From an uncultured Gammaproteobacteria bacterium (GTDB lineage: Bacteria; Patescibacteriota; Patescibacteriia; 2-01-FULL-39-33): a DNA stretch of 64,000 bases. The position numbers and the translations under genes are program-made. A model generated the notes under the pieces. That model did not search any database, was not told where the DNA came from, and saw only the letters and a program-made list of their open reading frames with translations. This document shows, piece by piece, positions 1 through 64,000 of the stretch. The stretch's first letter is position 1; every line of letters starts with the position of its first letter. The DNA lies in contig CAZNIV010000001.1 in the NCBI GenBank assembly GCA_964573235.1, forward strand, positions 3,709 to 67,708, written 5' to 3'.

Positions 1-251
1 AATACAGTCTCTATTACATTGCCGTCATCTAAGGTAATTAGTGCCTTAAAGGTGCGACCATCAGCGGAAGCGAAAACCTTGCCATTAACCGTTAATGGGC
101 TTTCTTGATTCATTTTTTCTCTCAGTGGCAAAGAAAAAGTTAAAACATCGTTCCAATTGCCGGCTAATTGCTTATAAATTGCTTCATAAGCCTGTTTTAC
201 GCGATATTTTGGCTCATCCTTCAAAACTTCTGGCAAGTTACTAATCAACAT
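1..251 (-). CDS. rlmN: Partial CDS (N-terminal ~83 aa; gene continues beyond window start) of a 23S rRNA/tRNA m2A methyltransferase RlmN-like radical SAM enzyme
   Basis: Reverse translation from ATG at 251..249 gives MLISNLPEVLKDEPKYRVKQAYEAIYKQLAGNWNDVLTFSLPLREKMNQE...DGNVIETV, matching the RlmN N-terminal helical domain pattern (FRxxQ..W.Y....F.EMTNL.K.LR..L). The start is 3 nt after the upstream gene's stop. Confidence 0.5.
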   Translation of the reverse strand, partial: MLISNLPEVLKDEPKYRVKQAYEAIYKQLAGNWNDVLTFSLPLREKMNQESPLTVNGKVFASADGRTFKALITLDDGNVIETV

Positions 252-254
252 ATT

Positions 255-1037
255 TTATAAGCTATTAATAAAAATATAATGGAAAATAATTGCAGCCGAA
301 GCGGCAACATTTAATGATTCCATATCTTTAGTCATTTCAATCCGCACAAATTTACTAGCTTGCTCTTCAATTTTAGCATTAACCCCGTGAGTTTCTGAGC
401 CCAATACTAAACAAAAATCAGTTGGCATTTTCATTTTACCTAAATCCTCTGCTTGATTGGCACGCGCCACCATTACCGGCATTTTCTTTTTAATCTCTCC
501 AAAGATAGCTAAATCTTTATCGCGATTAAACTTAATTTTAAAAATCGCATCTTTAGCAGCTTGAACAGTTTTGGGATTATATAATTCCGCGCAACCTTCG
601 CCGAAAACAAAATTAGTCAAACCAAACGCGACACCGGAACGCAAAATTGTGCCTAAATTTCCCGGGTCGTTAATCGCATCTAAATAAACAATTTTATCAC
701 AATAATCTAAGCCTTCAGAAAACTTACTAAACACACCGGCAACGCCAGAACCACTTTCTAATTGCGTAAAATAATCATTTACTCTGTCATTGATGACATA
801 AATTTCTTCTAGACCGCAATTAGCTATAATATAATTTAGTTTATCACTTCCCTTTTGCATTAAATCTTCACGCACAAAAAGCATTTCTGGCTTAACGCCC
901 GATTTCATCGCATCATGAATGATAGTTAAATTTTCCACCAAAAACTGACCGTATTCATCACGGAATTTTTTATCGGCGATTTTTTTTACCCATCGCGCCT
1001 TTTCATTTTCACGACTAGTAATCAATAATTCTTCCAT
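255..1037 (-). CDS. TrmH/SpoU-family RNA 2'-O-methyltransferase (RlmB-like)
   Basis: 260-aa ORF with a SpoU-type C-terminal fold signature (LVLGSETHGV, NVAASAAIIF) and an N-terminal substrate-binding domain. Confidence 0.7.
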   Translation of the reverse strand: MEELLITSRENEKARWVKKIADKKFRDEYGQFLVENLTIIHDAMKSGVKPEMLFVREDLMQKGSDKLNYIIANCGLEEIYVINDRVNDYFTQLESGSGVAGVFSKFSEGLDYCDKIVYLDAINDPGNLGTILRSGVAFGLTNFVFGEGCAELYNPKTVQAAKDAIFKIKFNRDKDLAIFGEIKKKMPVMVARANQAEDLGKMKMPTDFCLVLGSETHGVNAKIEEQASKFVRIEMTKDMESLNVAASAAIIFHYIFINSL

Positions 1038-1038
1038 G

Positions 1039-2502
1039 CTAGATATCTCCTAAATTAATTTGCTGATCTAAGCGAATTTGCTTTACAAAATCTGGAATAT
1101 GACTAACCAAAATCATTGACCCTTCAAATTCATTAAGCGCTTTAGCAATTACTGGCAAATGACGGAAATTAATATGATTAGTCGGTTCATCCAACACTAA
1201 TAATCCGGGTTTCATCAAAACCAAACGAGCAAACATCAACAAGCCCTTTTGACCTTCAGACATAAATTTAATTTGATTACCCAATATTTTACCATCCAAC
1301 AAGAATCTTGAAGCCGTAGCACGCAAAACCTGCTCATCTTCTTTAGCCATTACTTCTTCTAGCGCCTCATAACCTGTTTGTTCAAAATCTAAAGTCGAAA
1401 AATCTTGACGATAATAACCGATACGCACCTCTGGTGATACCGATATTTCTTCGGCTTGACGGGTAGCTAATTTTTCTAAGAAAGTAGTTTTACCGATGCC
1501 ATTAGGACCAGCAATAAAAAAATGAATTCCTTTACGCAAAGCAATTTCTACTGGCTTTTCGCGCACTTCACCATTACGGTAAGCCTCCAATCTAGTAATT
1601 GTCGCTATGGTGCCACCAAAAAACGGATCAAATTCTTGGGCAGGAATAGTAAACTCTTTAATCGCCCGATCTTCTCGGCGAACATCTACTTTTTCTTCTT
1701 CATAATCCTCGGCCTGTTCACGCATTTTTTTAGCCAACGAACGCAAACGACCGCCCTTATGCGCAAAGAATTCCGATTTCTCTTTTAAGCTTTGAATATT
1801 TTTTTCCATTCGAGCGTTCTGCATGTTTTCACGCTCAATACGATTTTTAATTTCCTCTACTACATCATAATAATTACCAGTATACTGTTCAATCTTTTTA
1901 GTAAACACATCCAAATACAACACGCCATCAGTAAACATATTCAAAAATTCCGCATCATGAGAGATAACCAAGCACGTTTTATCATACATGATTAAAAATG
2001 TGGTCAAATGATCAATTGCGTCTTGGTCTAAATTATTAGTCGGTTCATCTAATAATAAAATATCCGGCTCTTGGATTAAGGCGTAAGCTAATAATAATTT
2101 GGCCTGCTGACCACCAGAAAGCTTATTGACCGTTTTATCTAAAGGCAAATCAGCATTCACCACTTCAAACACATCGGCGATTCTTTTATCTAAATTATAT
2201 ATCTTTTCATCAAAAGCGGTGGCAAAATATTCACGCACCGTTAGGGGCTTAAATTTTGGATCCATAATCTGCTTCGCGATAGCGATTTTGGCATCCTTAT
2301 CTGAAAAAACATTACCTGCCTTGGTCTTCAACTCACCCATAATCATTTTGAATAGGGTAGTTTTTCCCGAACCGTTTTGGCCCATTAAGGCAAATTTACT
2401 GCCATTACGCATCGAAAAACTAGCCTCATCTAACAGAGGTTTATTAAGTTCAAACTCAAAAGTGACTTCATCAAAACGCAAAACGACATTATCATTGGCC
2501 AT
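1039..2502 (-). CDS. ABC-F family ATPase (two tandem ABC domains, no TM domain)
   Basis: Two Walker A motifs (GQNGSGKTT, GPNGIGKTT), two ABC signatures (LSGGQQ, MSEGQKG), and a charged inter-domain linker. Confidence 0.8.
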   Translation of the reverse strand: MANDNVVLRFDEVTFEFELNKPLLDEASFSMRNGSKFALMGQNGSGKTTLFKMIMGELKTKAGNVFSDKDAKIAIAKQIMDPKFKPLTVREYFATAFDEKIYNLDKRIADVFEVVNADLPLDKTVNKLSGGQQAKLLLAYALIQEPDILLLDEPTNNLDQDAIDHLTTFLIMYDKTCLVISHDAEFLNMFTDGVLYLDVFTKKIEQYTGNYYDVVEEIKNRIERENMQNARMEKNIQSLKEKSEFFAHKGGRLRSLAKKMREQAEDYEEEKVDVRREDRAIKEFTIPAQEFDPFFGGTIATITRLEAYRNGEVREKPVEIALRKGIHFFIAGPNGIGKTTFLEKLATRQAEEISVSPEVRIGYYRQDFSTLDFEQTGYEALEEVMAKEDEQVLRATASRFLLDGKILGNQIKFMSEGQKGLLMFARLVLMKPGLLVLDEPTNHINFRHLPVIAKALNEFEGSMILVSHIPDFVKQIRLDQQINLGDI

Positions 2503-2629
2503 AGACGCTTAAACTGGTTATTTCAAAGCTATTAAAAATAGGTTTTTATTATAGCACAAAAGAGAGGATTTTTCAAGAGCAAAAAAGCCCCACCAGTGGC
2601 AGAGCTTTTACAACCTGATCGAAAATCTT

Positions 2630-3094
2630 TTAAGCAATTTTAGTAATCTTACACTTTAGAGTTCCAGCTGGAACTTTCAACTCAAATTCGGTACCAATCA
2701 TTTTACCCATAAAAGCGCGACCCAATGGCGACTCATGAGAAATTTTACCATTCATTGGATCAGCCTCACTCGGACCAACGACAGTATAAGAAATTTTTGA
2801 GCCATTATCACAAGCCGCATGAACCGTAGAACCAATAGATACAATACTATTAGTTCTTTCATTGCCAGTAACAATAATCGCATTTTTGATTAAATTTTCC
2901 AATTCCTGAATTCTACCCTCAATAAAGCTTTGATCTTCTCTAGCTTCGTGGTATTCAGCATTTTCGGATAAATCGCCTAATTCTCTAGCAGCCGCAATTC
3001 TTTCAATTACCTCTGGTCGTTTAACTGCAATTAATTCTTTTAATTCCGCTTGCGCTTTTTCTAATCCCTCAGGAGAAACGTAGTTTTCTTTCAT
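2630..3094 (-). CDS. greA: Transcription elongation factor GreA
   Basis: 154 aa with an N-terminal coiled coil (ELGDLSENAEYHEAREDQ) and a C-terminal FKBP-like domain. Confidence 0.85.
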   Translation of the reverse strand: MKENYVSPEGLEKAQAELKELIAVKRPEVIERIAAARELGDLSENAEYHEAREDQSFIEGRIQELENLIKNAIIVTGNERTNSIVSIGSTVHAACDNGSKISYTVVGPSEADPMNGKISHESPLGRAFMGKMIGTEFELKVPAGTLKCKITKIA

Positions 3095-3166
3095 AATAGT
3101 ATTTTAAATCTTATTTTTTAAAACATAAATAGAATAATACACTCTCACCCATCTGTCAATGGCTAA

Positions 3167-5077
3167 TTATTTTTTGCCATTAAACCAGTAGTTCATAATA
3201 TCTTTAGCGATTGGCACTGCGATCACATCACCACCACCACCCTCTTCTACTAATACCGTGATGGAAAAAGTTGGATTTTCAAATGGCGCATAAGCATTAA
3301 ACCAAGCATGATAAGCCTTGCTACTATTCCACTGAGCCGTACCGGTTTTACCCGCAGAAGTAACTGGTAAACTAGCTAGGGCTCGACCAGAACCGGCTAA
3401 TACCGTTTGACGCATCGCATCTTGCACAAATTTAATATTTTTTTTATCCACCATGCCTTCACGAATAACTTCTATTGGCATTTCTTTTTTGGTGCCATCA
3501 GCATTAATAATGGTCTTTACCAAATGCGGACGAATTAATTTTCCGCCATTAGCAACTGTTGAGTTATAAGCATTAACTTGTAGCGGTGTTACCAATAAAC
3601 CACCCTGACCAATTGATAAATGATAAGTATCGCCAATATACCAAGGTTCACCAGAAGTTTTCTTTTTCCATTCTTCATCTGGCACCAAACCCTTACTCTC
3701 ACCCGGTAAATCAATACCCAAACGCTCACCTAAGCCAAATAATCTAAGATACTTATCTATTCTTTCTAGTCCCAAACCTTTAAAATCGCCATAGCCACCG
3801 CCAATATAATAAAAATAGGTATTTACCGACATGGCAATAGCGCGATACAAATTAGTCACTCCATGACCTCCAGCAAGCCAGTCAGGAAAGGTCCAAGAGC
3901 CCACATGAATGCCTCCTGTGCTCAAAAAACTAGTTTGTGGAGTTACTACCCCCTCTTGCAGTGCCGCGGCTGCCATGACCATTTTAACCGTTGAGCCAGA
4001 GGGATACTCACCAGAAACCGAGCGACTAAATAATGGCTTCTTTTCATCGTTTAATAAGGCTTTATAATCTGCTAAACTAATTCCAGTTGTAAATAAATTA
4101 TTATCATAAGATGGGTAATCCACCAGTGCTAATATTTCGCCATTTTGAGGATTAGAAATCACTATTGCCGCCGTTTTTTTTCCTTGCAATCTTTTTTCTA
4201 AAGTCCGATAAGCAAACTCCTGCAAATCTACATCAATACTTAACTGAATATCTGATCCGGGCACAAATGGCACCTGCGACACAATTTTTCTTTCACGCCC
4301 CAAAGCATCTACTTCTACCATTTTTTTACCATGTTGGCCTTTCAAATCTTGTTCGTAATATCTCTCTAGACCCGTCTTACCAATACCATCTGTTAATAAA
4401 TATTGCCCCGGATTTTTTTCATATTCAGCCGTATTCACCTTGCCCACATAACCCATAATATGCGAAGTTTCTTTACTATATAAATAATTACGCCAAGAAT
4501 CCACCTCCAAATCTACTCCCGGCAAATCGGCACTCATAATTTTTAACGCCATCGCCTGTTCGTAAGGAATACCCGTTTTAATCGTAATCGGTTCAAAATA
4601 ATATTTATCAGCACCTTTGATTTGTTCCTCCACATCTGAAACCTGTAATCCAAAAACCGTGGCTATCTTATCTAAAACCGCCTGCCTTTGCTGTTGCTCT
4701 TTTGGTAATCCAGCCTGAGTAATGAATAAAGAAAAACCGGAAACATTTTGCACTAACGGCTTACCATTACGATCAAGAATAATGCCGCGATTCGCCTTAA
4801 CATACTCGGTACGCAAGCGATTACTTTCTGCCTGACTAAAATAAGTATCGCCCTTAATAATTTGCAAATAAAAAGTTTTCCCCAATAATAACACTAAGGC
4901 TAACATCAACAAGGCAATAAAAATTATTGCTCTAGTCTTAGTTAACGATAAGCTCAAATAAGATGAGGAGTGAAATGAAGCGCCATCAGAATTAAAAGAG
5001 CTTTCCACCCACGCCAAATTACTTTTAGCTTTTAAATCTATATCATCAGAAATAAAAAATGGTCCTTCTCTTCTCAT
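3167..5077 (-). CDS. mrdA: Penicillin-binding protein 2 (peptidoglycan D,D-transpeptidase, elongasome)
   Basis: N-terminal TM segment; SxxK (STVK), SxN (SVN) and KTG (KTGTA) motifs; located downstream of mreBCD. Confidence 0.85.
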   Translation of the reverse strand: MRREGPFFISDDIDLKAKSNLAWVESSFNSDGASFHSSSYLSLSLTKTRAIIFIALLMLALVLLLGKTFYLQIIKGDTYFSQAESNRLRTEYVKANRGIILDRNGKPLVQNVSGFSLFITQAGLPKEQQQRQAVLDKIATVFGLQVSDVEEQIKGADKYYFEPITIKTGIPYEQAMALKIMSADLPGVDLEVDSWRNYLYSKETSHIMGYVGKVNTAEYEKNPGQYLLTDGIGKTGLERYYEQDLKGQHGKKMVEVDALGRERKIVSQVPFVPGSDIQLSIDVDLQEFAYRTLEKRLQGKKTAAIVISNPQNGEILALVDYPSYDNNLFTTGISLADYKALLNDEKKPLFSRSVSGEYPSGSTVKMVMAAAALQEGVVTPQTSFLSTGGIHVGSWTFPDWLAGGHGVTNLYRAIAMSVNTYFYYIGGGYGDFKGLGLERIDKYLRLFGLGERLGIDLPGESKGLVPDEEWKKKTSGEPWYIGDTYHLSIGQGGLLVTPLQVNAYNSTVANGGKLIRPHLVKTIINADGTKKEMPIEVIREGMVDKKNIKFVQDAMRQTVLAGSGRALASLPVTSAGKTGTAQWNSSKAYHAWFNAYAPFENPTFSITVLVEEGGGGDVIAVPIAKDIMNYWFNGKK

Positions 5078-5613
5078 GATTGGATAAATATTGGCTTAAA
5101 ACTTCTGGTATGTCGATTAATAAAATAAAAAACCACTAACAATAAAAGCGTACTAGTAATTGCTTGGCCAATCGTATCCGCTAACCAAGCTCTGGCTGAA
5201 AAAAAATCACTTAAGCGCAGCAAATAAAATAAACCCGAAGTGGCCAAAAAAAGTAAATTATAAACAACAGCCCCAATTAATCCTAGCGACAACAAAGAAT
5301 ACATTGAGCGATTCGTAAAAAAATTATGGTGCAATAAGGCTAAAATCATAGCCGTAGAAAAATAAACCAACATAAAAAAACCAAACGGCAAATTAGAATA
5401 AATATCAGCCAAAAAACCTAACCATAAACCCACCAACAAGCCAGCACTATAATCAAATAAATTTACCGTCAAAATTATCAAACATAAAACTAAATTAAGA
5501 TAATGCCAAAAACCTCCTAAATTAGAAAAAAAAGACATCTGTAAATGAAAAATAATCGTTACTACGGCTAACGAAAAAAATACTCGCCAAATTTTGCGAT
5601 GATTTTCTTGCAT
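5074..5613 (-). CDS. mreD: Rod shape-determining protein MreD-like polytopic membrane protein
   Basis: 179 aa, strongly hydrophobic; sits in the canonical position between mreC and PBP2. Confidence 0.5.
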   Translation of the reverse strand: MQENHRKIWRVFFSLAVVTIIFHLQMSFFSNLGGFWHYLNLVLCLIILTVNLFDYSAGLLVGLWLGFLADIYSNLPFGFFMLVYFSTAMILALLHHNFFTNRSMYSLLSLGLIGAVVYNLLFLATSGLFYLLRLSDFFSARAWLADTIGQAITSTLLLLVVFYFINRHTRSFKPIFIQS

Positions 5614-5614
5614 A

Positions 5615-6409
5615 TTAAGGAATAATAACCGTTACATAACTTAAATTATCAAAAGAGACGATCGGCTTAAGTGTTGCGGTTTTAAAAATTTCGCTTTCCA
5701 CCTGAGATATACCATCAATCACTGCTACTAATAAATTTTTAGGAATGTTTCCTTCTAATCCTGAGGTTACCACTAAATCCCCTTCTCGAACATCTTGATC
5801 TTGAGGCACATTAGTCATAGAAAAACTCAAACCAAACTGACCCTCTGCTAAACCAACAGTTTGGGTTAAATTTTGTACGGTCACTGCTACTTTACTTTTA
5901 TTATCCGTTAACAATAATACCTTACTGTAGTCAGGATAAACGTCGTAAATTTTGCCAATCAAAACACCATCATCCACCACTACCGCCAACCCTTTAACAA
6001 CCCCATCATTAGTGCCACGATTAATAACTACTGACTTAGAAATATTATCCGAAACACCTGTAATAATTTTAGCGGAAACAAATTTAATTTTGTTCGTCTG
6101 CACAAAATTTAGCTCTTTTTTTAATAACGCATTTTCTTCAGATAAACCATTCAATTTAGTGGTATCCAATTGATAACGCTTAAGCTGTTCTTGCAAATCA
6201 CCATTTTCTTTTAACAAATCACGCTTAGTTACCCAATCACTAATAAAATTTTTAGTTTCATAAGAAGTGACATACATTAAGCGCTGAACTGGCGAAGTAG
6301 CCCAAATAAAAAAATTCTCCACCGGCCTAAACCAGCCTATGTAGTGTAAAGCGACACTCAATATCATTGCCACTAAACCAAAAATGGCCAATTTAAATGC
6401 CTTATTCAT
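5615..6409 (-). CDS. mreC: Rod shape-determining protein MreC
   Basis: N-terminal TM segment, a coiled coil, and a C-terminal beta-rich domain; immediately downstream of mreB. Confidence 0.7.
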   Translation of the reverse strand: MNKAFKLAIFGLVAMILSVALHYIGWFRPVENFFIWATSPVQRLMYVTSYETKNFISDWVTKRDLLKENGDLQEQLKRYQLDTTKLNGLSEENALLKKELNFVQTNKIKFVSAKIITGVSDNISKSVVINRGTNDGVVKGLAVVVDDGVLIGKIYDVYPDYSKVLLLTDNKSKVAVTVQNLTQTVGLAEGQFGLSFSMTNVPQDQDVREGDLVVTSGLEGNIPKNLLVAVIDGISQVESEIFKTATLKPIVSFDNLSYVTVIIP

Positions 6410-6429
6410 AGCAGAAATTTTTATAATTC

Positions 6430-7467
6430 TTATTGGGCGGAAGGGATAGAAATATCATTCAAAAGCGCCTCATCTTCTAAAATAACGCCCATACCGCGCA
6501 CCACGCAAGTTTGAGGGTCATCCGCAATGTGCACTGGTATTTGAATGGCGTTAGCAATAAAACGATCCACGCCTTTTAATAACGAGGTGCCACCGGTTAA
6601 AATAACGCCTTTCTGATAAATATCCGCCACCAATTCCGGAGGGGTGGTTTCTAGAGTGGATTTAATCGCATCTACGATCTGACGCACTGATTTATTAATA
6701 GATTGTTGAATCTGAACAGAATTAACATGAACTTCTCTTGGCAAACCACTCAAAATATCACGACCACGCATTTCTATTTCCATCACTTCTTTCAAATCAA
6801 CAGCTGAACCAATTTTCTTTTTAATGTCTTCCGCTACCATTTCACCCAAAACCAAACTAAATTCTTCTCGCGCAAAACGAACAATATCATGATTGAGAGT
6901 TTGACCAGCTACCTTAGAAACTTTCCAATTAACAATGCCATTTAAAGAAATTACCGCAACTTCGGTTAAGCCACCGCCTAAATTAACTACCATATTACCG
7001 CTTGGATCTTGAATAGGAATACGAGCACCAATCGCTGCAGCCATGATATTTTCTACTAAGTAAACTTGCTTAGCGCCAGCCGATAACACCACATCTTCTA
7101 CGGCTTTTTTTTCTACCTCGGTTACATCTAATGGAATACCCACAATAACCCTAGGCTTACCACCAAAAGAAAATTTTTCTGACTGCACTTTTTCAAAAAA
7201 ATATTTAAGCATTTTTTCGGCCACTTCAAAATTAGAAATGACGCCATGCACCAACGGTGAATCAGCTTCAATATGAGGCGGGGTTTTACCCAACATGCGC
7301 CTAGCATCATCACCAACGGCTAAAATTTGGTCGGTGCGATGATTAATCGCTACCACTGATGATTCACTAACTACAATGCCACGATCCCGTTTAAAAATCG
7401 TGGTTTTAGTCGTACCCAAATCCACGCCCAAGTCATGATTAAATTTTCCAAAAAACTTTTTAAACAT
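6430..7467 (-). CDS. mreB: Actin-like rod shape protein MreB (paralog 1)
   Basis: GVDLGTTKT phosphate-1 motif and NLGGGLTEVAVISLNG; full-length homology to MreB. Confidence 0.85.
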   Translation of the reverse strand: MFKKFFGKFNHDLGVDLGTTKTTIFKRDRGIVVSESSVVAINHRTDQILAVGDDARRMLGKTPPHIEADSPLVHGVISNFEVAEKMLKYFFEKVQSEKFSFGGKPRVIVGIPLDVTEVEKKAVEDVVLSAGAKQVYLVENIMAAAIGARIPIQDPSGNMVVNLGGGLTEVAVISLNGIVNWKVSKVAGQTLNHDIVRFAREEFSLVLGEMVAEDIKKKIGSAVDLKEVMEIEMRGRDILSGLPREVHVNSVQIQQSINKSVRQIVDAIKSTLETTPPELVADIYQKGVILTGGTSLLKGVDRFIANAIQIPVHIADDPQTCVVRGMGVILEDEALLNDISIPSAQ

Positions 7468-7754
7468 AAATTATAATCCTTCCAACCAATAACTAGCCAG
7501 AGCTCATTCATTAATTCTCTTATCGATTATAAAGTTTTTAATTTTGAGCGAAAATTACAGATTTTGAGAAGGCATATTAAGATATGTCGACGAAAAATAT
7601 GAAATTTGCAGCCAAAATTTAAAACTTTTAATGATATACGGAATTAGTGAATGAACTATTGTTACACATAAATTAACAGAAAAACCGAAAAAAAACAACC
7701 AGTCATTAGCCCTTGATTATTTAATATTATAATATAACATAAATAACGCCATTT

Positions 7755-8123
7755 TTAGCCAAAAATATTGGACCAGAATCCCTTTTCCTCTTTTTCGTCT
7801 TTTTGACGATTTTCTTCTTTGGCTGTCTCATCATCAGTCATTAATTCAGCCAAGACGCCCAAAATACGGTCTACTTCGTTTTCTACTGTTTCTCCGTCAT
7901 ATTCGCCACTATGCGCCGTAATACCATCATATATGGCTTTTTTTTGATCCAAATGTAAGTTAATTACATTATTAGTAATATATACATGAAAACGCGGATA
8001 AAAATTGCTCCCCATAGTTCTGGCATAACTAACTATTCCCTCTTTATTAGGTGGCAATTGACCATAGCCACTCTTGCGAATAAGGCTAATAGCAGAAATT
8101 TTTTGCTCAACAGGAATTTTCAT
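7755..8123 (-). CDS. Hypothetical protein (function unknown)
   Basis: The track ORF is 7755..8156. The likely true start is the internal Met (MKIPVEQ...), whose ATG overlaps the rseP stop, suggesting translational coupling. Acidic C-terminus; no recognisable family. Confidence 0.4.
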   Translation of the reverse strand: MKIPVEQKISAISLIRKSGYGQLPPNKEGIVSYARTMGSNFYPRFHVYITNNVINLHLDQKKAIYDGITAHSGEYDGETVENEVDRILGVLAELMTDDETAKEENRQKDEKEEKGFWSNIFG

Positions 8124-9277
8124 TATAAACCAACCAAGTGTTTTAAACCACCCCAAATACGACCACCATATTTAACCAAGTCACTACATGTAATTATTAC
8201 CACTAAACCCATAATCAAGATAAAACCAATATTATGCGCCATATTTTCCCATTGCTGTTTCATCGCCTTGCCTCTTAATTTTTCTATTATTAAGAAGAGA
8301 ATGCGACCGCCATCTAAGGCTGGCAACGGCAAAATATTAATGACCGCCAAATTCAGCGATAACATCGCCATAAACTGCAATAAATAAATCAATCCTAATT
8401 TAGTTACCTGACCGGTAATAACGGCAATACCAACTGGACCGGCTACATCAGCCGAAACCGAAACCCCGGTAACTAACTTTTTAAACAAATCAAATAAAGC
8501 CGTAAAAATAGCACCAGTTAATACAACTGTGGTTTTCGCACCTTCCCAAATAGCTCGATACCATGGATATTTAACCACGGCAGTGTGTGCCAAATCAACA
8601 CCAATACCAGCGCGACCACCTACATCTTTAACTTCAACTGAAAAGGTTTTTTCTTCAACATCACGCTTAACACTAATTTGTACGCTTTGATCTTTCTTAT
8701 TTACCAAATAATCCCTTAGCATTTGAACGCCGGTGATTTTTTGACCATCAACAAATAATAACTCATCACCCGACTTAATGCCTGCTTTTTCGGCGCCAAA
8801 GCCGGCTACGGCTTGTAAAATTTGCACCTTTTCCTCTTTTAAATATTTACTATCAACCGTTCCATCAACCATCATTGGGGTGCCAACGCCATAACCAATA
8901 GATAATAAAGTAACGCACAACAACACGTTCATAATCACACCTGCAGCCAAAATAACGATCCGTTGCCAAATTGGCTTAGCTGCAAAGCTATCCGCATCTG
9001 GCTTATCTTGACCGTTTTCCCCTTTAATTTTTACAAAACCGCCAATTGGAATCCAATTTAAAGAATATACGATGGTTTTTTCTTCTGGGTTTTTATTACC
9101 CCAAATAAAGCGCCATTTGCCATTAACTTTATAAACCCCACCAATACGCGGTGGTAAACCAAAGCCAAATTCATCAACGCCAGTGCCAAATTTTAGCGCC
9201 GTCCAAAAATGACCAAGCTCATGAACAAAAACGAGCACTGACAATACGAGAAAAAATATTATAATAGTGATAATCAT
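8123..9277 (-). CDS. rseP: RseP-type site-2 protease (M50 zinc metalloprotease with PDZ domain)
   Basis: HELGHF (HExxH) in TM1, a PDZ segment, and C-terminal TM segments. Confidence 0.85.
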   Translation of the reverse strand: MIITIIIFFLVLSVLVFVHELGHFWTALKFGTGVDEFGFGLPPRIGGVYKVNGKWRFIWGNKNPEEKTIVYSLNWIPIGGFVKIKGENGQDKPDADSFAAKPIWQRIVILAAGVIMNVLLCVTLLSIGYGVGTPMMVDGTVDSKYLKEEKVQILQAVAGFGAEKAGIKSGDELLFVDGQKITGVQMLRDYLVNKKDQSVQISVKRDVEEKTFSVEVKDVGGRAGIGVDLAHTAVVKYPWYRAIWEGAKTTVVLTGAIFTALFDLFKKLVTGVSVSADVAGPVGIAVITGQVTKLGLIYLLQFMAMLSLNLAVINILPLPALDGGRILFLIIEKLRGKAMKQQWENMAHNIGFILIMGLVVIITCSDLVKYGGRIWGGLKHLVGL

Positions 9278-9280
9278 GCC

Positions 9281-9832
9281 TTAAATAGTCATTACTTCTT
9301 TTTCTTTTTCTTCACCGATTTTTTTAATCAGATCATTGAACTCCGAAGTTTTTTTATCCAATTCTTCAAATGACTGGAATTTTAAATCCTCGCTAATTTC
9401 TTTTTCTTTTTCCGCGCGCGTAATTTCAGTTCTAATTTCATCTCTTACCTTACGCAAAGCAATTCTCGCCTCTTCCATTTTCTGATGAAGAACCTTAACT
9501 ACCGCTTTACGATTTTCTTCAGTCATCATTGGTAAACTAATACGAATTTTTTCACCTTCATTGACTGGTGATAAGTTCAAATCACTTTCACGAATAGCTG
9601 TTTCAATATTTTTTAAAACAGATTTATCCCAAGGTTGAATTAAAATACAACGAGCCTCAGGCACAGAAATCGAACCCAACTGATTAAGTGGTGTTCTAGC
9701 GCCATAAGCTTCAACTTGAATATTATCCAAAATACTTGGATTAGCCCGACCCGTCTTTAAGGTGCTAATATCGTTTTTAAAATGCTCAATTGCCTTAGTA
9801 AATAAACCTGCATGATCAGTTAAAATACTCAT
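9281..9832 (-). CDS. frr: Ribosome recycling factor
   Basis: 183 aa; full-length Frr-like sequence (ISVPEARCILIQPWD..., C-terminal charged helix). Confidence 0.85.
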   Translation of the reverse strand: MSILTDHAGLFTKAIEHFKNDISTLKTGRANPSILDNIQVEAYGARTPLNQLGSISVPEARCILIQPWDKSVLKNIETAIRESDLNLSPVNEGEKIRISLPMMTEENRKAVVKVLHQKMEEARIALRKVRDEIRTEITRAEKEKEISEDLKFQSFEELDKKTSEFNDLIKKIGEEKEKEVMTI

Positions 9833-9867
9833 AAATTTTCAATTATTTCTAAACCTTACTTAATTAA

Positions 9868-10953
9868 TTACTTACTACTAACCAAAGAATGGGCTCCAAA
9901 GTACATAATATTTGGATAATTTGGATTGATTAATATTCGATTAACCATTCTAGAAAAAGGCAATTTAGCTGAGGACCATGTTTTGCCACCATCTAACGAC
10001 TTAACCAAGGTGGTAGCCGTTGTGTAATATACCTCATTACTATTCTTAGGATTAACCGCTACGGAGTAGATAAGAGATGGCTTAGCGGTGGTTAATAGTG
10101 ATATTAAAGACCAAGTCCGTCCTTGATTATCCGACTTAACCATACTATATTTAGAGGCAACTATCAATGAGCCACGAGTAGCCCGATCAACCACTAAAGA
10201 AACGTACTCCTGACTAGAAAAATATTGTTTTATTCCCTCGCCCATATTGGCCCACGATTGACCCCAGTCAGCTGTTTTATAAATACCACTTTCTTTAGTA
10301 ATGGCATAAATAACACTAGAATCATCTGGGTCCATTACCAAATCAATAAAGCTACTATTTTTAACTGTATAAGCTACATACCAAGACGTGCCACCATTTT
10401 CTGATTTAATAATTTCACCGCCACGATTAGCCACATATAATATAGAGCTATTTTTTATATCAATAGCAATGTCGCTCAATACAATCTTGTCATTTTGATG
10501 ATAATAAACATTATCCCAATTACGGCCACAATCTTTTGATTTTACTACGCGATTACCAACTAAAACATAAATAATACATTTATTGTTTGGGTCCACCGCC
10601 ACCGACTGCACCTGCATCTTGGCAAACTCCGGAAAAGTATTCCAGCTCAAGCCCTCATCCCAACTATAATAAACGCCATTGGCCTCGGTAGCTAAATAAA
10701 TCGCTCGATAGTCAGACGGATCAAAAACCATCCGCCTAATATCTACTCCTGCAATAGAAGCGACTTTTCCGCCAACAACCGGTATAGCTACTCGTTGAGC
10801 AAAGGTTTTTCCACTATCTTGACTACGCCAAATGCCACCATCCGCCCCTGAAGAAGTAGTACCACCACTCCCGCCTAAGCTAACCGTGCAACCCGAAGCT
10901 AATAAAACCAATCCGACTAATAAAAAACTTCCAAACAATCGCCAATATCTCAT
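9868..10953 (-). CDS. BNR/Asp-box repeat lipoprotein (7-bladed propeller; sialidase/Ycf48-like fold)
   Basis: Lipobox LLASGC; seven SxDxGxTW-type repeats (SQDSGKTF, SWDEGLSW, SKDCGRNW, SENGGTSW, TADWGQSW, SDNQGRTW, SLDGGKTW). Confidence 0.8.
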   Translation of the reverse strand: MRYWRLFGSFLLVGLVLLASGCTVSLGGSGGTTSSGADGGIWRSQDSGKTFAQRVAIPVVGGKVASIAGVDIRRMVFDPSDYRAIYLATEANGVYYSWDEGLSWNTFPEFAKMQVQSVAVDPNNKCIIYVLVGNRVVKSKDCGRNWDNVYYHQNDKIVLSDIAIDIKNSSILYVANRGGEIIKSENGGTSWYVAYTVKNSSFIDLVMDPDDSSVIYAITKESGIYKTADWGQSWANMGEGIKQYFSSQEYVSLVVDRATRGSLIVASKYSMVKSDNQGRTWSLISLLTTAKPSLIYSVAVNPKNSNEVYYTTATTLVKSLDGGKTWSSAKLPFSRMVNRILINPNYPNIMYFGAHSLVSSK

Positions 10954-12008
10954 AAATTTATAATTAAATTATCTAAAATAGTTCTAGGATTAATACTATT
11001 TCTGAGCCACCCACGAGCTTGCTCAATATACTCCATTATACCTTTTATTTTAATAAAAGAAAAATTACCCACCTGTTTTTCTAAAACCCCCAAATATTGT
11101 GAATTTACCACTAATTGTTCACTATCCCCAAGAAGTAACATCAAATCACGCAACGCCACTTGCCAATTTTCGAGCATCAACTCCATCGCCCCTACTACAT
11201 TTTCTTCATCAAAATTTTTGACTTCTTTTTCTGACCAAGATAAACGCTCACCCACCGGCAAGGCTAAAACTTCAAAAAAACTATCAATATGCGCTAAATA
11301 CTTTTCTAATTTATGTGGTTCATGCCAATAATCAATCGCTACACCCGGACGCCCATGCGACAAGTGCGCCAAATAATCGGCTTTATCTAAACCTAAGCCT
11401 TTATAAATCAAATAAGCTGAAATTTTCTTTTTTTCTACCGGCAGAAATTTAATCACTTGGCAACGCGATACAATCGTAGTCGGAATTTTTTTAATATCAT
11501 CGGTAATAAAAATAATTACCGTTTTTGCCGTTGGCTCTTCTACGGTTTTAAGTAACGCATTAGCCGCATTAACATTAACGCGTTCTGCTTCTGGAATAAT
11601 AGCGATTTTATAACTACCCAAAAAAGATGATTGCTGTAATTGTAAACGCAAATCGCGAATTTGCTCCACTGAGACATCGCGTTTTAATTTATCCGTTTTT
11701 TCATCCGTCGCTCGTTCTACTAAAAACATATCCGGATAAATACCTTTTTTAAGTGCCTGACAACTATGACAAACTCCACACGGTTTTTTACCAGCAATCA
11801 AAGCCTCTTTCGGATTATGTTGACAAATAATAGCACTAGCGAACTGTTTGGCTAGAGTTAATTTACCCAATCCCCTAGCTCCGCAAAAAATATAAGCTTG
11901 GGCTACCTTATTATTTTTCAAAGTCAAATCTAAAAATTCTACCGCCTGCTCTTGGCCGCAAATATCCCAATAATGATCAGCGATTTTAATATCAAAACTT
12001 TTTCTCAT
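10950..12008 (-). CDS. holB: DNA polymerase III delta' subunit
   Basis: Degenerate P-loop GARGLGKLT, a zinc module CGVCHSCQ, and an SRC motif. Confidence 0.7.
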   Translation of the reverse strand: MRKSFDIKIADHYWDICGQEQAVEFLDLTLKNNKVAQAYIFCGARGLGKLTLAKQFASAIICQHNPKEALIAGKKPCGVCHSCQALKKGIYPDMFLVERATDEKTDKLKRDVSVEQIRDLRLQLQQSSFLGSYKIAIIPEAERVNVNAANALLKTVEEPTAKTVIIFITDDIKKIPTTIVSRCQVIKFLPVEKKKISAYLIYKGLGLDKADYLAHLSHGRPGVAIDYWHEPHKLEKYLAHIDSFFEVLALPVGERLSWSEKEVKNFDEENVVGAMELMLENWQVALRDLMLLLGDSEQLVVNSQYLGVLEKQVGNFSFIKIKGIMEYIEQARGWLRNSINPRTILDNLIINL

Positions 12009-12017
12009 GACTATTTT

Positions 12018-13130
12018 TTATTTTAACAAACGCGCTAAAATAATTTTTGCGGTCTTTTCCCAAGAAAAATCCTTTACTCTCTCCAATCCCTTGATAATCA
12101 ATTCCTTCCGCTTTACTTCGTCCGCTAACAATTCCGCAATCTTTTCCGCTAAATCTTTTTCACTCTTCGCGTCGGCCAATACCGCCGCCACACCTGCCAC
12201 TTCTTGATGTGGATTTATATTTGAAGTCACCACCGGCACCCCACAAGCCATCGCTTCTAAAATTGGAATACCAAAACCTTCATACAGCGTAGGAAATAAA
12301 AATATCACCGCCGAACTCATGATAATTGGCAAATGTTCTTTTTTAACATAACCCAATAACAAAATGCGATTTTCTAATTTATAATCCGCAATTTTTTGCT
12401 TAATATTATGCAATTCATTACCATCACCACCTGCTAAAACCAACTTTAACTGACTATTGCTTTTGGCTAATATGTTAAACGCTTCCACCATACGAATCAC
12501 ATTTTTTTTACGCTCTATACGACCAACATATAATAGATAAGGCGTGGTAATACCATAATAATGCAATACATCAGCCGATTGATTACTTTGCTTATTATAT
12601 TGACTAGCGTCAAAACCCAAAGGGGCCACCGTAATTTTATCAGGCAAAATATTATAAAGTTTAACTATTTCCTGTTTAGAAAATTCTGAAACAGTTAAAA
12701 TAATATCTGCCCGACGTTTAATGCGCCACATCGTTAATTCATGATACCAATACTGAATTCTTTTATATAATTCCGGAAAGCGCTTAAAACCAACATCGTG
12801 AACCGTTACTGCCACTTTAATCTTTTTTGATAAAAATAAAAATGGAATCGTATGCGCCGGAACAAATAAAACATCCGGGGGATTCAATAATAATTCCCAC
12901 CATAACCTAATTTGCGTCCACAAATATTTTGGCAACCAAACTAAATGTTTTTCTAAAAAATTAACCGGACAAATTTCTAACCCACCAGTCAACGCTTCAC
13001 CTGTATATAGTAAAAACTTAACTTCTGCCGGAGCCATTTTTTTTAATTGCTCAATAACGTGATAAGAATACCACTCTACTCCGGTTTTGATTGGCTTATT
13101 GGCGCGAGAGGCATCAATCCCGATCAACAT
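12018..13130 (-). CDS. Glycosyltransferase family 4 (GT-B, retaining)
   Basis: C-terminal EGFGIPILEAMACGVPVV motif typical of GT4. Confidence 0.75.
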   Translation of the reverse strand: MLIGIDASRANKPIKTGVEWYSYHVIEQLKKMAPAEVKFLLYTGEALTGGLEICPVNFLEKHLVWLPKYLWTQIRLWWELLLNPPDVLFVPAHTIPFLFLSKKIKVAVTVHDVGFKRFPELYKRIQYWYHELTMWRIKRRADIILTVSEFSKQEIVKLYNILPDKITVAPLGFDASQYNKQSNQSADVLHYYGITTPYLLYVGRIERKKNVIRMVEAFNILAKSNSQLKLVLAGGDGNELHNIKQKIADYKLENRILLLGYVKKEHLPIIMSSAVIFLFPTLYEGFGIPILEAMACGVPVVTSNINPHQEVAGVAAVLADAKSEKDLAEKIAELLADEVKRKELIIKGLERVKDFSWEKTAKIILARLLK

Positions 13131-13134
13131 AAGG

Positions 13135-14157
13135 TTATTTAGTAGCTAAAATACTGCGCTTATAGCTTTCAAGATTTTCTAAAGCAATACCAGTGCCACG
13201 CGCTACACAATATAAAGCGTCATCAGCCACATAAGCAGAAAGACCGGTGGCTTGAGTAATTAATTTATCTATATTGCGCAACAAAGAAGATCCACCCGAC
13301 ATCACGATACCTTTATCAATTACATCAGCTGCCAACTCTGGCGGAGTACGATGTAAAACACCCTTAACCGCATTAGCAATGCCTTCTAAATCTGATTGTA
13401 ACGCCTCAGTTACATCATCTGATGACACTACAATAGTTTTTGGCAAACCCGATATCATATCGCGACCACGCACATTCATATACATTTTTTCTTCTAAATA
13501 CAAAGCGGAACCAATATTCTTTTTAATATCTTCAGCGGTAATTTCACCAATCGCCAAATTATACTTACGACGAATATATTCCATGATTGCCATATCAAAA
13601 CGATTACCACCAATACGCACCGAAGCTGAGCAAACAATGCCACCCAAGGCCAAAACCGCAATTTCTGAAGTACCACCACCAATATCAATAATCATATTGC
13701 CGGAAGCTGAGCCAATCGGAATATTAGCGCCAATCGCTGCTACAATTGGTTCTTTAATAATATAAGCCGCTTTAGCGCCAGCCGCAATGGTTGCATCGAT
13801 AACGGCACGACGCTCAGTAGAAGTAATACCATCTGGCACTGCTACCATCACCTCGGGACGAAAAATTCTTACCCCACCCAAAGCTTTATTGATAAAATAA
13901 CGCAACATTGCCTCAGTTGTTTTATAATCCGCAATCACACCCTCTTTTAGCGGCCTCTTAGCAATAATCGTATCCGGAGTACGTCCAATCATTTCTTTAG
14001 CTTCTACGCCAACTGCAATAATCTTTTTATCTGCCACCGAAATCGCCACCACTGACGGTTCATTAATTACAACACCTTTTTTGGGCAAATAAACCAAAAC
14101 ATTAGTAGTTCCAAGGTCAATACCGATTTTCTTTTGAAACAAGGAAAAAATAGACAT
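13135..14157 (-). CDS. mreB: Actin-like protein MreB (paralog 2, Mbl-like)
   Basis: IGIDLGTTNV and IDIGGGTSEIAVLALGG; full-length MreB homology; more canonical than paralog 1. Confidence 0.85.
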   Translation of the reverse strand: MSIFSLFQKKIGIDLGTTNVLVYLPKKGVVINEPSVVAISVADKKIIAVGVEAKEMIGRTPDTIIAKRPLKEGVIADYKTTEAMLRYFINKALGGVRIFRPEVMVAVPDGITSTERRAVIDATIAAGAKAAYIIKEPIVAAIGANIPIGSASGNMIIDIGGGTSEIAVLALGGIVCSASVRIGGNRFDMAIMEYIRRKYNLAIGEITAEDIKKNIGSALYLEEKMYMNVRGRDMISGLPKTIVVSSDDVTEALQSDLEGIANAVKGVLHRTPPELAADVIDKGIVMSGGSSLLRNIDKLITQATGLSAYVADDALYCVARGTGIALENLESYKRSILATK

Positions 14158-14171
14158 AAGCCAGTATATAT

Positions 14172-16118
14172 TTAGAATCTTAAACGATATTCTTTATCCA
14201 TCGATAAATCATCAACCCAATTAATAGTTTTACCCTCAAATGCACTAGGCGACTTATCTGCCTGATAGGCTTGAATCAGTTTACCGAAGTTCAGGTTAAT
14301 TTTCAAGTTATGCTTTGTACCAGGCTGTTTTTGCACTAAAATGTCAAATTTACCATTTTGATACGCCTTAATCAATTCTGGCGCTAAGCGATATTCTAAA
14401 ACTAACTTTTGCCACTTCCCCGGCTCAGTAACCATAAAAGTAGCGGCATATTTTTTACCCAAATCTTCACCAATTTCTAAATCTTTTAAAATTTCTAAAT
14501 CTTTTTGGCCTTCGGCAGATTGCAAATACGCTTTTAAGAACCAAGTGCCACTTGGTACATAAACCCGAACATAATTACGATAGCGCGTAATTAAATCGGT
14601 TAAATATTGACCATTATGATAATAAGTTAATTCTATATGCGCCACTAGGTCGCCATTTTTATCTGCCATTACGGAATATTGAAGATCGCGAGTTATTACT
14701 TGATCCGTTTTTAAAGAAGCCATATTACTATCCACCACCATTAAATAGTCACCACCATACCCCTTAACCACCCCTGACCAATTTTTATCAAAGAAAAATT
14801 GCTGTAAATTTTTATCTGTTAAATAAACTAAAATATTTTTCTCATCTATATTCTGCTTTAAGGCTAACCAAATTTTTAATAAATCCCTTGATGGCATCTG
14901 ATAAATTTCGGCCAATAACTTTTTACTCAAATCACTAATAATACTTTTGCGCTGAGTAGCACCGATGCCTTGATTTTTATAATCAAATTCCACAAACTGA
15001 TCTAAATCGGCAGCGAAGTTTTTATCATCAAATAATACATTATTAACATACATTGGCCCAATTACCGAAAGCAGGTTGGCAATAAATTCCGGAGTTAAAG
15101 CAATTACGCCATCTAAAGCAATTGGCGCTAACGAAGCATTTTTTCTTTCTTCATTAAAAAACCACAGAATTTTTTCAGCTGATTGCGACCAGTCTGGCGA
15201 CCAATTAGCGTCGCGCAAATACCATGTTTTTTGATTAATATATTTTTGCATCGGTTCTGGTGGCGTAGCCTGTAATTTACCTTGCGATAACTTGTCTAAG
15301 TTATAAATATCATCTGTAAATAAATCAGTAATCTTGCCGTCTTTAACGGTTAATAAACCATAAGAGCCAATAAATCCGCCGGTTGGCCTGATTTCTAAAT
15401 TATTTTGAAATAAAAATAAATAATGCTTTTCTTTTTGATAACCGACCAGTTCTGGTAAATTACTCACAATTGGCAAGGCAATTTCAGTATTCTCTACCAC
15501 TTGCTTCAATAAAAATCCAACACTAGCAATTTGTGCTTTAAGCGGACCAACTAACATGGCGCTATCTATTTTTTCAATAAGCACATTCGCCTCTTCAATT
15601 TCTTTTTTAGCTTCCAAAAAAGTTACTTTATTGTCATTAATCAATTGAAGCAAGGCAATGCGACGCTCATCGTTATTTAAAACTGACTTAACTATTTCTG
15701 GATTCAATTTATTCTCTAACTGACTAAAAACAGATGCTACTCTGCCATAACCAGACAATAACTTTTCTACCGATGATAATAAGGTATCAACTGCCATTAA
15801 ATTTTCTTTAACTACTGGCAACCATTGCACTGGACCAATCCAGCGTAAACTATTTTTTATACTAACAATACGCTTCTGTGCCAGTGATAAATTATTTTTA
15901 GCTAAATCAATTTTTCCACCCAATAAATCAGCTACTGCCTGATTAGCATTCTGATTTATCGCTTTAGCATCGCCAACAATTACAGAGGCACTGATTGCTA
16001 ACGGTACTAATATCAACAACAATAAACCAATAACGGCAAATAAAGCCCATCTAATCCAATGGTTGGAGATTTTTTTAACTTTAGTCTCTACTACCAAATC
16101 CGATTGTAAATCAAACAT
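14172..16118 (-). CDS. Membrane-anchored extracytoplasmic protein, DUF4012-like (polysaccharide-locus associated)
   Basis: 648 aa; one N-terminal TM segment, then a large helical/beta ectodomain; sits next to GT genes. The family name is a memory-based guess. Confidence 0.45.
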   Translation of the reverse strand: MFDLQSDLVVETKVKKISNHWIRWALFAVIGLLLLILVPLAISASVIVGDAKAINQNANQAVADLLGGKIDLAKNNLSLAQKRIVSIKNSLRWIGPVQWLPVVKENLMAVDTLLSSVEKLLSGYGRVASVFSQLENKLNPEIVKSVLNNDERRIALLQLINDNKVTFLEAKKEIEEANVLIEKIDSAMLVGPLKAQIASVGFLLKQVVENTEIALPIVSNLPELVGYQKEKHYLFLFQNNLEIRPTGGFIGSYGLLTVKDGKITDLFTDDIYNLDKLSQGKLQATPPEPMQKYINQKTWYLRDANWSPDWSQSAEKILWFFNEERKNASLAPIALDGVIALTPEFIANLLSVIGPMYVNNVLFDDKNFAADLDQFVEFDYKNQGIGATQRKSIISDLSKKLLAEIYQMPSRDLLKIWLALKQNIDEKNILVYLTDKNLQQFFFDKNWSGVVKGYGGDYLMVVDSNMASLKTDQVITRDLQYSVMADKNGDLVAHIELTYYHNGQYLTDLITRYRNYVRVYVPSGTWFLKAYLQSAEGQKDLEILKDLEIGEDLGKKYAATFMVTEPGKWQKLVLEYRLAPELIKAYQNGKFDILVQKQPGTKHNLKINLNFGKLIQAYQADKSPSAFEGKTINWVDDLSMDKEYRLRF

Positions 16119-16120
16119 TT

Positions 16121-16894
16121 TTATTTATGGTAATAATAAAGATATTTAAACCAATCAAAAATATGAATCCAAAATATTTTAGAAAAAATACCGCTAGTGG
16201 CCGATTCACGCTTATGATAATGCACAATATTCGTATCGGCAAAATACATCACCTTCCAACCACAATCCCAGAACTGCTTAGCCAACGCCACATCGCCAAA
16301 ATATAAAAATAACTTCTCGTCCATTAAACCAACTTTTATCAAGCGATCACGACGAATCATATAACAAGCACCCAAAATCCAATCTACCTGCCTAATTTCT
16401 TGATGAGAAAAATCATGCATCAAATATTGACTTGTTTTTCTTTTTCCCGCTGGTAAGTTACCCAAAAAAGTACGGCGATAAATTGGCACCATTGCTGTTG
16501 GAAACCGCATGCACGACATTTGAATTGAGCCATCGGGATTTTTTAATTTTGGTCCGACCAATGCCACATCATCATTGAATAATAAATAATCATGCATTTT
16601 TTGAATGGCACTATCTAAAAATGCAATGTCAGTATTTAAAATTAAAACGTGCTTCCCCTTAGCTTCTTTAATTGCCCAATTATTGCCCTTGTGATAACCA
16701 AGATTTTCAGTTGCCACCAATAAACGCACTTGGGGAAATTTTTCTGCCACCATTTCTACACTACCATCTTGCGAATTATTATCTACTACAATAATTTCAA
16801 AATTAGCCTGAGGCGCAAATTTATAAATCCCCCTCAAGCATTGTTTGAGTAGGCCTCTGGTTTTATAATTAACAATAATAATTGAAATATCCAT
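16121..16894 (-). CDS. Glycosyltransferase family 2
   Basis: N-terminal IIIVNYKT...VVDNNSQDGS GT-A signature and DxD-region. Confidence 0.8.
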   Translation of the reverse strand: MDISIIIVNYKTRGLLKQCLRGIYKFAPQANFEIIVVDNNSQDGSVEMVAEKFPQVRLLVATENLGYHKGNNWAIKEAKGKHVLILNTDIAFLDSAIQKMHDYLLFNDDVALVGPKLKNPDGSIQMSCMRFPTAMVPIYRRTFLGNLPAGKRKTSQYLMHDFSHQEIRQVDWILGACYMIRRDRLIKVGLMDEKLFLYFGDVALAKQFWDCGWKVMYFADTNIVHYHKRESATSGIFSKIFWIHIFDWFKYLYYYHK

Positions 16895-16895
16895 A

Positions 16896-17933
16896 TTAAT
16901 TAATCCAATGACGCAAATATCTAGCTTCCACTCTCGCCTTTTTCATGATTTTTTTGCGTTTAGCTAACATTTTTGGCAATAATTTTAATATCTGACCCAA
17001 AGCTTTAATTGAAGACCATTCTAAAAATAATATATATAATACCTTTTTAAACTCATAACCTAAAATATTCGGCCAATACTTTTTTAAATTTTCTGCTTGC
17101 AGGTTTTTTACTAACATGAACCAGTGATTACGAAAAGAATAAAAACGAGAAATTTTAGATTGTTTACGGCGCAATTTAAAAATATCCATAAACTTGCGCT
17201 TTTCTGAACCAGCCAAAGATCGTACATGATAAGCCTTAGCCATTGGCACCAAAAATGACTTCCAGCCAAACAATTGCAATCTCCAAGCTAAATCAATATC
17301 CTCTTTATAAATAAAAAAATCTTCATCAAAACACTCGCTCGTTGTGCCCTCTTGATTACCCAAACAAACATCATTCAATGCCTCGCGTTTGTAAAGAGCC
17401 AAACCGGCACAATGACCAAAAACTTCTTGATTACTAACAAAAGCATCACCATCTTGCCCGGCACCCAATTCAACAACCCGAAAGTTATTTTCTATTTTTA
17501 AACCACAAGAATCAATAATATTAGAACGCTCTAATTCATTGGTATCAGCATTCACGATTCGACTCTTTAACATTTTTCCACCAAAACTACCATACTCCGA
17601 ATATTTATCTGATTCCGCCACCGCCATGATATTTTCTAACCAATTATCCTCTAAAACAATATCCGGATTACAAGTAATAATATAAGGCGAGTTCAATAAA
17701 CGAATACCTTGATTATTAGCCTTAGCAAAGCCCAAATTTTTATTATTTTGAAAAACAGTAATATCTGGATAATTAGTTTTCAAAAATTTAACCGTGCCAT
17801 CTTGCGAGTTATTATCAATTACCAAAATTTGAAACTCCCGATGAGTTTGACGCAAAATAGACTCCACACATTCTCCAATGTATTTTATACTATTCCAAGT
17901 AACGATTTGAAATGTAATCTTTGGTGATAACAT
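16896..17933 (-). CDS. Glycosyltransferase family 2
   Basis: ITFQIVTWNS...LVIDNNSQDGT GT-A signature. Confidence 0.8.
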   Translation of the reverse strand: MLSPKITFQIVTWNSIKYIGECVESILRQTHREFQILVIDNNSQDGTVKFLKTNYPDITVFQNNKNLGFAKANNQGIRLLNSPYIITCNPDIVLEDNWLENIMAVAESDKYSEYGSFGGKMLKSRIVNADTNELERSNIIDSCGLKIENNFRVVELGAGQDGDAFVSNQEVFGHCAGLALYKREALNDVCLGNQEGTTSECFDEDFFIYKEDIDLAWRLQLFGWKSFLVPMAKAYHVRSLAGSEKRKFMDIFKLRRKQSKISRFYSFRNHWFMLVKNLQAENLKKYWPNILGYEFKKVLYILFLEWSSIKALGQILKLLPKMLAKRKKIMKKARVEARYLRHWIN

Positions 17934-17935
17934 AA

Positions 17936-19441
17936 TTAAGCTTTCTTTTCAGTTACCCAGAAACCTAGACGATACTTACCGCCCAAAAGTAATCTGGTTT
18001 GCGCTTCAATGGATGGGATCGCCCCAAAAAATACCATAGTTACTGGGAACAATACCCATTGAACTAGCATAATTAAATAATTAACAATATTATATCCCTT
18101 TGGTCGCGCTGGCAACATAAAAGTGTACATGATTGAATTAATTATCAAGCCTACCATACCAATCATCATCAAGGTTTCCAAGGTGCGTGGCGCATTCTGT
18201 AAAAAGGCTGAAGCTTTTTCATTCTGATCAGCCAAAATTAAAGGTAAGCGACCATAAATTAAAATTAATAAAGGCGCCGTCGCCCAAGAATACATACCTT
18301 CGGTTTGATTCCACAAGTAATGCAAGCGTTTTTTTAATGGCATTTTAGTATGCGCCTTAGGGCCAAAAAAATTATTCACGAGCCAGGGAAAATGCTCTAC
18401 CCCCCACGCCCAACGACGCATTTGCTTATACTGATCTTTAATGCTTTTCCAAAATGAGCCAACATAAACGGTATCCATCGACAAAGTCACGAACATTGGC
18501 ACCACTTCGTAATCACCATTATAATTAACAATCGCCTGCAAACAAATGCGCGAATCCTCGGATACAATTGTTTTATCGTGAAAGCCCACATCTGATAGCA
18601 TTTTAAAGCTCATACTATGCGAAGAAAAAGTGAGTAATTTTTCGGGACGCGATAAATCGGTTAACAACCAAAAAGTCGTGGAAGAAGCCACCACGCGCAC
18701 GATCGGGTTAGATTCCCAAATATTGTTGTTATACAAAATCAACGGTTGAAAACTGGCGTGGGTAGGATTTTTGTGCGTTAAATATTTGTAAGTTAAACAG
18801 GAAAAATATTGAATGTGCGGTAAGGTTTCGATATCAAAACAAGATACAATAATTTTTTCATAAGGGAATTGTAACTCATCAATATAAGCCTTTAAATGGC
18901 GCTCCATATAATTAACATTTGAGCCCTTGCCTGGCAATTCATCTTTGGCGCGCGGATGCACCGTAATAATTAACTTTTTAAAGTATCGTTCATATTTAAC
19001 GCGAATTTTTTCAGCACTAACCAAAAAGTTTTCTTTATCCCCTTCTTCACCACCCAAAACAATAATCATTTTATCTTTAGGATAAATGGTTTTTAACAAC
19101 TCCGCAAAAGAGCGGTCGATTATCTCATAAGGCTCTTTATAAGTAGGATAAGTGATGACATGCAAATAATCATTATAATCCTTGCCGTCTGATTGTTGTT
19201 TTAAATCTTCCAGTTTAGCCATCCAATCAATTTTAACATCATGGCGATAACGAAACCAAGAAATACCCAGCCAAACCATCATGTAAAATAAACGAAGAAT
19301 CCAATAAGTAACAAAAACAATCACAAAATAAATCGCCCAAATTGGCTTAATAAACGATAAAATAGTGAGAAAAACAAAAGTCAGCCACACTAAGGAGGCT
19401 GGGAAGAATTCACTTATTCTGGCAATAGTTGATTCCTTCAT
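17936..19441 (-). CDS. Integral-membrane processive GT2 beta-glycan synthase-like protein (cellulose/chitin/hyaluronan synthase-like)
   Basis: N- and C-terminal TM clusters flank a cytoplasmic GT domain; TED-like motif (IVSEDSRI) and QxxRW motif (QMRRWAWG). Confidence 0.6.
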   Translation of the reverse strand: MKESTIARISEFFPASLVWLTFVFLTILSFIKPIWAIYFVIVFVTYWILRLFYMMVWLGISWFRYRHDVKIDWMAKLEDLKQQSDGKDYNDYLHVITYPTYKEPYEIIDRSFAELLKTIYPKDKMIIVLGGEEGDKENFLVSAEKIRVKYERYFKKLIITVHPRAKDELPGKGSNVNYMERHLKAYIDELQFPYEKIIVSCFDIETLPHIQYFSCLTYKYLTHKNPTHASFQPLILYNNNIWESNPIVRVVASSTTFWLLTDLSRPEKLLTFSSHSMSFKMLSDVGFHDKTIVSEDSRICLQAIVNYNGDYEVVPMFVTLSMDTVYVGSFWKSIKDQYKQMRRWAWGVEHFPWLVNNFFGPKAHTKMPLKKRLHYLWNQTEGMYSWATAPLLILIYGRLPLILADQNEKASAFLQNAPRTLETLMMIGMVGLIINSIMYTFMLPARPKGYNIVNYLIMLVQWVLFPVTMVFFGAIPSIEAQTRLLLGGKYRLGFWVTEKKA

Positions 19442-19517
19442 TTACTTGATTTATGAGCTTATTTATAACATTTTTAAGCGAAAAAATCAACCCATAAAAA
19501 AGTCAGATACAAAAAAC

Positions 19518-19545
19518 ACTTCAAATTCATCAAATGAAGCATTTT
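19518..19545 (-). terminator. Weak candidate terminator downstream of gpmI copy A
   Basis: Short hairpin CTTCA...TGAAG followed by TGTTTTTTGT on the minus strand; the stem is only 5 bp. Confidence 0.3.
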
Positions 19546-19568
19546 ATCTTATAAATAAGCGATAAAAC

Positions 19569-21152
19569 TTAAATCAAACTCGTGCCCGTCATTTCTTTTG
19601 GCTGAGGCAAATTCATTACCTTTAAAATGGTTGGCGCCACATCAGATAAAATACCCGATGGCTGAACCAAACTCAAATCGGAACTTGGAGCATCCATGCC
19701 ACCCATCGTCTTGCCTTCCCACTCTTTGCCCACCACTACAAACGGCACCGGATAACTGCTATGTTCTTTATCTATTTCACCAGATTGCAAGTTAATTAAC
19801 TCTTCAGCATTGCCATGATCGGCGGTTAAAAACAAAATGCCATTTTTGGCCAAAACTAGTTCGCTGATTTGCTTAACGCAACCATCTACCACTTCGCACG
19901 CCTTAATGGTCGCTTTTAAATCCCCAGTATGCGCCACCATATCCAAATTAGCAAAATTAATCACGATAAAATCATATTTATCAGCCATAATGGCTTCACA
20001 AGTTTTTTTAGCAATTTCTTTTACTGACATTTCTGGCTTTTCAGCGTAAGAACTTACACGAGGTGACGGCACCAAAATCCTATCTTCACCTTTGAACTCT
20101 TCTTCTAAGCCACCATTAAAAAAGAAAGTGACATGGGCATATTTTTCTGTTTCGGCAATATGTAGTTGTGTTAAACCGGCGTCAGATATTACCTTAGCCA
20201 ATGGATCATGAATCAAATCTTGTTTAAAAGCCACCTCCACTGGCAAGTCTTTTTCATATTCCGTCATCGCCACAAAATACAAATCCTTCAAATATTCGCG
20301 CGGAAATTTTTCAAAACCAGGCAACACAAAAGCCTTAGTAATTTCACGAGCACGATCAGAACGATAATTAAAGAAAATTATGGAGTCGCCAGATTTAACT
20401 TGCGCCACCGGCTTGCCTTTTTTAGTAATGACTACCGGTATAAATTCTTCATCATAAACTTTTTTATCATAAGAAGCCTGAACCGCTTCGGTGGCGTCAT
20501 CAAAATAGTTGGTGGCCTTGCCTTGAGTCATAGCATCATAAGTTAAAGCAATACGCTCCCAATGATTATCGCGATCCATGGCATAAAAACGGCCAGACAA
20601 AGTGGCAATTTGCCCAATCTTATCTTTTTCTATTTTATGCTTAATTTTATTGATCATATCGATGCCAGAATTATACGGCATATCGCGACCATCCAAAAAA
20701 GCATGAATATAAACTCGATTAAATTTTTGCTTTTCACATAAATCTAATAAAGCAAATAAATGATTAAGCGAGCTATGCACCCCACCGGAAGAAGTTAAGC
20801 CCATAATATGCAAATCTCCTTTAGTTTTTTTAGCATGAGTAATAGCCACGACAAATTTTTCATTAACAAAAAAATCGCCACCAGAAATGGCGTGATCAAT
20901 TAATGGTAAATTCTGATAAAGCAACTTTCCTGATCCTAAATTTAAATGACCAACCTCGGAATTACCAAACTCACCCCATGGCAAACCAACAGACTCACCC
21001 GAAGCCTGAAGGGTTAAAGCGGGATAGCTTTTTAATAAATTATTCAGAGCTGGAGTATTAGCCGAAGAAATGGCATTAGAACGTGATAGCGGAGCCACTC
21101 CCCAACCATCAAGAATCAATAATACTACTGGCTTTAATCTCTTATTGGTCAT
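19569..21152 (-). CDS. gpmI: 2,3-bisphosphoglycerate-independent phosphoglycerate mutase (iPGM), copy A
   Basis: LLILDGWG; catalytic Ser motif GNSEVGHLNLG; full-length alkaline-phosphatase-superfamily iPGM. Confidence 0.85.
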   Translation of the reverse strand: MTNKRLKPVVLLILDGWGVAPLSRSNAISSANTPALNNLLKSYPALTLQASGESVGLPWGEFGNSEVGHLNLGSGKLLYQNLPLIDHAISGGDFFVNEKFVVAITHAKKTKGDLHIMGLTSSGGVHSSLNHLFALLDLCEKQKFNRVYIHAFLDGRDMPYNSGIDMINKIKHKIEKDKIGQIATLSGRFYAMDRDNHWERIALTYDAMTQGKATNYFDDATEAVQASYDKKVYDEEFIPVVITKKGKPVAQVKSGDSIIFFNYRSDRAREITKAFVLPGFEKFPREYLKDLYFVAMTEYEKDLPVEVAFKQDLIHDPLAKVISDAGLTQLHIAETEKYAHVTFFFNGGLEEEFKGEDRILVPSPRVSSYAEKPEMSVKEIAKKTCEAIMADKYDFIVINFANLDMVAHTGDLKATIKACEVVDGCVKQISELVLAKNGILFLTADHGNAEELINLQSGEIDKEHSSYPVPFVVVGKEWEGKTMGGMDAPSSDLSLVQPSGILSDVAPTILKVMNLPQPKEMTGTSLI

Positions 21153-21154
21153 AA

Positions 21155-22714
21155 CTACAATAAACTATCTTTAGTCATTAATGGATCTTTTTTAACTCCC
21201 ATTAATTTTAATATCGTTGGCGCCACATTACCCAGGCAACCGCCAGTTTTTAACTGAGTTTTATGATTAAAATCACGACCCACTAAAATAAATGGCACTT
21301 GATTACCTGTGTGTTCCGTAATAATTTCACCGGTTTCTAAATTAAGCATGTACTCTAGATTACCATGATCAGCGGTAATAATCAATGCACCCTTAGCTTT
21401 AAGCACGGCTTGTAACACTTTTTTGACATACTTGTCAACTGCCTCTGCCGCCTTAATTCCAGCCTTAAAATTACCCGTATGCCCTACCATATCCGGACAA
21501 GCAAAATTAGCGGCAATAAAATCATACTTGCGAAGCGCGCCTAAAATTTTAGTCGTAATTTGAGCCGTAGACATCACTGGCTTCAAATCATAAGAATCAA
21601 CCATTGGCGATGGCACCATTACCCGATCCTCGCCATCAATTTTATCAGCATAACCACCATTAAAAAAGTAAGTCATATGAGCATACTTTTCACTCTCGGC
21701 AATATAAATTTGTTTTTTATCTTTTAACGCTAACGGCAAAGTTTCTCTTACATCCTCTGATGGATAAGCAGTATAGATAGTATCCAGATCAGGACCAAAA
21801 TCAGTCATGGCTACAAACAATAAATCTTGCAAAACTTTCTTACGCTTCGGCGCCCCTAAATTTTTACCCTCAAAATCTTTCTGCACAAAAAGCTTCGTTA
21901 ATTGGCGCGCGCGATCAGAACGCAAATTGAAATACACCAGCGCATCTTTATCACTAATACGGGGCAACATCTTATCACCATCATACATAATTACCGGCTC
22001 AATAAATTCATCAGTCACATTGGCATTATACGCTCTAGTAATACCTTCTTGCGGACTATTCCCTTTATGGCCAACCCCAAGAACCATCGCTTCGTAAGCC
22101 TTATTATTCCTATCCCAAGATTTTTTTCGATCCATAGCATAAAAACGACCAATTATAGTGGCAATTTTTTCTTTTGGGGTTAAAAATCTTTCTAAGGCCT
22201 CTACCGCCTTTAAAGCCGAGCGCGGTGGAGAATCACGACCATCAGTAAATAAGTGTAAATAAATATTACCCGTTGTAACGCGCCTAAAAACCATCAAAAG
22301 AGCCATTAAATGATCTGGACTACTGTGTGGACTTTGATCAGTAGACAATAAACCCATTAAATGAATGTTAGATTTATTATTTTCAACATGCTTAATCGCC
22401 GCCAAAAAAGCCGGGTTTTTAAAAAATTCACCCGTGCTAATTTGCTTAGAAATTTTTACCACATCCTGATCCACAATTCGGCCAGCGCCAAGATTAAGAT
22501 GACCCGCTTCAGAATTACCCACCTGCCCTAACGGCAAACCAACAGGCAAACCAGAAGCTTCCAAAGTAACCCATGGGTATTTACGATACAAACCATTGAT
22601 CGTTGGGGTTTTGGCCATGAAAATCGCATTAGACGCATCCGATTTCCCCAATCCCCAACCATCAAGAATTAGTAAAACAACTTTTTTATAAATTGGCGCT
22701 TTAGCTTTAGCCAT
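21155..22714 (-). CDS. gpmI: 2,3-bisphosphoglycerate-independent phosphoglycerate mutase (iPGM), divergent copy B
   Basis: LLILDGWG; GNSEAGHLNLG; roughly 40% identity to copy A; placed 2 nt upstream of copy A. Confidence 0.8.
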   Translation of the reverse strand: MAKAKAPIYKKVVLLILDGWGLGKSDASNAIFMAKTPTINGLYRKYPWVTLEASGLPVGLPLGQVGNSEAGHLNLGAGRIVDQDVVKISKQISTGEFFKNPAFLAAIKHVENNKSNIHLMGLLSTDQSPHSSPDHLMALLMVFRRVTTGNIYLHLFTDGRDSPPRSALKAVEALERFLTPKEKIATIIGRFYAMDRKKSWDRNNKAYEAMVLGVGHKGNSPQEGITRAYNANVTDEFIEPVIMYDGDKMLPRISDKDALVYFNLRSDRARQLTKLFVQKDFEGKNLGAPKRKKVLQDLLFVAMTDFGPDLDTIYTAYPSEDVRETLPLALKDKKQIYIAESEKYAHMTYFFNGGYADKIDGEDRVMVPSPMVDSYDLKPVMSTAQITTKILGALRKYDFIAANFACPDMVGHTGNFKAGIKAAEAVDKYVKKVLQAVLKAKGALIITADHGNLEYMLNLETGEIITEHTGNQVPFILVGRDFNHKTQLKTGGCLGNVAPTILKLMGVKKDPLMTKDSLL

Positions 22715-22720
22715 TTTTTA

Positions 22721-23977
22721 TTAAGCTAATTTTAATTCTTCAGCAATTTCCATCAAACGATTATATTTAGTCACCCTTTCAGCGCGACATAAAGAACCAG
22801 TCTTAATATATTCAGCGTTAGAAGCGACTGCTAAATCAGCGATAAAATCATCGACAGTTTCACCTGAACGATGAGAAACAGCGATACTATATTTATGTTT
22901 CTGTGCTAATTTCATACATTCAACAGTTTCGGAAACGGTACCAATTTGATTTAACTTAATCAAAATAGAATTAGCAATATGCTTTTTAATACCTTCAGCT
23001 AAAATTTTTGGATTGGTCACAAACAAATCATCACCAACCAAGCCAATTTTATCGCCCAAAACTTTAGTCAACATAGCCCAACCAGTCCAATCACTTTCAC
23101 CTAAACCATCTTCCAAAGTTTCAATTGGATATTTTTCAGTCCAACCCTTATACATTTCTACCATTTCAGCCGAAGTGCGCTGTTTGCCATCCGCCTTCAT
23201 GTCATAAATATCATTTTCATGAAATTCGGAAGCGGCCGCATCAATAGAAATACGCACATCAGAACCAAATTTATAACCAGCAGTTTCTACGGCTTTAGCA
23301 ATAGTTTGCAAGGCCATTTCATTACCCGCTAATTTAGGTGCATAACCACCCTCGTCACCAACAGTAATTGGAAAACCATCCGCTTTTAAAATCTTTTTTA
23401 AGGTATGAAAAATCTCCGCGCCACAACGAACCGCTTCGTGAATATTTGTTTGTTGCGGAGTAACCATAAATTCCTGAATATCAATAGACCAACCGGCATG
23501 AGCGCCACCATTCATAATATTCATCATTGGCTTAGGAAACTTCCAACCATCCAATTTCTTCCAATATTTTTCTCTCAAATAAGCGTATAATGGCTTTTTA
23601 CTAGCAATCGCTGCGGCACGACAAACGGCCAAAGACACACCCAACATCGCATTGGCTCCAAGATTGCCCTTATTATCCGTGTTATCCAACTCAATCATTA
23701 AGGCATCAATCTCTTTTTGCTTTTTAGGATTCATTCCAATTAAGCGTGGAGCGATAATATTATTAACATTAGAAACTGCTTTTAAAACACCCAAACCATT
23801 GTAACGCGCTTTATCACCGTCACGCAATTCTAATGCTTCACGGCTACCAGTAGAGGCTCCCGAAGGCACACCAGCCCAAGCTTTGATTTTATTAGACAAA
23901 ACTACTTCTACTTCTACCGTTGGGTTGCCACGAGAATCTAAAATTTCTCTGGCAGTAATCTTTGCAATGGTTGCCAT
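22721..23977 (-). CDS. eno: Enolase
   Basis: 418 aa; canonical enolase motifs (SIDIQEFM, IKLNQIGT, SHRSGETED-like SHRSGETVD). Confidence 0.9.
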   Translation of the reverse strand: MATIAKITAREILDSRGNPTVEVEVVLSNKIKAWAGVPSGASTGSREALELRDGDKARYNGLGVLKAVSNVNNIIAPRLIGMNPKKQKEIDALMIELDNTDNKGNLGANAMLGVSLAVCRAAAIASKKPLYAYLREKYWKKLDGWKFPKPMMNIMNGGAHAGWSIDIQEFMVTPQQTNIHEAVRCGAEIFHTLKKILKADGFPITVGDEGGYAPKLAGNEMALQTIAKAVETAGYKFGSDVRISIDAAASEFHENDIYDMKADGKQRTSAEMVEMYKGWTEKYPIETLEDGLGESDWTGWAMLTKVLGDKIGLVGDDLFVTNPKILAEGIKKHIANSILIKLNQIGTVSETVECMKLAQKHKYSIAVSHRSGETVDDFIADLAVASNAEYIKTGSLCRAERVTKYNRLMEIAEELKLA

Positions 23978-23991
23978 ACTTTATATTTTAT

Positions 23992-24798
23992 TTATTTTAT
24001 TTCATAAGTAACTGAAACCTCAACTGTAATATCCTGAGTTCCAGACTCAATCACGGCCGTTGGCGCAACTGCCTTATCTACACTGCCCGCCATCATGTCC
24101 GAGCGATAATAATTAATTGGACTTGGTACATAACCACTACCCTCAGTAAAGCTAACTACAGAGCCCAATTTAACGCCAAGCTGTTTAGCTAATTCATTAG
24201 CCTTGTCTTTAGCTTGCTTGATTGCCAAATTTCTCGCTTGCACTTTTAACTCAGTTGGATCATCAATGGTAAATTGTGGACCATTAACGCTATTAGCACC
24301 CAAAGATCCAGCATTGGTTAAAATATCACCGATATTATCAAAATTTCTTACCTTTACTTCAACATTTTGACTAACTGTATAGCCAATAATTTTAGATTGA
24401 TTATTAGACCAATCATACCTTGGCTGAATAGAATAATTATCAGTCTTAATATCTTTAGCCTCAACTTTAAATTGAGATTTAACTGTGTCCATAATCTTAT
24501 TCATCTTGGTATTATTGTCTTTTTGCGCCTCAGTTACCGTAGATTTTTCAGAAATCACACCAATATTAATAACCGCTACGTCTGGAGTAGCTGAAACCTT
24601 GCCTGTACCATTAAACGCGATTTGATTTTTATAATCTGGAGTTTTACCAATGAAATCATAAGATTTAAAAGAATTACGAGCTAATCCTAATAAATAAAAC
24701 CCTAGGACCACCAAAACTAAAATTGCAAAAGCCCCGGCAACTTTATGACCAATAGCACAGCCACAAACGCCATTAGAACAACATTTTTCCTCGTTCAT
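23992..24798 (-). CDS. SIMPL-domain (DUF541) protein with N-terminal Cys cluster and one TM helix
   Basis: MNEEKCCSNGVCGCAIGH followed by a TM helix, then an SIMPL-like ectodomain. Confidence 0.55.
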   Translation of the reverse strand: MNEEKCCSNGVCGCAIGHKVAGAFAILVLVVLGFYLLGLARNSFKSYDFIGKTPDYKNQIAFNGTGKVSATPDVAVINIGVISEKSTVTEAQKDNNTKMNKIMDTVKSQFKVEAKDIKTDNYSIQPRYDWSNNQSKIIGYTVSQNVEVKVRNFDNIGDILTNAGSLGANSVNGPQFTIDDPTELKVQARNLAIKQAKDKANELAKQLGVKLGSVVSFTEGSGYVPSPINYYRSDMMAGSVDKAVAPTAVIESGTQDITVEVSVTYEIK

Positions 24799-24813
24799 AT
24801 TTTTTAGTTATTA

Positions 24814-26004
24814 CTAAAACTTAATTAATTTAGATAAACCCGGTAATTCTTTACCTTCTAAAAACTCTAACATCGCTCCGCCACCAGTAGAAATAAAATT
24901 GAATTTCTTTTCTAACCCCATTTTGCGAATCATTTGCACTGTTTCACCACCACCAACAATCTTCTCCCCCTTGGCTTTGGCTAACAATTTAATAATTGCC
25001 TCGGTGCCTTTTGTAAAAGTTGGATTTTCAATCAATCCCATCGGGCCATTCCAAACAATCATCTTAGCTTGTTTAATGATACTAGCATAAAGCTGGATAG
25101 TATCCGGACCAATATCTAGAATTATTTCATTTTCTTTTACTTTTGCCAAGGCACCCAATCGCCCATGACTACTTTTAAAACTTTTAGCCATTAAACCATC
25201 AACTGGCACCACTAATTTATTTTCCGTTAGCTCAATGTTTTTAATTTCTTCTTCCATGTCTTTTTCTACTAGCGACTTACCTACCGAAACGCCCTTAATC
25301 AACAAAACGGTATTGGCCAAAGCGCCACCAAGCAAAATTTTGCTCGCCACCTTTAAAAAATTCTTAATTACCTTAATTTTAGTGGAAATTTTTGCCCCAC
25401 CAATAATCGCCACCATCGGCTTTTTGGGTTTATATAATGCCTTAGATAAATTAACCACCTCTGATTCTAACAATAAACCGGCATAACTAGGCAAAAATTC
25501 CTGAATCGTAGAAACCGAAGCTTGGGCGCGATGATCAACCGCAAAAGCGTCATTAACATAAATATCAGCCAAACTAGCTAATTGTTTCGCAAACTCCTGA
25601 TCAGCTTGCTCTTCACGCGCATCAAAACGAATATTTTCTAACATCAAAATATCACCATTTTTCATTTTAGCGATCAATCTATTGGTTTCTTCTCCAATAA
25701 TTACTGAACTCTTTTTAACTTTTTTCTTTAATAAATTGGATAATCTTTTAACCACCGGTGTTAAGCGCAAATCTTCTACTACTTTACTATCTGGTCGCCC
25801 CAAGTGGGCCATCAATATTAATTTTGCCCCTTTTTTAGCCAAAAATTTAAGTGTCGGCAAGGTTTTTACAATGCGATAATCTTCACTTTTGCCCACCTTT
25901 CCGTCTTTAGTTAGTGGCACATTAAAATCCACGCGAATCAATACGCGCTTCCCTTTCCAATTTTTAACTTGTTTTATAGACTTTATTTTCATAGCGTTTA
26001 ACAT
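24814..26004 (-). CDS. pgk: Phosphoglycerate kinase
   Basis: 396 aa; RVDFNVP, GGGA, GGGETV motifs. Confidence 0.9.
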   Translation of the reverse strand: MLNAMKIKSIKQVKNWKGKRVLIRVDFNVPLTKDGKVGKSEDYRIVKTLPTLKFLAKKGAKLILMAHLGRPDSKVVEDLRLTPVVKRLSNLLKKKVKKSSVIIGEETNRLIAKMKNGDILMLENIRFDAREEQADQEFAKQLASLADIYVNDAFAVDHRAQASVSTIQEFLPSYAGLLLESEVVNLSKALYKPKKPMVAIIGGAKISTKIKVIKNFLKVASKILLGGALANTVLLIKGVSVGKSLVEKDMEEEIKNIELTENKLVVPVDGLMAKSFKSSHGRLGALAKVKENEIILDIGPDTIQLYASIIKQAKMIVWNGPMGLIENPTFTKGTEAIIKLLAKAKGEKIVGGGETVQMIRKMGLEKKFNFISTGGGAMLEFLEGKELPGLSKLIKF

Positions 26005-26035
26005 TTTATCATAAATTTAACCAAAAACGAAAGGG

Positions 26036-26293
26036 TTACTTATCCCCCTCAATCTCTCTTAAAATCCAACTATGCCCTGTAATCTTATTAATTTTTAACA
26101 CTATCCCCTCAGCTAAAGTACCTTTAGATAACATATCCACATTAAATTTAACATTTTCTGGTAACACTTCTTCGCCATGTTCTACGATGGAACCCAAATC
26201 TACTGTCGCCGATTTAACGTTATTTAAACTATTTTTTTCAGCATGCTCTAAAATAGTTTTAAAAATAATATCTGCTAAGTGAAAATCGTGCAT
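26036..26293 (-). CDS. hypA: HypA-like nickel metallochaperone N-domain protein lacking the zinc-finger domain
   Basis: Probable start MHDFHL (internal Met of the track ORF 26036..26329). It aligns to the HypA N-terminal domain (MHE...KHGAKRVT..V.LKIGAFS...LAFCF..V..GSVAEG..L). No CxxC...CxxC follows, and the next gene starts 31 nt downstream. Confidence 0.5.
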   Translation of the reverse strand: MHDFHLADIIFKTILEHAEKNSLNNVKSATVDLGSIVEHGEEVLPENVKFNVDMLSKGTLAEGIVLKINKITGHSWILREIEGDK

Positions 26294-26304
26294 AATAATT
26301 TTAA

Positions 26305-27591
26305 TTAATGAGTAGCACAAGAAATGCAAGGATCATAAGCACGAATCAAAGCGCGGATTTTTAGTGATCGTTTTTTGGCATCCATCTTAATCACATCTGG
26401 TAAATAAGTTTTAATATCTTCTTCTAGATTACGCAGAAAAGAACAAGTTGGTGTAATGATATCACAATTAGTGATAAAACCATTAGCGTCAATTTCATAA
26501 TGATGATACAAGGTGCCTCGAGGAGCTTCTACTGCCGCCGCCCCAATACATAATTTACCAAGTGGATTAGCCCCGGCCACGATACCCAGTTCTGCTAACC
26601 GACTAGCTTCGGGCTTAATTTCTGCCACCAAGTGTGTTAATAATTTACCCACCTCTTCTACGGCATGCAAAACCTCAATTGCTTGCGCGGTAATATTACA
26701 GAAACTATTGTATTGTGGTAATTCCCAATTTAAACTTTTTAAAACTCCTGCCGCCAAAGGATTTAGTTTTTGATGATTCAAATTTATTCTAGCTAACGCG
26801 CCAACCATAAACGGTTCGCCCTTTAGTGTAGCTGATTTAGCATGACGATACGGTTCTTCAATTTCTTTAATATTCTTAGCAAAGTTAACCGCTGGCACTT
26901 TTTTAAAACCACCCAAATTCAAATCACCATCATAAATAGCATAATTATGATCGGCCGATAACGCCACATGTTTAGTGGTACGAGAAAATTTAGGGTATTT
27001 AATTTTTAACACTAAGTGAATTAAGGATAAGGAGTCTTTCAATACCGCTTGATATTGACCCAAAAGCACTTGCAATTCCTCTTTATTTGGTGTCACCTTA
27101 AATCCACCCACTTCGGAATTAATCGGATGAATAGCGCGACCACCAATCACTTCAATAATCTTTAGCGCCCAATCACGAACGCGCATCGCACTTTGAGTTT
27201 CTTTAGGATATTGTTTAATTAATTGCAAATCATTTTCAATATCAAAAAAATCAGCTAACGATAAAAAAAATAAATGAAGCGCATGTGAGTGAATAATTTG
27301 CGCCATCGACATAGCCTGTCTGAGCTTAACCGTTTGTTCACTAACTTTAATATCTAAAGCATTTTCAATTGCCTTAATTGAGGTTAAATTATGCACCACC
27401 GGACAAATACCACAAATACGCGCCGTGACAATTGGCGCCTCTGTAAAATGACGACCAACCAAAATCCCCTCGATCAACCTCGTGCCCTCAGCCGTTAACA
27501 ACTTAGCCGATTTAACATCGCCATTCATAATCTCAGCCACAAAATCAGTGTGACCTTCCATTTTACCAATATGATTGATTTGGATTTTCAT
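26305..27591 (-). CDS. hydA: [NiFe]-hydrogenase large (alpha) subunit, group 3 (3b-like)
   Basis: L1 motif RICGICPVVH near the N-terminus; L2 motif DPCISCATH is the extreme C-terminus, so there is no cleavable extension; 428 aa. Confidence 0.85.
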   Translation of the reverse strand: MKIQINHIGKMEGHTDFVAEIMNGDVKSAKLLTAEGTRLIEGILVGRHFTEAPIVTARICGICPVVHNLTSIKAIENALDIKVSEQTVKLRQAMSMAQIIHSHALHLFFLSLADFFDIENDLQLIKQYPKETQSAMRVRDWALKIIEVIGGRAIHPINSEVGGFKVTPNKEELQVLLGQYQAVLKDSLSLIHLVLKIKYPKFSRTTKHVALSADHNYAIYDGDLNLGGFKKVPAVNFAKNIKEIEEPYRHAKSATLKGEPFMVGALARINLNHQKLNPLAAGVLKSLNWELPQYNSFCNITAQAIEVLHAVEEVGKLLTHLVAEIKPEASRLAELGIVAGANPLGKLCIGAAAVEAPRGTLYHHYEIDANGFITNCDIITPTCSFLRNLEEDIKTYLPDVIKMDAKKRSLKIRALIRAYDPCISCATH

Positions 27592-27594
27592 ATC

Positions 27595-27849
27595 TTAAAT
27601 AAAAATTTTAATAACTAAAAGTCCAACCACTATTCCCAACACATTAAACAACATATCCAAACTACTTTCTTTTAAATCATTAGTACGCATAAACTGATCA
27701 CTAATTTCTTTAGTCAAACCAACCGCCAAAGAAAATAAAACCGCCGCCAAATAACTACCAGAAATCGCATAAACCGTACTTGACATCATTGAAGAAATTA
27801 AAAAATGCGCTACCTTGTCATAATTATTTGTCAGCCTTAGGTAAAACAT
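27595..27849 (-). CDS. Small (84 aa) two-TM membrane protein encoded between the hydrogenase small and large subunit genes
   Basis: It fills the 232-nt gap between the delta and alpha genes. It has two hydrophobic helices. The start may be an internal Met, which would reduce the 26-nt overlap with the delta gene. Confidence 0.4.
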   Translation of the reverse strand: MFYLRLTNNYDKVAHFLISSMMSSTVYAISGSYLAAVLFSLAVGLTKEISDQFMRTNDLKESSLDMLFNVLGIVVGLLVIKIFI

Positions 27850-28654
27850 TTATTTTCTTTTTAATCACTTTTTTAGTTGCCTTCTGTTCTTTAGACCATT
27901 CTTGCATGATTGTATCTTTAGCGCCAAATACTTCCATTACGCGATCAACTTGTTTTTTTGTAAATTTAGACAATAAATAAGCCATCAAATTACTCACTTG
28001 CGCGCCCTCAAATAACCCGCGACAACCCCAACAAGCCTGTTTACTCTTCAAGCACACTGCTTCACAGCCACCCAAGGTTATTGGCCCTAAGCAAATTTGA
28101 CCTTTTTGCAATAAACACTCATAACCTAATTTTTGACATTCGTAACATACCGGATTTTGCGAAATTCTTGGTTTACGCCCAGCCAATAACTGATAACCAA
28201 TTTCCATAAACTCTTTACCGGTAATTGGGCAGCCAGGAATAGTCAAATCTACTTTCACAAAATTATCCACTTCTTTGATATCTGGATTAGGCACCTTAAT
28301 ATCATGATAAACTTGTTTAATCGTCTTTTTCTTATCGCCATAGTTTTTCATCTCCCAAACACCGCCTAGCGCCGCGCAATTGCCCAGCACTACCAAAAAA
28401 TCAGATTGCTGACGTAATAATTTTAATAGTTTAATATTTTCTTCTGTCACCGGATTACCTTCCACAAAACAAATATCAAACCGACGCGCCGTCATTGGCT
28501 CATCTTCAATTAATCTAAATTCTTCCACCTCAAAATTTTTCAACCAACTTAAAAATCTTGGACCTTCATCCAACATAGCAAATTGGCACCCTTCACAAGA
28601 GGTTAAGCCCACAATAGCAATTTTTAATTTTGTAGTTTTATTTTTTGCCTTCAT
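27824..28654 (-). CDS. hydD: [NiFe]-hydrogenase small (delta) subunit, group 3
   Basis: SCEGCQ proximal-cluster motif, GNCAALGG, IPGCPI, and a C-terminal Cys-rich region for the medial/distal clusters. Confidence 0.8.
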   Translation of the reverse strand: MKAKNKTTKLKIAIVGLTSCEGCQFAMLDEGPRFLSWLKNFEVEEFRLIEDEPMTARRFDICFVEGNPVTEENIKLLKLLRQQSDFLVVLGNCAALGGVWEMKNYGDKKKTIKQVYHDIKVPNPDIKEVDNFVKVDLTIPGCPITGKEFMEIGYQLLAGRKPRISQNPVCYECQKLGYECLLQKGQICLGPITLGGCEAVCLKSKQACWGCRGLFEGAQVSNLMAYLLSKFTKKQVDRVMEVFGAKDTIMQEWSKEQKATKKVIKKKINVLPKADK

Positions 28655-28692
28655 ACTATATATATTTTAGCAAATTTTTACACTTTAGGCGA

Positions 28693-29952
28693 CTAAATTT
28701 TCACCTTCAACTCTTCTTCAAGCATCTCATAGCTTAAATCCCCTTTAAATAGTGCCCATTTTTCCATTTTTTTCTCCTGATCATAGAATTTATTCTCATA
28801 AATTTCATAATCGGCGCGATACTTTTCTGGCGTTAAATTAAGCATGATCGCATTAGCGCCAGCCATAAACGCCTTATGCCGAAATTGCTCACCATAAAGC
28901 GTTTCCATGGCAGTAGTAACGGGTATTCTGGCTTTAGGTAAAACTAAGCGAATAGTGGCAATAATTTTTAACATCATTTCTTCTGGTAAAATTATCTCAT
29001 CAACCAACGGGGTATTTTTCGATGGCACTAATGGCCCAAATGACGGCATGAAAGCATTAAACCTTTTTAGCGTCAAAATATCTACCGCTAAATCAGTTAC
29101 TGATTGCTTAGGTAAGCCAGCGATAAAACCAGTGGCAATGGTATAACCTAATTTTAAACAACCATCAATTAATGCACGGCGATCGGCACCATCTTCGCCT
29201 TGATGCAAATCAGTATACAATCTATCATTCATTTCTTCGTATCTAATTAAAACGCCATTAGCACCAGCTTTTTTTAATTGCTGATAAACTTCCAAAGAGC
29301 GACCACCAATACTCAAATATAAAAACGCGCGAAAACGCTTTTTAATTTCTGTCACTAAACTTATTAAATCAGCGTCAGAATAAGTATAATCTTCCCCGGA
29401 TTGCAATACTAAAATTTTATAACCTTTATCCTCTACCGCTTCTCGCACCGCTTCAATAATTTCTTCGCTCGTCATACGATAACGCTTTACCGCCTGATTA
29501 CCACATCTAATGCCACAATACTGACAATTACTAGCGCAATAATTAGAAAACTCAATCAAACCATGCACGCAAATATGATCTTTAATACTAGTTTTTCTGG
29601 TAATATTGGCCTCAGAATACAACTCATTTAAATCAGCTTCGGATTTTAAGGTTAATAAATATTCAATATCTGCCTGTTGCAATTTGTCTGACTTAGCTTT
29701 AGCTAAGATATTTTTTAATTCTTGATTTTGACTGGGCTCGGCCAATGGATAAGCTTTTAGCAACGCAAAAATTTCTTCTGCCTCTGAAGCGGAAATTTTT
29801 TTCAGTAAAAAATCATTGGTAAATAAAACCCAGTCACCGATCTGTAAGTCTTCTGGCGTTAACATTTTTACTTCTTTTTCTCGGCCACTCACTTCTAATT
29901 TGGCCGAAACGCCAGAAACCGACAAGACCTTTGCCGGTAAAGTCAAACACAT
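28693..29952 (-). CDS. Fusion protein: N-terminal HypC/HupF-like domain (MCLTLP...) + HydE/HmdB/BioB-like radical SAM domain
   Basis: Residues 1-70 align with HypC (MCLTLPAKV...GDWVLFTNDF versus E. coli MCIGVPGQI...GQWVLVHVGF). Residues ~120-419 carry CASNCQYCG (CxxxCxxC), GLIEFSNYC, KRYRMT and LQSGED, strongly resembling HydE as remembered. One uninterrupted ORF. Confidence 0.8.
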   Translation of the reverse strand: MCLTLPAKVLSVSGVSAKLEVSGREKEVKMLTPEDLQIGDWVLFTNDFLLKKISASEAEEIFALLKAYPLAEPSQNQELKNILAKAKSDKLQQADIEYLLTLKSEADLNELYSEANITRKTSIKDHICVHGLIEFSNYCASNCQYCGIRCGNQAVKRYRMTSEEIIEAVREAVEDKGYKILVLQSGEDYTYSDADLISLVTEIKKRFRAFLYLSIGGRSLEVYQQLKKAGANGVLIRYEEMNDRLYTDLHQGEDGADRRALIDGCLKLGYTIATGFIAGLPKQSVTDLAVDILTLKRFNAFMPSFGPLVPSKNTPLVDEIILPEEMMLKIIATIRLVLPKARIPVTTAMETLYGEQFRHKAFMAGANAIMLNLTPEKYRADYEIYENKFYDQEKKMEKWALFKGDLSYEMLEEELKVKI

Positions 29953-29961
29953 AAATTTAAA

Positions 29962-30108
29962 TTACATTCTGTTTTTACGAAAAATGGTAGCCAAACCCAA
30001 AACGATCAAAGCAATTGGCCAAATCAAATCCCAATTGATCGCTGGCACTACGCCCAAATACTTGAGCAAGAAAACCAAACCCACAACTACCAATGCTACT
30101 CCCAACAT
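29962..30108 (-). CDS. Candidate small (48 aa) hydrophobic membrane peptide between hydG and the hypC-rSAM fusion (not in the supplied ORF track)
   Basis: Manual translation gives MLGVALVVVGLVFLLKYLGVVPAINWDLIWPIALIVLGLATIFRKNRM. The 168-nt gap in this otherwise tightly packed operon has no other explanation. Confidence 0.3.
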   Translation of the reverse strand: MLGVALVVVGLVFLLKYLGVVPAINWDLIWPIALIVLGLATIFRKNRM

Positions 30109-30120
30109 ATATTTAAAAAA

Positions 30121-30942
30121 TTAATTAAATTTAATATAATCTTTAATTTCACTCCAGGTGAATACCGGGCCATCTTTACATACATAATACGGGCCAATAG
30201 CGCAATGTTGGCAAACACCAACCCCGCAATACATTTTCTTTTCTAATGACACATAAATATTTTCATCTTTTATGCCTTTGGCCTGCAATTGTTCTACCAC
30301 AAACTTATACATCACTGGCGGACCAACAATAATGGCAATAGAATTAGAAGTAATAACGCGTTTAGCCAATAAATTAGTAATTAAGCCTTTATCCCCTTTC
30401 CAATCTTTTTCTGGCTTATCTAAAGTTAAATTAAACTCGCTATGCTTTTTCCAGTAATCATGCTCAGATTTAAAAAGTATTGAGTGCTGATTTAAGCAGC
30501 CATAAAAAATTTGCATCACCGTATTATCTAATCGGCCGGCCATATAATCAACAATAATTGGCCTAAGTGGAATAAAACCACAACCGCCACCAATTACAAT
30601 CAACGGTAAATCTTTAGCCTTTTCCACGTCAAAACCGTTGCCAAACGGGCCACGAATATCTACCTCATCACCTACTATTAAATTACTGAATTTATGCGTC
30701 AATAAACCCACGTCACGAATAGCTAACTCAAAATAATTTTTTGCCTCAAACGGCGACGAACAAATACTAATCGGACACTCGCCCCAACCCGGCAAACCCA
30801 CTTGCATAAATTGGCCATGAATAAAAGCAAAGTTTTTTTGCTGCTTAGTATCAATAAATTTTAAACGCCACAAAATTGTATCGGGCGACAAGCACTCAAC
30901 GGCAACAATTTTAGCTTTTTGCGGTTGATAAATATTGATCAT
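30121..30942 (-). CDS. hydG: Sulfhydrogenase/3b-hydrogenase gamma-like subunit (FAD/NAD(P)-binding oxidoreductase with C-terminal 2Fe-2S; PyrK/AsrB-like)
   Basis: FNR-like fold with IVIGGGCGFIPLRPI and a C-terminal CGVGVCQHC...C cluster motif. Confidence 0.75.
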   Translation of the reverse strand: MINIYQPQKAKIVAVECLSPDTILWRLKFIDTKQQKNFAFIHGQFMQVGLPGWGECPISICSSPFEAKNYFELAIRDVGLLTHKFSNLIVGDEVDIRGPFGNGFDVEKAKDLPLIVIGGGCGFIPLRPIIVDYMAGRLDNTVMQIFYGCLNQHSILFKSEHDYWKKHSEFNLTLDKPEKDWKGDKGLITNLLAKRVITSNSIAIIVGPPVMYKFVVEQLQAKGIKDENIYVSLEKKMYCGVGVCQHCAIGPYYVCKDGPVFTWSEIKDYIKFN

Positions 30943-31904
30943 AGATTTTTAAGCACCTCATTGATTTTAATTCCCACTGGGCAAACATTACTGCAACGAT
31001 TACAACTAACACAACCCGGCAAGCCGTATTCTTTAGGAATGCGCACAAATTTATGGGTATACCAAAAATAAATCTTTTGTTTAGCGGTATCTAGCGATTT
31101 ATGCCCGCCAGCCACCAAAGAAAAATCATTATAAAAGCAATTACCCCACTTGCGAACGCGACCGGTATTATTCACATCATTTTTATCTTCTAAATCAAAG
31201 CAAAAACAAGTCGGGCATACAATAGAACACTTACCACAAGCGATGCAAGTTTTGCCCAATTCTTCCCAAATTGGCTGATCAAAAGACTGATCAACTTTCT
31301 TTTTTAACAATAACATGCGCTTATCTTGGCCTTCTTCGGCAATCGGCCCAGCAAATTCTACGTGCTGATATTTTTTGGCACCACGCTTTTCTAAAAATAA
31401 CTGACCTTTTTCTGATCCGGAATATAAATCATAACCATCATTAACTCTGGCCATCAAAAAGATATCAAACACTAAGTGCTCTAAAAAGTTTTCTTCCCAA
31501 TTATGGGTAAAGACTTTATATTTTTTAAATTCCTCGGGCGCGCCCGTACCTAATCCCACTATTAAAGTACGACGACGACGTTCTTGATAATATTTATCCT
31601 TAGAAAATACCTGCTCCCACAAAGCCAACGCCTTTAAATCCAAAACATTAATGCCCACCAAAGAAAATTTTGGCCAAACACGAGTTTCTTCTTTTAAATT
31701 ACCGCCACTAATGCCAAATAAGCGTTCCTCAGCCGGAATTAGCCATTGCTTAAAAGAATTAACTGGCATTTCGGCCGACCAATCAATATTTTTTAAATCT
31801 GTTACTGGCGCTACCTTAAGTACACCATCAATTCTTTGAGGTGCTATAATCTGATATTCTTTAGAAATGGCTAAAATTAAATTTTGTAATTCGGTTTTAT
31901 TCAT
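30939..31904 (-). CDS. hydB: Sulfhydrogenase/3b-hydrogenase beta-like subunit (4Fe-4S ferredoxin domain protein; AsrA-like)
   Basis: CIACGKCSIVCP and CVSCNRCSNVCP motifs; overlaps hydG by 4 nt. Confidence 0.7.
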   Translation of the reverse strand: MNKTELQNLILAISKEYQIIAPQRIDGVLKVAPVTDLKNIDWSAEMPVNSFKQWLIPAEERLFGISGGNLKEETRVWPKFSLVGINVLDLKALALWEQVFSKDKYYQERRRRTLIVGLGTGAPEEFKKYKVFTHNWEENFLEHLVFDIFLMARVNDGYDLYSGSEKGQLFLEKRGAKKYQHVEFAGPIAEEGQDKRMLLLKKKVDQSFDQPIWEELGKTCIACGKCSIVCPTCFCFDLEDKNDVNNTGRVRKWGNCFYNDFSLVAGGHKSLDTAKQKIYFWYTHKFVRIPKEYGLPGCVSCNRCSNVCPVGIKINEVLKNL

Positions 31905-31945
31905 GGATTTATTATAACATAACTAAGAAAACCCCACCAACAAAA
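31905..31945 (-). promoter_or_regulatory. Candidate promoter for the hydrogenase operon, possibly giving a leaderless or very short-leader mRNA
   Basis: On the minus strand TATAAT (31911..31916) ends 6 nt before the hydB ATG, with a weak TTGGTG-like -35 element 17 nt upstream. Confidence 0.3.
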
Positions 31946-31967
31946 AATATTAATACAATTACCAAAA

Positions 31968-32291
31968 CTACTTATTTAAATTTAAAATAAACCAATACCC
32001 ACCACCAGTTGCGTAACGCGGACCAGGCCCCTCTTTAACTAGGATATACTCTTTTTCTGAACCTAAATACTCTCTTACACTATCCACTTGACTTGGTATG
32101 GCATCAATTAAAATATCTCCGCTCTCCCCCAAAGGCAAATGTCCTTGATTAATCCATTCTTTTAATTCAAATACCAAAGTACCTAAGCCCGTTAAAATTT
32201 TTAACTCTTCTCGTAATTTAATAACGGCTTCTTTAATTCTATTCTCCTCTGATAATTCCGGTCCAGTAACCTCTCTTTTAAATGGCTTCAT
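31968..32291 (-). CDS. Hypothetical 107-aa protein upstream of the hydrogenase operon
   Basis: ORF with unbiased, coding-like composition; no family recognised. Confidence 0.4.
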   Translation of the reverse strand: MKPFKREVTGPELSEENRIKEAVIKLREELKILTGLGTLVFELKEWINQGHLPLGESGDILIDAIPSQVDSVREYLGSEKEYILVKEGPGPRYATGGGYWFILNLNK

Positions 32292-32302
32292 AAATATTGC
32301 AA

Positions 32303-33385
32303 TTATTCCTCACTACTTGGCTTCTCTAATAAATTCACTTCCAATTCGCTATCCGACTTAGTAATCTTAACAATATCCTTATCGATCTTTTTTAATTCTT
32401 TACCAGCCAAATTATAGGAATTAACGGTGGTGCCTAAATTATTGCCCAATTTTTCAAAATAATCACTATACGCCAAAATATGCTTTTGTAATTTTTCCAC
32501 ATTACCTTGAATTTCTTTGGCGTCTTTTTCGATTTTCAGCGCGCGTAAACCTTGCAATACTGTTTGCAAATAAGCAGCAAAAGTGGTTGGAGACACAATA
32601 ATCACCTTCTTTTCATTAAAAGCATAATCAATTAAACTGCGAGTATTTACCTTAACGGCGCCCACCTCATTAATTAATAAATCATAATAAATACCCTCTG
32701 ATGGGATAAACATAAAAGCAAAATCCAATGTTCCCTCTTCTGGACGAATGTATTTAGCCGTTTCATCAATACGCTTTTTTAAATCATCTTTAAAAGCTTT
32801 TTCTAAGACTAACTTTTTACTCTCATCAGTTTCATCTAAAATTCGACGATAATTTTCTAAAGAAAACTTAGCATCTACCGGTAATACATTGTCTTTAATT
32901 TTCACTACCGCATCGACGGCATCACCATTTTTAAAGCGATATTGCATCTCATAAGCCTGGGGCGGTAAAATATTTTGCAAAATTAAATCCAAACCCGCTT
33001 CACCAAGGGAACCGCGATTTTTAGAATTAGTTAAAACTTTTTCTAAATTTTTTAACTGCTCAGTAAAAGACATTACCTGCTTATTAGTTTCCTGTAACTG
33101 GGTTACCTTTTCGGTTACACCCCTAATTACACTCAAGCTCTGACTAAACTGACTTTGCATTTGACGATTAGATTCAGTTAATTTTCCATCTACCGTTTGA
33201 TTTAAATTGCGAATATTTAAATCCATCGCTTGATTCAATTCTTTAATACGCTCTTGCAACATCACCAAAGACTGGCCATTTTTATCTTGATTGCCTAATT
33301 GCTCCATTTTTTGACTAAACAAAATAAACATTCCCGCCAAAGCCAACAAAACCAAAGCTAATAGAATCACTAATAATATTTCCAT
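32303..33385 (-). CDS. rmuC: DNA recombination protein RmuC
   Basis: N-terminal TM segment, a long coiled coil, and a C-terminal RmuC nuclease-like motif FAFMFIPSEGIYY...SPTTF. Confidence 0.75.
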   Translation of the reverse strand: MEILLVILLALVLLALAGMFILFSQKMEQLGNQDKNGQSLVMLQERIKELNQAMDLNIRNLNQTVDGKLTESNRQMQSQFSQSLSVIRGVTEKVTQLQETNKQVMSFTEQLKNLEKVLTNSKNRGSLGEAGLDLILQNILPPQAYEMQYRFKNGDAVDAVVKIKDNVLPVDAKFSLENYRRILDETDESKKLVLEKAFKDDLKKRIDETAKYIRPEEGTLDFAFMFIPSEGIYYDLLINEVGAVKVNTRSLIDYAFNEKKVIIVSPTTFAAYLQTVLQGLRALKIEKDAKEIQGNVEKLQKHILAYSDYFEKLGNNLGTTVNSYNLAGKELKKIDKDIVKITKSDSELEVNLLEKPSSEE

Positions 33386-33396
33386 AAATTTAATTG

Positions 33397-34548
33397 TTAT
33401 TTATTAAGCTTAGCAAATTCCAACACGGCCTTCAAATAATTTTCTACTTGAAACTTTTTTGCTTCGTTTAAGCGATCTTCAGAAAAATTAATTTCTTCGC
33501 GACTAGTTAAAATACGATTAAGTTTTTCACCAAAATTACCTTTAGACCAATTAAATAACCAACCCATTTGCTTGTCTTTAATCAGTTCCGGCAAAGCTCC
33601 AATATTTGCGGCTAAAACCGGTATACCATGGGCAAACGCCTCAATAATCACCATGCCAAAGCTTTCTGGCGTTTTTGACGGATTAACCAATAAATCAATC
33701 TGAGGCCAAATTTTATCTTCTAGTTCCTGATGGGTTAATTGGCCGTAAAAAATAATTCTTCGATCATCATCGGCTAATATTTTAGCCTTTTCACTTGCCG
33801 ATCCTTCACCCACCACATGCAAGGTAAAATCGCCCACAATCTTTTTAAATTCGGTAATTAATTCTAAAATACCTTTATATTCTTCAATTTGACCGATGTA
33901 AACTAAATTATCAATACGACCATCAAATTTTATTTCTTTAACTACCACATCCACTGGATTGCCTAAAACTTTTTTATCAGCAAAATCAAAATAACCATGT
34001 CTATCATATAAATCAGTAAAGTAATGCGATGGAAAAATCACTTTTTTAACCGCACTAAATAAAAATCGACACACTATGCGATAAGCTTTAGCCACTAAAC
34101 CATCTCTAGATTCCACCAAGCCACTAGGGTAAATCAACTGCGCATCATGAATAGTATGGATCCAAGGAACATCTAATCTGGCTAATTTTCCTGGCAAAAT
34201 ATAACTTAAACCTTTTAAATTATGCGTCAAAATTAAATCTGGTTTATTTTGTTTAATGATATTCATCACCTTGTTCGCCTGCTTAAAATTAAACATATCG
34301 CGAATATGCCAAAAAATACGACGCCAAAATGGTTTCTTATTGATATCTAAATAATTAAAAATATTCTCCGCCGACAAACGATAAACCCTCACCCCCTCCA
34401 ATAACTCAACATCTTCTTTTTTGCCCAAAGTAATAACAGAAACATCATGCTTAAGTAAACGCAAACGCTCTACTACCGTGGCCACCACCGTTTCAGCGCC
34501 ACCCCTAAAAAAGGGTTTATAAATTGAATGGATGACAGCTATTTTCAT
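33397..34548 (-). CDS. Glycosyltransferase family 4
   Basis: GT-B fold; ESFGMVIIEAFAHGIPVLA motif. Confidence 0.75.
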   Translation of the reverse strand: MKIAVIHSIYKPFFRGGAETVVATVVERLRLLKHDVSVITLGKKEDVELLEGVRVYRLSAENIFNYLDINKKPFWRRIFWHIRDMFNFKQANKVMNIIKQNKPDLILTHNLKGLSYILPGKLARLDVPWIHTIHDAQLIYPSGLVESRDGLVAKAYRIVCRFLFSAVKKVIFPSHYFTDLYDRHGYFDFADKKVLGNPVDVVVKEIKFDGRIDNLVYIGQIEEYKGILELITEFKKIVGDFTLHVVGEGSASEKAKILADDDRRIIFYGQLTHQELEDKIWPQIDLLVNPSKTPESFGMVIIEAFAHGIPVLAANIGALPELIKDKQMGWLFNWSKGNFGEKLNRILTSREEINFSEDRLNEAKKFQVENYLKAVLEFAKLNK

Positions 34549-35693
34549 AATTGACGATAAACATCCGCCATCAAATCAGCTACCACTGACCAAGAATATT
34601 TAGCTTTAGCGCGCTTAATCGCTTGTTCTGACATACTTTGCGCGGTATGTGGATAACTCAATATTTTATTCATTTTTTCTGCTAAATCAAGAGCATTTTT
34701 GGGCTCACACAACAAACCTGTCACTTCATTTTTAATCGTTTTACGACTACCCGGCCAATCTGAAACCACTGCCGGCAAACCACAAGCTTGAGCCTCAGCA
34801 ATCACTATACCAAAACTTTCCGTGCTTTCAGTAGATGGTAAAACAAACACATCACAATTGCTATAGTATTTTGGCAATTCTTCGTTTTTAACCCAGCCCA
34901 GAAAAATAATCCTATCTTCAATGCCTAATTGTCGTGCCAAATCCTTGTACTGTTTTTTTAACTCCCCATCGCCAATCACCAAGAGTGCTAAGTCGTTTTT
35001 AATACTCAAATTTTTTACCGCCCTAATTAATACATCCACGCCCTTGAAAAAATGCTGTTTATCTAATCCGCCAACAAAAATAATTTTTTTAGTTTTTTCA
35101 CCTAAATTATAATACTGATTAAATAATAAATCTTTTTCCTGGGGCTGAAAAATATTTTCATCAATACCATTAGGCACAACTACAAACTTTTCATGCTGTT
35201 TAGTAAAAAATGGTTTTAAACGACAATACTTAGCGTGATCTTCGGATAAAACAAAAAACTTATCACAAGCCTTAACCATTAACCCTAAAAATAACTTAGA
35301 ATAAACGGCAAAGAAATATTTCTGCCAACCAAAGCCAATGGCGTCCATTTCGTAATGCACCACTAACTTAAGACGCGGATATATTTTTTTAGCCAATATC
35401 ACCACTAAATCCGTACCAAAAAAAGGGTAATATAAATGCGCAATATCAAAATTACGCAATTGCCATAATAAACTTAATAAAAATCCAGCATGGCCAAGTC
35501 CAAGCCAGTTTTTAAGCGGTTTAAAAGTATAACCAGTATCCACGGCATATCTCTTGCCTTTAATCACTGGCGTAAAGGCTGTGACATCAAAACCACGCTT
35601 ACTAAGCTCTTTAGCCTGATAATAAGCGTTATTACCAATACCGCCCCCATTTGGTGGCCAAGCGCAAACGATAATCGCTAGCTTTTTGTTCAT
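34545..35693 (-). CDS. Glycosyltransferase family 4
   Basis: ESFGIVIAEAQACGLPAVVSD motif; overlaps the downstream GT4 by 4 nt. Confidence 0.75.
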   Translation of the reverse strand: MNKKLAIIVCAWPPNGGGIGNNAYYQAKELSKRGFDVTAFTPVIKGKRYAVDTGYTFKPLKNWLGLGHAGFLLSLLWQLRNFDIAHLYYPFFGTDLVVILAKKIYPRLKLVVHYEMDAIGFGWQKYFFAVYSKLFLGLMVKACDKFFVLSEDHAKYCRLKPFFTKQHEKFVVVPNGIDENIFQPQEKDLLFNQYYNLGEKTKKIIFVGGLDKQHFFKGVDVLIRAVKNLSIKNDLALLVIGDGELKKQYKDLARQLGIEDRIIFLGWVKNEELPKYYSNCDVFVLPSTESTESFGIVIAEAQACGLPAVVSDWPGSRKTIKNEVTGLLCEPKNALDLAEKMNKILSYPHTAQSMSEQAIKRAKAKYSWSVVADLMADVYRQL

Positions 35694-35760
35694 TTTACTG
35701 ATATTATTTGCTTATACAACTACTTAAAGCATACTATTTTAAACGAACTCAGTCAAAGCT

Positions 35761-36537
35761 ATGTCTAAAAAATATTTAATTGGCATCGACTTACACGGCA
35801 CCTTACTTAATGAGCAATGGCAAATAGAAAATAACCTAATTTCTCCATTAGCCGAAAAATTATCTGCCTTAAAAAAAGATTGTCTAATTTATGTCTGCTC
35901 CGGCAATGACCTAACTTTTATCCAGCAATATATTCCCGAATCAATTCGCCAATTATTTGACGGTTATATTTTAGAAACCGGCTGCACTATAAGCGAAGGC
36001 ATAGAAGAAAAAATTATTGTGCCAAGCGAAACATTAAAAATTATTAAATCATTAGAAGATAAACTTCGCCAAGCCAACATCCCCGAAGTAAAATATTTTG
36101 GTCGCCGGCTATCCACTATTAGCCTATTCACTAGAGATGAAAGCAGTGGGCCAGAACCGGATATTATTCATGATCGCGTAAAAAATCTAGTTAACGAATT
36201 AGGCTTTACTGATCATGTCTTGGTCACTCACTCTAATGTAGCGGTAGATATTATCCCTTTGGGTTTTAATAAATTTACCGGCATGCGCCATATTGCCAAC
36301 AATTTAAAAACTATTGGCATTGCCGATTCTTTAAACGACAGTCACATGATTTTAGGCGCTGACTACTCTTTTATTCCCGCTAACGCCTCCGCTAAGCTTT
36401 TAAATTTACTAGAAAAAAATCAAAAAACGGTAGAAAAAATTCACCAAGCCCAAAAAGCTACCATTCTGCAAAGCCAATATGGCCATACTCTGGGTGTAAT
36501 TGACGCTTTAGATTTTATAGCCAAAAATTTGATATAA
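35761..36537 (+). CDS. HAD-superfamily (Cof/IIB-like) sugar-phosphate phosphatase-like protein with atypical motif I (DLHGT)
   Basis: IGIDLHGTLL (motif I with His in place of the second Asp), a cap domain, and GDSLND (motif IV). Confidence 0.6.
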   Translation: MSKKYLIGIDLHGTLLNEQWQIENNLISPLAEKLSALKKDCLIYVCSGNDLTFIQQYIPESIRQLFDGYILETGCTISEGIEEKIIVPSETLKIIKSLEDKLRQANIPEVKYFGRRLSTISLFTRDESSGPEPDIIHDRVKNLVNELGFTDHVLVTHSNVAVDIIPLGFNKFTGMRHIANNLKTIGIADSLNDSHMILGADYSFIPANASAKLLNLLEKNQKTVEKIHQAQKATILQSQYGHTLGVIDALDFIAKNLI

Positions 36538-36577
36538 TATAAGTAGCGCTCTTTAATTTAACTAACGGAGGTGTACC

Positions 36578-36874
36578 ATGAAACGAGAAAATCTTGTTTA
36601 TTTGGTCGCCACCGACCAAACCGGAAACACCGTTCAATTCCAACGAGAATGCCCTCCTGGAGTGCAAATTTACTCTAAGGAAGGCACTTGGACTTGCAAT
36701 AATGATCACAAGCCGATTCACTATCAAATCGGTTCTGGGGTCAGAATGGGCGTCACAGATGATAAACTGCTTTATGCGCGGTCAAATGTCATTGGCGTCT
36801 ACGATTCTACCAAGCCGGAACAGCTCAACAATGCTATCGTGGCCATCATTACAGCCACGAGTAGTGCAGACTAA
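36578..36874 (+). CDS. Small (98 aa) hypothetical protein, compositionally atypical (GC-richer), with a strong Shine-Dalgarno
   Basis: GGAGGTG lies 5 nt upstream of the ATG; GC-ending codons are used preferentially, unlike the neighbours; a hairpin/T-run terminator follows immediately. Confidence 0.5.
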   Translation: MKRENLVYLVATDQTGNTVQFQRECPPGVQIYSKEGTWTCNNDHKPIHYQIGSGVRMGVTDDKLLYARSNVIGVYDSTKPEQLNNAIVAIITATSSAD

Positions 36875-36881
36875 AAACAAT

Positions 36882-36920
36882 ACTCGCCGACCATAATGTC
36901 GACGAGTTTTTTATTTTTTT
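36882..36920. terminator. Bidirectional intrinsic terminator between the small + strand ORF and the convergent GT2 gene
   Basis: Hairpin ACTCGCCGAC-cataat-GTCGACGAGT (one mismatch) followed by T8 on the + strand and a T-rich run on the - strand. Confidence 0.65.
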
Positions 36921-37980
36921 ACCAACTAATAATTTTTTGTACTAACTTCAGATAAATTTCCATTATCGGATTGGCCACATAGGTAATTAAAAAATATTGA
37001 AGATCTTGAAATTTTATGGAACCAACATACAATCGAATAATTTCTTTATCTGTTACTTTGCGCAATTTACGCTGTACCATATTTCGACGCTTCAAAATAG
37101 AACCTAAGCGCGATAAAACCCACATGTCGCCAGCCAGCTTTTCTTTAAACCAACCATTTTTAAGAGCATAAACAAACATACCCAATTCTACTACTAACAA
37201 AATTGGCGATAATAATAACAATGTTCGCCATTTATAATTTTCCAACATCACAATATGGCGATTGCGTTCCATGTAATAAAATTTATACTTCGCCTTACCA
37301 AAATTGTATTTATGATAAACTACAGCAAATGGATCTAATACTACTTTAAAGCCAGCTAAGCGCGTACGCCAGCCCAAATCAACATCTTCATGATACATAA
37401 ATAAGCGCTCATCAAATAAATCCCAGTCTTTCATTTTTTCTATTGCCGACATTTTTAACAAACAAGCGGCACCAGAAGCATAAGGCAATTCAAAAATTTC
37501 GTTCTTTTTATTATCTGGCTCACGATAATGATTACAAAAAGCAAAACCCAAATAATGAATGCTATTACCAAAAGAATTAATTAAATGCTTTTCTGGATGC
37601 AATAACAACTTTGGCTGAACAATGGCGATTTTTTTGTCACTTTCGGCCACTTCTACCATGTGCTCTAACCAATTTGGCTCTACAATAGTATCTTGATTTA
37701 ACAATACCGCATAATCACATGCGCTTTTTTGCGCCAAAAAGAAGCCTTGATTATTAGCCTTGGCAAAGCCAGTATTATCTTTATTTACAATCAAACGCAC
37801 CTGCGGATATTTTTCTTTAATATAGCCAACCGTACTATCGGCAGAATTATTATCAATCACAATTACCTGCAATAAATCTTGCGGATAACGACTATGGAAA
37901 ACACTATCCAAACACTCCGGCATATAGTGCCGTGCATTATAGGTAACAATAATAATGGTAATTTTTTTATGTTGAATCAT
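36919..37980 (-). CDS. Glycosyltransferase family 2
   Basis: ITIIIVTYNA...VIDNNSADST GT-A signature. Confidence 0.8.
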   Translation of the reverse strand: MIQHKKITIIIVTYNARHYMPECLDSVFHSRYPQDLLQVIVIDNNSADSTVGYIKEKYPQVRLIVNKDNTGFAKANNQGFFLAQKSACDYAVLLNQDTIVEPNWLEHMVEVAESDKKIAIVQPKLLLHPEKHLINSFGNSIHYLGFAFCNHYREPDNKKNEIFELPYASGAACLLKMSAIEKMKDWDLFDERLFMYHEDVDLGWRTRLAGFKVVLDPFAVVYHKYNFGKAKYKFYYMERNRHIVMLENYKWRTLLLLSPILLVVELGMFVYALKNGWFKEKLAGDMWVLSRLGSILKRRNMVQRKLRKVTDKEIIRLYVGSIKFQDLQYFLITYVANPIMEIYLKLVQKIISW

Positions 37981-38873
37981 TGTTTTTGCGCAATAATAAT
38001 GAGTTTATTATACCGCTTTAAGGCGACTGATAGCAAATTAATCAACTCTAACACCAAGCGCGGGATAAAATATTTAATGCTCCACGGAAAAATTCTTTCT
38101 GCTCCCGTGTTTTGACTTTTGACCTCTAAAACCCTAAAACCGTGTTGAGCTAAAATATTTTTTAATGATTGCTCACTGTGAATAAATAAATGATGAATAC
38201 CAAACATCCACGACGCCGGCCAACTGATTTTTAATTTTAATAAACCTAAAATTATTAAATTAATTAGTGCGCAACTATTTGGCGTTTCAATAATTAAATA
38301 ACCATTATCTACTAAAGCAATTCGGCTTTTTTCTAATAATTTATTTTGATCACTGACATGCTCAAATAAGTCCCACATAAAAACAGCTTTAAACTTTTCT
38401 ACTGGCCAAATATCATGCAAAACATCCGCCGCCAAGGCCTTAACACCAAACTGCTTAATAGAAAATTCCACCGCTTCGCGTGATATTTCTAAGCCAATTT
38501 CTTGATAACCAGATTTCTTTAAAATATCCAAAAACATGCCGCCACCACTACCCAAATCCAACATTCTATCCCCTTTTACCCACTGGTATTTTTTAGCTAA
38601 ATTAAAAAATAATTTAACTAATTGTTGACCGTATTTAGTGCTTGCATATTGTGGTAAATCGCGATAATAATTATCGCGACTACCCGTAGAATCATACTTT
38701 TGATAATAAACTCCTAATTGCTCCTCACTAGGTAAATTTTCAGTAAACAAAAAATGGCACTTTTTACAGCGACATAAAACATAATTCCCCTGCCCAATCT
38801 GGCGATAATCCAAATACTTTTCACTCCCGCCAGAACAAACCGGACAAATCATATGATTAATTTTTCTGCTCAT
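37977..38873 (-). CDS. Class I SAM-dependent methyltransferase with N-terminal zinc-ribbon
   Basis: CPVCSGG...CRCKKCHF zinc ribbon; LDLGSGGGMF (SAM motif I). Confidence 0.8.
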   Translation of the reverse strand: MSRKINHMICPVCSGGSEKYLDYRQIGQGNYVLCRCKKCHFLFTENLPSEEQLGVYYQKYDSTGSRDNYYRDLPQYASTKYGQQLVKLFFNLAKKYQWVKGDRMLDLGSGGGMFLDILKKSGYQEIGLEISREAVEFSIKQFGVKALAADVLHDIWPVEKFKAVFMWDLFEHVSDQNKLLEKSRIALVDNGYLIIETPNSCALINLIILGLLKLKISWPASWMFGIHHLFIHSEQSLKNILAQHGFRVLEVKSQNTGAERIFPWSIKYFIPRLVLELINLLSVALKRYNKLIIIAQKQ

Positions 38874-39186
38874 CTTTTAGGGCAGACTCTTGGACAATTT
38901 TAGTAATCGCTTTTTCTAAGCGCTGAATATGCGTAATCATTCTAAACAAACCATAAAAAAGAATAATCACTGAAGAATAAACCACTAAATCTACGCCACG
39001 AGTAACCCCAACCATATTAGCTAAATAGCTAGTAATCTCTGGATGCCAAATCACTGCAATGGCACAACACCACAAAACTAACCAAAACCAAAATTGCGGA
39101 CCATTAATTTCTTTGCGTTTTAAACGGGAAATTAAAACACCGATAAAAGTAGCGATAGCTAAAATTAAAATTAATTTTATCAACAT
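38857..39186 (-). CDS. Small polytopic membrane protein (DUF2304/GtrA-like), typically partnered with polyprenyl-phosphate glycosyltransferases
   Basis: 109 aa with 3-4 TM helices, immediately downstream of a Dpm1-like GT2. The family name is from memory. Confidence 0.5.
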   Translation of the reverse strand: MLIKLILILAIATFIGVLISRLKRKEINGPQFWFWLVLWCCAIAVIWHPEITSYLANMVGVTRGVDLVVYSSVIILFYGLFRMITHIQRLEKAITKIVQESALKDEQKN

Positions 39187-39188
39187 AA

Positions 39189-39851
39189 TTATTTTTTAAT
39201 AATTAAATCCCACAAAATATTAAACGCATTAAAAACACTCTGCCCTTTTTTCTTCGAGTATTCCGTATATTCAATCGTTACTGGTACTTCTTGATATTTA
39301 ATTTTTTTATCCGCTAATTCCTGTAAAATCTCACTGGCATAGGCCTGACGATCTTGAACTAAACTAAGTTTTTTTAAAGCTTCGGCGCTCCAAGCCTGAA
39401 AACCATTGTGTACATCAGTGAGCTTTAATCCAGTAGTAAGGCGCGTAAATAATAAAGCTAATTTTAAAGTAATAAGTCGTGACCAAGGCATATTTTTAGT
39501 TTGACCTAAAAAACGCGAGCCCAAAGCCACCTGACATTGATTAGCCTGTAATGGCAGAAGTATTTTACTAATTTCTACTGGCGCCATTTGCCCATCGGCA
39601 TCAAAAAAAACTACCCGAGAAAAATTATTATTCAGAGCATATTTAATACCGGTTCGCAATGCCGATCCTTGACCGCGATTAATCATATGACGCAAAACTA
39701 TAGCCCCAGCCTCTTTAGCTAATTTAGCCGTATCATCTTTTGATCCATCATCCACTAATAAAACTTCGTAAGATAGCGCTCTTACTTGCTTCACCACTTC
39801 AAAAATTTTTTGGCCTTCGTTAAAAGCCGGAATCAAAACCAATTCTTTCAT
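39189..39851 (-). CDS. GT2 polyprenyl-phosphate sugar synthase-like (Dpm1/GtrB-like) glycosyltransferase
   Basis: 220-aa soluble GT-A domain: LIPAFNEG...LLVDDGSKDDT...DADGQ. Confidence 0.75.
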   Translation of the reverse strand: MKELVLIPAFNEGQKIFEVVKQVRALSYEVLLVDDGSKDDTAKLAKEAGAIVLRHMINRGQGSALRTGIKYALNNNFSRVVFFDADGQMAPVEISKILLPLQANQCQVALGSRFLGQTKNMPWSRLITLKLALLFTRLTTGLKLTDVHNGFQAWSAEALKKLSLVQDRQAYASEILQELADKKIKYQEVPVTIEYTEYSKKKGQSVFNAFNILWDLIIKK

Positions 39852-40873
39852 TATTGACCAAATTTATTTGTACCCAAGATATCTTTGTAGGCATTTAAAT
39901 AATCATAAGTTTCACGCAAGCCCTCATCAATCAACACAATCGGAAACCAACCAATTGCTTCTTTCATTAGGGTAATATCTGGAATTGGCTGCTTAATCAT
40001 TAGCTGATTTTTTTCTTCATAAACAATACGTAAATTCTTATCATTCAGCAAAGAAACTTTTTTAGCTAACTCACTCAAGGTAATTTTCCAATCCGAACCC
40101 AAATTAATTGGACCATTTTCTCCACGGGCCATAACCTTAACTATCCCCTTTATGACATCCTTTATATAACAATAACTACTGACCTCTTTTTCTTCACCAT
40201 AAACCGTGATTTTATTACCCAACAAAACATCCTTAATTAATTCGGGAATCATACGACCATCGTGCAAATCCATTCGCGGACCATAAGTATTAAACAAGCG
40301 CACAATTTTTGTATCCAAATTATATTGCAAACGATAATTATTCACTAAGGTTTCACCAAATCTCAAGGATTCACTATAACAAGCGCGCAAACCCAATTGA
40401 TTAACTGGGCCAATAAATTTTTCATCGATCGGCTGAGTTGGAAAAACATCAGCACAAACAGACGGCGAAGAAATATACAAAAATTTAGATTTATATTTTA
40501 CTGCTAACTCTAGCGCATTACGTAAGCCAATAGAATTAGCCATCATAGTTTCTAACGGCTTATCCATATAAAATTTCGGCGAACCCGGCGTAGCTAAAAA
40601 ATAAATTTCTTGCAAACCTTGAAAAGCCACTTCAAACTGTTTAGGTAGGGGGTAGTTTTCTAAATCCAAACCAGCCACAATATCCTGATTTATAAATTTA
40701 AAATTGGAATTTTGCAATAAGTGGGCAATATTGTCTTCTCGACCCGTTAAAAAATTATCCACACATAAAACCTTAGCACGCTGAATTAGTTCATCACACA
40801 AATGAGAACCAATAAAACCAGCACCCCCGATTACTAAAATGTTTTCTTGATTAAAAATTGCTTTTTTGACCAT
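39851..40873 (-). CDS. UDP-glucuronate decarboxylase (UXS)-like extended SDR with substituted catalytic residues
   Basis: GGAGFIGSHL Rossmann motif; collinear with UXS (GLRACYSESLRFGETL, RLFNTYGPRMDLHDGRMI). The YxxxK motif reads YSESL (Lys to Leu) and the TSE motif reads SPS. Confidence 0.75.
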   Translation of the reverse strand: MVKKAIFNQENILVIGGAGFIGSHLCDELIQRAKVLCVDNFLTGREDNIAHLLQNSNFKFINQDIVAGLDLENYPLPKQFEVAFQGLQEIYFLATPGSPKFYMDKPLETMMANSIGLRNALELAVKYKSKFLYISSPSVCADVFPTQPIDEKFIGPVNQLGLRACYSESLRFGETLVNNYRLQYNLDTKIVRLFNTYGPRMDLHDGRMIPELIKDVLLGNKITVYGEEKEVSSYCYIKDVIKGIVKVMARGENGPINLGSDWKITLSELAKKVSLLNDKNLRIVYEEKNQLMIKQPIPDITLMKEAIGWFPIVLIDEGLRETYDYLNAYKDILGTNKFGQ

Positions 40874-40880
40874 ATGTTTA

Positions 40881-42593
40881 CTATTTACGATAAATAAAAA
40901 TACTTTTTTCTAAGCCACTAATAGATGTTCCTGAATCATAATTCATGTCTGGAGCCACATCAATTACTAAATTTTGATTATCAAAACTATTAATTTCAAA
41001 GGCACCATCTGTAACTTGGCGCTTTAAACCATTTTCAATATACCATACATAGCCAGAATCTTGATACTGAATAAGTGAACCGTTGGGATATTTACTTTCT
41101 GCCGTTAAAATGCAATCACGATTATTAATATAATCAAGTTCAAAAGCATTTTGAATCAATTTAACCCGCTTTTTAAATGAATTACCATATAAAGATAAGG
41201 CTGCTGACTCATCAAAAATCTGACACAAACCAGCACCTGGAGTAACTGCGTAAGTACGAGGGCTATTTTCAAATTTAATTAATGTGCCTGCCCGCACTGT
41301 CACATTAGAACCAATTCTTAACTGATCAAACTCATCCTGACTAATAACCTTAATTCCCTGCTCTGCCCAAGTACCCTTATACCAAGTCCAATAAGTATAT
41401 TCATTAGAAAATAAGTGACGGATATTATTTTGATCAATATAATAAACTGCTGAGGAATTAGATAATTTAGCCACATATCCCCTACTTGGATCAATAGAAG
41501 CCGTTACTACACTATCTAAAGCCAACCCCGCATTAATCCGACCGGCGCCTAATTCATCCTTATAATCAACATTTTGATTATCCACTTTAACGGCCGATGA
41601 CATTAGTACATCAATAATTTGCTTAGGGGTGGCTGAAGGATCTTTGGATTTTACTAAAGCGGCCACCCCAGAAATAATTGCCGAGGCCATAGAAGTACCA
41701 TTCCAATAAGCGGAGTAATAATTTTTGAAACCTTCTTTTTGCACCGAATAAAAAGCCAAACTTTCAATAAACTCTCCTGGGGCCACCAAATCTACACAAC
41801 TATCTCCATAATTAGAAAAAATTGATTTAATATCGGTATTATCAACCGAAGCTACTCCCAAAATAATATTATTATCCGAATTATTACCATAGCAAACAGG
41901 ATATTTAGGTGTCGCATTTAAATCAATACCCTTGCCATTATCACCATTACCAACTGCCGCTACCACTAAAACACCTTTTTTACTGGCCCAATTAATTGTT
42001 TCTTGCAAGGAATCAGAAAAATTATCACCCACTAAACTTAAATTAATAATAGAGGCGCCATTATTTACCGCATACTTAATAGCATTAACCAAACTAGCCA
42101 CATTACCTTCACCATTAGAAGAAAGCACCCTTAAAGCCATGATCTTAGCATTAAAAGCAACGCCAGTTATACCTTCGCCATTATTTGCCGTAGCGGCAAT
42201 GATACCAGAAACTGCTGTACCATGGTGCATACCAAAATTATTATAACCCGTTTCAAATTTAGGTTTTGGATCGTTAGTACCAGTTATAAAATCCCAACCC
42301 CGAACATCGTCAATATAACCATTACCATCATCATCCTTCCAGTTACCTGGAATCTCTTTATTGTTAGTCCAAATATTGGATTTTAAATCTGGGTGGTCAA
42401 TATCAATACCGGAATCTAAAACCGCTACAATCACACCATCACCCTTAGCACTATCCCAAGCCTTTTCTGCATTAATCTTAGATAAATACCATTGGTCGCC
42501 ATATAATGGATCCGATGGCACATAAGCATTGACCGGCAAGGCCGACAAAAATAAGGAAAATATTATTATAAACGGTATTGTTTTTTTAAACAT
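40881..42593 (-). CDS. Secreted subtilisin-like serine peptidase (S8) with C-terminal ~190-aa conserved module shared with two giant surface proteins
   Basis: Signal peptide; Asp (AVLDSGID), His (HGTAVSG) and Ser (GTSMASA) triad motifs; C-terminal module SAVYYID...PNGSLIQYQDSGYVWYIENG. Confidence 0.85.
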   Translation of the reverse strand: MFKKTIPFIIIFSLFLSALPVNAYVPSDPLYGDQWYLSKINAEKAWDSAKGDGVIVAVLDSGIDIDHPDLKSNIWTNNKEIPGNWKDDDGNGYIDDVRGWDFITGTNDPKPKFETGYNNFGMHHGTAVSGIIAATANNGEGITGVAFNAKIMALRVLSSNGEGNVASLVNAIKYAVNNGASIINLSLVGDNFSDSLQETINWASKKGVLVVAAVGNGDNGKGIDLNATPKYPVCYGNNSDNNIILGVASVDNTDIKSIFSNYGDSCVDLVAPGEFIESLAFYSVQKEGFKNYYSAYWNGTSMASAIISGVAALVKSKDPSATPKQIIDVLMSSAVKVDNQNVDYKDELGAGRINAGLALDSVVTASIDPSRGYVAKLSNSSAVYYIDQNNIRHLFSNEYTYWTWYKGTWAEQGIKVISQDEFDQLRIGSNVTVRAGTLIKFENSPRTYAVTPGAGLCQIFDESAALSLYGNSFKKRVKLIQNAFELDYINNRDCILTAESKYPNGSLIQYQDSGYVWYIENGLKRQVTDGAFEINSFDNQNLVIDVAPDMNYDSGTSISGLEKSIFIYRK

Positions 42594-42657
42594 ATTTAAT
42601 CATCAACACTATTTTGGTTGATTATAGCAAATTAAAGCAAAAAATAACAGGGCTAAC

Positions 42658-42686
42658 TTGATTTTTAGCCTTTTTTTTGATATAAC
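42658..42686 (+). promoter_or_regulatory. Candidate sigma70-type promoter for the sugar-transferase/GT4 operon
   Basis: TTGATT, 17-nt spacer, TATAAC, lying 24 nt upstream of the ATG at 42711, within the divergent intergenic region shared with the S8 peptidase gene. Confidence 0.4.
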
Positions 42687-42710
42687 AAAGATATTAATTA
42701 CAACATTTTT

Positions 42711-44036
42711 ATGCTAAAAAGTAAAAATATTTTATTACTCTTGGGCGATTTAACCATCTTTTACTTAGCGTTAATTATCGCGCTAATTACTCGTCAACAA
42801 TACCCCCTCTCAATAAGCACTTGGGATGCCCATTTTTGGCCATTTACCATCTTTTTCTTTCTCTGGTTAGCTAATTTTTTTATTAACGGCTTTTACGATT
42901 TAAAAATCAGTTATAATAATGGATCACTACTTAATAACATTTTTAAACTATCCTTAATAAATTTTATCGTCGCCATAGTTGGATTCTATTTTGCCGCCCC
43001 TTGGCTTGGTAGCATTAAGCCACAAACCACATTAGTAATTCTAACTTTAATTGCCGCCGGAATGCTTTTTGGCTGGCGTAAACTTTTTTACAACATCATC
43101 AAATCTGAAGCTATTGCCAATAATGTTTTAATTCTTGGAAATTCCGATTTAGCACAACTACTTAATAAAGAAATCAATTCTCGCAAACAACTCGGCTATC
43201 GCGCCAATATCATTGAAGATATTCCCGAAAACCTCAAACAATACTGTATTGCCAACAACATCAATATCATTGTTCCAGTAATGGATATTAAAAATCATCA
43301 AGACTTAGCTAAAAGAATCTTTGAGTGTTTAGCCATTGGCGTAAGCGTGTACAATTTACCCCTATTTTACGAACAAATCACTGCCACCATACCAATCGAT
43401 CACATTGATCAATTCTGGTTCCTAGAAAATCTAAGCGAGAACTCCAAAAAATCTTACGACGTTATTAAGCGCGGATTAGACATATTTTTTTCTATCATTG
43501 GCATAATTATCGCTCTGCCTTTTTTGCCAATCATCGTCACTATTATTAAACTCGAAAGTGCTGGTTCGGCTTTTTTTACCCAAATTCGTACTGGCAAAAA
43601 CGGTAAGCCATTTTTAGCTCTTAAATTTCGCTCTATGATTAAAGATGCTGAAAAAAATGGAGCGCAATGGGCTACAAAAAATGATGCGCGCATTACCAAA
43701 TTTGGCTCTTTTATGCGTAAAACCAGATTAGATGAAATCCCTCAACTAATCAATGTTTTACGAGGCGAACTAAGCTTTGTTGGCCCGAGACCAGAAAGAC
43801 CTGAATTTATCGAGATATTAAGCCAAAAAATTCCTTACTATAAAGAAAGATTACTGGCAAAACCAGGCTTAACTGGCTGGGCACAACTTAACGGCCCCGC
43901 TTATGGTGGTTCTGAAGCCGAATCTAAAGAAAAAGTAAAATACGACTTATTCTATGTCAAAAACCGCTCACTCTGGCTAGATGCCTCAATTTTGCTTAAA
44001 ACCATTAAAATTGTCTTAAGCGGAAAGGGACAATAA
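42711..44036 (+). CDS. Polyprenyl-phosphate hexose-1-phosphate transferase (WbaP/CpsE-type bacterial sugar transferase)
   Basis: N-terminal TM helices and a C-terminal sugar-transferase domain (RPERPEF..., KPGLTGWAQL). Confidence 0.85.
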   Translation: MLKSKNILLLLGDLTIFYLALIIALITRQQYPLSISTWDAHFWPFTIFFFLWLANFFINGFYDLKISYNNGSLLNNIFKLSLINFIVAIVGFYFAAPWLGSIKPQTTLVILTLIAAGMLFGWRKLFYNIIKSEAIANNVLILGNSDLAQLLNKEINSRKQLGYRANIIEDIPENLKQYCIANNINIIVPVMDIKNHQDLAKRIFECLAIGVSVYNLPLFYEQITATIPIDHIDQFWFLENLSENSKKSYDVIKRGLDIFFSIIGIIIALPFLPIIVTIIKLESAGSAFFTQIRTGKNGKPFLALKFRSMIKDAEKNGAQWATKNDARITKFGSFMRKTRLDEIPQLINVLRGELSFVGPRPERPEFIEILSQKIPYYKERLLAKPGLTGWAQLNGPAYGGSEAESKEKVKYDLFYVKNRSLWLDASILLKTIKIVLSGKGQ

Positions 44037-44044
44037 AAATAAAT

Positions 44045-45193
44045 ATGGAAAACACCACCAAGCCAAAATTACTTTATGTAATCACCCAGGCGGAATGGGG
44101 CGGAGCCCAAAAATATATTTTTGATTTAGCCACTAGCGAGGAGGCCCAAAATTATGATATTACGGTCGCCATTGGTAATACAATTAACACTACCCTAATA
44201 GATAAACTAGCCGATAAGGGTATTAAAATTCACTCCCTAAAAAAATTGATACGCTCAATCAATCCCCTAAAAGACTTATCGGCTATCAGCGAACTAAAAA
44301 ATTTATTTTCCACTCTACAACCCAATATAATTCATCTCAACAGCTCTAAGGCTGGCATTATTGGTTCTTTTGCCTATCGCCTATGGAATAATATTAACTG
44401 TAGATTAATTTACACTGCTCATGGTTGGGTTTTTAACGAACCATTACCAAATTGGAAAAAAACTTTCTATTTAAATTTAGAAAAAAATACCGCTAAAGAT
44501 AAAAATCATATAATTTGTGTGGCCCAAAGCGACCAAAAAATAGCCACCGAAAAAGGTATTTTTCCACGCCAAAATTTAACCACCATTCATAATGGCATAG
44601 ATATTGCCGAAATGAAGCTATTAGAAAAATTTGAAGCGCGTCGTCTTTTAGAACTACAACCAAATGCTTATATTATTGGTACCATAGCTAATTTTTATCC
44701 CACTAAAGGTTTAAAATACCTTATAGAAGCTATGTATTATTTAGATAACAACTACAATCTACCAATTTATCTAGCCCTTATTGGCGATGGCCAACAAAAA
44801 GAAGAGCTTCTTAATTTAATTGGTAACTATAATTTAAAAAGTCGTATTTTTATTTTAGGAACCAAAGAAAATGCCGCCCAATATCTAAAAGGCTTTGATG
44901 CTTATATTTGCTCTTCAGTCAAAGAAGGTATGCCTTACTCTATTATTGAGGCTATGATGGCCGAATTACCAATAATTTCCACCAATGTGGGCGGTATCCC
45001 AGAGATGTTAGAACAAAATATTTCTGGAATTTTAATTGACCCACAAAAACCAATTTTATTAGCCGAAAATATCAAAGCATTATATGAGCATCAAGAAATT
45101 GCCGATATTTTAGCTACCAACGCCAAGAATATTGCCCAACAAAAATTTACCAAACAACAAATGATTGAACAAACATTTGCCCTATATAAATAA
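44045..45193 (+). CDS. Glycosyltransferase family 4
   Basis: GT-B fold; EGMPYSIIEAMMAELPIIST motif. Confidence 0.8.
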   Translation: MENTTKPKLLYVITQAEWGGAQKYIFDLATSEEAQNYDITVAIGNTINTTLIDKLADKGIKIHSLKKLIRSINPLKDLSAISELKNLFSTLQPNIIHLNSSKAGIIGSFAYRLWNNINCRLIYTAHGWVFNEPLPNWKKTFYLNLEKNTAKDKNHIICVAQSDQKIATEKGIFPRQNLTTIHNGIDIAEMKLLEKFEARRLLELQPNAYIIGTIANFYPTKGLKYLIEAMYYLDNNYNLPIYLALIGDGQQKEELLNLIGNYNLKSRIFILGTKENAAQYLKGFDAYICSSVKEGMPYSIIEAMMAELPIISTNVGGIPEMLEQNISGILIDPQKPILLAENIKALYEHQEIADILATNAKNIAQQKFTKQQMIEQTFALYK

Positions 45194-45205
45194 ATTTAAA
45201 CAACA

Positions 45206-45244
45206 CCAAAAAGCCGGCTACTTCGCCGGCTTTTATTATTTTCG
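45206..45244. terminator. Bidirectional intrinsic terminator between convergent GT4 (+) and Wzy_C-TPR (-) genes
   Basis: AAAA-AGCCGGC-tacttc-GCCGGCT-TTTTATTATTTT; perfect 7-bp GC stem flanked by A and T runs. Confidence 0.75.
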
Positions 45245-45251
45245 TAACCTA

Positions 45252-47369
45252 TTACTTTTTTACTTCCGAGGCTTTACTCTTAATAATTGCATCGTTTACC
45301 TGTTTTATAAACTTATCCGACCAACTCTTTAATTCCGGATCTAAATTAATTGCCTCATTAGCTTCGCTTAAGGCATAATCAAATTGGCCAGTCATAGCCA
45401 TAATCATAGCCAATTGACGATGCGATTCGGCATTCTTAGTATCTAATTTAACCGCCGCTAATGATGTCTCAATAGCTTTATTCATATAAGTAGCTACCCG
45501 ATCTTTTGATCCAATACTATTTAAATACATACCATAATATAAATAAGCATAAGCTACTTCATAATACATTAAAGGGCGACCTGGGCTTAATGATAAAATA
45601 TGCTCTGCTGCCTCTGCGCTTTCTTTAAATCTTTCTGGTTTAAATTGACCATAGGTAGTATTAAAACGCAACCAAACTAAATAATTAGAAACATTATTTG
45701 AATTTTCAGCAATCATCTTATCTAAAGAAATTTCTACGCGATCTGCAGTTTTTGCCACAAAATCCTGACTAATATTACTAGAATTAGCTATTTGATCTAA
45801 TAAATTAGCATACTGACGATAATACTCTTGATTACCTGGAGTATTCTCACTAATAGCATCTTCTAAGTTTTGCATCCTTTGTTCTATGTTCGCACCTTGG
45901 TCACCGAGCGCCTTAATTACCAACTTATTAGCATCTAACGGAATTAAAACCACGGCATATAAAGCCGGCACAAATAATAAAGTAAAACCGACAAGGGTGA
46001 TCATCTTAAATTGTGTCCGACCCAAAACTTCACCCTTACTTTCTGGATTAAACAAACCAATTAAGGCAATCATTAGAAATAAGGGAATGTATGTAACTAG
46101 GGCCTCAAAAATAAACATATTCTGAACACAATACGCCATCATGGCTAAAGTGGCCCAAACCGGAATAAAATAGCGATTACTTAGTTGAGGATTTTTAATA
46201 AAATGACGCCACAAGAAAAATAACGGCACAAATAATAACGCCAAATACGACAATAAACCAAAAATACCACCAGTCAATAAGCGATCCAAAAACATATTAT
46301 GTGAACGATCGAACCACGGTTCTGTCATGGTCGGCGAAAAATACTTATCAAACGGCTGATAAAAATTTTCATACCCCCAACCTAAAATTGGACGCTCTTT
46401 AAATCCCTGCCAAGCCGCCTTCCAAACAATCATACGATTCAAACCAGTTCCCTCGCTAACAGAAATACTAGTAATACGAGTTAATAAGCTACTATTTTTA
46501 ACAAAATCTGAATTTTTGTTTACAAATACCCATACTCCAAAAAAGATACTAGCGCCATAAGTTAAGCCAATAAACCAAAGCCAAAAACGCCTAACTGTTA
46601 AATTATAACTACCAATATAAAACAACACTCTTTGATGTGGCCAAAAGTAATAAACTAAATATAATCCAAAAAGCGCAATCGATAAAGCCAAGCCAATCAT
46701 GCCCCCGCGGGTTAAACTATAAAAAACAATGTAACTAGAAGCTAATATGCTAATAAAATAATAAATTCTAGCCCAAATATTCTGCCTCTTAAACAACAAG
46801 AATAAGGCAAAAAAAGCAACAAAAATCATATAACCAGCCATATAGCCAGCGTTGCCCAGTGAGCCAGAAATACGAGTACTGGCATCAAAATGAAACCAAC
46901 CCCATTTAAATAATTGATCTAGACCAATAAAAAACTGAGCCAAACCTGCCACTAAAAAAATATCCAAAGCCAACAACCAATCTTTCATTTTACGCAAAAA
47001 ACCAGTAGTAATTAATAAGAAGATAAATAAATGAATTAACAATAAAATACCTTCGCTGCGCTCATTATTACTCCAAAAACTATGATAAAAGTAATCTCCT
47101 GCCAAAGAAGCAATGGTAATTAATACCAAATAAAGTGCCATTAATCCGCCAGACAAGTTCAAACGTAAACGATATTCCGGATTATTTAAAGCCAATAGTA
47201 AATAAGCTAACAACATCACTTCTATTGTGGTGTTAAATATGTAAGTTTTAGTAGTGATAAATGGAAAAAACAAATGCCCATCAACAAACAAGGGTACAAA
47301 CATAATAACGCCCAAACCAAGCCATAACAGCGATTTAGCGATAAGGTTTACAGTCGGATTATTCTTCAT
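45252..47369 (-). CDS. Wzy_C (O-antigen ligase/polymerase-like) polytopic membrane protein with C-terminal TPR domain
   Basis: ~12 TM helices; Wzy_C loop motifs (SRISGSLGNAGY, ILGWGYENF, HNMFLDRLLTGGIFG with a conserved His); C-terminal TPR-like helical repeats. Confidence 0.6.
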   Translation of the reverse strand: MKNNPTVNLIAKSLLWLGLGVIMFVPLFVDGHLFFPFITTKTYIFNTTIEVMLLAYLLLALNNPEYRLRLNLSGGLMALYLVLITIASLAGDYFYHSFWSNNERSEGILLLIHLFIFLLITTGFLRKMKDWLLALDIFLVAGLAQFFIGLDQLFKWGWFHFDASTRISGSLGNAGYMAGYMIFVAFFALFLLFKRQNIWARIYYFISILASSYIVFYSLTRGGMIGLALSIALFGLYLVYYFWPHQRVLFYIGSYNLTVRRFWLWFIGLTYGASIFFGVWVFVNKNSDFVKNSSLLTRITSISVSEGTGLNRMIVWKAAWQGFKERPILGWGYENFYQPFDKYFSPTMTEPWFDRSHNMFLDRLLTGGIFGLLSYLALLFVPLFFLWRHFIKNPQLSNRYFIPVWATLAMMAYCVQNMFIFEALVTYIPLFLMIALIGLFNPESKGEVLGRTQFKMITLVGFTLLFVPALYAVVLIPLDANKLVIKALGDQGANIEQRMQNLEDAISENTPGNQEYYRQYANLLDQIANSSNISQDFVAKTADRVEISLDKMIAENSNNVSNYLVWLRFNTTYGQFKPERFKESAEAAEHILSLSPGRPLMYYEVAYAYLYYGMYLNSIGSKDRVATYMNKAIETSLAAVKLDTKNAESHRQLAMIMAMTGQFDYALSEANEAINLDPELKSWSDKFIKQVNDAIIKSKASEVKK

Positions 47370-47454
47370 AATGATATTATTTATTTGCTATATAATTTAA
47401 CATGCTCGCTTCAAAAAAGCAATCAAAAAACAGCTATCAGTTTATTTAATAAAT

Positions 47455-49026
47455 TTAACGCAAAGTAAAGGTTTTTAGACTAACTTCAAAATCAGATAAC
47501 GCTTTAGTATATAATTTTTTATCTGTGCCTACATACTCAAAGCCAATTGTTATCCATCTATCTCCCGATCTTAAGTTATAATTAACTGAATAACCTAAGA
47601 CATTATTTTTATCACCTAAAAAAGTATAGCTTGTTTTCAGCCAATTATTTTTATTTAACTTATACTTCACAACTGAACTCAATTCTTTAATATTTAAACC
47701 AGTCAATCCTGCCATTTTATTAACCTGACCAACCCGCTGACGATAATATGTCTGATAGCCATTATTGTCTAAAGACTTAGTCGCCTCATTAACCGGCGAG
47801 ATATTTACTGTGGCTCTAAAATTAGAAAAACTAGGACTGGCCGCTAAAATCAAAATTGGGCTAGTTTTATCTTTTCGCCCTAAAATAGACCAATTCTTAC
47901 CAACTTTAAGATAAAAATTAGGGTTAATATTACTATACTGATTTACATAACTAATTGGCCGATTATCGTTACTAAAATTAATATCCTCTAACATTCCATT
48001 AATTGCAATAAGATCTTTATCTTCATAGCCATAATTATAAGCTAGGGCCACTAAATATTCTTGACGAGCAAAAAATCTAATTTTATTTTCTACCCCTGCT
48101 AAATAAAAAGCTACCTCTAAACCCTCTTGGCCACTGGCAGTAATAATTTTTTCTGTTTTAATAATTTCTACCTGACCCAAATTTGGTCCACTTTTAATAT
48201 AAGGAATGGCATCGGATAAAGTTGCCGTTCGCGCCATACGAATAAGCGAAACAGTTAAATTACCACCGCCGGCATTATTTTTTTTATCAATTAATACGCC
48301 ATTTTCACCTAAAATCTGAAACCGCCAAACATCCGACTTAGTTAATTCAAAATAAGGATAAAAACTAATGAAAGTGTTTGTACCCTGCAAAATCTTAGCT
48401 TTTTTAACTAATAATTCCACATTTCCCTGAAAAGACACCTTAATAGCTGGGTTATCTATACTATTAACCACCCATTCATTAATAACCGCTTTTTCATTTT
48501 TCCCCCAATTAGCCGTACTATTAATATTATCAATTGCCTTAGTAATTGGCATAAAATCATAAACTGAATCTGAACTAACATCAGTCACGTTATTAATTTT
48601 AAGTAGGGCCAATCCCATACCCTTATTAAAGGCGATCAAAGATCCGGTATAAGAACAATCTACATCTTTATTTGCCTCTTTCTGTAAGCAAATATGATAA
48701 CCAGTTTCCTCTCTAGATCCATCAAAAGCACTTTCTACTACCGCTGTATCATAATTAACCAAAACTACCCCCTTGGAATTAACAGTATAACCAGCTCCCT
48801 CTTTAATCTTTTGCACAAAATAATCCGGATCCACCACAAAAGTTTTTACTGTCGCGATAGCCTTGAAATTTTCAGCCAAAACCACGGGCGTGGAAGTAGT
48901 AGCGGCCATAGCTACATTAAAAACAGCTAGACTTAAACCAATAAGGCCTAAAAAGCTCAAAAAAATAGTAGTTTTTCTATTCATATTTGATAATAAAAAC
49001 TGTTTAATAAGCCAATTATAACACAA
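47455..49026 (-). CDS. Hypothetical secreted/membrane-anchored protein
   Basis: N-terminal signal/TM segment (the likely start is the internal MNRKTTIFLSF); no family recognised. Confidence 0.5.
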   Translation of the reverse strand: MCYNWLIKQFLLSNMNRKTTIFLSFLGLIGLSLAVFNVAMAATTSTPVVLAENFKAIATVKTFVVDPDYFVQKIKEGAGYTVNSKGVVLVNYDTAVVESAFDGSREETGYHICLQKEANKDVDCSYTGSLIAFNKGMGLALLKINNVTDVSSDSVYDFMPITKAIDNINSTANWGKNEKAVINEWVVNSIDNPAIKVSFQGNVELLVKKAKILQGTNTFISFYPYFELTKSDVWRFQILGENGVLIDKKNNAGGGNLTVSLIRMARTATLSDAIPYIKSGPNLGQVEIIKTEKIITASGQEGLEVAFYLAGVENKIRFFARQEYLVALAYNYGYEDKDLIAINGMLEDINFSNDNRPISYVNQYSNINPNFYLKVGKNWSILGRKDKTSPILILAASPSFSNFRATVNISPVNEATKSLDNNGYQTYYRQRVGQVNKMAGLTGLNIKELSSVVKYKLNKNNWLKTSYTFLGDKNNVLGYSVNYNLRSGDRWITIGFEYVGTDKKLYTKALSDFEVSLKTFTLR

Positions 49027-49029
49027 GCT

Positions 49030-49069
49030 GAGGTAAATAAAAAGTAGCCACTTAATTAAAATGGCTACT
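49030..49069 (-). terminator. Intrinsic terminator downstream of the Cys-rich giant protein gene
   Basis: 8-bp stem AGTAGCCA/TGGCTACT with an 11-nt loop; on the minus strand it is followed by TTTTTATTTA. Confidence 0.65.
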
Positions 49070-49097
49070 TTATCTAAATGATTTTAACTATACAAGA

Positions 49098-52000
49098 TTA
49101 AAGTGATGGCGTTATTTTTAATTTTGTGGTTCTAGCTTCTAGGGTTGGCTTTAGTTGCACATAAAAATTATAATAGTTAGAAGTATAAACCTTATCATCT
49201 ATAGATATCTGGAATATACCATTGCAAGTCGTGGCACTACCATCGACAAAAACAAATTGATTTGAATCAATGGGCATTGAGAAGTTTTTAGAAAAAAATG
49301 GCTGCTGATCTTGTTTAATGGTTGGATTAGAATAACAAGTGAACTTATTATTATAATATGGCGCTAATTTGTCAAAAAATCTCTTTAATGTGAAATCAAC
49401 CGTATAAGATCCACTACCAATATCTGTGGCCGTCATTGAATCTACATCTAACATGTGACTTAATTCTAATGGAGCTGGGATAGTTTCACTCTCAATGTTT
49501 CCGTCAGTAGTAACTTTTTTAACGCTAACCTGGCAATTATCAGCAAGTAAATCAGACAATTTAACTCCATCAATGGTTATAACCTTAAACTGATAACCTT
49601 TTTTACCTCCAAGATCAACCCATTCTCCAAAATCATCTGGTCTATCGAGATTCATCTCTACGGGTAAATCATCCACAAAAAATGTCTGAGCAGAAACAGT
49701 TCTATCTTCTTCTTGGCTACCACATTTATAATGCGCCACTAAAGCATCTCCATTTTTAACATCACCTTTAACAAAAGCATAAATATCGAAAGGATTAGCT
49801 TCGTTACCAATCTTATTTGAGCTTATAGTACGGATACCATCACCTATTTTTAATTCCAAAGTGGCGGAGGAAATATGTATATAAAGGTTAGCAATAAAAT
49901 AGCTCTGGCAACCGTCTTGACGATAAGTAAATTGAAGTGTCTGATTTGCTTTTAGGTATATTCTCTTGTAAGGAATATTATAACCTAGATCAGTTGGAGG
50001 ATCAAACATATCTCCGCTGGTTAATTCTTTACCATCAACCAAATAAGAAAGACCTGAAATTGGGCGTGTATAAGGAAAATCTACGGCAATTTTTAAAGTG
50101 GTTTTATTAACAAAAGATTGAATGTCAAGCGTACTACTACAATAATAACTCCCGTTAGGAACTACTAACTTTTGAGTGTACTGCTCTTTATCTACAATAA
50201 AATCTTCTGTTACTAGCCTCTCACAGATACCATTATTATTCTTAAAATCTTTTGGACATATTACTGATTTACCGATAGTCACCCCTGTCGACTTGTCATT
50301 GAAACTTGTCAGATCAATACAAGTACCCTTTTTGGTAGCATCGTAAGTTGGTCCACCTGGTGAAAAAGATATAGTATAATCTTCTGGGAAATTAGAAGTT
50401 AATATAATCGAAGATAAGCCATAAAAACCAGTTGGAAATGATACGGTACTAGTGCCTTGTTTGTAATAATCAGTATAATATCCACTTTCATTTTTACAAC
50501 CGTAAGCATTATAGCCTTCGACTAGAGCCGTTTTATCGTAAGCCGTATAGGTAGTGCCGCTATTAGTTTGATCAGGGAATTTTGGAGTTCCAACACCCAA
50601 AGCATTGACAATACTACCAGAGAAAGAGTACCTCACCCCTCTAATTAAACCCTTTATAACCATCGGTTCACTACTAGTCGCTGAAAAATATATATCCTTT
50701 AAGCCATAGACTGGGTCATGAACATAAATAGTCTTTTTAGTCTTTGGATCGGTAGAAGTACTAACCCTATAAACAGAAACTAAATAACCAGTGATTGGCA
50801 AATTACCCGTATCAACACCTTGGGTATCAATAAAAATCTCTGCCCCACCCATAATATTGGTGACACTCTTTGGGGCGCTAGAAACAGAAGTTGTAATTGG
50901 AGTAATAGCCACTGATTTAGCGGAAGCTAGACTAGTACCGTAACCATTATTAACAGTCGCTGTGAAAGTATAAGCGACGCCCGGAAGAAAACCCGTAGGA
51001 AAAGTAACTGGGCTATAAGCACTGATGGCAATTAGTCTACCTTTATCGCTCTGGTCAATTGGAGTGGTTGGCTCGGCTATAACTGTATATTTAATTGGTG
51101 AAGCGCCACTCTTATTTTCGGGCATAAGAATATCAACCTGAACACCAGATGATGTGGCGAGAAAATAATTAGCAAAGGTTTTATAGCCATTTGCATAAGC
51201 GTGGGGTAAAACGGAACTTGGCGTAGCTGGTCCAACCGGGGGAATAACCTGAATTGATGAGGATTTAATACTGGTGCTTTGACCATTATAATTAGCCAAA
51301 GATACATTAAAGGTATAGTAAGCGCCTGGTTCGAATTTACTAGAAACAATAATGGGCGAGCCAACTTTAGAAGAGCCGCCACCAACAAGAGAAGAATTAG
51401 CAACACAGTCTGGACAATTCTTATAAGTACCCACCGACTGATACGCAACATAAGTGTTTGTCGTCTGGGTTTTGGCATTACGACAAACATCCACAGTAGA
51501 ATTGGTAGTACAACCAAGAATACTTCCTTTGTCTATAGGTTCAGTAAAGGTTAGTTTGATTTGGGGATTAGCAGTTTTATTTGGATATAGGTCACCACAA
51601 GTCCAAACATATGAAGGAGGTGTAATTCCAAGAGTAGCTTTTTCGCATTGAGTTGGATTTCTAACGGGCAATGAAACTGAAGCTAACAAATTAGTTGGGG
51701 GGTTGGGAGCAATCTTGGTATAGCACTTACCATCACCACCCGAAACACCAGGAGCACTACAAGCTGATGCTCCACAAGTTGGCGGATTATTCATACCATT
51801 AACACAAACACACGATGTACCCGATAATTTAGTACCAGAGGGACAAGTAGTTACGGAAGGAGGGGTACAAGTTGGCGGATTAGTGCCACCATTAGCGCAA
51901 ACGCAAGTATTATTGCTAGATAAAATAGTTTTTCCACTACAAACTGGCGTGGTTGACAAAGTACAAGTTGGTGGATTAGTCTTGCCATTAGCGCAAACAC

Positions 52001-52727
52001 AATTGGATCCTGAACGAATCGTACCAGAAGGACAAGTAGCTACTGGAGGGGTACAGGTTGGTGGATTAGTACCACCATTAGCGCAAACGCAAGTATTATT
52101 ACTAGACAGGATAGTTACACCACCACAAACTGGCGTAGTTGGCAAAGTGCAAGTTGGTGGATTGGTTTTACCATTAGCGCAAACACAGGCATTACCTGAC
52201 AAATAAGTTCCCGCAGCGCAAGCCATAGGGGGAGTACATGTAGGGTAATTCTTTCCACCATTAGAACAAACGCAACTATTAGATGCAGTAGAAAAGAAGC
52301 CAACAGAAGCACAAGGCGCTACTGGCAAGGTACAGGTTGGTGGGTTAGTTTTACCATTAGAACAAACGCAAAAACCATTAGATAAAAAAGTGCCGACAGC
52401 ACAAGTTTTTGGAGTGGAGCAAATCGGATAATCGTTAGCACTATTAATACAAACACATTGATTGTTAACAATTTTAGCATTGGCTGGGCAAATAATACCA
52501 TTACCTACCGACGGAACAATGCTACACGTTGGGTAATTAGTCGCTCCGTTTGAACAAGCACATGTACCATTAACCACTTTAGCTGTCGCTGGACAAACGA
52601 CCTGAGTTGAAACCGAACTAATAGCCGCAAAGGCCAATCCCCCAGTCACTGCCAAGGCTAGGGTTAAAACAATCGCTTTTGTACTAATTTTTGTTAAAAT
52701 CCCAACTGACATTTGCGTTTTTGTCAT
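49098..52727 (-). CDS. Giant (1209 aa) secreted/surface protein with ~12 tandem Cys-rich ~33-aa modules followed by a beta-rich region
   Basis: Signal/TM segment at the N-terminus; repeated C-x(7-9)-CxCxNGxTN(P/Y)PTC(T/S) modules at aa ~45-330; a strong intrinsic terminator follows downstream. Confidence 0.7.
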   Translation of the reverse strand: MTKTQMSVGILTKISTKAIVLTLALAVTGGLAFAAISSVSTQVVCPATAKVVNGTCACSNGATNYPTCSIVPSVGNGIICPANAKIVNNQCVCINSANDYPICSTPKTCAVGTFLSNGFCVCSNGKTNPPTCTLPVAPCASVGFFSTASNSCVCSNGGKNYPTCTPPMACAAGTYLSGNACVCANGKTNPPTCTLPTTPVCGGVTILSSNNTCVCANGGTNPPTCTPPVATCPSGTIRSGSNCVCANGKTNPPTCTLSTTPVCSGKTILSSNNTCVCANGGTNPPTCTPPSVTTCPSGTKLSGTSCVCVNGMNNPPTCGASACSAPGVSGGDGKCYTKIAPNPPTNLLASVSLPVRNPTQCEKATLGITPPSYVWTCGDLYPNKTANPQIKLTFTEPIDKGSILGCTTNSTVDVCRNAKTQTTNTYVAYQSVGTYKNCPDCVANSSLVGGGSSKVGSPIIVSSKFEPGAYYTFNVSLANYNGQSTSIKSSSIQVIPPVGPATPSSVLPHAYANGYKTFANYFLATSSGVQVDILMPENKSGASPIKYTVIAEPTTPIDQSDKGRLIAISAYSPVTFPTGFLPGVAYTFTATVNNGYGTSLASAKSVAITPITTSVSSAPKSVTNIMGGAEIFIDTQGVDTGNLPITGYLVSVYRVSTSTDPKTKKTIYVHDPVYGLKDIYFSATSSEPMVIKGLIRGVRYSFSGSIVNALGVGTPKFPDQTNSGTTYTAYDKTALVEGYNAYGCKNESGYYTDYYKQGTSTVSFPTGFYGLSSIILTSNFPEDYTISFSPGGPTYDATKKGTCIDLTSFNDKSTGVTIGKSVICPKDFKNNNGICERLVTEDFIVDKEQYTQKLVVPNGSYYCSSTLDIQSFVNKTTLKIAVDFPYTRPISGLSYLVDGKELTSGDMFDPPTDLGYNIPYKRIYLKANQTLQFTYRQDGCQSYFIANLYIHISSATLELKIGDGIRTISSNKIGNEANPFDIYAFVKGDVKNGDALVAHYKCGSQEEDRTVSAQTFFVDDLPVEMNLDRPDDFGEWVDLGGKKGYQFKVITIDGVKLSDLLADNCQVSVKKVTTDGNIESETIPAPLELSHMLDVDSMTATDIGSGSYTVDFTLKRFFDKLAPYYNNKFTCYSNPTIKQDQQPFFSKNFSMPIDSNQFVFVDGSATTCNGIFQISIDDKVYTSNYYNFYVQLKPTLEARTTKLKITPSL
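51740..52600 (-). repeat. Tandem coding DNA repeats (~99 nt unit in a ~190-200-nt higher-order repeat, ~85-90% identical) inside the Cys-rich giant protein gene
   Basis: For example 51841..52000 versus 52031..52190: ggacaagtag...gttggtggattagt...ccattagcgcaaac... recurs. This also produces the repetitive antisense ORF at 51883..52206. Confidence 0.8.
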
Positions 52728-52766
52728 ATTAATTATATTCGAAGATTAAACTAAATAATTTATAAA

Positions 52767-53867
52767 TTAAACCCATTCCTTAATCACCTTCTCAACATCA
52801 CCAGAATCTACGGTTACCACTCCAGTACTACTTAAATCTTTTTCTATTCTCTCACGGATTTCTATTAGCTTTATTTTTTCTTTTTCTGACTTACATGCCA
52901 ATATTTCCTGATCTTTTTGTTGAATTTTTTTCCACAAATCTTTAACCTCCAAATGGGCTGAGGCTGCCACCTGATAAAGAACACTAGGAAGTGCTGGGTG
53001 TAAATGCGCCACCTTAACCATAGCTGCCGCCTCGTCTAAAGCATCCAAAGCCTTATCTGGTAGCTTTCTATTCTTAATCATTTTTTCGGTTAATTTAACG
53101 GCCATTTCTAGAGCCGAATCGGTAAACTCAACCTTATGATATTCTCTATATTTATTCTTAACCCCCTTAAGAATTGTCATGGTTTCTTTGATTGTTGGCT
53201 CTCTTACTTCAATTAATTGAAAACGGCGCTCTAACCCAAGATCGGTTTTAAAATATTTTTCATATTCTTCAAAGGTAGTAGCACCAATCATTTGTAAGTC
53301 ACCACGCGCTAAGGCCGGCTTTAAAATATCAGATAAATTAATCGATCCCTCTGATCCCTGTGATTGAATTAAAGAATGTACCTCATCCACAAATAAAATA
53401 ATTGATCGATTAGAGTTGACTATCTCTTGAACAATCTTTTTAGCTCTCTGTTCAAATTCACCACGATACTTAGTGCCCGACATTAAAGTAGCCACATCTA
53501 AGGCCAAGACTCGCTTACCCAATAATGCCTCAGGCACATCGCCACGAGCAATACGCTGAGCAAAGCCTTCCACGATAGCGGTTTTACCCACACCAGGGGC
53601 ACCAATTAAAATAGCGTTATTTTTTTCTCGGCGCGATAAAATCTGAGTCAATTTACGAACTTCTTCTTCTCGTCCGATAACCGGATCTATTCGGCCTTTT
53701 TCAGCAAGGTCTGTAAAATTACTAGAATACTGATCAAGAAATGGCGAGCGAGAACCATGGTAATTAGCAGGCATTGCCATAATGCCACCACTATTGCGTT
53801 TTACTAAAAAATATATTACCGCCGCCGCCACTACAATTAAAGCGAATAGATACTGTGAAGTAAACAT
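52767..53867 (-). CDS. Membrane-anchored AAA+ ATPase consisting of a ClpA/ClpB first nucleotide-binding domain (D1) only
   Basis: N-terminal TM helix; ILIGAPGVGKTAIVE Walker A; Walker B FVDEVH; alignment to ClpB D1 plus the start of the coiled coil, then the protein ends. No D2 is present. Confidence 0.7.
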   Translation of the reverse strand: MFTSQYLFALIVVAAAVIYFLVKRNSGGIMAMPANYHGSRSPFLDQYSSNFTDLAEKGRIDPVIGREEEVRKLTQILSRREKNNAILIGAPGVGKTAIVEGFAQRIARGDVPEALLGKRVLALDVATLMSGTKYRGEFEQRAKKIVQEIVNSNRSIILFVDEVHSLIQSQGSEGSINLSDILKPALARGDLQMIGATTFEEYEKYFKTDLGLERRFQLIEVREPTIKETMTILKGVKNKYREYHKVEFTDSALEMAVKLTEKMIKNRKLPDKALDALDEAAAMVKVAHLHPALPSVLYQVAASAHLEVKDLWKKIQQKDQEILACKSEKEKIKLIEIRERIEKDLSSTGVVTVDSGDVEKVIKEWV

Positions 53868-53927
53868 AAAAAATAAATTTAAATTTAACCTTATTATACT
53901 ATTTTTGATTAATTATGACAAATTTAA

Positions 53928-53964
53928 TAAGGCTCTTACTATTTAGTTAGAGCCTTATTTTTAT
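53928..53964. terminator. Stable hairpin between the 1213-aa gene and the AAA+ gene (possible attenuator/terminator)
   Basis: 9-bp perfect stem TAAGGCTCT/AGAGCCTTA with a 12-nt loop. A T5 run follows on the + strand; the minus-strand side is only moderately U-rich. Confidence 0.4.
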
Positions 53965-53980
53965 CAAAACTTAAAGTTAT

Positions 53981-56900
53981 TTACTCCTTAGCATAATCCC
54001 CTTCAAACGAATTTTGAACCGTAATTATTTTAGTGGCATATTTTGTACCAAAAAGGGCTTTAGCCTCGTTGGCGTCAACTAATTTTAATTTTCCCATAGA
54101 AACAACTTTATACATTCTTGGGCTATTACTAAATTTAATTAAATTAGCACCTGGCTTAGCTGTTACATTGTCAGCAATTTCAATATTATCAAATTCACTT
54201 TGAGAAATTACTTTTAACTTATTATTAGCAGTAAGTTTTGACCAAGAAGCCGATTCCCAAGTTCTAAAAGTTACCAAGTTAGGGTAAAGATGCTTTTTTA
54301 AATCAGCATCGATGTAATAAATAGCACTGCTATCGGTAGTCTTAATGTAATCACGAAAAACCGGGGTATAAACGGTAATACTACCATCGGCATTAATAAT
54401 AGATGAATCAATATCATCTACAACGCCTTGAGTGGTGGTGGCATTATCAATATTTTCTTGATCTTTTAGAGTAATTGTCTTACTTAATACCAAAGAAGCA
54501 ATACCACTAGTGGAATAATATTTTAAATAAATTGTATATTGACCATTAATTTGAGGTAAGGCGAAAGAAATCTTTGACTTATGCGGCAAAACGCTAACAT
54601 TAGTAAAATTACTATTTAACGAAATAGCATAGCCACTAACAGTTGCTGGATCACCATTCATGGTAATATCTAATACTGAAGAATTGGTTGAGGTGGCCCC
54701 ATTATTAACCAACAAAGATAATGGCACCCCGTAAAGACCAGTTGGGGTAACGGAAGCTGAGCCACCTCCACCACCTCCGCCTCCGCCGCCAGTATCACTA
54801 GTAATATTCATCAATCCACAATTCAAATGCATCGATAAAGAACCGGAAGTTACTGTTACACTCGCCGTCTTAGCTCCAGAAGATGAATAATCTTTATTTA
54901 TCGTAGCTACTGTTCCCGCTAAGCCGTCGGTACCTGTCCAAAAATAAGTAAAAATACCATTTCCTCCAGAAGCTTGAACTGACCAATTTACTCTAGTTCC
55001 CGTAATTGCAGAAGTGGTATTAGGACTACAAGAAGCAGTGACATTGGGAGTAATTACTGTGATACCAGGAATCTTATATCTAGAAATAGTTCCTTTAAGG
55101 AAATAATAAATATAAACATCACTTATATCAAAGCCACCGTTAATTGTGCCTTCGCCAATAACCTTAATAGAATAACTATTATTTCTTGGATCTATCGCAA
55201 ACACACCATTACTTGCCAATCCCCAAATTCTACCGTCTGGACCAACTTTCAAAGCACTATCGGGTGCACCCCTTAATACAGGGATATTATTCAAAAAAGT
55301 TATTTCATGAGTAGCTGGATCAAATTGGAATATTTTTGTATAAAAACCACCCATTTCAACAGCGGTTCCGTAAACCTTTCCATCTGGCGTAGTAACTAAA
55401 CTTTTAATTTCTGAAGTATTACTAAGTTCAGATGATGTATAGGATATGGCTTTAGCAATTGGATCCCAAATAAATATTTTAGCGGAAGTGTTTGGAGTAG
55501 CAGTAGACCCTTCACCACCCCTAATACTAGTGCCTCCGATAATCTTTCCATTCCAATTAGTTAGTGAAATCACCGCTTGATTAGAAATTATGTTTTCGTA
55601 AACAGTAATCTCCTTAGTGTCTGGGTTCCATACAGAAAAGGTCCCTCCCAGTTTACCATAACCACCAACAGCACCAATATATACTAAGCCATCATCACCA
55701 TAAACCATGCCTCTCGGCCTCCAAGCAATGGGAATATTTGTACCCTGATCAGACTTAAGGCCCGGCGCCGGATTTAATAAAGGCGAAGATAAATTTGTAT
55801 TTACCGCCTTACTTGTATCAAATATCAATAAACGCCCGCCGAAATAACTAGCCCCCAATAATGAAGATTCCCCGTAAAGTAGATATGAATATATTTGACC
55901 AAAATTAGAATTGCCAACTTCTATAATCTGTTTAGTATCGGGATCTACCTTGAAAAAAAACCCAGAAACATATGTGCCAGAATACAATTTTTTATCTTGC
56001 CCCACTATCAACCTCTGTAACATAACCTCTTTTGTAGGCCTTTCTTTTTCAAAACTAACTGAAATAACTTTATTCTCGACTGTACTATAATATCCAATCT
56101 CAGATTTTATATTGTCTATCCCCAAATATTTTCCATTATAAATTCTACCAGCAGAACTGGTTTTAAAATCTGCAAAAGCTATTTCAGTGGCTACACCATC
56201 TTTCAAGCTAAAATATTTTTTTGTTGCACTCCCATTAGTAAGTATTTCTATTTGAGCAGCCACCCCACCATCAGAGGTTATTCCTCCATCTTTAGAAGTC
56301 TGATAAACACGACCAAATTGTTCATTCACGGTTGCGGGATAATCAAGAATTGTTCTATAAGTACCATCAGCAATTTTATATGCCACTACTTTTTGTCTAG
56401 TTGAACCTACGCCAGCATAAACATATCCATCTTTTCCGGCCGCGATAAAATGAACATAACTCTCGGTCGGCTCAATTCTACCAATATCAGTAATTTTTGA
56501 AGTTACTGGATCGTAACTAAAAAGCTTGGCATTAGGATAACTGCCACCATACAATTTTCCATCGCTACCCCAAGCTAACCCATATATCCAGGTTGTCGTA
56601 GCTGTATCTACCGCTCCGAGATCATCAATCGTTTCTTTATTTGCATCTAAATTTGTATTTATTCTAAGTAAATGACCGGTTGGATATCCACCCAAATATA
56701 TATTATTATCTGGCCCGATTATCATTCCATTATCTCCCTGATCAGTAAAAGCTTCTGATTGAAAATGTTTTTCTATTTTACCGGTAATATTATTAACCCT
56801 AATAACCGATGTTTTATTATGCGCATAGCCTATACTAATATAGGTACTATCATTTAAAACGACGTAATTTAAAACCAGGCCATTACCTGTATATGTCGCA

Positions 56901-57622
56901 ATTTTTTCTACCGTGCCCTCTGCGGCGTCTGGTAAGCTACCATCTTCATTATTATAACAAATACCATTACTACTAATTACATCAATGGCACTATCACAAC
57001 ACTTAGGAGTACAACCCACACTACTACATTGAGTAATATAATATTCACCAGAATCATCGCCACAACAACCCGACTGACCAAGGCTAGTATATTCACCAAA
57101 GGCCATATTTTCTCCGCTCAAAACACCACCACCTTCTTTTCCACAAACAGCAGGCGAACTACAATAAGCACTTGACCAACGATCGCAATCCAGCCAAGTT
57201 CCACCGGTACCACCACCATACTGCCAACAGAAAGCCTTGTTATCATTTCCTCCAGGATTCAAATCAGAATACATTCCTAATTTATTGACATTATTCCCTG
57301 AAGCAAAACATTTTCCATTTTTATCTACGCAATCACTTGAATTAGAACAACAAGACTGAACCGTACCATTAGCCCACTCTACCCCCGGAATATAACTTAC
57401 AGCTATTGATGATTTTAAAAATGGGTTAGAGCTATTTGCCTCACACACGGACTGGGCATAGGCAGGATATCCTTTTATTACTTCGGATATTAACTGGCGA
57501 GGTGCTTGAAATTTAAAGAAAAGGCCACTGGCAATAATTAAAATACTAAAAAATAAAACGCCACTTAAAATAAATTTTCTACTTATCTTGTAAGTTATTT
57601 CTTTAAATTTTGAGTAAAGCAT
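53981..57622 (-). CDS. Giant (1213 aa) membrane-anchored surface protein: Cys-rich region, beta-propeller-like repeats, PKD-like domain, poly-Gly tract, C-terminal shared module
   Basis: N-terminal TM segment; multiple CC/CxC clusters; repeated YxxG/LYSG propeller-like motifs; GTRVNWSVQASGGNGIFTYFW (PKD-like); G11 tract; C-terminal SAIYYID...AKALFGTKYATKIITVQNSFE. Confidence 0.7.
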   Translation of the reverse strand: MLYSKFKEITYKISRKFILSGVLFFSILIIASGLFFKFQAPRQLISEVIKGYPAYAQSVCEANSSNPFLKSSIAVSYIPGVEWANGTVQSCCSNSSDCVDKNGKCFASGNNVNKLGMYSDLNPGGNDNKAFCWQYGGGTGGTWLDCDRWSSAYCSSPAVCGKEGGGVLSGENMAFGEYTSLGQSGCCGDDSGEYYITQCSSVGCTPKCCDSAIDVISSNGICYNNEDGSLPDAAEGTVEKIATYTGNGLVLNYVVLNDSTYISIGYAHNKTSVIRVNNITGKIEKHFQSEAFTDQGDNGMIIGPDNNIYLGGYPTGHLLRINTNLDANKETIDDLGAVDTATTTWIYGLAWGSDGKLYGGSYPNAKLFSYDPVTSKITDIGRIEPTESYVHFIAAGKDGYVYAGVGSTRQKVVAYKIADGTYRTILDYPATVNEQFGRVYQTSKDGGITSDGGVAAQIEILTNGSATKKYFSLKDGVATEIAFADFKTSSAGRIYNGKYLGIDNIKSEIGYYSTVENKVISVSFEKERPTKEVMLQRLIVGQDKKLYSGTYVSGFFFKVDPDTKQIIEVGNSNFGQIYSYLLYGESSLLGASYFGGRLLIFDTSKAVNTNLSSPLLNPAPGLKSDQGTNIPIAWRPRGMVYGDDGLVYIGAVGGYGKLGGTFSVWNPDTKEITVYENIISNQAVISLTNWNGKIIGGTSIRGGEGSTATPNTSAKIFIWDPIAKAISYTSSELSNTSEIKSLVTTPDGKVYGTAVEMGGFYTKIFQFDPATHEITFLNNIPVLRGAPDSALKVGPDGRIWGLASNGVFAIDPRNNSYSIKVIGEGTINGGFDISDVYIYYFLKGTISRYKIPGITVITPNVTASCSPNTTSAITGTRVNWSVQASGGNGIFTYFWTGTDGLAGTVATINKDYSSSGAKTASVTVTSGSLSMHLNCGLMNITSDTGGGGGGGGGGSASVTPTGLYGVPLSLLVNNGATSTNSSVLDITMNGDPATVSGYAISLNSNFTNVSVLPHKSKISFALPQINGQYTIYLKYYSTSGIASLVLSKTITLKDQENIDNATTTQGVVDDIDSSIINADGSITVYTPVFRDYIKTTDSSAIYYIDADLKKHLYPNLVTFRTWESASWSKLTANNKLKVISQSEFDNIEIADNVTAKPGANLIKFSNSPRMYKVVSMGKLKLVDANEAKALFGTKYATKIITVQNSFEGDYAKE
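54761..54790 (-). repeat. GC-rich (GGN)10-11 triplet tract encoding poly-Gly (G11) in the 1213-aa protein
   Basis: ccacctccaccacctccgcctccgccgcca on the + strand, inside an AT-rich gene. Confidence 0.8.
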
Positions 57623-57658
57623 GAAATTAATTGGTTTTTATAAAAACTATGTTTATAT

Positions 57659-57687
57659 ATTTTACCATATTTTTGTGATTATGATAA
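57659..57687 (-). promoter_or_regulatory. Candidate promoter for the 1213-aa surface protein gene
   Basis: On the minus strand: TTATCA, 17-nt spacer, TAAAAT, about 37 nt upstream of the ATG at 57622 and downstream of the terminator at 57741..57770. Confidence 0.35.
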
Positions 57688-57740
57688 TAATTTACTTATA
57701 ATTATCGCCTTGTTTTATTGATTATTTTATTTTCTTTTTT

Positions 57741-57770
57741 TGTTTAAATAAAAAACCCCGATTAACGGGG
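57741..57770 (-). terminator. Intrinsic terminator for the 77-aa membrane protein gene
   Basis: CCCCG-attaa-CGGGG hairpin; on the minus strand it is followed by TTTTTTATTTAAAC. Confidence 0.65.
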
Positions 57771-57786
57771 TGTAATTAATGGGGCG

Positions 57787-58020
57787 TTACGCTTTTTTCT
57801 GATACCGCCCATGGCGACACAGATGAAAAAGGTATATATATACCAAGAAGGCCAATATACAGCCTATGTATATTAAGTAAAACATCGAATAGAAGAAACA
57901 GGCCGTAACATGAATGGCGATTATAGACGCAATTACAACTACAAAGGTTACTAAATGCATGGGGTGTTGTTTCCTTATTTCTTTGTTAATACTTATTAAA
58001 GAGCTAGTATTATTTAACAT
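57787..58020 (-). CDS. Small (77 aa) two-TM membrane protein with its own terminator
   Basis: Hydrophobic ORF; a perfect hairpin CCCCGattaaCGGGG plus a T-run on the minus strand lies 17 nt downstream of the stop. Confidence 0.45.
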   Translation of the reverse strand: MLNNTSSLISINKEIRKQHPMHLVTFVVVIASIIAIHVTACFFYSMFYLIYIGCILAFLVYIYLFHLCRHGRYQKKA

Positions 58021-58080
58021 TTTTTGTTATTTATGTCAATGTAATTAGGTGATTTTTCATAAATTAGTTATAATTACCCC

Positions 58081-58752
58081 ATGAAACTCAATCCTAAATC
58101 AAAATATTTGCAGATTGCTTTTAATAGCCCGATTGATGAAGTTAAGGCTATGCTTGATTTACTCCCCGCTTCCGATAAAATCATTATTGAAGCAGGAACG
58201 CCCTTTATTAAGCAATATGGTAATTTTGGCATAACCGCCATTAATACTTGGTGGCGAGAAAAATTAGGCAAAAAAGGCTACATTGTTGCCGATTTAAAAT
58301 GCATGGATAGAGGTTCAACCGAAGTGGCTACCGCCGCCCAAGCTGGCGCTTCTGCCGTTACCTGTTTAGGCTTGGCGCCAATTGAAACTATCAACGAATT
58401 TATCAAAAAATGCCAAGAGCTAAAAGTTGATTCCATGATCGACATGATGAATGTAGAATTTCCTTTTGAAATATTGCAAAAATTAACCAAATTACCAAAT
58501 ATTGTTGTTTTACATCGTGGCGTTGATGAAAACACCCATAACCGAGAAAAACAACTTCCCCACCACTTAATAAACCGCATTAAGGGCGCCTATGGTAAAG
58601 TTTTAATTTCTATTGCGGGTGGCGAAACAACTAAAGATATAACTAGAACTTTTTTTAATAATGCCGATATTGCTGTGGTGTGGCGACCTTTTTATGAAAC
58701 CCCAGAAAAAACTACGCTATTAGCCGAAGATTTTTTGAAGTTGCTAAAATAA
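58081..58752 (+). CDS. 3-hexulose-6-phosphate synthase / 3-keto-L-gulonate-6-P decarboxylase-like protein (OMPDC suprafamily), paralog 1
   Basis: LQIAFNSP (beta-1), IIEAGTPFIK, DLKCMD (DxKxxD), LHRGVDE and IAGG align with HPS/KGPDC (LQVAIDL, IIELGTPLIK, DMKTMD, HAGLDE, VAGG). The beta-1 Asp is Asn. Confidence 0.75.
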   Translation: MKLNPKSKYLQIAFNSPIDEVKAMLDLLPASDKIIIEAGTPFIKQYGNFGITAINTWWREKLGKKGYIVADLKCMDRGSTEVATAAQAGASAVTCLGLAPIETINEFIKKCQELKVDSMIDMMNVEFPFEILQKLTKLPNIVVLHRGVDENTHNREKQLPHHLINRIKGAYGKVLISIAGGETTKDITRTFFNNADIAVVWRPFYETPEKTTLLAEDFLKLLK

Positions 58753-58754
58753 TT

Positions 58755-59831
58755 ATGAATCTAGAAAAACAAAAAAAATCAAACGAGAAAAATTTTCAGC
58801 AAATGATTTCGTCGCTTTTTCCCTTCGTATTTGTTGCTGTGTTTATGGCTTTTAAATTTAATATCATACTTGGTTTTATTATTTTATTTTTTATTATTAT
58901 ACTAATCAAAGGCAAAAAGGCTTTTATTCCTGCCATCAAAGAAATTATCCGACAAGCAAATGAGGAGCAAAAAAGAGCCCAGACTAATTATCAAAATAAT
59001 AAAACAAGCTCAAAAAATATTCGCGGTACTTTTTCTATCGATTCCGAGATTGACGAAATAAACCCACCAACTACATCACTCAATAATCAAAATCCCGAAA
59101 CCAAAAGTGAATCAGAAACCCCCGGAATTTCGATAATCCCCTTTACTGCCTTGTCTTTCATGCCATCGGTCGCACCTAGGCTAGAAAAACGAAAAAGATA
59201 TTTGCAAATTGCCCTTAACGGCAAAATGAGCGAAGCAGAATCTATTGCCAGAAATTTGCCAACCTCTGATCGTATTATTGTAGAAGTAGGTACGCCACTT
59301 CTCAAGGCTCGCGGAATTAATGCTATTGAACGCCTTCGCGCCATTATTGGCGAAAATACTTACATTGTGGCCGATAATAAATGTGCTGACTTAGCCGATC
59401 GCGAAGTGGCTATGATGGCTAAAGCGGGCGCTAATGGCGCCACCTGCCTAGGTGTAGCCCCAATTGAAACCATTAACAGTTTTATCGCCGAATGCCAAAA
59501 GCAAAATATCGACGCTATGATTGACATGATGAACGTAGAAAATCCACTCATGGTTTTACAAAAGTTAAAAACCATGCCTAAGGTGGTAATTGTTCATCGA
59601 GGCGTTGATGAAAGCGAAATTTCTAAAGAAAAACAAATCCCCTACTACCAAATCAAACAAATCAAAGGCAATTATAATATTATGGTAGCGGTAGCCGGTG
59701 GCGATACTATCAAAGAAGCGCAAAGCGCTTTATTTAACGATGCCGACATTGTAATTACTTGGAAAGATTTTTATCAGTCTAATCAAAAAACGGCCCAGTT
59801 GGCTGAGTCGTTTTTGAGTGAAGTTAAATAA
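58755..59831 (+). CDS. HPS/KGPDC-like protein, paralog 2, with N-terminal TM anchor and low-complexity linker
   Basis: The C-terminal ~215 aa are collinear with paralog 1 (LQIALNGK, IVEVGTPLLK, DNKCAD, VHRGVDE, VAGG). The N-terminal 140 aa comprise a TM helix plus an N/S/T/E-rich linker. Confidence 0.7.
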   Translation: MNLEKQKKSNEKNFQQMISSLFPFVFVAVFMAFKFNIILGFIILFFIIILIKGKKAFIPAIKEIIRQANEEQKRAQTNYQNNKTSSKNIRGTFSIDSEIDEINPPTTSLNNQNPETKSESETPGISIIPFTALSFMPSVAPRLEKRKRYLQIALNGKMSEAESIARNLPTSDRIIVEVGTPLLKARGINAIERLRAIIGENTYIVADNKCADLADREVAMMAKAGANGATCLGVAPIETINSFIAECQKQNIDAMIDMMNVENPLMVLQKLKTMPKVVIVHRGVDESEISKEKQIPYYQIKQIKGNYNIMVAVAGGDTIKEAQSALFNDADIVITWKDFYQSNQKTAQLAESFLSEVK

Positions 59832-59834
59832 ATT

Positions 59835-60647
59835 TTATTTTCCCTTAATCGTTTGGGCAATCGCCTGAAAACCACTCATTATTTCAACTGGCAAAGCAAA
59901 TATAACCGTCTTCGATGGATCTGGGTTAATCTTTTCAATCGTCTGTAAAGTTCTCATAGATAAACCACCCGGAGTAGAACTAAGCGCCTTAGCCGCCTGC
60001 GCTAAGCGTTCAGAAGCCTGATACTCACCTTCGGCCCTAATAATAATGGCGCGTCTTTCTCTTTCGGCTTCGGCTTGTTTAGCCATAACGCGTTTCATAT
60101 CGGCTGGCAATTCAATATCTTGAATTTTAATATCGGTTACTAAAATACCCCAAGACTGAGTAGCTAAGCTAACAATTTTTTGCACTTCCTCGGCAATCTT
60201 TTCTCTTTCCGATAAAAGCGGATCTAACTCGATAGCGCCAATCACATCACGAAGCGCCGCTTGAGCGTATTGCGAAACGGCCAAAGTATAATTTTTAATA
60301 TTCAACATAGCATCTTCAGCGCTTTGCACCTGAAAATATACCACAGCATTAATACCCACTGGCACATTATCTTTAGTAATAACTTCTTGCTGTGGAATAT
60401 CGGTGGTAGTAATACGCAAATCTACTTTCATCATCTTTTGAAAACCAACCAGAATCCAAGTTAAACCGGGATTACGCGTGCCGGTATATTTACCTAAAGT
60501 TAATACCACTCCCCGTTCATATTGATTAATTACTCTTAAACCTGGGATAACCACAAACACCACCAAAAACGCAATCACGGCTAGAACAATTGCCGGAAGA
60601 AATGAGATTAATTCTAGTTCCATAAAATTATTTTTTATATTTGGCAA
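59835..60647 (-). CDS. SPFH/band-7 (stomatin/prohibitin-like) membrane protein
   Basis: N-terminal TM segment; an SPFH core (VDLRITTTDIPQQEVITKDNV...) and a C-terminal coiled coil. Confidence 0.85.
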   Translation of the reverse strand: MPNIKNNFMELELISFLPAIVLAVIAFLVVFVVIPGLRVINQYERGVVLTLGKYTGTRNPGLTWILVGFQKMMKVDLRITTTDIPQQEVITKDNVPVGINAVVYFQVQSAEDAMLNIKNYTLAVSQYAQAALRDVIGAIELDPLLSEREKIAEEVQKIVSLATQSWGILVTDIKIQDIELPADMKRVMAKQAEAERERRAIIIRAEGEYQASERLAQAAKALSSTPGGLSMRTLQTIEKINPDPSKTVIFALPVEIMSGFQAIAQTIKGK

Positions 60648-60705
60648 TTTAGATCAATTGCCGATTTTATTAAGTTATTTTTATTATAACATAGCCAACA
60701 AAATC

Positions 60706-60748
60706 AGTAAAACACAAAAACTCCCACTCTTGCGAGCGGGAGTTTTGT
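60706..60748. terminator. Bidirectional intrinsic terminator downstream of the 1058-aa surface protein gene
   Basis: 11-bp stem AACTCCCACTC/GAGCGGGAGTT (one mismatch) with loop TTGC; flanked by A5 upstream and T-runs on both strands. Confidence 0.7.
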
Positions 60749-60790
60749 ATCAAACAGCTAAGCTATTTGAAGTTTTTAATCTAAATTAGA

Positions 60791-63700
60791 TTAATTCTTC
60801 AAAGTTACAGTAGCAGTAGATGGGTTACCGACAACTTTCAAACCAGTGATAACTTCAGTTTGAGTGCCGTTACCATTAGCATCATCACCATAGACAGCTT
60901 CGTCGATGGAGTAAGTGATGTCACCAATATTGCTATTAGCAGACAAAGTTACAGCATCAGTTGAGCTAGCTGCAGTAGCGTTCTTTACAGTTAAATATCT
61001 GTAAGAACCGCCCTGGATAGATGAACTAAAGTTGGTACCGAAATCAACAGAAGAAGAAGTGGTAGAAATATCAGTATTAAAGCTGGACTGACCATCGCCA
61101 GAAACAGCCAAACCGAAAGTAGCTACATTAGAACCACCGTCTTTGACGAATTTAACTCCAGTCAAAGTGATAGCTTTTGTACCAGTATTGGTGATCTTGA
61201 AGATACCCAAAGTGTTACCAGCAGCTTGAGACAATTGAGTAGCAGTTGTAGGAGAAACTGCATCAACAGTAACGATAGCTGGAGCAATGTAAGTATAACC
61301 AGTGCCAATAGCGGAACCTGCAACAGTAGAAGCAGCGTTACCAGAAGTTGCACCAACTGCAATAATATCAGCAGTAGAAGAAGCAATTCTGAAAGCGAAA
61401 TCATGGCCTAATTGAGCAATACCCTTAGCGCCGATATCAGCCTTTACGTATAAAGTGATAGCAGTAGCATCGGTAGTACCGATGGTAGAAGCTAACAAGT
61501 TATCAGTAGAAGTGAAGGTAACGGAACAAACGTTAGAAGAACAAGAATCCATCTGGTTAGCAGTCAAAATAGGCTGACTAGCAGAACCAACGTAAACTCT
61601 AATGTTTCTAATATCGTTCATAACCAAGGCAGTACCAGTAGCGGTTAACTTCAAAGTTCTTAACTTCAAAGCTTCGTTTCTAGCAGTCATGGTTAAGGCA
61701 AAGTAAGTACCATCATTTGTGCCAACAGTTTTAACCTGAGCATTAGATGGAGTAGCAGTAGAACCAGTAACTAAAGCGATGTTCAAACTACCAGAAGTAG
61801 TCAAAGCAATTGCCTGACCAGATCCAGCCTTTGTAGCATCAACAGTGTTGCCAGTATCCTGACCAACAGCAGAAACGCCGTATGCAGAGAAAGTATGTGT
61901 AGCGGTTGAAGTAGAACCAGTGATATCACCGATCAACTTAACTACTACATTAGTATTCTTAGCTACAACAATCGGAGTCTTGAAGTTATAAGTTGTAGAA
62001 GCGGCATTGTTTGAAGTGCTGTTAGAGGTTTCTACGGTTACGCCGTTGATTTGCATTCTCAAGTTAGAAACCTGAGTTGCTACACCAGCGCCACCCATTA
62101 AATCATTCATAACAATGGAAGAAACTTTTACAGCTTCACCAGAGTTATTAGCGTTTAATTCAATATTAGCCAACTCATGATCGTTCACATTAACAGTAGT
62201 GTGAGCAACTGGAGTAGATAATGTTGTTACTTTTAATACACCAATTTGAACATTGATAGTATTAGCAGTAATTGCAGAAACAGTAGGATCGATAATATCG
62301 TTGGTTAACAATCTCTTTACGCTAGTAACATCAAAAGTAGCAACAAAGCTATTTGAAGAAGTAGCAGTAGAAGCGACGTTAGCTTCTACAGTAACAACTG
62401 CAGTCTGACCAGCGGTCAAAGTGTAGTAGGACTGTAAAGTAACTTCATGATTACCAGCGGTTGGAGTTTCACTGTAGACAGAAGAACCATTTACTTTTAC
62501 ATAAACAGAACCAGTCAAACCAGTAACCTGATTCAAACCAAGGGAAATCTTTCTTAATTCCATGTTTTCACCTGAAGCTTTGACATCATATTTAGCCAAA
62601 ACTACATTAGAAGTACCTGGAGTAACAGCTGCATTTGGAGAATCAGAAGACTTAGCTAAGGTCATAGTACCCTTGCCAATAGTCACCTTATTCACGCCAG
62701 TACCCATTGGGAAACCGGAAGCAGTGTCGATCAAAGAAGCGCCAGTATCGTTGCCAGTAACTACGATATCATAATTGTTATAAACAACTAAGTCGATAGT
62801 TCTGTCAGTAGTACCAACTACTTTCAATCTGACAGTCAAATCCTTGTTCATACCCTTATCGATAGCGTAAGGAGTAGCCAAGTTAAAGGTAACATAATTA
62901 CCCTTTGGCTGAGCAGTTGCCAAAACAGCGCCAGTTGAATCAACTAATTCAACATCTTTATAGTCAGTATCAGCAGCATTACCATTGTTATACAAAGTAA
63001 CGCTAGATACTTTAACTTTTTCAGCAGAACCAGTTAAGATGTTAATCTTAGTGATGTCTTGAGCGCTAGTAGCATCAATGTTCATAGTAGCAGTAGCACC
63101 AACTACATACTTCATAGAAGCGGTTACTGTACCAACAGTGTTGTTAGAGTTGATCAAAGACATAGAATTGCCCCAAATTGGGAAAGAACCACCAATAGTT
63201 GCATTGGAAGTAATTGCTGCAACGGAAGCAATACCAAACTGGACAGTGCCAGAAATAGCAGCAGAACCAGTGTTGATTCTAACGGTCAAAGTTACAGTGC
63301 TATTAGCAGGAACTTTAACAGCGTCAGTGTTGCCAAACAATAATACAACTTCATTATCAGCATTGATAGAAGAAGCCATATTACCATGTCTAACACCAGC
63401 GTTATCAATAATATCAATGCCAGTAACGGTATTGGTATTAGAAACGAAACCAGCTTTCTTTAATGTCAAAGCAGTTACTGTGACATCAGCATTGCCAGCG
63501 GTTAAATTTACTTTCAATACTGGATTGAAAGCGGTACCGGAAGCGATGTTAGTAGAAGCTGGAGTAGCAGCAGCCAAAGCGACTGTTAAACCACCAACAA
63601 CTGGAGTAGTAGAACCACCTGCAGTAGCGGTAGCAACTGGGTTAGCAATTGCAGCTACTTCAGCGGTAATAGAAGCGCCAGTAGTGTAAGTCATAGTAGA

Positions 63701-63967
63701 AGGAATAGTCATTACAGCGCTAGAACGTAACTTGTTAGCTACGAAAGCATCGGAAGTGACTAAGCTCTTCTGACCATTTTGAATCATGTATACGTCCTCA
63801 GAACCCTGGTACTTAACCAAAGAACCATTAGGTAAATTGGAAGAAGTGGTCAAGGAAACGCCATCCTTAGTATAGTTAGTCTCAAAAGAAGACTGGATGG
63901 TGACTACTTTGGAGGCATAAGTTGTACCGTAAAGAGCCTTGGCAGTTGCATCATCGAGCAAGCTCAA
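60791..63967 (-). CDS. Large (1058 aa) low-complexity T/S/A/G/V/N-rich, Cys-free surface (S-layer-like / Ig-like beta-sandwich repeat) protein; N-terminus carries the shared module
   Basis: N-terminus is MSLLDDATAKALYGTTYASKVVTIQSSFE...PNGSLVKYQGSEDVYMIQNG. There is an in-frame stop 9 codons upstream of the Met and no signal peptide. A strong terminator follows downstream. Confidence 0.6.
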   Translation of the reverse strand: MSLLDDATAKALYGTTYASKVVTIQSSFETNYTKDGVSLTTSSNLPNGSLVKYQGSEDVYMIQNGQKSLVTSDAFVANKLRSSAVMTIPSTMTYTTGASITAEVAAIANPVATATAGGSTTPVVGGLTVALAAATPASTNIASGTAFNPVLKVNLTAGNADVTVTALTLKKAGFVSNTNTVTGIDIIDNAGVRHGNMASSINADNEVVLLFGNTDAVKVPANSTVTLTVRINTGSAAISGTVQFGIASVAAITSNATIGGSFPIWGNSMSLINSNNTVGTVTASMKYVVGATATMNIDATSAQDITKINILTGSAEKVKVSSVTLYNNGNAADTDYKDVELVDSTGAVLATAQPKGNYVTFNLATPYAIDKGMNKDLTVRLKVVGTTDRTIDLVVYNNYDIVVTGNDTGASLIDTASGFPMGTGVNKVTIGKGTMTLAKSSDSPNAAVTPGTSNVVLAKYDVKASGENMELRKISLGLNQVTGLTGSVYVKVNGSSVYSETPTAGNHEVTLQSYYTLTAGQTAVVTVEANVASTATSSNSFVATFDVTSVKRLLTNDIIDPTVSAITANTINVQIGVLKVTTLSTPVAHTTVNVNDHELANIELNANNSGEAVKVSSIVMNDLMGGAGVATQVSNLRMQINGVTVETSNSTSNNAASTTYNFKTPIVVAKNTNVVVKLIGDITGSTSTATHTFSAYGVSAVGQDTGNTVDATKAGSGQAIALTTSGSLNIALVTGSTATPSNAQVKTVGTNDGTYFALTMTARNEALKLRTLKLTATGTALVMNDIRNIRVYVGSASQPILTANQMDSCSSNVCSVTFTSTDNLLASTIGTTDATAITLYVKADIGAKGIAQLGHDFAFRIASSTADIIAVGATSGNAASTVAGSAIGTGYTYIAPAIVTVDAVSPTTATQLSQAAGNTLGIFKITNTGTKAITLTGVKFVKDGGSNVATFGLAVSGDGQSSFNTDISTTSSSVDFGTNFSSSIQGGSYRYLTVKNATAASSTDAVTLSANSNIGDITYSIDEAVYGDDANGNGTQTEVITGLKVVGNPSTATVTLKN

Positions 63968-64000
63968 TTTTGCGCCAGGAGTTACAGCGTAAACTCTAGG

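Follow-up and report, generated by a model that had tools for sequence, protein, structure and literature searches.

How is the CO- and cyanide-bearing iron centre of a [NiFe]-hydrogenase made when its operon carries the chaperone HypC fused to a HydE-like radical-SAM enzyme, and no gene for HypD, HypE or HypF? This question is raised by positions 26036-31904 of the window, as we call the whole 64-kb stretch of DNA that was analysed. Eight co-oriented ORFs lie here on the minus strand, all where the original prediction had placed them. Four hydrogenase subunit genes are interleaved with a 48-aa LiaF-TM-like gene, the HypC-HydE fusion, an 84-aa VanZ-like gene and a hypA without zinc domain (Table 1). 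The gene-to-gene spacing from hydB to hypA is -4, 12, 9, 38, -26, 3 and 11 nt, followed by 31 nt between hypA and pgk.

Table 1. Features of the hydrogenase locus and its downstream border, in order of transcription
Feature	Coordinates	Strand	Matches and remarks
hydB/shyB-like iron-sulfur (beta) subunit, 321 aa	30939..31904	-	Fer4_22 97 bits; ShyB 7e-33, HydB 3e-32, AsrA 3e-27 (NCBIfam)
hydG/shyC-like FAD/NAD(P)-binding + 2Fe-2S (gamma) subunit, 273 aa	30121..30942	-	PRK08345 224 bits; ShyC 2e-57
48-aa two-TM LiaI/LiaF-TM-like mini-protein	29962..30108	-	PF18917 35.8 bits, PF22570 36.5 bits (cutoffs 27)
HypC-HydE-like radical-SAM fusion, 419 aa	28693..29952	-	HupF_HypC + Radical_SAM + BATS
[NiFe]-hydrogenase small (delta) subunit, 276 aa	27824..28654	-	Oxidored_q6 75.7 bits; HydD 2e-43, ShyD 7e-43
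84-aa mini VanZ-like two-TM protein	27595..27849	-	weak VanZ 19 bits (cutoff 30.1); YfiM 24 bits
[NiFe]-hydrogenase large (alpha) subunit, 428 aa	26305..27591	-	NiFeSe_Hases 149 bits; ShyA 2e-69
HypA without zinc domain, 85 aa, starts MHD	26036..26293	-	PF01155 32.3 bits (cutoff 28.9), profile positions 1-70 of 112
Terminator-like hairpin + T-run	26028..26051	-	overlaps hypA stop codon, upstream of pgk
pgk (context)	24814..26004	-	then SIMPL, enolase, two iPGM genes

A Group-3b-Type Hydrogenase Operon With Interleaved Genes

The eight genes form a genuine and conserved group-3b-type [NiFe]-hydrogenase operon. All four subunits of the heterotetramer were found, each of them intact, and sulfhydrogenase subunits are their best or near-best NCBIfam matches. 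As in the group 3b enzymes of P. furiosus (SHI/SHII) and T. kodakarensis (HyhBGSL), the four subunit types follow the order beta, gamma, delta, alpha and both cysteine motifs, L1 and L2, are preserved; unlike in those systems, four extra genes are interleaved. The gamma subunit combines NAD_binding_1, FAD_binding_6 and DHODB_Fe-S_bind domains and its gene overlaps hydB by 4 nt. The HydB-like and small subunits share 58 and 72% identity with the first operon gene and the small subunit of the related locus L001, respectively.

The large subunit contains both metal-binding motifs (RxCGxC in RICGICPVVH at the N-terminal side, DPCxxC in DPCISCATH at the C-terminal side). Its best solved relatives are the alpha subunit of P. 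furiosus sulfhydrogenase I (9e1j, 7.5e-57), with an alignment that spans both motifs, and T. kodakarensis HyhL (5yxy). The stop codon follows directly after the histidine of DPCxxCxxH, leaving no C-terminal extension, so that no endopeptidase step is needed; the large subunits of CPR relatives end at the same histidine. In the archaeal enzymes, in contrast, the match ends at residue 424 of 428-residue chains, hence those precursors have four extra residues. The placement in group 3b is drawn from best matches only, with PfSHI and TkHyhL ahead of Mvh/Vhu, NAD-reducing (Hox-type) and Frh enzymes and with equivalog cutoffs missed; the scores lie far under the Thermococcales equivalog cutoffs (235 vs 700 bits), indicating a distant bacterial branch. 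The operon is best explained as the version of the cytoplasmic NAD(P)-linked group-3b hydrogenase operon that belongs to the Patescibacteria (CPR), which are tiny, uncultured bacteria.

The non-canonical layout with four inserted genes, as originally described, is borne out by profile searches, in which ORFs and domains match, and by the comparison of gene order with relatives, where the inserts are conserved, so that the refuting case of a plain four-gene order with unconserved inserts did not arise. All four extra genes occupy the same slots in independent assemblies, and for the LiaF-TM mini-protein, the fusion and the zinc-less HypA these slots are kept across many of them. An artefact of assembly or gene calling might be suspected from a metagenome-assembled sequence with two very short ORFs, yet six independently assembled fragments (JGI, ENA, NCBI) are 99.97-100% identical over every junction from hydB to pgk, many divergent assemblies show the same gene order, and for both short ORFs conserved homologues sit at the corresponding positions. 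We regard the chance of such an artefact as practically negligible.

Small Membrane Proteins and a Shortened HypA

Their homologues mark the two small membrane proteins as conserved members of the operon. The 48-aa protein, whose gene precedes that of the fusion by 9 nt, has two hydrophobic segments that correspond to the LiaI/LiaF TM hairpin only, the LiaF output domain being absent; homologues occupy the same slot in the related loci L001, L008, L011-L021 and L087. The 84-aa ORF shares 26 nt with the small-subunit gene and is separated from the large-subunit gene by 3 nt; it is likewise annotated as a gene in the MAG GCA_037133135.1. Its assignment to the VanZ-like family (PF04892) was rejected, the match falling below the gathering threshold and covering the C-terminal half of the profile only. 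Judging from its sequence relatives, this protein would be better described as a family of its own of about 80 aa with the motifs DKxxHF ... KE..DQ ... ES..D...N.LG. Its 24 distant homologues are all 74-113 aa long, except for one spurious match that covers a small part of a 1211-aa protein, and the best of them (P0314, 41% identity) occupies the same slot between small and large subunit on three other contigs. A role of the two proteins in anchoring the enzyme to the membrane had been suggested; its sole support is their hydrophobicity, and we do not retain it.

For the last gene of the operon, the predicted homology to the HypA N-domain stood and the predicted start codon probably did not. 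The ATG at 26293 is most likely the start rather than the TTG at 26329, since the homologues, 72 clusters from Patescibacteria MAGs, are all 75-102 aa long and every homologue sequence read starts with MHD. This N-terminal nickel-binding motif is a conservative change from MHE. The protein thus resembles canonical HypA in its nickel-binding domain with an N-terminal MH(D/E) and differs from it by a clean deletion of the zinc finger (about 34 residues with two CxxC motifs), with the C-terminal strand kept, no cysteine in the protein and a conserved 7-aa EHGEE insertion. It scores 30.6 bits against the HypA equivalog TIGR00100, under the cutoff of 88.1.

The HypC-HydE Fusion

The fusion is composed of a HypC OB-fold (residues 1-65, including Cys2), a helical linker and a HydE-type TIM barrel followed by a BATS domain. 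The HypC part (PF01455, 56 bits vs a cutoff of 28.5) starts with MCLTLPA and, like E. coli HypC in the canonical HypA-F plus endopeptidase system, has the OB-fold with the essential N-terminal cysteine. Cys2 is kept in 26 of 27 aligned family members, the exception (P0043) being N-terminally truncated. Unlike canonical HypC, the domain is fused to a radical-SAM enzyme and has threonine (or alanine) in the column of E. coli His51, a residue implicated in iron binding with HypD.

Both sequence and predicted fold support a HydE-type radical-SAM domain. Its best NCBIfam match is HydE (TIGR03956, 251.3 bits, just under the cutoff of 254.6), and many fusion homologues carry the NCBI name HydE. Among solved relatives TmHydE (E=3e-54) stands well ahead of PylB (only 1e-24), with HypC 2z1c at 9e-7. 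The closest folds to the AF2 model (pLDDT 90, pTM 0.90) are TmHydE entries, including complex-B-bound ones, with TM-scores of 0.85-0.91 when normalised by target length. The CX3CX2C motif reads CASNCQYC and its cysteines are invariant in the family. This family is large and constrained: it comprises at least 119 protein clusters of the same architecture, and the fusion in the window departs from columns conserved to at least 90% at three sites only, which is the family median. A precedent for BioB/HydE-family radical-SAM enzymes serving a hydrogenase other than [FeFe] is HmdB/HcgA in the synthesis of the [Fe]-hydrogenase (Hmd) cofactor. The likeness of the fusion to HmdB (TIGR03957, 1e-15) is much weaker than that to HydE, and no Hmd or hcg genes are present.

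Neighbourhoods of Related Fusions

We surveyed 72 non-redundant fusion loci, 22 of them with at least 6 kb on both sides. HydG is encoded directly downstream of the fusion in 27 of the 53 loci with enough sequence; the copy in L001 is a bona fide HydG (TIGR03955, 593 bits vs a cutoff of 312). The surroundings of fusions often feature [NiFe] genes, HypA, HypB or an endopeptidase, and the well-flanked loci include ten with a [NiFe] large subunit, eight with HypA and none with HypD, HypE or HypF. In loci that do not look like CPR, the fusion-HydG pair belongs to a hyp-like cluster (endopeptidase, full-length hypA, hypB, hypC-hydE, hydG). In L037 it lies beside a hydrogenase whose best family matches, below their cutoffs, are [NiFeSe]/periplasmic-type models. 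About one third of the well-flanked loci, most from one clade, are orphans, in whose vicinity both a hydrogenase and HydG are missing. HydG was found neither in the 64-kb window nor within +-10 kb in its closest HydG-less relatives. HydG adjacency looks ancestral across the fusion family, with repeated loss of hydG from the operon within the clade of the window.

The HydE-like domain and the full-score HydG of the relatives are shared with the [FeFe] maturation set HydE/HydG/HydF, from which the present system differs by the fusion of HydE to HypC, its position in a [NiFe] operon and, near fusion loci, the lack of HydF and of an [FeFe]-hydrogenase. The fusion, with HydG in relatives, might mature an [FeFe]-hydrogenase encoded elsewhere, its place in the [NiFe] operon being incidental or a matter of co-regulation. 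HydE and HydG are known only as [FeFe] maturases and the source databases name these proteins accordingly; moreover, the orphan loci show that the fusion can occur without an adjoining [NiFe] enzyme. We nevertheless hold this to be improbable. The fusion partner HypC is a chaperone specific to [NiFe] large subunits, many lineages embed the fusion between [NiFe] structural genes, and a crude motif scan of 865 ORFs from the loci gave no HydF-like ORF and none with [FeFe] H-cluster motifs. Pfam domains of HydF or [FeFe]-hydrogenase were likewise absent from six annotated neighbourhoods.

Alternatively, the HydE-like domain could have been repurposed for chemistry other than CO and cyanide synthesis, such as large-subunit modification or sulfur/iron handling, or persist as a relic scaffold for HypC. 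Its score just short of the HydE equivalog cutoff, the repeated loss of hydG and the diverse chemistry of the HydE relatives PylB, BioB and HmdB would fit this. Given the intact CX3CX2C motif and nearly all family-invariant positions, the wide margin by which HydE is closest in sequence and fold, and the apparently ancestral HydG neighbour, it is hardly a probable reading.

Search for Canonical Hyp Genes Near the Fusion

The original prediction that the window holds no hypB, hypD, hypE, hypF or maturation protease gene was upheld, the best tblastn match of the E. coli proteins reaching E=0.4. With the same queries, one canonical Acidimicrobiaceae locus taken as positive control returned HypB, HypD, HypE and HypF at E<=1e-63, HypC at 1e-11 and HypA at 1.5e-5, with HypC-HypD-HypF and HypE detected. 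Around the 72 fusions (832 kb, +-10 kb) HypD, HypE and HypF gave no match, and HypD as a partner of HypC is thus missing both from the window and from every related locus.

These observations speak against a reading in which the canonical HypD, HypE and HypF, perhaps together with HypB, have their genes at another place in the genome and produce Fe(CN)2CO in the usual way. The fusion would then act as an accessory chaperone specific to the hydrogenase and contribute a single additional step, e.g., CO supply. In favour of this reading, only 64 kb of the genome are visible and hyp genes are often unlinked from the structural genes. Furthermore, lineages without local HydG have kept the fusion under normal constraint, and some loci also carry a free-standing HypC beside the fusion in which the canonical histidine is retained. 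We consider this reading unlikely, though a serious contender, as hypC and hypD normally form a tight pair (so also in the control locus), as HypA, HypB and the endopeptidase co-localise with the fusion-HydG pair where hypCDEF would normally sit, and as the fused HypC lacks the His51 equivalent.

A Candidate Radical-SAM Route of Maturation

On genomic grounds we propose, at about even probability, that a radical-SAM route from HydG via the HydE domain to the fused HypC assembles the Fe(CO)(CN)x unit in place of HypD, HypE and HypF. The unit would derive from [FeFe]-type radical-SAM chemistry instead of HypD/HypE/HypF and carbamoyl phosphate. HydG, whose gene immediately follows the fusion in sister lineages, would convert tyrosine to an Fe-carbonyl-cyanide-cysteine synthon, which the HydE domain would then process. 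The fused HypC domain may bind the iron unit through the N-terminal Cys2 and pass it on to the apo-large subunit, while the zinc-less HypA would insert nickel without HypB, the EHGEE insertion possibly providing an extra ligand. In the lineage of the window hydG would have gone from the operon, to be encoded elsewhere in the unsampled genome or lost; since the window holds no HydG, the proposed pathway is incomplete at this very locus. The known HydG product has two CO and one CN, whereas [NiFe] sites have one CO and two CN, and the chemistry would therefore have to differ from that of the known product.

The original suggestion of an alternative maturation module remains the best reading. It is strengthened by HydG beside the fusion in relatives, by the lack of HypD, HypE and HypF near the 72 loci and by the large subunit without C-terminal extension. 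HypX, which synthesises CO for [NiFe]-hydrogenases aerobically, is comparable in being an enzyme added to the core Hyp set that supplies a diatomic ligand, but it belongs to an unrelated, formyl-THF-dependent family and works with HypCDEF and not in their place.

A Probable Link to Glycolysis and Implications

The order hyd-pgk-SIMPL-eno-iPGM is conserved and recurs in L087 and L001. The proposed single transcript running into pgk did not hold up as an argument from spacing: same-strand gaps across the window have a median of 9 nt, 36 of 45 being at most 40 nt, so co-transcription is not shown by tight junctions alone. A terminator-like hairpin lies between hypA and pgk; because such sites are not enriched in the window (7 vs 7.6 in shuffled sequence), it is only a caution against assuming read-through. 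The hydrogenase probably forms H2 to dispose of NAD(P)H that arises through the lower-glycolysis genes next to it.

According to a 2025 review, which makes no mention of radical-SAM enzymes, maturation requires six Hyp proteins and the source of CO under anaerobic conditions is unknown; our full-text literature search found no description of a HypC-HydE/[NiFe] system. If the proposed route is true, these hydrogenases would represent an undescribed way to build the CO- and cyanide-bearing iron centre of [NiFe]-hydrogenase.

Architecture of the hydrogenase operon

All parts of the operon belong to known families and it is their combination that is new: the [NiFe] iron chaperone HypC is fused to an [FeFe]-type radical-SAM maturase, the maturase HydG adjoins it in the operon family, and HypD, HypE and HypF are never nearby. 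HydG here denotes the tyrosine-lyase radical-SAM maturase (TIGR03955), and not the hydrogenase subunit encoded by gene 2. The eight-gene layout of the original prediction, with four extra genes interleaved among the structural genes of a group-3b-type [NiFe]-hydrogenase, was borne out by ORF coordinates and by Pfam and NCBIfam domains, and the enzyme itself appears to be an intact 3b-type hydrogenase. That this arrangement is an artefact is hardly credible, because six independent assemblies are 99.97-100% identical over the operon junctions.

Features of the operon, its surroundings and related loci (L numbers denote contig stretches around fusion homologues; aa, amino acids; TM, transmembrane)
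Feature	Location	Strand	Description
Eight co-oriented genes	31904-26036	-	Pfam and NCBIfam profile scans
Gene 1		-	HydB/ShyB-like Fe-S subunit; Fer4_22
Gene 2		-	HydG/ShyC-like FAD/NAD(P)/2Fe-2S subunit
Gene 3		-	48-aa two-TM protein; above LiaI/LiaF-TM thresholds
Gene 4	28693-29952	-	419-aa fusion; HupF/HypC at residues 1-65 (56 bits), then Radical_SAM and BATS
Gene 5		-	Small subunit
Gene 6		-	84-aa two-TM ORF
Gene 7		-	Large subunit
Gene 8		-	Short HypA
107-aa ORF	31968-32291		Separates rmuC from hydB; 63 nt upstream of the latter
Enolase and two tandem iPGM paralogues	19569-23977		Cofactor-independent phosphoglycerate mutases; after pgk and SIMPL
Methyltransferase-like pair	L012/L087 9340-9852, 13368-13925		Equivalents in L008-L011, L016, L018, L019, L021
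Acidic protein, ~90-110 aa	L008 13446-13727; L011 12935-13231; L022 9053-9313; L021 13402-13722; L097 1728-2036		
GIY-YIG nuclease genes	L001 9710-10015; L021 18056-18322; L090 14406-14657		In or near operons
Hyp-like clusters	L037 3568-9735; L034 2387-7000; L045 5974-9660		With fusion and HydG
Orphan fusions	L039, L046, L052, L053, L059, L063, L064, L067, L072, L082, L086; L089, L090		First eleven in one clade

The junctions between the eight genes measure -4, 12, 9, 38, -26, 3 and 11 nt, and pgk follows 31 nt further; the start of hypA is almost certainly the ATG at 26293 (MHD..., 85 aa), based on homologue comparison. From this spacing a single transcript had been predicted, a step that fails since tight junctions occur everywhere in the window (same-strand gaps have a median of 9 nt and are at most 40 nt at 36 of 45 junctions). 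Co-transcription with pgk cannot be assumed, as a hairpin with a T-run (26028-26051) lies between hypA and pgk.

Upstream of the operon lie rmuC and a 107-aa ORF; the ORF matches neither Pfam nor NCBIfam, and among the relatives examined no counterpart of it was detected. Downstream, pgk is followed by a SIMPL-family gene, enolase and the two iPGM genes. This synteny between operon and lower glycolysis is kept in two related loci (L087 and L001), and in other loci of Patescibacteria (CPR) GAPDH follows hypA. The hydrogenase may serve glycolysis by venting NAD(P)H as a redox valve, a role that its setting in a lower-glycolysis cluster fits. Nearly all genes of the window are on the minus strand; its GC content is ~36%, and its GC skew is about -0.15 to -0.3 up to ~50 kb and near zero beyond.

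The HypC-HydE fusion protein

The best-matching family of the fusion is HydE (TIGR03956), at 251.3 bits vs. a cutoff of 254.6, followed by PylB (147) and BioB (92). By sequence, the radical-SAM domain matches TmHydE at 3e-54 vs. 1e-24 for PylB. In the AF2 model (pLDDT 90, pTM 0.90), the HypC domain and the HydE-type radical-SAM barrel are predicted with high confidence to form one compact unit, and the top fold matches are TmHydE structures, including those bound to the Fe(CO)2(CN) 'complex B' (target-normalised TM-scores 0.85-0.91). The fused HypC keeps the essential Cys2 and carries Thr at the position of E. coli His51, whereas stand-alone HypCs beside some fusions retain the His51 equivalent.

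With a single exception, the best 120 homologue clusters (43-58% identity) share the HypC plus radical-SAM architecture. Source databases label these homologues 'HydE' or 'biotin synthase' and assign them to Patescibacteria MAGs; automated labels such as '[FeFe] hydrogenase maturase' or 'biotin synthase' may lead metabolic reconstructions astray. A metagenome scan with the family alignment found 213 encoding stretches; 80 loci were retrieved, with more added through exact-protein look-ups. In a genome-collection scan with the single fusion protein, the sole match was a canonical Acidimicrobiaceae HypC locus. The window fusion departs from positions conserved in at least 90% of the family at 3 sites, which equals the family median and rules out a protein decaying after HydG loss.

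HydG and Hyp genes around the fusion

As predicted, no hypB, hypD, hypE, hypF or protease gene is present in the window: tblastn with E. coli HypB, D, E, F and HycI gave a best E-value of 0.4 over the 64 kb, and the same queries found HypB, D, E and F at 1e-63 to 1e-136 in the Acidimicrobiaceae hyp locus used as positive control. The 64 kb also lack HydG. Beyond the right end, ~5.8 kb covered by short fragments (GCA_037133135.1, Ga0194054, ERZ273000xx; exact-protein look-ups) encode sigma-ECF, secE, nusG, L11, L1, a cytidine/deoxycytidylate-type deaminase and coaE; hyp and hyd genes are absent there.

The closest relative, L001 (58% identity), shares both the operon and the downstream synteny (pgk, SIMPL) with the window, and the 455-aa gene directly after its fusion (6037-7404) is a full-score HydG (TIGR03955, 593 bits vs. 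a cutoff of 312). Among 72 non-redundant loci, HydG lies immediately downstream of the fusion in 27 of the 53 with enough downstream sequence. Related loci with a HydG in this position include L001, L011, L014, L016, L022-L024, L060, L080 and L088. Twenty-two of the 72 loci (832 kb) have at least 6 kb on both sides; near the fusion, a [NiFe] large subunit is found in 10 of these 22, HydG in nine, HypA in eight, and HypB and an endopeptidase in one each. HypD, HypE and HypF occur in none of the 22, nor in any of the 72. This absence is seen at locus scale, and canonical HypD, HypE and HypF may be encoded elsewhere, with the fusion as an accessory, e.g., a CO-supplying factor; we regard this as unlikely. 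The fusion, with its [FeFe]-type maturase domain, might also serve an unseen [FeFe]-hydrogenase, which is improbable; a crude motif scan of 865 ORFs of at least 150 aa revealed neither a HydF-like ORF (N-terminal GTPase with CxH...CxxC) nor one with [FeFe] H-cluster motifs.

HydG is well conserved, the best 120 of thousands of homologue matches reaching down to 59% identity; among these 120, none came from a contig with the length of one of the long HydG-less contigs (508581, 440576, 279981 and 235073 bp). Two HydG proteins (P0215 and P0230), ~61% identical to CPR HydG, carry the label Candidatus Micrarchaeota (DPANN archaea). CPR and DPANN, both ultra-small symbionts, may have the module in common.

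HypA and the large subunit

Alignment with full-length HypAs reveals that the ~34-residue zinc-finger of the short HypA, including both CxxC pairs, is cleanly excised, that the C-terminal beta-strand is kept and that a conserved 7-residue EHGEE insertion is present. An internal excision with the C-terminal strand retained rules out mere truncation. This form comprises 72 protein clusters, all of 75-102 aa, from Patescibacteria, Parcubacteria and Buchananbacteria MAGs, and is a HypA reduced to its nickel domain.

The large subunit ends in ...DPCISCATH, followed at once by the stop codon (26305-26310), and the large subunits of CPR relatives likewise terminate at the same His. Among solved structures it comes closest to P. 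furiosus sulfhydrogenase I alpha and T. kodakarensis HyhL; in contrast to the window protein, the archaeal 3b precursors (428-residue chains) have a 4-residue tail, the match stopping at residue 424. Lacking a C-terminal extension, the large subunit is protease-independent, and this accounts for the missing protease gene.

Small membrane proteins and variable accessory genes

The extra genes are kept in relatives: each of the four is a conserved part of the operon somewhere within the window's clade. The 48-aa LiaF-TM protein is encoded directly upstream of the fusion across this clade. The 84-aa ORF combines a VanZ-type DKxxH motif with two TM segments and scores below the VanZ threshold. It had no tblastn match in the retrieved loci and could have passed for a lineage-specific accident; this was overturned by an exhaustive HMMER search of 1.84 billion representatives, which yielded 24 distant homologues, all of 74-113 aa save one spurious short match to a 1211-aa protein. 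The closest (41% identity) occupies the same slot on three contigs; there its gene overlaps that of the small subunit, and a 102-aa acidic protein separates it from the large subunit.

The operons of relatives contain additional genes, none of which is present in the window. Two class-I methyltransferase-like proteins, each with an N-terminal TM helix, are encoded after the FAD subunit (~170 aa) and after the large subunit (~185 aa), and both weakly resemble archaeal protein-lysine N-methyltransferase (NF041081). The slot between the small and large subunit genes holds an acidic helical protein that fits no known family; in the window it is filled by the 84-aa membrane protein only. Small GIY-YIG nuclease genes, in L001 between large subunit and hypA, suggest mobile-element traffic as a possible driver of the variable gene content. 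In the CPR operon of L009, a porphobilinogen-synthase-like gene (9113-10000), which scores 266 bits and narrowly misses the cutoff, separates the FAD subunit and methyltransferase genes from the fusion; such a gene is unusual company for a hydrogenase. The window holds one of the most streamlined versions of the operon.

Spread of the fusion loci

In a neighbour-joining tree of the fusion, the operon is always [NiFe]-embedded within the window's clade. Loci with HydG (L001, L011, L013, L014, L016) and without it (the window, L008-L010, L012, L017-L019, L021) are interspersed there, which points to hydG having been lost or relocated more than once. HydG is present on most other branches. A separate, monophyletic clade consists of orphan fusions with neither HydG nor a hydrogenase within 10 kb, several of them longer, such as the 460-aa P0086, whose HypC domain is followed by an insertion. 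These may have a different or uncoupled role. That the fusion in general has an unrelated function or is a relic strikes us as improbable.

On non-CPR-looking contigs with a GC content of 43-46%, the fusion and HydG are paired inside a hyp-like cluster with full-length HypA and HypB. One such cluster (L034) comprises a HyaD/HybD-type endopeptidase, full-length HypA, HypB, HypC-HydE and HydG; another (L037) adjoins a hydrogenase whose best family matches are [NiFeSe]/periplasmic-type models, below cutoffs. These clusters and the L037 hydrogenase indicate that the module is not confined to 3b enzymes or to CPR. In L088, whose MAG bears the label Deltaproteobacteria, a 3b operon is faced by a free HypC together with the fusion and HydG.

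A possible route of maturation

To our knowledge, [NiFe]-hydrogenase maturation is taught as universally needing HypA-F. The fusion and its neighbouring HydG, with HypD/E/F never nearby, offer a concrete, testable alternative. HypC delivers Fe(CN)2CO, bound to its Cys2, to the large subunit, and the canonical pathway requires HypD/E/F to make this unit (PMC12134894). HydG converts tyrosine into an Fe(CO)2(CN)-cysteine synthon, which HydE takes as substrate (PMC11826987; PDB titles). HydG, the HydE domain and the fused HypC, acting in this order, would stand in for HypD/E/F, and a HypA without zinc domain would load nickel with no HypB.

We give this replacement of HypD/E/F roughly even chances. 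Besides the locus scale of the HypD/E/F absence, it has to contend with the lack of HydG in the window, the existence of orphan fusions and a CO:CN ratio of the HydG synthon that is wrong for the standard [NiFe] site. The resulting active site might deviate in its CO/CN stoichiometry. In lineages without HydG, that of the window included, either HypC-HydE alone would suffice or a ligand-bearing iron synthon would be obtained from another source, conceivably the cell that hosts these episymbionts. Our reading as a whole, which is tentative and falls somewhat short of even, is that Patescibacteria and some other anaerobes build the Fe-CO-CN half of the site by a tyrosine-derived radical-SAM route independent of HypD/E/F, in which HydG may feed the HydE domain and the iron unit may be handed to the covalently fused HypC.

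Full-text searches of the literature, most subscription-only papers excepted, turned up no description of HypC-HydE fusions, none of HydE or HydG serving [NiFe] enzymes or CPR hydrogenases, and nothing relevant on hyp genes in CPR; a 2025 maturation review (PMC12134894) likewise mentions neither HypC-HydE fusions nor HydE/HydG for [NiFe] enzymes or CPR hydrogenases. According to the same review, where the CO ligand comes from under anoxia is the main open question of the field, and the operon family is of high interest because it makes this long-standing question directly testable. Protease-free, HypB-free and with a short HypA, the module could provide a compact maturation kit for heterologous expression. 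If true, the proposed route would constitute a third maturation logic that bridges the [FeFe] and [NiFe] systems, would provide an evolutionary link between the two, and would account for how CPR bacteria, with their reduced genomes, can afford a hydrogenase.

Follow-up and report, generated by a model that had tools for sequence, protein, structure and literature searches.

A conserved zinc-less HypA-like protein beside a [NiFe]-hydrogenase in Patescibacteria

The hydrogenase operon and its last gene

The window considered here, by which is meant the whole 64-kb stretch of DNA that was analysed, carries on its minus strand an operon of hydrogenase genes in the order beta, gamma, membrane peptide, HypC-HydE, delta, alpha and mini-HypA, where mini-HypA denotes a short, zinc-less relative of HypA. 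The features of the operon, together with the gene that follows it, are given below by their coordinates in the window and with the basis of each assignment.

24814..26004, minus strand: phosphoglycerate kinase (pgk); ORF translation, with the PGK annotation taken from the gene table of a syntenic homologue
26036..26293, minus strand: zinc-less HypA (mini-HypA), ORF of 85 aa; PF01155, AlphaFold2, Foldseek, family alignment, motif test and dN/dS
26305..27591, minus strand: [NiFe]-hydrogenase large (alpha) subunit, group 3b-like; Pfam NiFeSe_Hases at 149 bits, NCBIfam sulfhydrogenase ShyA/HydA alpha over residues 1-428
27824..28654, minus strand: hydrogenase small (delta) subunit; Pfam Oxidored_q6, NCBIfam sulfhydrogenase HydD/ShyD
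28693..29952, minus strand: HypC domain (residues 1-68, beginning MCL) fused to a HydE-like radical SAM enzyme; Pfam HupF_HypC, Radical_SAM and BATS
29962..30108, minus strand: 48-residue two-helix membrane peptide, LiaF-TM-like; ORF list, with the homologue in locus L004 annotated LiaI-LiaF-like_TM1
30121..30942, minus strand: hydrogenase gamma subunit (FAD/NAD(P)-binding diaphorase); Pfam NAD_binding_1, DHODB_Fe-S_bind and FAD_binding_6
30939..31904, minus strand: hydrogenase beta subunit (4Fe-4S dicluster electron transfer); Pfam Fer4_22 at 97 bits

The client enzyme is, as judged from the sequences of its four subunits (alpha, delta, beta and gamma), a group 3b [NiFe]-hydrogenase. Its large subunit contains the metal-binding motifs RICGICPVVH and DPCISCATH, with all four of the metal-binding cysteines present. 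Moreover, in each of the 39 full-length homologues of this subunit that were examined, the C-terminus is the final histidine of DPCxxCA[TV]H, with no extension beyond it. The large subunit has no C-terminal peptide and, therefore, no endopeptidase step would be needed in its maturation. The four subunits are arranged as in the CPR-specific 'hyd1' clade, for which Jaffe et al. (2020, PMC7304191) describe a hypC-like neighbour and do not mention HypA.

Mini-HypA is the last maturation gene of the operon, separated from alpha by 11 nt, after which the minus strand runs on, over 19569..26004, into pgk, a SIMPL-domain gene, enolase and two tandem paralogues of cofactor-independent phosphoglycerate mutase (19569..21152 and 21155..22714). 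The operon order recurs in nearly all of the 46 loci that were fetched, with variation in the HypC partner and in occasional methyltransferase-like genes, and the 48-residue membrane peptide is conserved in many of the related operons. Wherever the upstream region is present in these loci, mini-HypA lies directly after alpha or with one intervening gene, and the alpha-HypA-pgk-SIMPL-eno synteny is kept in most of them. Such conserved synteny suggests that H2 metabolism and lower glycolysis are expressed together.

The mini-HypA ORF, which opens with an ATG at 26293 and closes with a TAA at 26038..26036, has 85 codons and encodes a protein, MHDFHLADIIFKTILEHAEKNSLNNVKSATVDLGSIVEHGEEVLPENVKFNVDMLSKGTLAEGIVLKINKITGHSWILREIEGDK, which has the N-terminus MHDFHL and contains five histidines and no cysteine. 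HypA function requires a free Met1-His2 N-terminus. In this regard, ATG 26293 is the likely start because MHD opens every homologue, and a longer ORF of 97 residues, which could be read from an upstream TTG at 26329 and would overlap the 3' end of the preceding gene, was rejected on the grounds of both the homologues and the N-terminal requirement. At the other end of the gene, a spacer of exactly 31 nt lies between the stop and the start codon of pgk (26004).

Several other ORFs of the neighbourhood deserve a brief description. A hydrophobic ORF of 84 residues, at 27595..27849 on the minus strand, shares 26 nt with the 3' end of the small-subunit gene. Its VanZ/YfiM-like matches are weak, and none of the other loci contains a homologue of it; the gene found at this position in L004-type loci, likewise of 84 residues, has an unrelated sequence. 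The ORF may be lineage-specific or may not be a gene. Many of the related operons contain, after gamma or between alpha and HypA, genes for membrane-anchored proteins of 170-186 aa that resemble SAM-methyltransferases and carry the motif DLGCGDG (L001 5411-5926 and 9556-9996, L003 3335-3892, L004 5871-6431). These genes are absent from the window, and their products were rejected as nickel factors, given that DLGCGDG is a SAM-binding motif and that they have no metal motif. Further along the window are three long ORFs on the minus strand, of 1209, 1213 and 1058 aa (49098..52727, 53981..57622 and 60791..63967, respectively), plus one of 523 aa at 47455..49026, none of which has a Pfam match at E <= 1e-5.

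Family membership, fold and conservation

An earlier note on this DNA had likened the ORF to the N-terminal domain of HypA, with an MH(D/E) nickel motif at its start and both CxxC pairs of the zinc site missing, and had proposed a search with the Pfam HypA profile as a check. When run, that search placed residues 1-74 of the protein on positions 1-70 of the 112 in the profile (PF01155) at 32.9 bits, above the gathering cut-off of 28.9, and the same profile is matched by all 30 of the aligned mini-HypA homologues. The MHD start is likewise invariant (30 of 30 aligned sequences), and the loss of the CxxC pairs agrees with a protein that contains no cysteine. The HypA equivalog models of NCBIfam match residues 1-72 at 31-37 bits against cut-offs of 88-146, scores which are low because the zinc-domain part of the model (about a third to 40%) has no counterpart in mini-HypA. 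By sequence, the sole significant relative of solved structure is the HypA of T. kodakarensis (3a43, E = 4e-7).

An AlphaFold2 model built from the family alignment has a mean pLDDT of 93 and a pTM of 0.81, and the elements that it predicts are a helix at residues 5-20, a strand at 25-33, a short hairpin at 37-42, a second helix at 45-56 and two further strands at 65-70 and 76-84. Comparison of this model with the PDB by Foldseek returned HypA structures as its top 14 matches, 12 of them at E <= 0.001. In the full-chain alignments to 3a43_B and 5yxy_F, where the zinc domain appears as a gap, TMq is 0.84; where the alignment covers only the first ca 70 residues it is 0.69. As predicted in this way, mini-HypA adopts the complete alpha/beta fold of the HypA nickel-binding domain.

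In canonical HypA the zinc domain is situated between the last two strands, and the chain comes back from it into the final strand of the nickel domain. The whereabouts of this final strand in mini-HypA is, therefore, the feature which tells an internal loss from a simple truncation. A MAFFT alignment of short and canonical HypAs left the placement of the C-terminal strand ambiguous, and the placement was taken instead from the full-chain Foldseek alignments and from a scan with a position matrix of the 12 C-terminal residues of the family (G-x-x-W-x-L-K-E-I-E-G-E). Of 93 canonical HypAs with two CxxC pairs, 82 have their best match to this matrix after the last CxxC, in most cases right at the end of the chain (as in GDEILIKRLEVE), and the mean score is 7.6 bits in canonical HypAs as against -2.4 in shuffled sequences. 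The final strand of mini-HypA, GHSWILREIEGDK, is thus the counterpart of the canonical strand that follows the second CxxC.

On the strength of the AlphaFold2 model, the full-chain Foldseek alignments and the C-terminal motif test, the change is best described as an internal excision rather than a truncation: a zinc domain of ca 35 residues is, in the predicted structure, cut out and a five-residue turn stands in its place, leaving the nickel domain complete. The earlier description of a HypA cut down to its N-terminal domain accordingly stands as far as the missing zinc site is concerned and has to be amended as to the manner of its loss, the last strand having been kept.

With regard to the canonical HypA/HybF proteins of E. 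coli, H. pylori and T. kodakarensis (PDB 3a43, 5aun, 5yxy and 6g81), mini-HypA is alike in its N-terminal Met-His-acidic motif, in its nickel-domain fold including the final strand, and in that both adjoin [NiFe]-hydrogenase genes. It differs in having neither a zinc domain nor any cysteine, in reading Met-His-Asp where Met-His-Glu is usual, in its length (85 residues as against 113-140), in its conserved His5 and a four-residue Glu-His-Gly-Glu hairpin inserted after strand 1, and in having no hypB adjacent to it.

The family is of considerable size. A search of 5.8 billion proteins gave 72 clusters at 90% identity, with lengths of 75-102 residues, almost all of 84-86, and the named clusters among them come from Patescibacteria, Parcubacteria and Buchananbacteria MAGs. 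Some 130 zinc-less MHD-type sequences of <=100 residues were collected in a profile search of 50%-identity representatives and a word-index search; in the profile search, canonical HypAs of 112-143 residues appeared at E = 1e-7 or weaker and over positions 1-70 only. A scan of the GTDB species genomes found the family in 39 of them, the titles of which, where informative, name Patescibacteria, Buchananbacteria, Falkowbacteria, Paceibacterota or Saccharibacteria. In the 30-sequence alignment the invariant positions are M1, H2, D3, F4, H5, L6, I10, L23, G34, E38, H39, G40, N47, N51 and G83. Mini-HypA is a conserved Patescibacteria family and not a one-off.

Against this background can be set the reading in which the short ORF is a decaying remnant of a full-length hypA, or an artefact of assembly or frameshift. 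The shortness of the ORF and its low equivalog scores would fit such a reading, and yet the length of 84-85 residues and the position of the stop are shared by 39 independent species genomes and by many metagenomes. Among 64 codon-compared pairs the median dN/dS is 0.13 and the highest value 0.28, which shows that purifying selection acts on the gene in Patescibacteria. The model, moreover, is compact and confident. The earlier note had named a frameshift restoring a zinc-finger C-terminus as an observation that would count against it, and none was found, there being no CxxC...CxxC stretch in any of the three frames over 25800..26340; its further point, that no space is left on the 3' side for a separate zinc finger, agrees with the 31-nt spacer before pgk. 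Across the 47 loci, 44 of the copies are free of cysteine and no separate zinc-finger ORF is conserved in the vicinity of the gene, and rescue of the zinc finger by a split gene or a frameshift was rejected on these grounds. In view of these several lines of evidence, a remnant or an artefact is scarcely credible.

A separate Cys-rich ORF of 63-81 aa (...CINCSG...YCPHCAEELGRCECCGKRQ...) is found directly 5' of beta in three related Buchananbacteria-type loci (L004 3750-3980, L015 3838-4083, L027 2253-2444), to which it is restricted; it is absent from the window.

The nickel site and the place of HypB

The loop that follows strand 1 is about four residues longer in mini-HypA than in canonical HypAs, and of 129 zinc-less MHD proteins 126 have a histidine in it, as against 11 of 95 canonical ones. 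For His5 the corresponding figures are 97 of 129 and 1 of 95. In H. pylori HypA the N-terminal nickel site is flanked by the equivalent loop (around Asp40), while the high-affinity site of T. kodakarensis HypA is completed upon the binding of HypB by His98, a residue near the zinc domain. Comparison of the sequences thereby makes His5 and the Glu38-His39 hairpin, which would lie next to the N-terminal site, candidates for extra nickel ligands, which may replace His98 in its role. In such a case the extra histidines could render the nickel site independent of the conformational change that HypB induces. The conserved extra histidines offer a concrete hypothesis, open to mutagenesis, for how the nickel site might be completed without HypB.

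In some relatives the loop is expanded into His-rich stretches (HAGHDHHSLH, HNHKHDNQDNSCH and HDGHEEH), which resemble the His-rich nickel stores of HypB and those of SlyD, UreE and Hpn. The likeness is a functional and speculative one, in that the loop of the mini-HypA in the window has a single invariant histidine and no homology to the segments in HypB, SlyD, UreE or Hpn. The storage of nickel by the His-rich part of HypB is treated in a review (PMC12134894).

By analogy with the characterised HypAs, mini-HypA is probably a functional zinc-less HypA that inserts nickel into the adjacent group 3b large subunit. In the mechanism that we propose, Ni(II) would be held by the free amine of Met1 and by His2 (through both its side chain and its backbone), by homology with the HypAs of E. 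coli, H. pylori and T. kodakarensis, with His5 and Glu38/His39 as possible further ligands. The nickel domain would then dock on the immature large subunit, to which the HypC domain encoded in the operon would already have delivered the iron group, and the nickel would be handed over after it. The site would thereupon close without proteolysis, no endopeptidase step being involved. If so, mini-HypA would constitute a minimal model, of 85 residues, for the capture and delivery of nickel.

Two features count against this role as a chaperone, namely the use of Met-His-Asp instead of the usual Met-His-Glu and the failure to reach the equivalog cut-offs of NCBIfam. In addition, residues of the zinc site are needed for hydrogenase activity in H. 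pylori, according to a mutagenesis study (PMC5557546), and the zinc site has been described as essential for interaction with partner proteins (2026, PMC13202556). Because the zinc site matters in these accounts, a zinc-less HypA may depart from the canonical model.

Another reading is that the fold of HypA has been kept and the carriage of metal lost, leaving a docking or holding factor which keeps the extension-less large subunit open until the metals bind. In the HyhL-HypA complex of T. kodakarensis, HypA does bind the N-terminal peptide of the immature large subunit (PMC12134894), and the C-terminal peptide that normally helps to hold the site open is missing in the present enzyme. The strict invariance of Met1-His2-Asp3, however, taken with the conserved extra histidines and the His-rich loops, fits a metal site and not a docking surface, such that a purely holding role appears improbable beside that of a nickel-inserting HypA.

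Zinc-less HypAs are also found in other lineages. A second set, of 80-87 residues, starts with MHE, lacks the loop insertion and His5, and includes sequences from MAGs labelled Deltaproteobacteria and Micrarchaeota. In these proteins the zinc domain has been excised at the same place as in mini-HypA, and most of them likewise end in ...EGE. The set differs from mini-HypA in that it sits among canonical partners, hypB in L049 and HycI with HypF-C-D-E in L048. The gene order in L049 is hypA, cobW/HypB family, beta, gamma, delta and alpha, and in L048 it is beta, gamma, delta, alpha, HycI, hypA, a DsrC-domain gene, hypF, hypC, hypD and hypE; the large subunit of L048 has a 13-residue C-terminal extension, with the HycI protease present. 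In L050 a HycI protease gene lies near the zinc-less hypA and is the only such gene seen. Two of the three contexts examined, L048 and L049, adjoin subunit genes of a group 3b-type hydrogenase.

These proteins bear directly on the suggestion of the earlier note that the protein may act without HypB. Since zinc-less HypAs in L049 and L006 adjoin hypB, the zinc domain is not required for pairing with HypB, and a HypA that has lost it need not on that account be independent of HypB. Mini-HypA could, then, work in the normal manner with a HypB-type NTPase (a G3E GTPase or an Mrp/MinD-type ATPase) encoded elsewhere in the genome, a reading encouraged by the occurrence of zinc-less HypAs of 80-82 residues, from other lineages, immediately beside hypB, and by the modest length of the examined stretch, which is only ca 20 kb per genome. 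Pfam scans of the window ORFs of >=100 residues, outside ca 32-45 kb, found no further hyp genes, the ORFs at 32-45 kb having been assessed from their translations only. Searches by tblastn with E. coli HypB, HypD, HypE, HypF and HycI, and with homologues from two metagenomic loci that have zinc-less HypAs, gave no match to hypB, hypD, hypE, hypF or the protease in the 64-kb window or in the Patescibacteria loci, which amount to ca 670 kb with the window included and reach ca 10 kb to each side of the gene in each of 39 genomes. In the positive control, the hypB of L006 was detected at E = 2e-17. The lack of any match in these ca 670 kb to the HypBs of E. coli and L049 tells against a HypB encoded elsewhere, as does the confinement of the conserved His5 and the Glu-His-Gly insertion to the Patescibacteria clade, which hints at a changed nickel site. 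On balance, a distant HypB partner is a reading to be taken seriously, and one that we hold to be somewhat short of an even chance.

HypA has been described as a conserved two-domain protein with a stabilising zinc site (2026, PMC13202556; 2025 review, PMC12134894), and no description of a zinc-less HypA was found in the literature searched. The remark in the earlier note that such a protein is unusual holds good in relation to this literature, which still describes HypA as having two domains. The gene itself is not an unknown one, the databases already labelling members of the family as HypA; it is the architecture that appears to be undescribed in the literature searched. Its interest lies in the fact that a large, conserved and natural family without the zinc domain implies that the nickel domain can stand alone, and provides a natural test of what the zinc domain does.

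The accompanying maturation genes

The mini-HypA gene also serves to flag an operon with an unconventional set of maturation genes, marked by the HypC-HydE fusion, an occasional HydG, no protease and a large subunit without a C-terminal extension. Such an operon bears upon the way in which very small genomes build complex metal cofactors. In the fusion encoded in the window, the radical SAM domain scores 251.3 bits with the NCBIfam HydE model, for which the cut-off is 254.6, and the HypC domain 39.3 bits with hypC_hupF, for which it is 48. The architecture of HypC plus radical SAM is found in at least 120 clusters, with the exception of one N-terminally short member, and no description of a HypC-HydE fusion was found in the literature searched.

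The fusion is followed by a bona fide HydG in four loci, three from Patescibacteria and one from another MAG, at 469-593 bits against a cut-off of 312 (L014 4708-6081, L020 5918-7285, L025 6551-7792 and L051 10001-12749). No HypD, HypE or HypF was found near these loci, and in the other MAG the large subunit is also without a C-terminal extension. The fusion, sometimes with HydG, may open another route to the Fe(CN)2CO group, and radical SAM chemistry of the [FeFe] type might be the source of the iron ligands in this [NiFe] enzyme. Of all the leads that the locus offers, this one may be the most interesting.

About half of the related operons have, in place of the fusion, a stand-alone HypC followed by a protein of ca 250 aa with the domain DUF6390 (PF19927) and no NCBIfam hit (L004 6815-7573, and also L013, L016, L019, L021, L022, L026, L027, L032, L033, L035 and L041-L044). 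This replacement suggests that DUF6390 is an uncharacterised hydrogenase maturation factor.

A more far-reaching proposal would join these parts into a stripped-down and in part borrowed maturation kit, in which a self-sufficient zinc-less HypA, with its extra histidines in place of the HypB-dependent nickel site, works beside HypC-HydE (with HydG in some cases) or beside HypC and DUF6390, and in which HypB, HypD, HypE, HypF and the endopeptidase are all dispensed with. Taken as a whole, this proposal is rather unlikely. Were it true, a [NiFe] site would owe its iron ligands to radical SAM chemistry of the [FeFe] type.

Lastly, some names attached to these genes and genomes need to be read with caution. 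Members of the zinc-less family carry the JGI name 'Zn finger protein HypA/HybF', and the fused maturase, which lies inside a [NiFe] group 3b operon, is named by NCBI as an [FeFe] HydE maturase. A number of third-party MAGs (L008, L009, L012, L014, L016, L018, L021, L023, L028, L033, L034 and L040) are titled 'uncultured Gammaproteobacteria bacterium' despite containing a typical Patescibacteria operon, and this title would seem to be a placeholder or a mistake in the records.

Follow-up and report, generated by a model that had tools for sequence, protein, structure and literature searches.

Group 3b [NiFe]-hydrogenases are treated as soluble four-subunit enzymes, and metabolic reconstructions of CPR/Patescibacteria depend on that view; published modelling of CPR group 3b complexes likewise considered four subunits only. 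The prototypes of the group, SHI and SHII of P. furiosus, are soluble heterotetramers encoded by contiguous genes. In the stretch of DNA analysed here (64,000 nucleotides, referred to below as the window), a short open reading frame for a hydrophobic protein, orf84 (27595–27849, minus strand), lies between the small- and large-subunit genes of such an enzyme, and the initial annotation proposed that its product could tether the complex to the membrane. The locus thus raises the questions of whether orf84 is a real gene, what kind of protein it encodes and why it resides within a hydrogenase operon.

All of the genes concerned are on the minus strand. The operon opens with the genes for the beta (Fe-S) subunit (30939–31904) and the gamma subunit, an FAD/NAD-binding diaphorase (30121–30942), both assigned by family-model matches. 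A 48-aa mini-ORF encoding a two-TM protein with a LiaI/LiaF-like TM domain follows (29962–30108), and then a gene in which HypC (the N-terminal 65 aa) is fused to a HydE/PylB-like radical SAM enzyme (28693–29952; PF01455 E 4.3e-15, together with PF04055 and BATS). The small subunit, delta (27824–28654; Pfam Oxidored_q6 E 3.5e-21, NCBIfam sulfhydrogenase HydD/ShyD E ~1e-43), is followed by orf84 and by the large subunit, alpha (26305–27591; Pfam NiFeSe_Hases E 2.9e-43, NCBIfam ShyA/HydA E 1e-65 to 1e-69). The last gene encodes a short HypA-like nickel metallochaperone (26036–26293; 85 aa from an internal Met; PF01155 E 1.1e-7), directly after which a consensus scan places a terminator-like hairpin and T-run (26028–26051, minus strand). 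The same scan, which in this region yields as many sites as chance would give, returned no terminator-like site in the delta-alpha interval. Beta, gamma, delta and alpha all match subunit models of the P. furiosus sulfhydrogenase, and the four families appear in the order found in SHI/SHII (beta-gamma-delta-alpha), but the window and its relatives interleave small membrane, maturation and unrelated genes among the subunit genes.

Two of the maturation genes deserve separate mention. The HypC-radical SAM fusion scores 251.3 bits (E 1.5e-74) with the HydE model TIGR03956, short of its cut-off of 254.6, and a HydE-type maturase is unusual within a [NiFe]-hydrogenase context; the fusion is found again in ~15 related loci, with stand-alone HypC (~65 aa) in others. 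The HypA-like protein, which is also annotated with 85 aa in the NCBI record of one contig from the same population (L031), begins with MHD and seemingly lacks the C-terminal zinc-cysteine portion; its homologues in related loci are equally short.

The reading frame of orf84 runs for 84 codons from ATG to TAA in the direction of the hydrogenase genes. The first 26 nt coincide with the 3' end of delta; the stop codon (27595–27597) lies 3 nt upstream of the alpha ATG at 27591. Length alone is weak evidence for a gene of this size: the window holds 72 ORFs of at least 84 aa, and ~11 are expected per shuffled window by chance. A word-indexed protein search with the single orf84 sequence returned only the identical protein. 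Both observations would suit a chance ORF or a wrongly called extension of an adjacent gene, but we count that reading as refuted, with a negligible chance of being correct, by several lines of evidence. A full HMMER scan of 1.84 billion representatives with orf84 gave 25 hits at E ≤ 1e-3, mostly of 74–98 aa but in two cases longer, at 113 and 1211 aa; the protein itself apart, the best hit has E 1.2e-10 and 41% identity. The small family so defined (hereafter T, with orf84 as the window copy) consists of proteins of 77–97 aa, shares 31–43% identity with the window protein and carries the motif DKxxHF ... GLxKExxDQ ... KNxxKESxxDxLxN/DxLGI; H15, K47, E48, D51 and D65 are invariant across the family alignment, and D11, K12, G44 and G72 nearly so. 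Among its members pN is 0.15–0.35 and pS 0.5–0.8, in comparisons that consist of saturated pairs only. A confident AF2 model, described below, also argues against a chance ORF. As for an extension of alpha, which the initial annotation had entertained as an explanation of the gap, orf84 is in a different frame and alpha is already complete, its residue 1 aligning with residue 1 of its homologues, so this candidate was discarded. By homology, orf84 is a genuine protein-coding gene, and to that extent the initial annotation, which had recognised a small ORF between the two subunit genes, was right.

The selective history of orf84 can be read only from its more divergent relatives. An identical protein occurs on seven short contigs (L031–L037), but these derive from one population (≥ 99.7% identical) and are uninformative on selection, and the other near-identical locus pairs have zero differences inside T. 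As judged from the family alignment, pN far below pS and the conserved polar pocket described below show purifying selection on orf84. The GC3 of orf84, 0.294, matches that of the neighbouring genes, so recent horizontal transfer, which was considered, is not indicated. The absence of a Shine-Dalgarno motif at orf84 carries no weight, since such a motif is missing from every gene of the operon.

The neighbourhood just upstream shows some irregularity among assemblies. Window position 27983, inside delta, is the exact break point of three independent assemblies (NCBI, JGI and ENA); in another contig a 4-nt indel terminates delta before the orf84 start, and a third contig departs from the window before 28442 (site ~28442–28458). 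Together these hint at strain-level heterogeneity just upstream of orf84.

An AF2 model of the orf84 product, computed with the family alignment as input, has a mean pLDDT of 90.3 and consists of helices spanning residues 2–30, 33–53 and 59–83. The model and the hydropathy profiles agree on three hydrophobic helices, and the two TM segments originally called must be revised accordingly; helix 1 is Ser-rich and weakly hydrophobic in the window copy and strongly hydrophobic in homologues. The conserved residues form a polar pocket comprising D11, K12 and H15; K47, E48 and D51; N57, E61, D65 and N69; and G72. The sole sizeable soluble part of the protein, residues 47–64, has a predicted cytoplasmic location. 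Signal peptides and lipoboxes are absent from the T family, in which the chain ahead of the DKxxH motif has no hydrophobic segment; the N-terminus reads MKHKDKIKHF in family members and MFYLRLTNNYDK in the window copy. Summed over 12 members, Lys and Arg residues number 76 in the N-terminal tail and loop 2 and 16 in loop 1 and the C-terminal tail. Under the positive-inside rule, from which alone the topology is drawn, this bias predicts an N-in orientation with the polar pocket facing the cytoplasm, opposite to that of YfiM, the protein family to which T proves to be related.

This relationship emerged from profile-profile comparison. When the T alignment (A2) was compared by hhalign with an 18-member YfiM alignment that included E. 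coli YfiM, the match had a probability of 97.4% and E 1.5e-11 over 78 columns, with D11-K12-H15, K47-E48-D51, D65 and N69 of orf84 falling on D27-K28-H31, K71-E72-D75, D87 and D91 of YfiM; a comparison of the single sequences gave the same register. Nearly all YfiM invariants are reproduced in the T profile alignment, and the two share an ~80-residue three-helix core with the pattern D-K-x-x-H-F-x-x-S ... G-x-x-K-E-x-x-D ... S-x-x-D-x-x-x-(D/N)-x-x-G-x-x-x-G. Scores against curated models fall under their cut-offs: orf84 matches NCBIfam YfiM (NF008028) with E 3e-5 and 24.2 bits (cut-off 117), Pfam DUF2279 (PF10043) with E 0.017 and 16.3 bits (cut-off 28.6) and Pfam VanZ (PF04892) with E 2.3e-3 and 19 bits (cut-off 30.1). 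Among the family members, 10 of 24 match DUF2279 (best 1.5e-4) and 8 of 24 match VanZ (best 3.6e-7). A sequence-profile search of the PDB with T gave no match, and a BFVD search gave weak matches (E ≥ 0.02) to small phage 'lipoproteins'. Cytochrome b subunits and the HupE/UreJ, NiCoT and CbiMN families showed no similarity in Pfam/NCBIfam scans of orf84 at E ≤ 1 or of the 24 members.

YfiM and VanZ have both been assigned to the lipocone superfamily, for which action on lipid head groups is predicted (Burroughs et al., PMC12419801). The comparison with VanZ was made via the Pfam profile only, T matching positions 56–125 of 126, its C-terminal part. The DKxxH and DxxxN/D motifs of T lie in helices equivalent to those that carry RKxxH and DxxxD in VanZ/Llp1 (the VanZ-2 family), and a metal-dependent pocket for a lipid head group is predicted for both families. 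T, with three helices, nonetheless has no counterpart of the first of the four helices in the lipocone core and, unlike VanZ, is unassociated with peptidoglycan, flippase or glycopeptide-resistance genes.

YfiM is a Ca2+-dependent pyrophosphatase with three TM domains that acts on lipid-linked oligosaccharides; its cofactor can be Ca2+ or Mn2+, it is inactive with Co2+, and each of the substitutions K28A, H31A, E72A and D91A abolishes its activity (bioRxiv 10.64898/2026.09.16.752124). Other bacterial YfiM homologues with conserved active sites were inactive on the eukaryotic test substrate (bioRxiv 10.64898/2026.09.16.752124). T retains three of the four essential residues (K28, H31 and E72) as well as the conserved D87 equivalent. 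The residue equivalent to D91 is Asn in the window protein (N69), as it is in 8 of 12 members, the other four having Asp, and on this basis the T pocket may be catalytically altered or inactive. T differs from YfiM further in having no signal peptide or lipobox, in a loop between helices 1 and 2 that is shorter by 8 residues, and in a Lys-rich N-terminal tail and loop 2, which predict the inverted, cytoplasm-facing pocket. The hosts also differ, single-membrane Patescibacteria as opposed to Gram-negative rods, as does the context, YfiM being found beside pssA or OMP genes (PMC12419801) and T in a hydrogenase operon. On alignment evidence, orf84 is homologous to YfiM/DUF2279. Because it misses the curated thresholds, has no lipoprotein signal and lacks Asp at the fourth catalytic position, it is filed as a variant and not as a YfiM orthologue, and T is best seen, on these sequence comparisons, as a new subfamily within the YfiM/VanZ lipocone group, minimal and devoid of a signal peptide.

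The distribution of T bears on its connection with the hydrogenase. T loci were found via the T family itself, by look-ups and by a metagenome scan with the tighter alignment A2, and all 12 of the distinct core members with readable context lie beside delta and/or alpha of a Patescibacteria group 3b-type hydrogenase; no core member was found outside the delta-alpha slot. Both flanks are visible, in the order delta-T-alpha, in eight loci other than the window (L038/L049, L047, L048/L061, L051/L052, L053, L054, L056 and L057/L058; the L048 protein is identical to that in L061/L062). Loci at contig ends show alpha only (L050) or delta only (L055), and in L039–41 the order is delta, an acidic protein 'H' considered below, T, and then an IS200 transposase. 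The T-bearing loci form two hydrogenase clades, one comprising the window and L047 and the other a sister clade with alpha 74–92% identical to that of L038. T recurs, then, where delta meets alpha in some of the Patescibacteria operons of the Buchananbacteria type, and the claim that a dedicated small membrane protein is tied to the hydrogenase locus is upheld in this form. Start/stop overlaps of the ATGA type occur in L039, L051 and L056, and these, with the overlap of orf84 with delta, its abutment on alpha and the lack of a terminator-like site in the slot, point to operon membership. The window and L047 copies are 31–47% identical to other members. The correlation of T identity with delta and alpha identity was considered as evidence of co-evolution and set aside, since it mostly reflects the split into two clades.

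A different picture is obtained when loci are chosen by the hydrogenase. We retrieved, via alpha, 30 related loci from species-representative genomes, most of them Buchananbacteria with alpha 62–69% identical to that of the window, and T is present in none of the 30 by either tblastn or profile HMM. The delta-alpha gap in these loci ranges from −4 to 1668 nt; it is 4–14 nt in L001, L015, L017, L020, L027 and L028, and in L026 the two genes overlap by 4 nt. The initial annotation had reckoned that the lack of the ORF from homologous loci with directly adjacent delta and alpha genes would speak against its proposal, and these seven are loci of that kind. Near-identical enzyme cores work without T, which is thus not a core or fifth structural subunit of the group 3b hydrogenase. 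Related alpha genes number roughly 880. Among three sister-clade loci picked by alpha alone, one contains T, another has a 320-nt gap without a forward-strand gene and the third has an unrelated DUF2569 membrane protein (L065 6389–6994).

The slot itself is occupied by a varied set of genes. The commonest occupant, found in 14 of the 30 representative loci, is H, an acidic helical protein of 84–109 aa with no Pfam match, which occurs together with T in L047, L051/52 and L039–41, in either order. Other slot genes encode a MazE-like protein, a 23S rRNA IVS protein (L014 7565–7948), a PALP (PLP) enzyme (L011 6921–7952), a nitroreductase (L023 6370–7095) and an EgtD-like methyltransferase with an HD protein (L030 6513–8004); the MazE-like proteins, of 55–57 aa, occur in L005, L008 and L014, and GIY-YIG and IS200 Y1_Tnp genes lie close to the slot in L039. 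With occupants so varied and T so sporadic, the slot is a permissive insertion site of which T is a recurrent optional occupant; T is an optional accessory gene. More generally, the intergenic slots of these operons, the delta-alpha slot above all, carry changing unrelated genes, some of selfish-element type, and behave as insertion hot spots.

These observations invite the reading that T is a pure passenger, brought by a single insertion, perhaps of phage origin, into a permissive slot, persisting by descent and operon inertia and having a function unrelated to hydrogen metabolism. The hot-spot behaviour of the slot, with many unrelated genes and with IS200 and GIY-YIG nearby, fits such an origin, as does the repeated loss of T. 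The neighbourhood hydrogenase-pgk-SIMPL-eno-gpmI is common to both clades, and since the whole locus is syntenic the shared position of T can be simple inheritance. Distant relatives of T (30–32% identical, with the same motifs) are encoded on contigs of phage-like character, close to genes for endolysins or ThyX, and give matches to a PHROG family called 'lipoprotein'. Against this, strong purifying selection on the pocket residues shows that the protein is used, and no core member has been found off the slot despite divergence to 31–47% identity. We regard a pure passenger as unlikely, though deserving of serious consideration, and note that it overlaps with the explanation that we prefer, the sole difference being whether co-expression with the hydrogenase matters.

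The phage-borne relatives are located at 5001–5258 in L042/L043 and in L045 and at 879–1127 in L059, either two to five genes from GH108/M15 endolysins or beside ThyX. Overexpression of YfiM brings about osmotic lysis (bioRxiv 10.64898/2026.09.16.752124), and by analogy the phage-contig relatives could be lysis or envelope-remodelling factors.

The reading that we prefer, to which we assign a probability of roughly one half, is that orf84 encodes a YfiM-like accessory three-helix membrane protein that is expressed with the hydrogenase and would hydrolyse, or merely bind, a lipid pyrophosphate head group. The gene would probably be co-transcribed and translationally coupled with the group 3b hydrogenase genes, and its product, an integral membrane protein pared down to three helices, would belong to the YfiM/DUF2279-VanZ branch of the lipocone superfamily. 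We infer that a divalent cation is bound in the K12/H15/E48/D65/N69 pocket at the membrane interface, and that this pocket probably hydrolyses or merely binds a pyrophosphate-linked polyprenyl or phospholipid head group, as YfiM/VanZ do with lipid-linked oligosaccharides. It would most likely act from the cytoplasmic side; we know of no substrate for a cytoplasm-facing enzyme of the YfiM-like kind. Other points that count against this reading are the missed curated thresholds, the Asn at the D91 position, the inactivity of other bacterial YfiM homologues on the eukaryotic test substrate and the exclusive association with delta/alpha in 12 of 12 cases, for which a function unrelated to the hydrogenase is a poor explanation unless it is purely inherited. 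The likeliest reason for the location of orf84 would be an old insertion into a permissive slot, kept because the protein itself is useful.

The original interpretation survives in part. A membrane protein linked to the locus is what the 12 junction-borne members represent, whereas an obligatory tether or subunit is not supported, given the 30 loci without T, its presence in one of three sister-clade loci and the enzyme-like pocket. In its fullest form, the tether proposal would have T hold the otherwise soluble group 3b enzyme at the cytoplasmic membrane, perhaps jointly with the 48-aa LiaI/LiaF-like protein, contact being made through the cytoplasmic loop and the pocket. The restriction of the T family to the delta/alpha junction, an overlap with delta and abutment on alpha that are compatible with translational coupling, and the predicted cytoplasmic placement of residues 47–64 would all be in keeping with docking, and in L065 the slot is used by another membrane protein, DUF2569. 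The operon also conserves the 48-aa ORF as a second gene for a small membrane protein, and in Bacillus subtilis LiaI anchors LiaH to the membrane. On the other hand, T is missing from the 30 related loci, seven of them with adjacent delta and alpha; the invariant K/H/E/D pocket is homologous to an enzyme active site and needless for anchoring; and T evolves much faster than its partners (between the window and L047, T is 40% and delta 70% identical). The YfiM homology and the mostly kept catalytic pocket argue for an enzyme or ligand-binding site over a passive anchor, and we now consider the tether improbable. At similarly long odds, an inverted, signal-peptide-less YfiM-like T might have been recruited as a hydrogenase-specific membrane partner that either docks the enzyme or links H2/NAD(P)H turnover to the metabolism of polyprenyl pyrophosphate, the envelope carrier lipid, in ultra-small Patescibacteria, possibly assisted by the 48-aa LiaI-like protein.

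That second hydrophobic mini-ORF, which the initial annotation suggested reading together with orf84, is real: its product has two TM segments, passes Pfam cut-offs (PF18917, LiaI-LiaF-like_TM1, E 8.6e-9; PF22570, E 9.2e-9) and, by tblastn, is found at the same place, with gamma on one side and HypC on the other, in L052 and in at least 13 related loci of the Buchananbacteria type. Within the clade of the window it is more widely conserved than orf84. It shares the two-TM hairpin of the LiaI/LiaF N-terminal TM domain, but differs from those proteins in being 48 aa only and in residing in hydrogenase operons, with no LiaH/PspA partner or LiaFSR genes nearby.

A further possibility is that the pocket handles metal, the H/E/D/N side chains binding Ni2+ or another divalent cation at the inner membrane face and handing it to HypA or alpha; T would then join the theme of nickel supply that runs through these operons. 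In YfiM the homologous pocket binds a divalent cation (bioRxiv 10.64898/2026.09.16.752124), the gene for the Ni-containing subunit directly follows T, and transporters of the CbiM/PDGLE and CNNM/CorC types are interleaved in sister-clade operons. YfiM, however, uses Ca2+ or Mn2+ catalytically and is inactive with Co2+ (bioRxiv 10.64898/2026.09.16.752124), T is unlike the HupE/UreJ, NiCoT and CbiMN families in the Pfam/NCBIfam scans and is present both with and without CbiM in the operon, and a monomer with three helices is too small to form a channel. A role in metal delivery is accordingly very unlikely, and the preferred reading remains that of a YfiM-like accessory protein with a lipid pyrophosphate head group as its putative ligand.

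In the literature searched, no report links VanZ or YfiM-like genes with hydrogenase operons. The association of T with the hydrogenase is clean and, in that literature, unreported; its distribution is sporadic and its function putative. The operons of one large CPR lineage are mosaics, repeatedly with small membrane proteins and with a lineage-specific, fast-evolving YfiM-like gene. If T is functionally coupled to the enzyme, this would for the first time connect H2 metabolism with the recently defined pyrophosphatase/lipocone enzymes whose substrates are lipid-linked oligosaccharides, and T would be the first predicted cytoplasm-facing member of the YfiM/VanZ pyrophosphatase/lipocone family. 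If T is a passenger only, the YfiM/VanZ family is still extended into Patescibacteria, and a permissive insertion slot is documented in a conserved operon, which matters for the automated annotation of hydrogenase gene clusters.

Several minor observations concern the related operons. Those of the sister clade (L038, L039, L061, L063 and L065) interleave CbiM (with or without PDGLE), an EamA transporter, DUF6390, a flavin reductase and a CNNM/CorC-type protein, and homologues of these are absent from the 64-kb window. H is likewise absent from the window and could be an unrecognised hydrogenase accessory factor; its coordinates include L003 7734–7988, L008 7212–7466, L009 7661–7990, L047 1592–1900, L051 1589–1858 and L039 4735–5004. 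Finally, a GC-rich ORF of ~54–66 aa on the reverse strand, whose hydrophobic product has two TM segments, is found between the slot gene and alpha (L061 6717–6917, minus strand; L058 1470–1670, minus strand; L063 ~6700–6900) and explains the seemingly non-coding gaps of ~330–350 nt in several sister-clade loci.

Follow-up and report, generated by a model that had tools for sequence, protein, structure and literature searches.

The window, by which we mean the whole stretch of 64,000 nucleotides that was analysed, carries all four genes of a [NiFe]-hydrogenase (alpha, beta, gamma and delta) in one operon, and all features described below lie on its minus strand. The beta subunit (30939..31904; Fer4_22, ShyB/HydB-like) and the gamma subunit (30121..30942; FAD/NAD-binding plus Fe-S), both identified by Pfam and NCBIfam, are followed by an ORF for a LiaI/LiaF-TM-like membrane peptide of 48 aa (29962..30108), which is located directly upstream of the gene under study and is found at the same position in the relatives L001, L088, L091 and L092. 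This gene, a HypC-HydE fusion (28693..29952), is followed by the small (delta) subunit (27824..28654; Oxidored_q6, sulfhydrogenase delta-like), a hydrophobic ORF of 84 aa with only weak VanZ/YfiM-like matches (27595..27849) and the large (alpha) subunit (26305..27591; Pfam, NCBIfam). The latter shows the RxCGxC and DPCISCATH motifs (L1/L2 as RICGIC and DPCISC), and as its sequence stops at the His of DPCISCATH it has no cleavable C-terminal extension. The last gene encodes a truncated HypA (26036..26329; probable start Met at 26293, 85 aa) that has kept the N-terminal MHD nickel motif and retains no cysteine and no part of the Zn-finger insert. Where the operon ends, a terminator-like hairpin with a T-run (26028..26051) is a consensus match only, with total counts not above chance; promoter and terminator scans of the window performed no better than chance and no Rfam elements were found. 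Since the best models for the large subunit, ShyA/HydA, score far under their equivalog cutoffs (234.7 against 700), we term the hydrogenase 3b-like. The flanking Pfam and NCBIfam matches thus agree with a preliminary description of this DNA, which had put the fusion gene between the gamma subunit and the small subunit of an enzyme resembling group 3b; its strand has to be corrected to minus.

The fusion gene starts with ATG and encodes 419 aa plus stop, as seen from the ORF, Pfam and NCBIfam matches and the conservation of the family. Its product begins with MCLTLP, and every string previously quoted for the ORF (MCLTLPAKVLSVSG, GDWVLFTNDF, CASNCQYCG, GLIEFSNYC, KRYRMT and LQSGED) was found in the translation. 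The N-terminal HypC domain (aa 1-65, 29758..29952) matches Pfam HupF_HypC over the full profile (65/65, 56.0 bits with a gathering threshold of 28.5), confirming the HypC/HupF N-terminus with Cys2 that had been recognised by eye. It is joined by an interdomain linker (~aa 66-83, 29704..29757) to a HydE-type radical SAM (beta-alpha)8 domain (aa 84-419, 28696..29703), which was delimited by Foldseek and by its alignment with HydE from T. maritima (TmHydE) starting at aa 84. The linker had been estimated at about 50 aa and is in fact shorter, because aa 84-126 align with the N-terminal helices of HydE itself. Pfam recognises Radical_SAM at aa 133-287 (62.3 bits) and BATS at aa 308-389 (38.5 bits). 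The CX3CX2C cluster motif (C139, C143 and C146; 29515..29538) aligns with C63/C67/C70 of TmHydE, and a family-specific C128-x-H130 on barrel strand beta-1 (29563..29571) takes the place of H52-x-R54, part of the S3 product site of HydE, in the residue map. The AF2 model describes both domains with confidence (pLDDT 91.3, pTM 0.90), with a lower pLDDT of 73 for aa 61-70. Thus, the fusion of a full HypC domain with a HydE-type radical SAM barrel is confirmed. An assembly chimera was excluded, as all full-length top matches carry both domains (43-58% identity, 100% coverage) and these occur together in 80 species genomes.

The HypC domain finds the solved HypC structures 2z1c (E=9e-7) and 3vyr by sequence, and DSSP assigns to its model five strands (6-13, 16-21, 24-29, 41-44 and 48-53) and a helix (55-65), which corresponds to the small beta-barrel with C-terminal helix of HypC. 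Cys2, the essential iron-binding cysteine of HypC, is present in all 77 fusions having an N-terminus. The window protein scores below the cutoff of the HypC model TIGR00074 (39.3 against 48) and two relatives score above it (56.7 and 49.1). A clear difference concerns the residue that in E. coli HypC is His51 and has been proposed to ligate Fe in the HypCD complex (PMC12134894); its equivalent is Thr45 in the window and Thr, Ser, Ala, Asn or Ile across the fusions; according to the alignment, standalone HypCs in the same loci retain the histidine.

By profile, sequence and fold the radical SAM domain is a HydE, a type of enzyme that is known only from the assembly of [FeFe]-hydrogenases. Among the NCBIfam models the HydE equivalog TIGR03956 scores highest and narrowly misses its cutoff (251.3 against 254.6 bits), followed by PylB (146.7), BioB (91.8), ThiH (79.4), HmdB (57.5) and HydG (56.1), and the relatives L003 and L005 exceed the HydE cutoff with 309.9 and 283.7 bits. 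TmHydE matches aa 84-394 with E=3e-54, and the ten best Foldseek hits to the model are all TmHydE (rmsd 1.4 Å to 7o1p/3ciw, TM(target) 0.85-0.89). The preliminary description was therefore right in seeing a complete radical SAM domain that resembles HydE rather than BioB; the resemblance to HmdB that it also suggested does not hold, since PylB, BioB and ThiH all come before HmdB. Scores and fold together rule out BioB, PylB or HmdB as the identity of the domain. The auxiliary-cluster cysteines of HydE were looked for in the C-terminus and are missing, as had been noted before: TmHydE C311 aligns with Y390, and no Cys occurs in the C-terminus.

For a closer view of the active site we compared 33 fusions with 39 canonical HydEs using TmHydE numbering. 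Identical in both groups are C63/67/70, V105, Q107, L157, R159, E161, M224, T269 and M291, and thereby the complex-B pocket and radical relay (Q107, R159, E161, M224 and M291) in 33/33 fusions and 39/39 canonical enzymes; the K309 position is Lys in 32 of the 33 fusions and Arg in one. Only six of 67 co-conserved positions differ between the groups. The S3 residues Arg54, Thr134 and Arg155, which contact the CN ligands and are required for [FeFe] maturation (PMC11826987, PMC10114646), are kept in all 39 canonical HydEs, and in all 33 fusions they are replaced by His, Phe/Tyr and Gly, respectively. Cys occupies the H52 position in every fusion (33/33), and N264R, A132F and G226S are further changes from canonical HydE to fusion. 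Across 79 genomes the key residues are all invariant, including the CX3CX2C cysteines and the C128-x-H130 replacement (79/79 each). The fusions have thus conserved the substrate pocket of HydE and rewritten its S3 site. Covariation analysis (MI-APC, 175 sequences, Neff 113) gave as top pairs a single clique, H126/Y212/W399 versus F/F/Y, which stems from one clade split, and due to this phylogenetic confounding the pairs are unusable as evidence for interdomain contacts.

A survey of other genomes, as proposed in the preliminary description, showed that the same fusion recurs in more than 120 clusters (90%) and, across many studies, in no fewer than 80 species genomes. Its hosts are mostly Patescibacteria, joined by anammox Planctomycetota, Deltaproteobacteria and Methylomirabilis, and the fusions form a clade of their own apart from canonical HydE (NJ bootstrap 90/100). 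NCBI names the fusion HydE, and automatic annotation gives the labels HydE and HydG. We examined ±10 kb around the gene in each genome, about 1.3 Mb in total, and found a [NiFe] large subunit in 45 of 82 fusion loci, with the fusion module adjoining 3b-, 3c- and group 1/2-like [NiFe] enzymes. At least eight loci contain the fusion and no hydrogenase within 10 kb, an observation that we count against the pathway proposed below. The class III neighbour c13 gave no match in Pfam, NCBIfam or PDB.

A HydG gene adjoins the fusion in 51/82 loci. This HydG is canonical (TIGR03955 468.7 bits, cutoff 312; E=1.9e-171 with the T. italicus HydG structure), and all 45 adjacent HydGs that were compared retain both CX3CX2C and CX2CX22C. 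In two divergent lineages HypC, HydE and HydG are even joined, in this order, in a single polypeptide, one of 881 aa and a divergent one of 906 aa. The window itself has no HydG within its 64 kb, and HydG is likewise missing within 10 kb of the fusion from some 11 window-type loci and from cluster 5, a subfamily of its own. For four window-type genomes with contigs of 235-509 kb, none of the best 120 HydG matches was a close HydG on those contigs, which is suggestive of, though not conclusive for, a loss of HydG from these genomes. Locus L020 shows a truncated or gapped HydG next to the fusion, two further close HydGs likewise adjoin fusions, and in the window's own clade operons with HydG are interspersed with others that lack it. 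HydG adjacency is the dominant and ancestral-looking state, and as HydG is absent from both the operon and the 64 kb, it must be either encoded elsewhere or dispensable in the window subclass. Relaxed selection after HydG loss was not seen (p=0.25), with no rate acceleration where HydG is absent. HypA (17 matches), HypB (8) and HycI (4) were also detected near fusions, and standalone HypC genes with intact His51 adjoin the fusion in at least nine loci. HypD, HypE and HypF gave no match by phmmer, tblastn or motif scans in the about 1.3 Mb of neighbourhoods and the 64-kb window, HypD being absent from the window and from 86 loci, and HydA and HydF motifs were not found in 6000 neighbouring ORFs from the same 1.3 Mb.

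Starting from what was directly observed, namely the domain identities, the fold, the conserved and differing residues, the gene linkage and the fusion events, we lean, if only slightly, towards reading the gene as a dedicated [NiFe]-hydrogenase maturase, in which a HydE-type enzyme tethered to a HypC-type iron carrier would serve a tyrosine-derived Fe-CO/CN route. HydG would cleave tyrosine and make a cysteinate-Fe(CO)x(CN)y synthon of the complex-B type, which would be bound in the conserved upper pocket of the HydE domain as the presumed substrate and lose its cysteine backbone through the 5'-deoxyadenosyl radical. In HydE proper, two Fe(I) units come together as a dimer at the Arg/Thr/Arg S3 site and are then delivered to HydF. 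The rewritten site of the fusion (new Cys128/His130, Gly233, Phe/Tyr212 and Arg342) might instead hold a mononuclear Fe-carbonyl-cyanide unit, which could be passed to Cys2 of the attached HypC domain and from there be installed in the apo large subunit, before the truncated HypA, with HypB where present, would add nickel. HydG and the fusion would then stand in for HypD/HypE/HypF and act as the anaerobic source of the CO ligand. That they form a complete HypD/HypE/HypF-independent pathway, a natural hybrid of [FeFe] and [NiFe] maturation, is a further step which we propose only tentatively and consider somewhat doubtful. The non-canonical radical route to the Fe-CO/CN unit that the preliminary description put forward, for a fusion co-expressed with the [NiFe]-hydrogenase, gains support from the HydE identity, the HydG adjacency and the [NiFe] linkage, and remains a prediction from sequence and gene context. 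Several points count against the pathway. The HydG product contains 2 CO and 1 CN whereas the [NiFe] site requires 1 CO and 2 CN, and the pathway would thus have to include a route to the 2 CN : 1 CO stoichiometry; HydE chemistry leaves on the iron a sulfide that is not needed at the [NiFe] site; and no nearby HydG is present in the window, the ~11 window-type loci and cluster 5, where a fusion working without HydG would be unexplained by the model.

These points can also be read differently. The fusion, together with HydG, could play an auxiliary role and contribute to canonical HypCDEF encoded elsewhere no more than the CO ligand or an Fe-CO unit, with cyanide coming from carbamoyl phosphate via HypE/HypF. 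Such a role would address the anaerobic CO source, an acknowledged gap of the canonical pathway (PMC12134894), it would fit the standalone HypCs that still carry His51 next to the fusion, and the larger non-CPR genomes of Planctomycetota and Deltaproteobacteria could carry hypCDEF beyond the ±10 kb covered per genome. We nevertheless regard it as unlikely, because HypA, HypB and HycI cluster with the module and HypD/E/F never do so in about 1.3 Mb, CN is a product of HydG along with CO, the HypC domain of the fusion has no His51, the residue implicated in the HypCD iron site, and CPR genomes are very small. The HydG-less loci raise another possibility, namely that the HypC domain does no more than direct the enzyme to the apo large subunit (or to iron) and that the radical SAM domain catalyses a different reaction independent of HydG, for example one that modifies the large subunit or cysteine-bound iron, possibly with the HypC N-terminal Cys as sacrificial ligand. 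In the window class and cluster 5 all catalytic residues are kept and constraint is undiminished although no HydG is nearby, the S3 site has been rebuilt and the HydE score of the window protein lies just below the equivalog cutoff. Against this, the residues that bind or process complex-B in TmHydE are all identical (with K309 as Arg in 1/33), HydG adjacency is dominant and ancestral-looking with triple fusions in existence, and the interleaving of HydG-containing and HydG-less operons in the window clade argues for the same function in both, making a different chemistry improbable.

The annotation as HydE and HydG and the relatives that exceed the HydE equivalog cutoff would also be expected from a plain HydE that works with HydG for an [FeFe]-hydrogenase elsewhere and has an incidental HypC-like domain. 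This is very improbable, as the gene lies within [NiFe] operons at 45 loci, no HydA or HydF motif occurs in the 6000 neighbouring ORFs, the S3 Arg/Thr/Arg required for [FeFe] maturation (PMC10114646) is replaced in 33/33 fusions and Cys2 of the HypC domain is invariant. An artefact, either an assembly chimera or a decaying pseudogene, is a negligible option for which no support was found: more than 120 independent 90% clusters and 80 species genomes from many studies contain the fusion, and the intact reading frame, the invariant catalytic residues and the confident two-domain model also speak against it.

We found no description of a HypC-HydE fusion in the literature. A 2025 review calls where the CO ligand comes from under anaerobic conditions "the most pressing" question in [NiFe]-hydrogenase maturation, names six Hyp proteins as necessary and mentions neither HydG nor radical SAM enzymes (PMC12134894). 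If the HypD/HypE/HypF-independent pathway is true, it would be the first enzymatic source of the [NiFe] CO ligand to be identified for anoxic conditions, and it would occur widely among Patescibacteria as well as in anammox and other anaerobes. The maturase reading, if correct, would connect the two major systems of hydrogenase maturation, which have been treated as unrelated. It would also account for the maturation of [NiFe] enzymes in tiny CPR genomes, correct a widespread mis-annotation as "[FeFe] maturases" or "biotin synthase" and offer a three-gene route to the heterologous production of [NiFe] hydrogenases. The fusion, HydG, the short HypA and the four-subunit hydrogenase provide a concrete, cloneable gene set for testing this alternative, and the remodelled S3 site is an experiment of nature on what decides whether HydE yields a mononuclear or a dinuclear product.

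Among the known systems, PylB, BioB, ThiH and HmdB share the radical SAM barrel with BATS region and score much lower than HydE. With HydE (T. maritima; PDB 3ciw, 7o1o; TIGR03956) the fusion has in common the (beta-alpha)8 fold (rmsd 1.4 Å), CX3CX2C, the complex-B pocket and radical relay (Q107, R159, E161, M224, M291, K309 in 32/33, and T269) and HydG as usual partner, but it differs in the N-terminal HypC domain, the rewritten S3 product/dimerisation site, the missing auxiliary-cluster cysteines, its separate clade and its linkage to [NiFe] instead of [FeFe] enzymes, with no HydF or HydA in the neighbourhoods. Similar to HypC/HybG/HupF (E. coli HypC; T. kodakarensis HypC, 2z1c) are the full Pfam match, Met-Cys2, the barrel with helix and the location in a [NiFe] operon, whereas the fusion to an enzyme, the change of His51 to Thr/Ser/Ala/Asn, the absence of HypD nearby and the TIGR00074 score (39.3 against 48) set it apart. 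As in HydG-HydE-HydF, which builds the [2Fe]H subcluster, a canonical HydG with both Fe-S motifs stands in tandem with a HydE-type enzyme, but in these neighbourhoods there is no HydF scaffold or HydA target, the HypC domain takes the place of the downstream carrier and the dimerisation site is altered. The presumed end product, Fe(CN)2CO, would be the same as that of HypCD-HypEF, and a HypC-fold Cys2 would likewise deliver it to the apo large subunit prior to nickel addition by HypA/HypB; the ligands, however, would derive from tyrosine via HydG and not from carbamoyl phosphate by way of HypF/HypE together with some source of CO, and a radical SAM barrel would serve as scaffold in place of the [4Fe-4S] ATPase HypD. 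HypX generates CO from N10-formyl-THF in aerobes (PMC12134894). Next to it the fusion module, unrelated in fold and chemistry and found in anaerobes, would be a second dedicated enzymatic source of the [NiFe] CO ligand.

The fusion gene (28693–29952) lies on the minus strand, which corrects the preliminary description on this point, and encodes from its ATG start a protein of 419 aa in which all strings quoted there are present. Pfam assigns aa 1–65 to HupF_HypC over the whole profile (56.0 bits, gathering threshold 28.5), bearing out the proposed HypC domain, and places Radical_SAM at aa 133–287 and BATS at aa 308–389. The top NCBIfam model is HydE with 251.3 bits, just missing the equivalog cutoff of 254.6, and PylB (146.7), BioB (91.8), ThiH (79.4), HmdB (57.5) and HydG (56.1) follow at a distance, so that the resemblance to HydE suggested earlier holds while that to HmdB has to be dropped. 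Among solved structures aa 1–63 match HypC from T. kodakarensis and aa 84–394 match HydE from T. maritima (TmHydE, E=3e-54), and as the HydE alignment begins at aa 84 the linker comprises only about aa 66–83 and not about 50 aa as thought before. A confident AlphaFold2 model built with 97 family members as input (pLDDT 91.3, pTM 0.90) has ten TmHydE entries as its best structural matches (rmsd 1.4 Å, about 310 columns), with PylB, HydG and BioB ranking behind them. As already described, the auxiliary-cluster cysteines are absent: C311 of TmHydE aligns to Y390 and the tail contains no Cys.

The best 120 database matches, named 'HydE', 'radical SAM protein' or 'biotin synthase', show 43–58% identity to the fusion over 100% of its length, and every full-length match among them has both PF01455 and PF04055. 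Scanning a single genome for each GTDB species gave 102 relatives, and 80 loci were kept. An assembly chimera is ruled out by this conserved two-domain family, seen in the best 120 matches and the 80 species-genome loci. Most loci belong to Patescibacteria (Buchanan-, Falkow-, Moran-, Berkel-, Jorgensen- and Peregrinibacteria), and the fusion is also found in anammox Planctomycetota (Ca. Kuenenia, Brocadiaceae, Ca. Wunengus), in Deltaproteobacteria/Syntrophales/Thermodesulfobacteriota and in Ca. Methylomirabilis. For the junction-spanning N-terminal 135 aa there are about 12 representatives at 50% clustering among 1.84 billion proteins, and the family is therefore compact and specific. The database protein P0361, a fragment of 111 aa, is 99% identical to the N-terminus of the window protein; given this short fragment, the window organism is present in public data only as a short contig.

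All genes of the window operon are on the minus strand. Upstream of the fusion are the beta subunit (31904–30939), the gamma subunit (30942–30121) and a 48-aa membrane peptide (30108–29962), and downstream the hydrogenase small subunit (28654–27824), an 84-aa hydrophobic ORF (27849–27595), the large subunit (27591–26305), whose C-terminal end is exactly at DPCISCATH, a short HypA (26293–26036) and a terminator-like hairpin (26051–26028). Except for the stretch with the small peptide gene the gaps are 0–38 nt, making co-transcription very likely, in line with the postulated co-expression with the hydrogenase. The membrane peptide, a LiaI/LiaF-TM-like double membrane helix 9 nt upstream of the fusion, has the same position in the relatives' loci L001, L088, L091 and L092. 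HypA of the window, L001 and L007 is a nickel-binding domain only (84–86 aa) that keeps the MHD nickel motif, the entire Zn-finger insert of about 34 residues and all cysteines being precisely gone. A 107-aa ORF directly upstream of the beta subunit (31968–32291) has no Pfam or NCBIfam match. Neither HydG nor HypB, HypD, HypE, HypF or HycI was found in the window by Pfam search of size-selected ORFs or by tblastn of the whole window, and no tRNA or Rfam element was found in it.

Outside the operon the window, which has a G+C content of 36%, holds genes for the cell envelope and for glycolysis of the kind usual in Patescibacteria. The operon is followed by genes for PGK, a SIMPL-domain protein, enolase and a tandem pair of iPGM paralogues (19569–26004), a synteny common to several Buchananbacteria-like genomes (L001, L088, L091), and two MreB paralogues (6430–7467 and 13135–14157) are located 6 kb apart amid cell-wall and glycosyltransferase genes. 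There are also three very large ORFs of 1058–1213 aa (49098–52727, 53981–57622, 60791–63967) and a 523-aa ORF (47455–49026) with no Pfam match.

After clustering the ORFs of 82 loci and mapping them around the fusion, HydG was found directly downstream of it in 51 of the 82 (tblastn), scoring 468.7 bits with TIGR03955 (cutoff 312) and E=1.9e-171 to the solved HydG from T. italicus. All 45 called copies keep the radical SAM motif CX3CX2C and the C-terminal CX2CX22C, whose cluster is where the Fe(CO)2(CN) synthon is built. Locus L081 encodes a single continuous HypC-HydE-HydG protein of 881 aa, and a second, divergent triple fusion has 906 aa, the identity of its HydG part being only 49%. P0215 and P0230, HydG proteins with about 61% identity to the CPR type, bear the label 'Candidatus Micrarchaeota archaeon' (DPANN archaea), which gene transfer or mis-binning could explain.

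A [NiFe] large subunit is present in at least 45 and a small subunit in at least 44 of the 82 loci, both lower bounds as many loci are truncated contigs. Not all of these hydrogenases are 3b-like: in Planctomycetota and others a group 1/2-like enzyme is encoded next to histidine kinases, that of L076 is Vhu/Mvh-like and that of L041 group-1-like, the gene order here being fusion-HydG-HypA-HypB, at times with the HycI protease. Genuine E. coli proteins as probes against 6000 neighbourhood ORFs gave 17 matches for HypA, 8 for HypB, 4 for HycI and 45 HypC domains. Throughout the neighbourhoods of about 1.3 Mb HypD, HypE and HypF gave no match by phmmer, tblastn or signature motifs, and HydA and HydF motifs were absent. 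Within them the nickel-insertion half of the Hyp system accompanies the fusion and HydG; the Fe(CN)2CO half and the rest of the [FeFe] system never do.

The large subunit of the window, like 35 of the 45 linked large subunits (loci L007–L086), ends exactly at the His of DPCxxCxxH and therefore needs no proteolytic step. The group-3b-like large subunits lack a C-terminal extension that an endopeptidase could remove; the enzymes listed without one in a 2025 review are only those of groups 2b, 2d, 4c and 4e (PMC12134894). Many relatives, unlike the window, have one or two small SAM-methyltransferase-like genes (170–185 aa, protein-lysine MTase/DOT1-like) flanking fusion and large subunit (L012:9340–9852 and a downstream copy in L012; L010, L011, L014, L016–L019). 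Standalone HypCs upstream of the fusion (L032, L036, L038, L039, L066) carry His-rich inserts and tails (for example HEHK... and ...GHTHAHSH) that E. coli HypC does not have.

The fusion lies inside the operon without HydG in the window and about 11 loci (L008, L010, L012, L016–L019, L021, L022, L024). Operons with and without HydG are interleaved in the window clade, pointing to repeated loss or relocation of HydG. Among the matches listed no close HydG occurs on the 235–509 kb contigs of four window-type genomes. Even so, the fusion shows no rate acceleration without HydG (p=0.25), and all key fusion residues are invariant in 79 of 79 genomes. Either these genomes encode HydG elsewhere or the fusion can act without it. 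A second fusion subfamily (cluster 5) has no HydG nearby. Some of its members adjoin a standalone HypC and a divergent hydrogenase, others DJ-1/PfpI, a 370-aa protein and a response regulator. In the loci of the latter kind (L005:11393–13910, L031, L037, L046, L048, L052, L065, L069) the fusion adjoins neither hydrogenase nor HydG and is followed by DJ-1/PfpI, the conserved protein of about 370 aa, which has no Pfam, NCBIfam or PDB match, and the response regulator. In L056 and L080 (Ca. Kuenenia) type I restriction-modification genes (hsdM, hsdR) lie between the fusion and hypA-hypB, the position of HydG in related Planctomycetota, and no HydG is within reach of the fusion in these two loci.

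In order to compare the active sites we mapped the TmHydE residues onto the window protein and analyzed 39 canonical HydEs, a sample biased to Thermotogae and Firmicutes, and 33 fusions. The cluster cysteines and V105, Q107, L157, R159, E161, M224, T269, M291 and K309 are the same in both groups, K309 being nearly invariant (Lys in 32 of 33 fusions, Arg in one). The S3 product/dimerisation site is remodelled throughout: R54, T134 and R155, each found in 39/39 canonical enzymes, are His, Phe/Tyr and Gly in 33/33 fusions, and H52 (His/Tyr/Phe/Gln in canonical HydEs) is Cys in 33/33. HydE is proposed to dimerise Fe(I) units; the S3 residues touch the cyanide ligands of these units, and one of these residues is required for [FeFe] maturation (PMC11826987, PMC10114646). 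Conservation of at least 90% in each group is seen at 67 positions, of which 61 carry the same residue and only six differ (R54H, A132F, R155G, G226S, N264R, L305I). In an NJ tree the fusions make up a clade of their own (bootstrap 90/100). The HypC domain has an invariant Cys2, but another residue takes the place of His51, for which a role as iron ligand in the HypC-HypD complex has been proposed and mutation of which leads to loss of activity (PMC12134894); standalone HypCs adjoining the fusion in at least nine loci retain it. The S3 and His51 changes would be expected if radical chemistry on an Fe(CO)x(CN)y-cysteinate were retained and the product were neither dimerised for HydF nor built on HypD.

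Full-text literature searches turned up no account of the fusion, as the preliminary description had assumed, nor any of HydG/HydE working together with a [NiFe] enzyme. Jaffe et al. (PMC7304191) mention neither radical SAM nor HydE or HydG, and the 2025 review regards six Hyp proteins as necessary and the anaerobic CO source as the most pressing open question without mentioning HydG (PMC12134894). The non-canonical radical route to the Fe-CO/CN unit suggested before is supported and has been considerably strengthened by the HydG linkage, the triple fusions and the conserved pocket. Together with the observed domain identities and fold, S3 remodelling, [NiFe] linkage and local absence of HypDEF, HydA and HydF, these lead to a well-motivated, entirely inferential function, a route of the HydG/HydE type that would start from tyrosine and provide [NiFe] hydrogenases with their iron unit. 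HydG would convert tyrosine into an Fe-carbonyl-cyanide-cysteinate synthon, the HydE domain would attack the sulfur with a radical and so detach the cysteine backbone, the new Cys128/His130 site would hold the mononuclear iron unit, and Cys2 of the tethered HypC would take it for insertion into the large subunit, with nickel then being added by HypA with or without HypB. This route faces two chemical problems, the fate of the sulfide and the ligand count, as 2 CO and 1 CN are made versus 1 CO and 2 CN needed; HydG does, however, release an additional cyanide with each synthon. The proposal is weakest for the subclass lacking HydG, the window's own, where the absence of HydG is the main weakness of the model.

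Compared to known systems, the fusion keeps every residue described for binding and processing the product of HydG, save one Arg at K309. With its altered S3 site the window protein is no bona fide member of the HydE equivalog, and with His51 missing, unlike in the standalone HypCs beside the fusion, it is no typical HypC either. The fusion is thus a new conserved variant uniting HypC and HydE.
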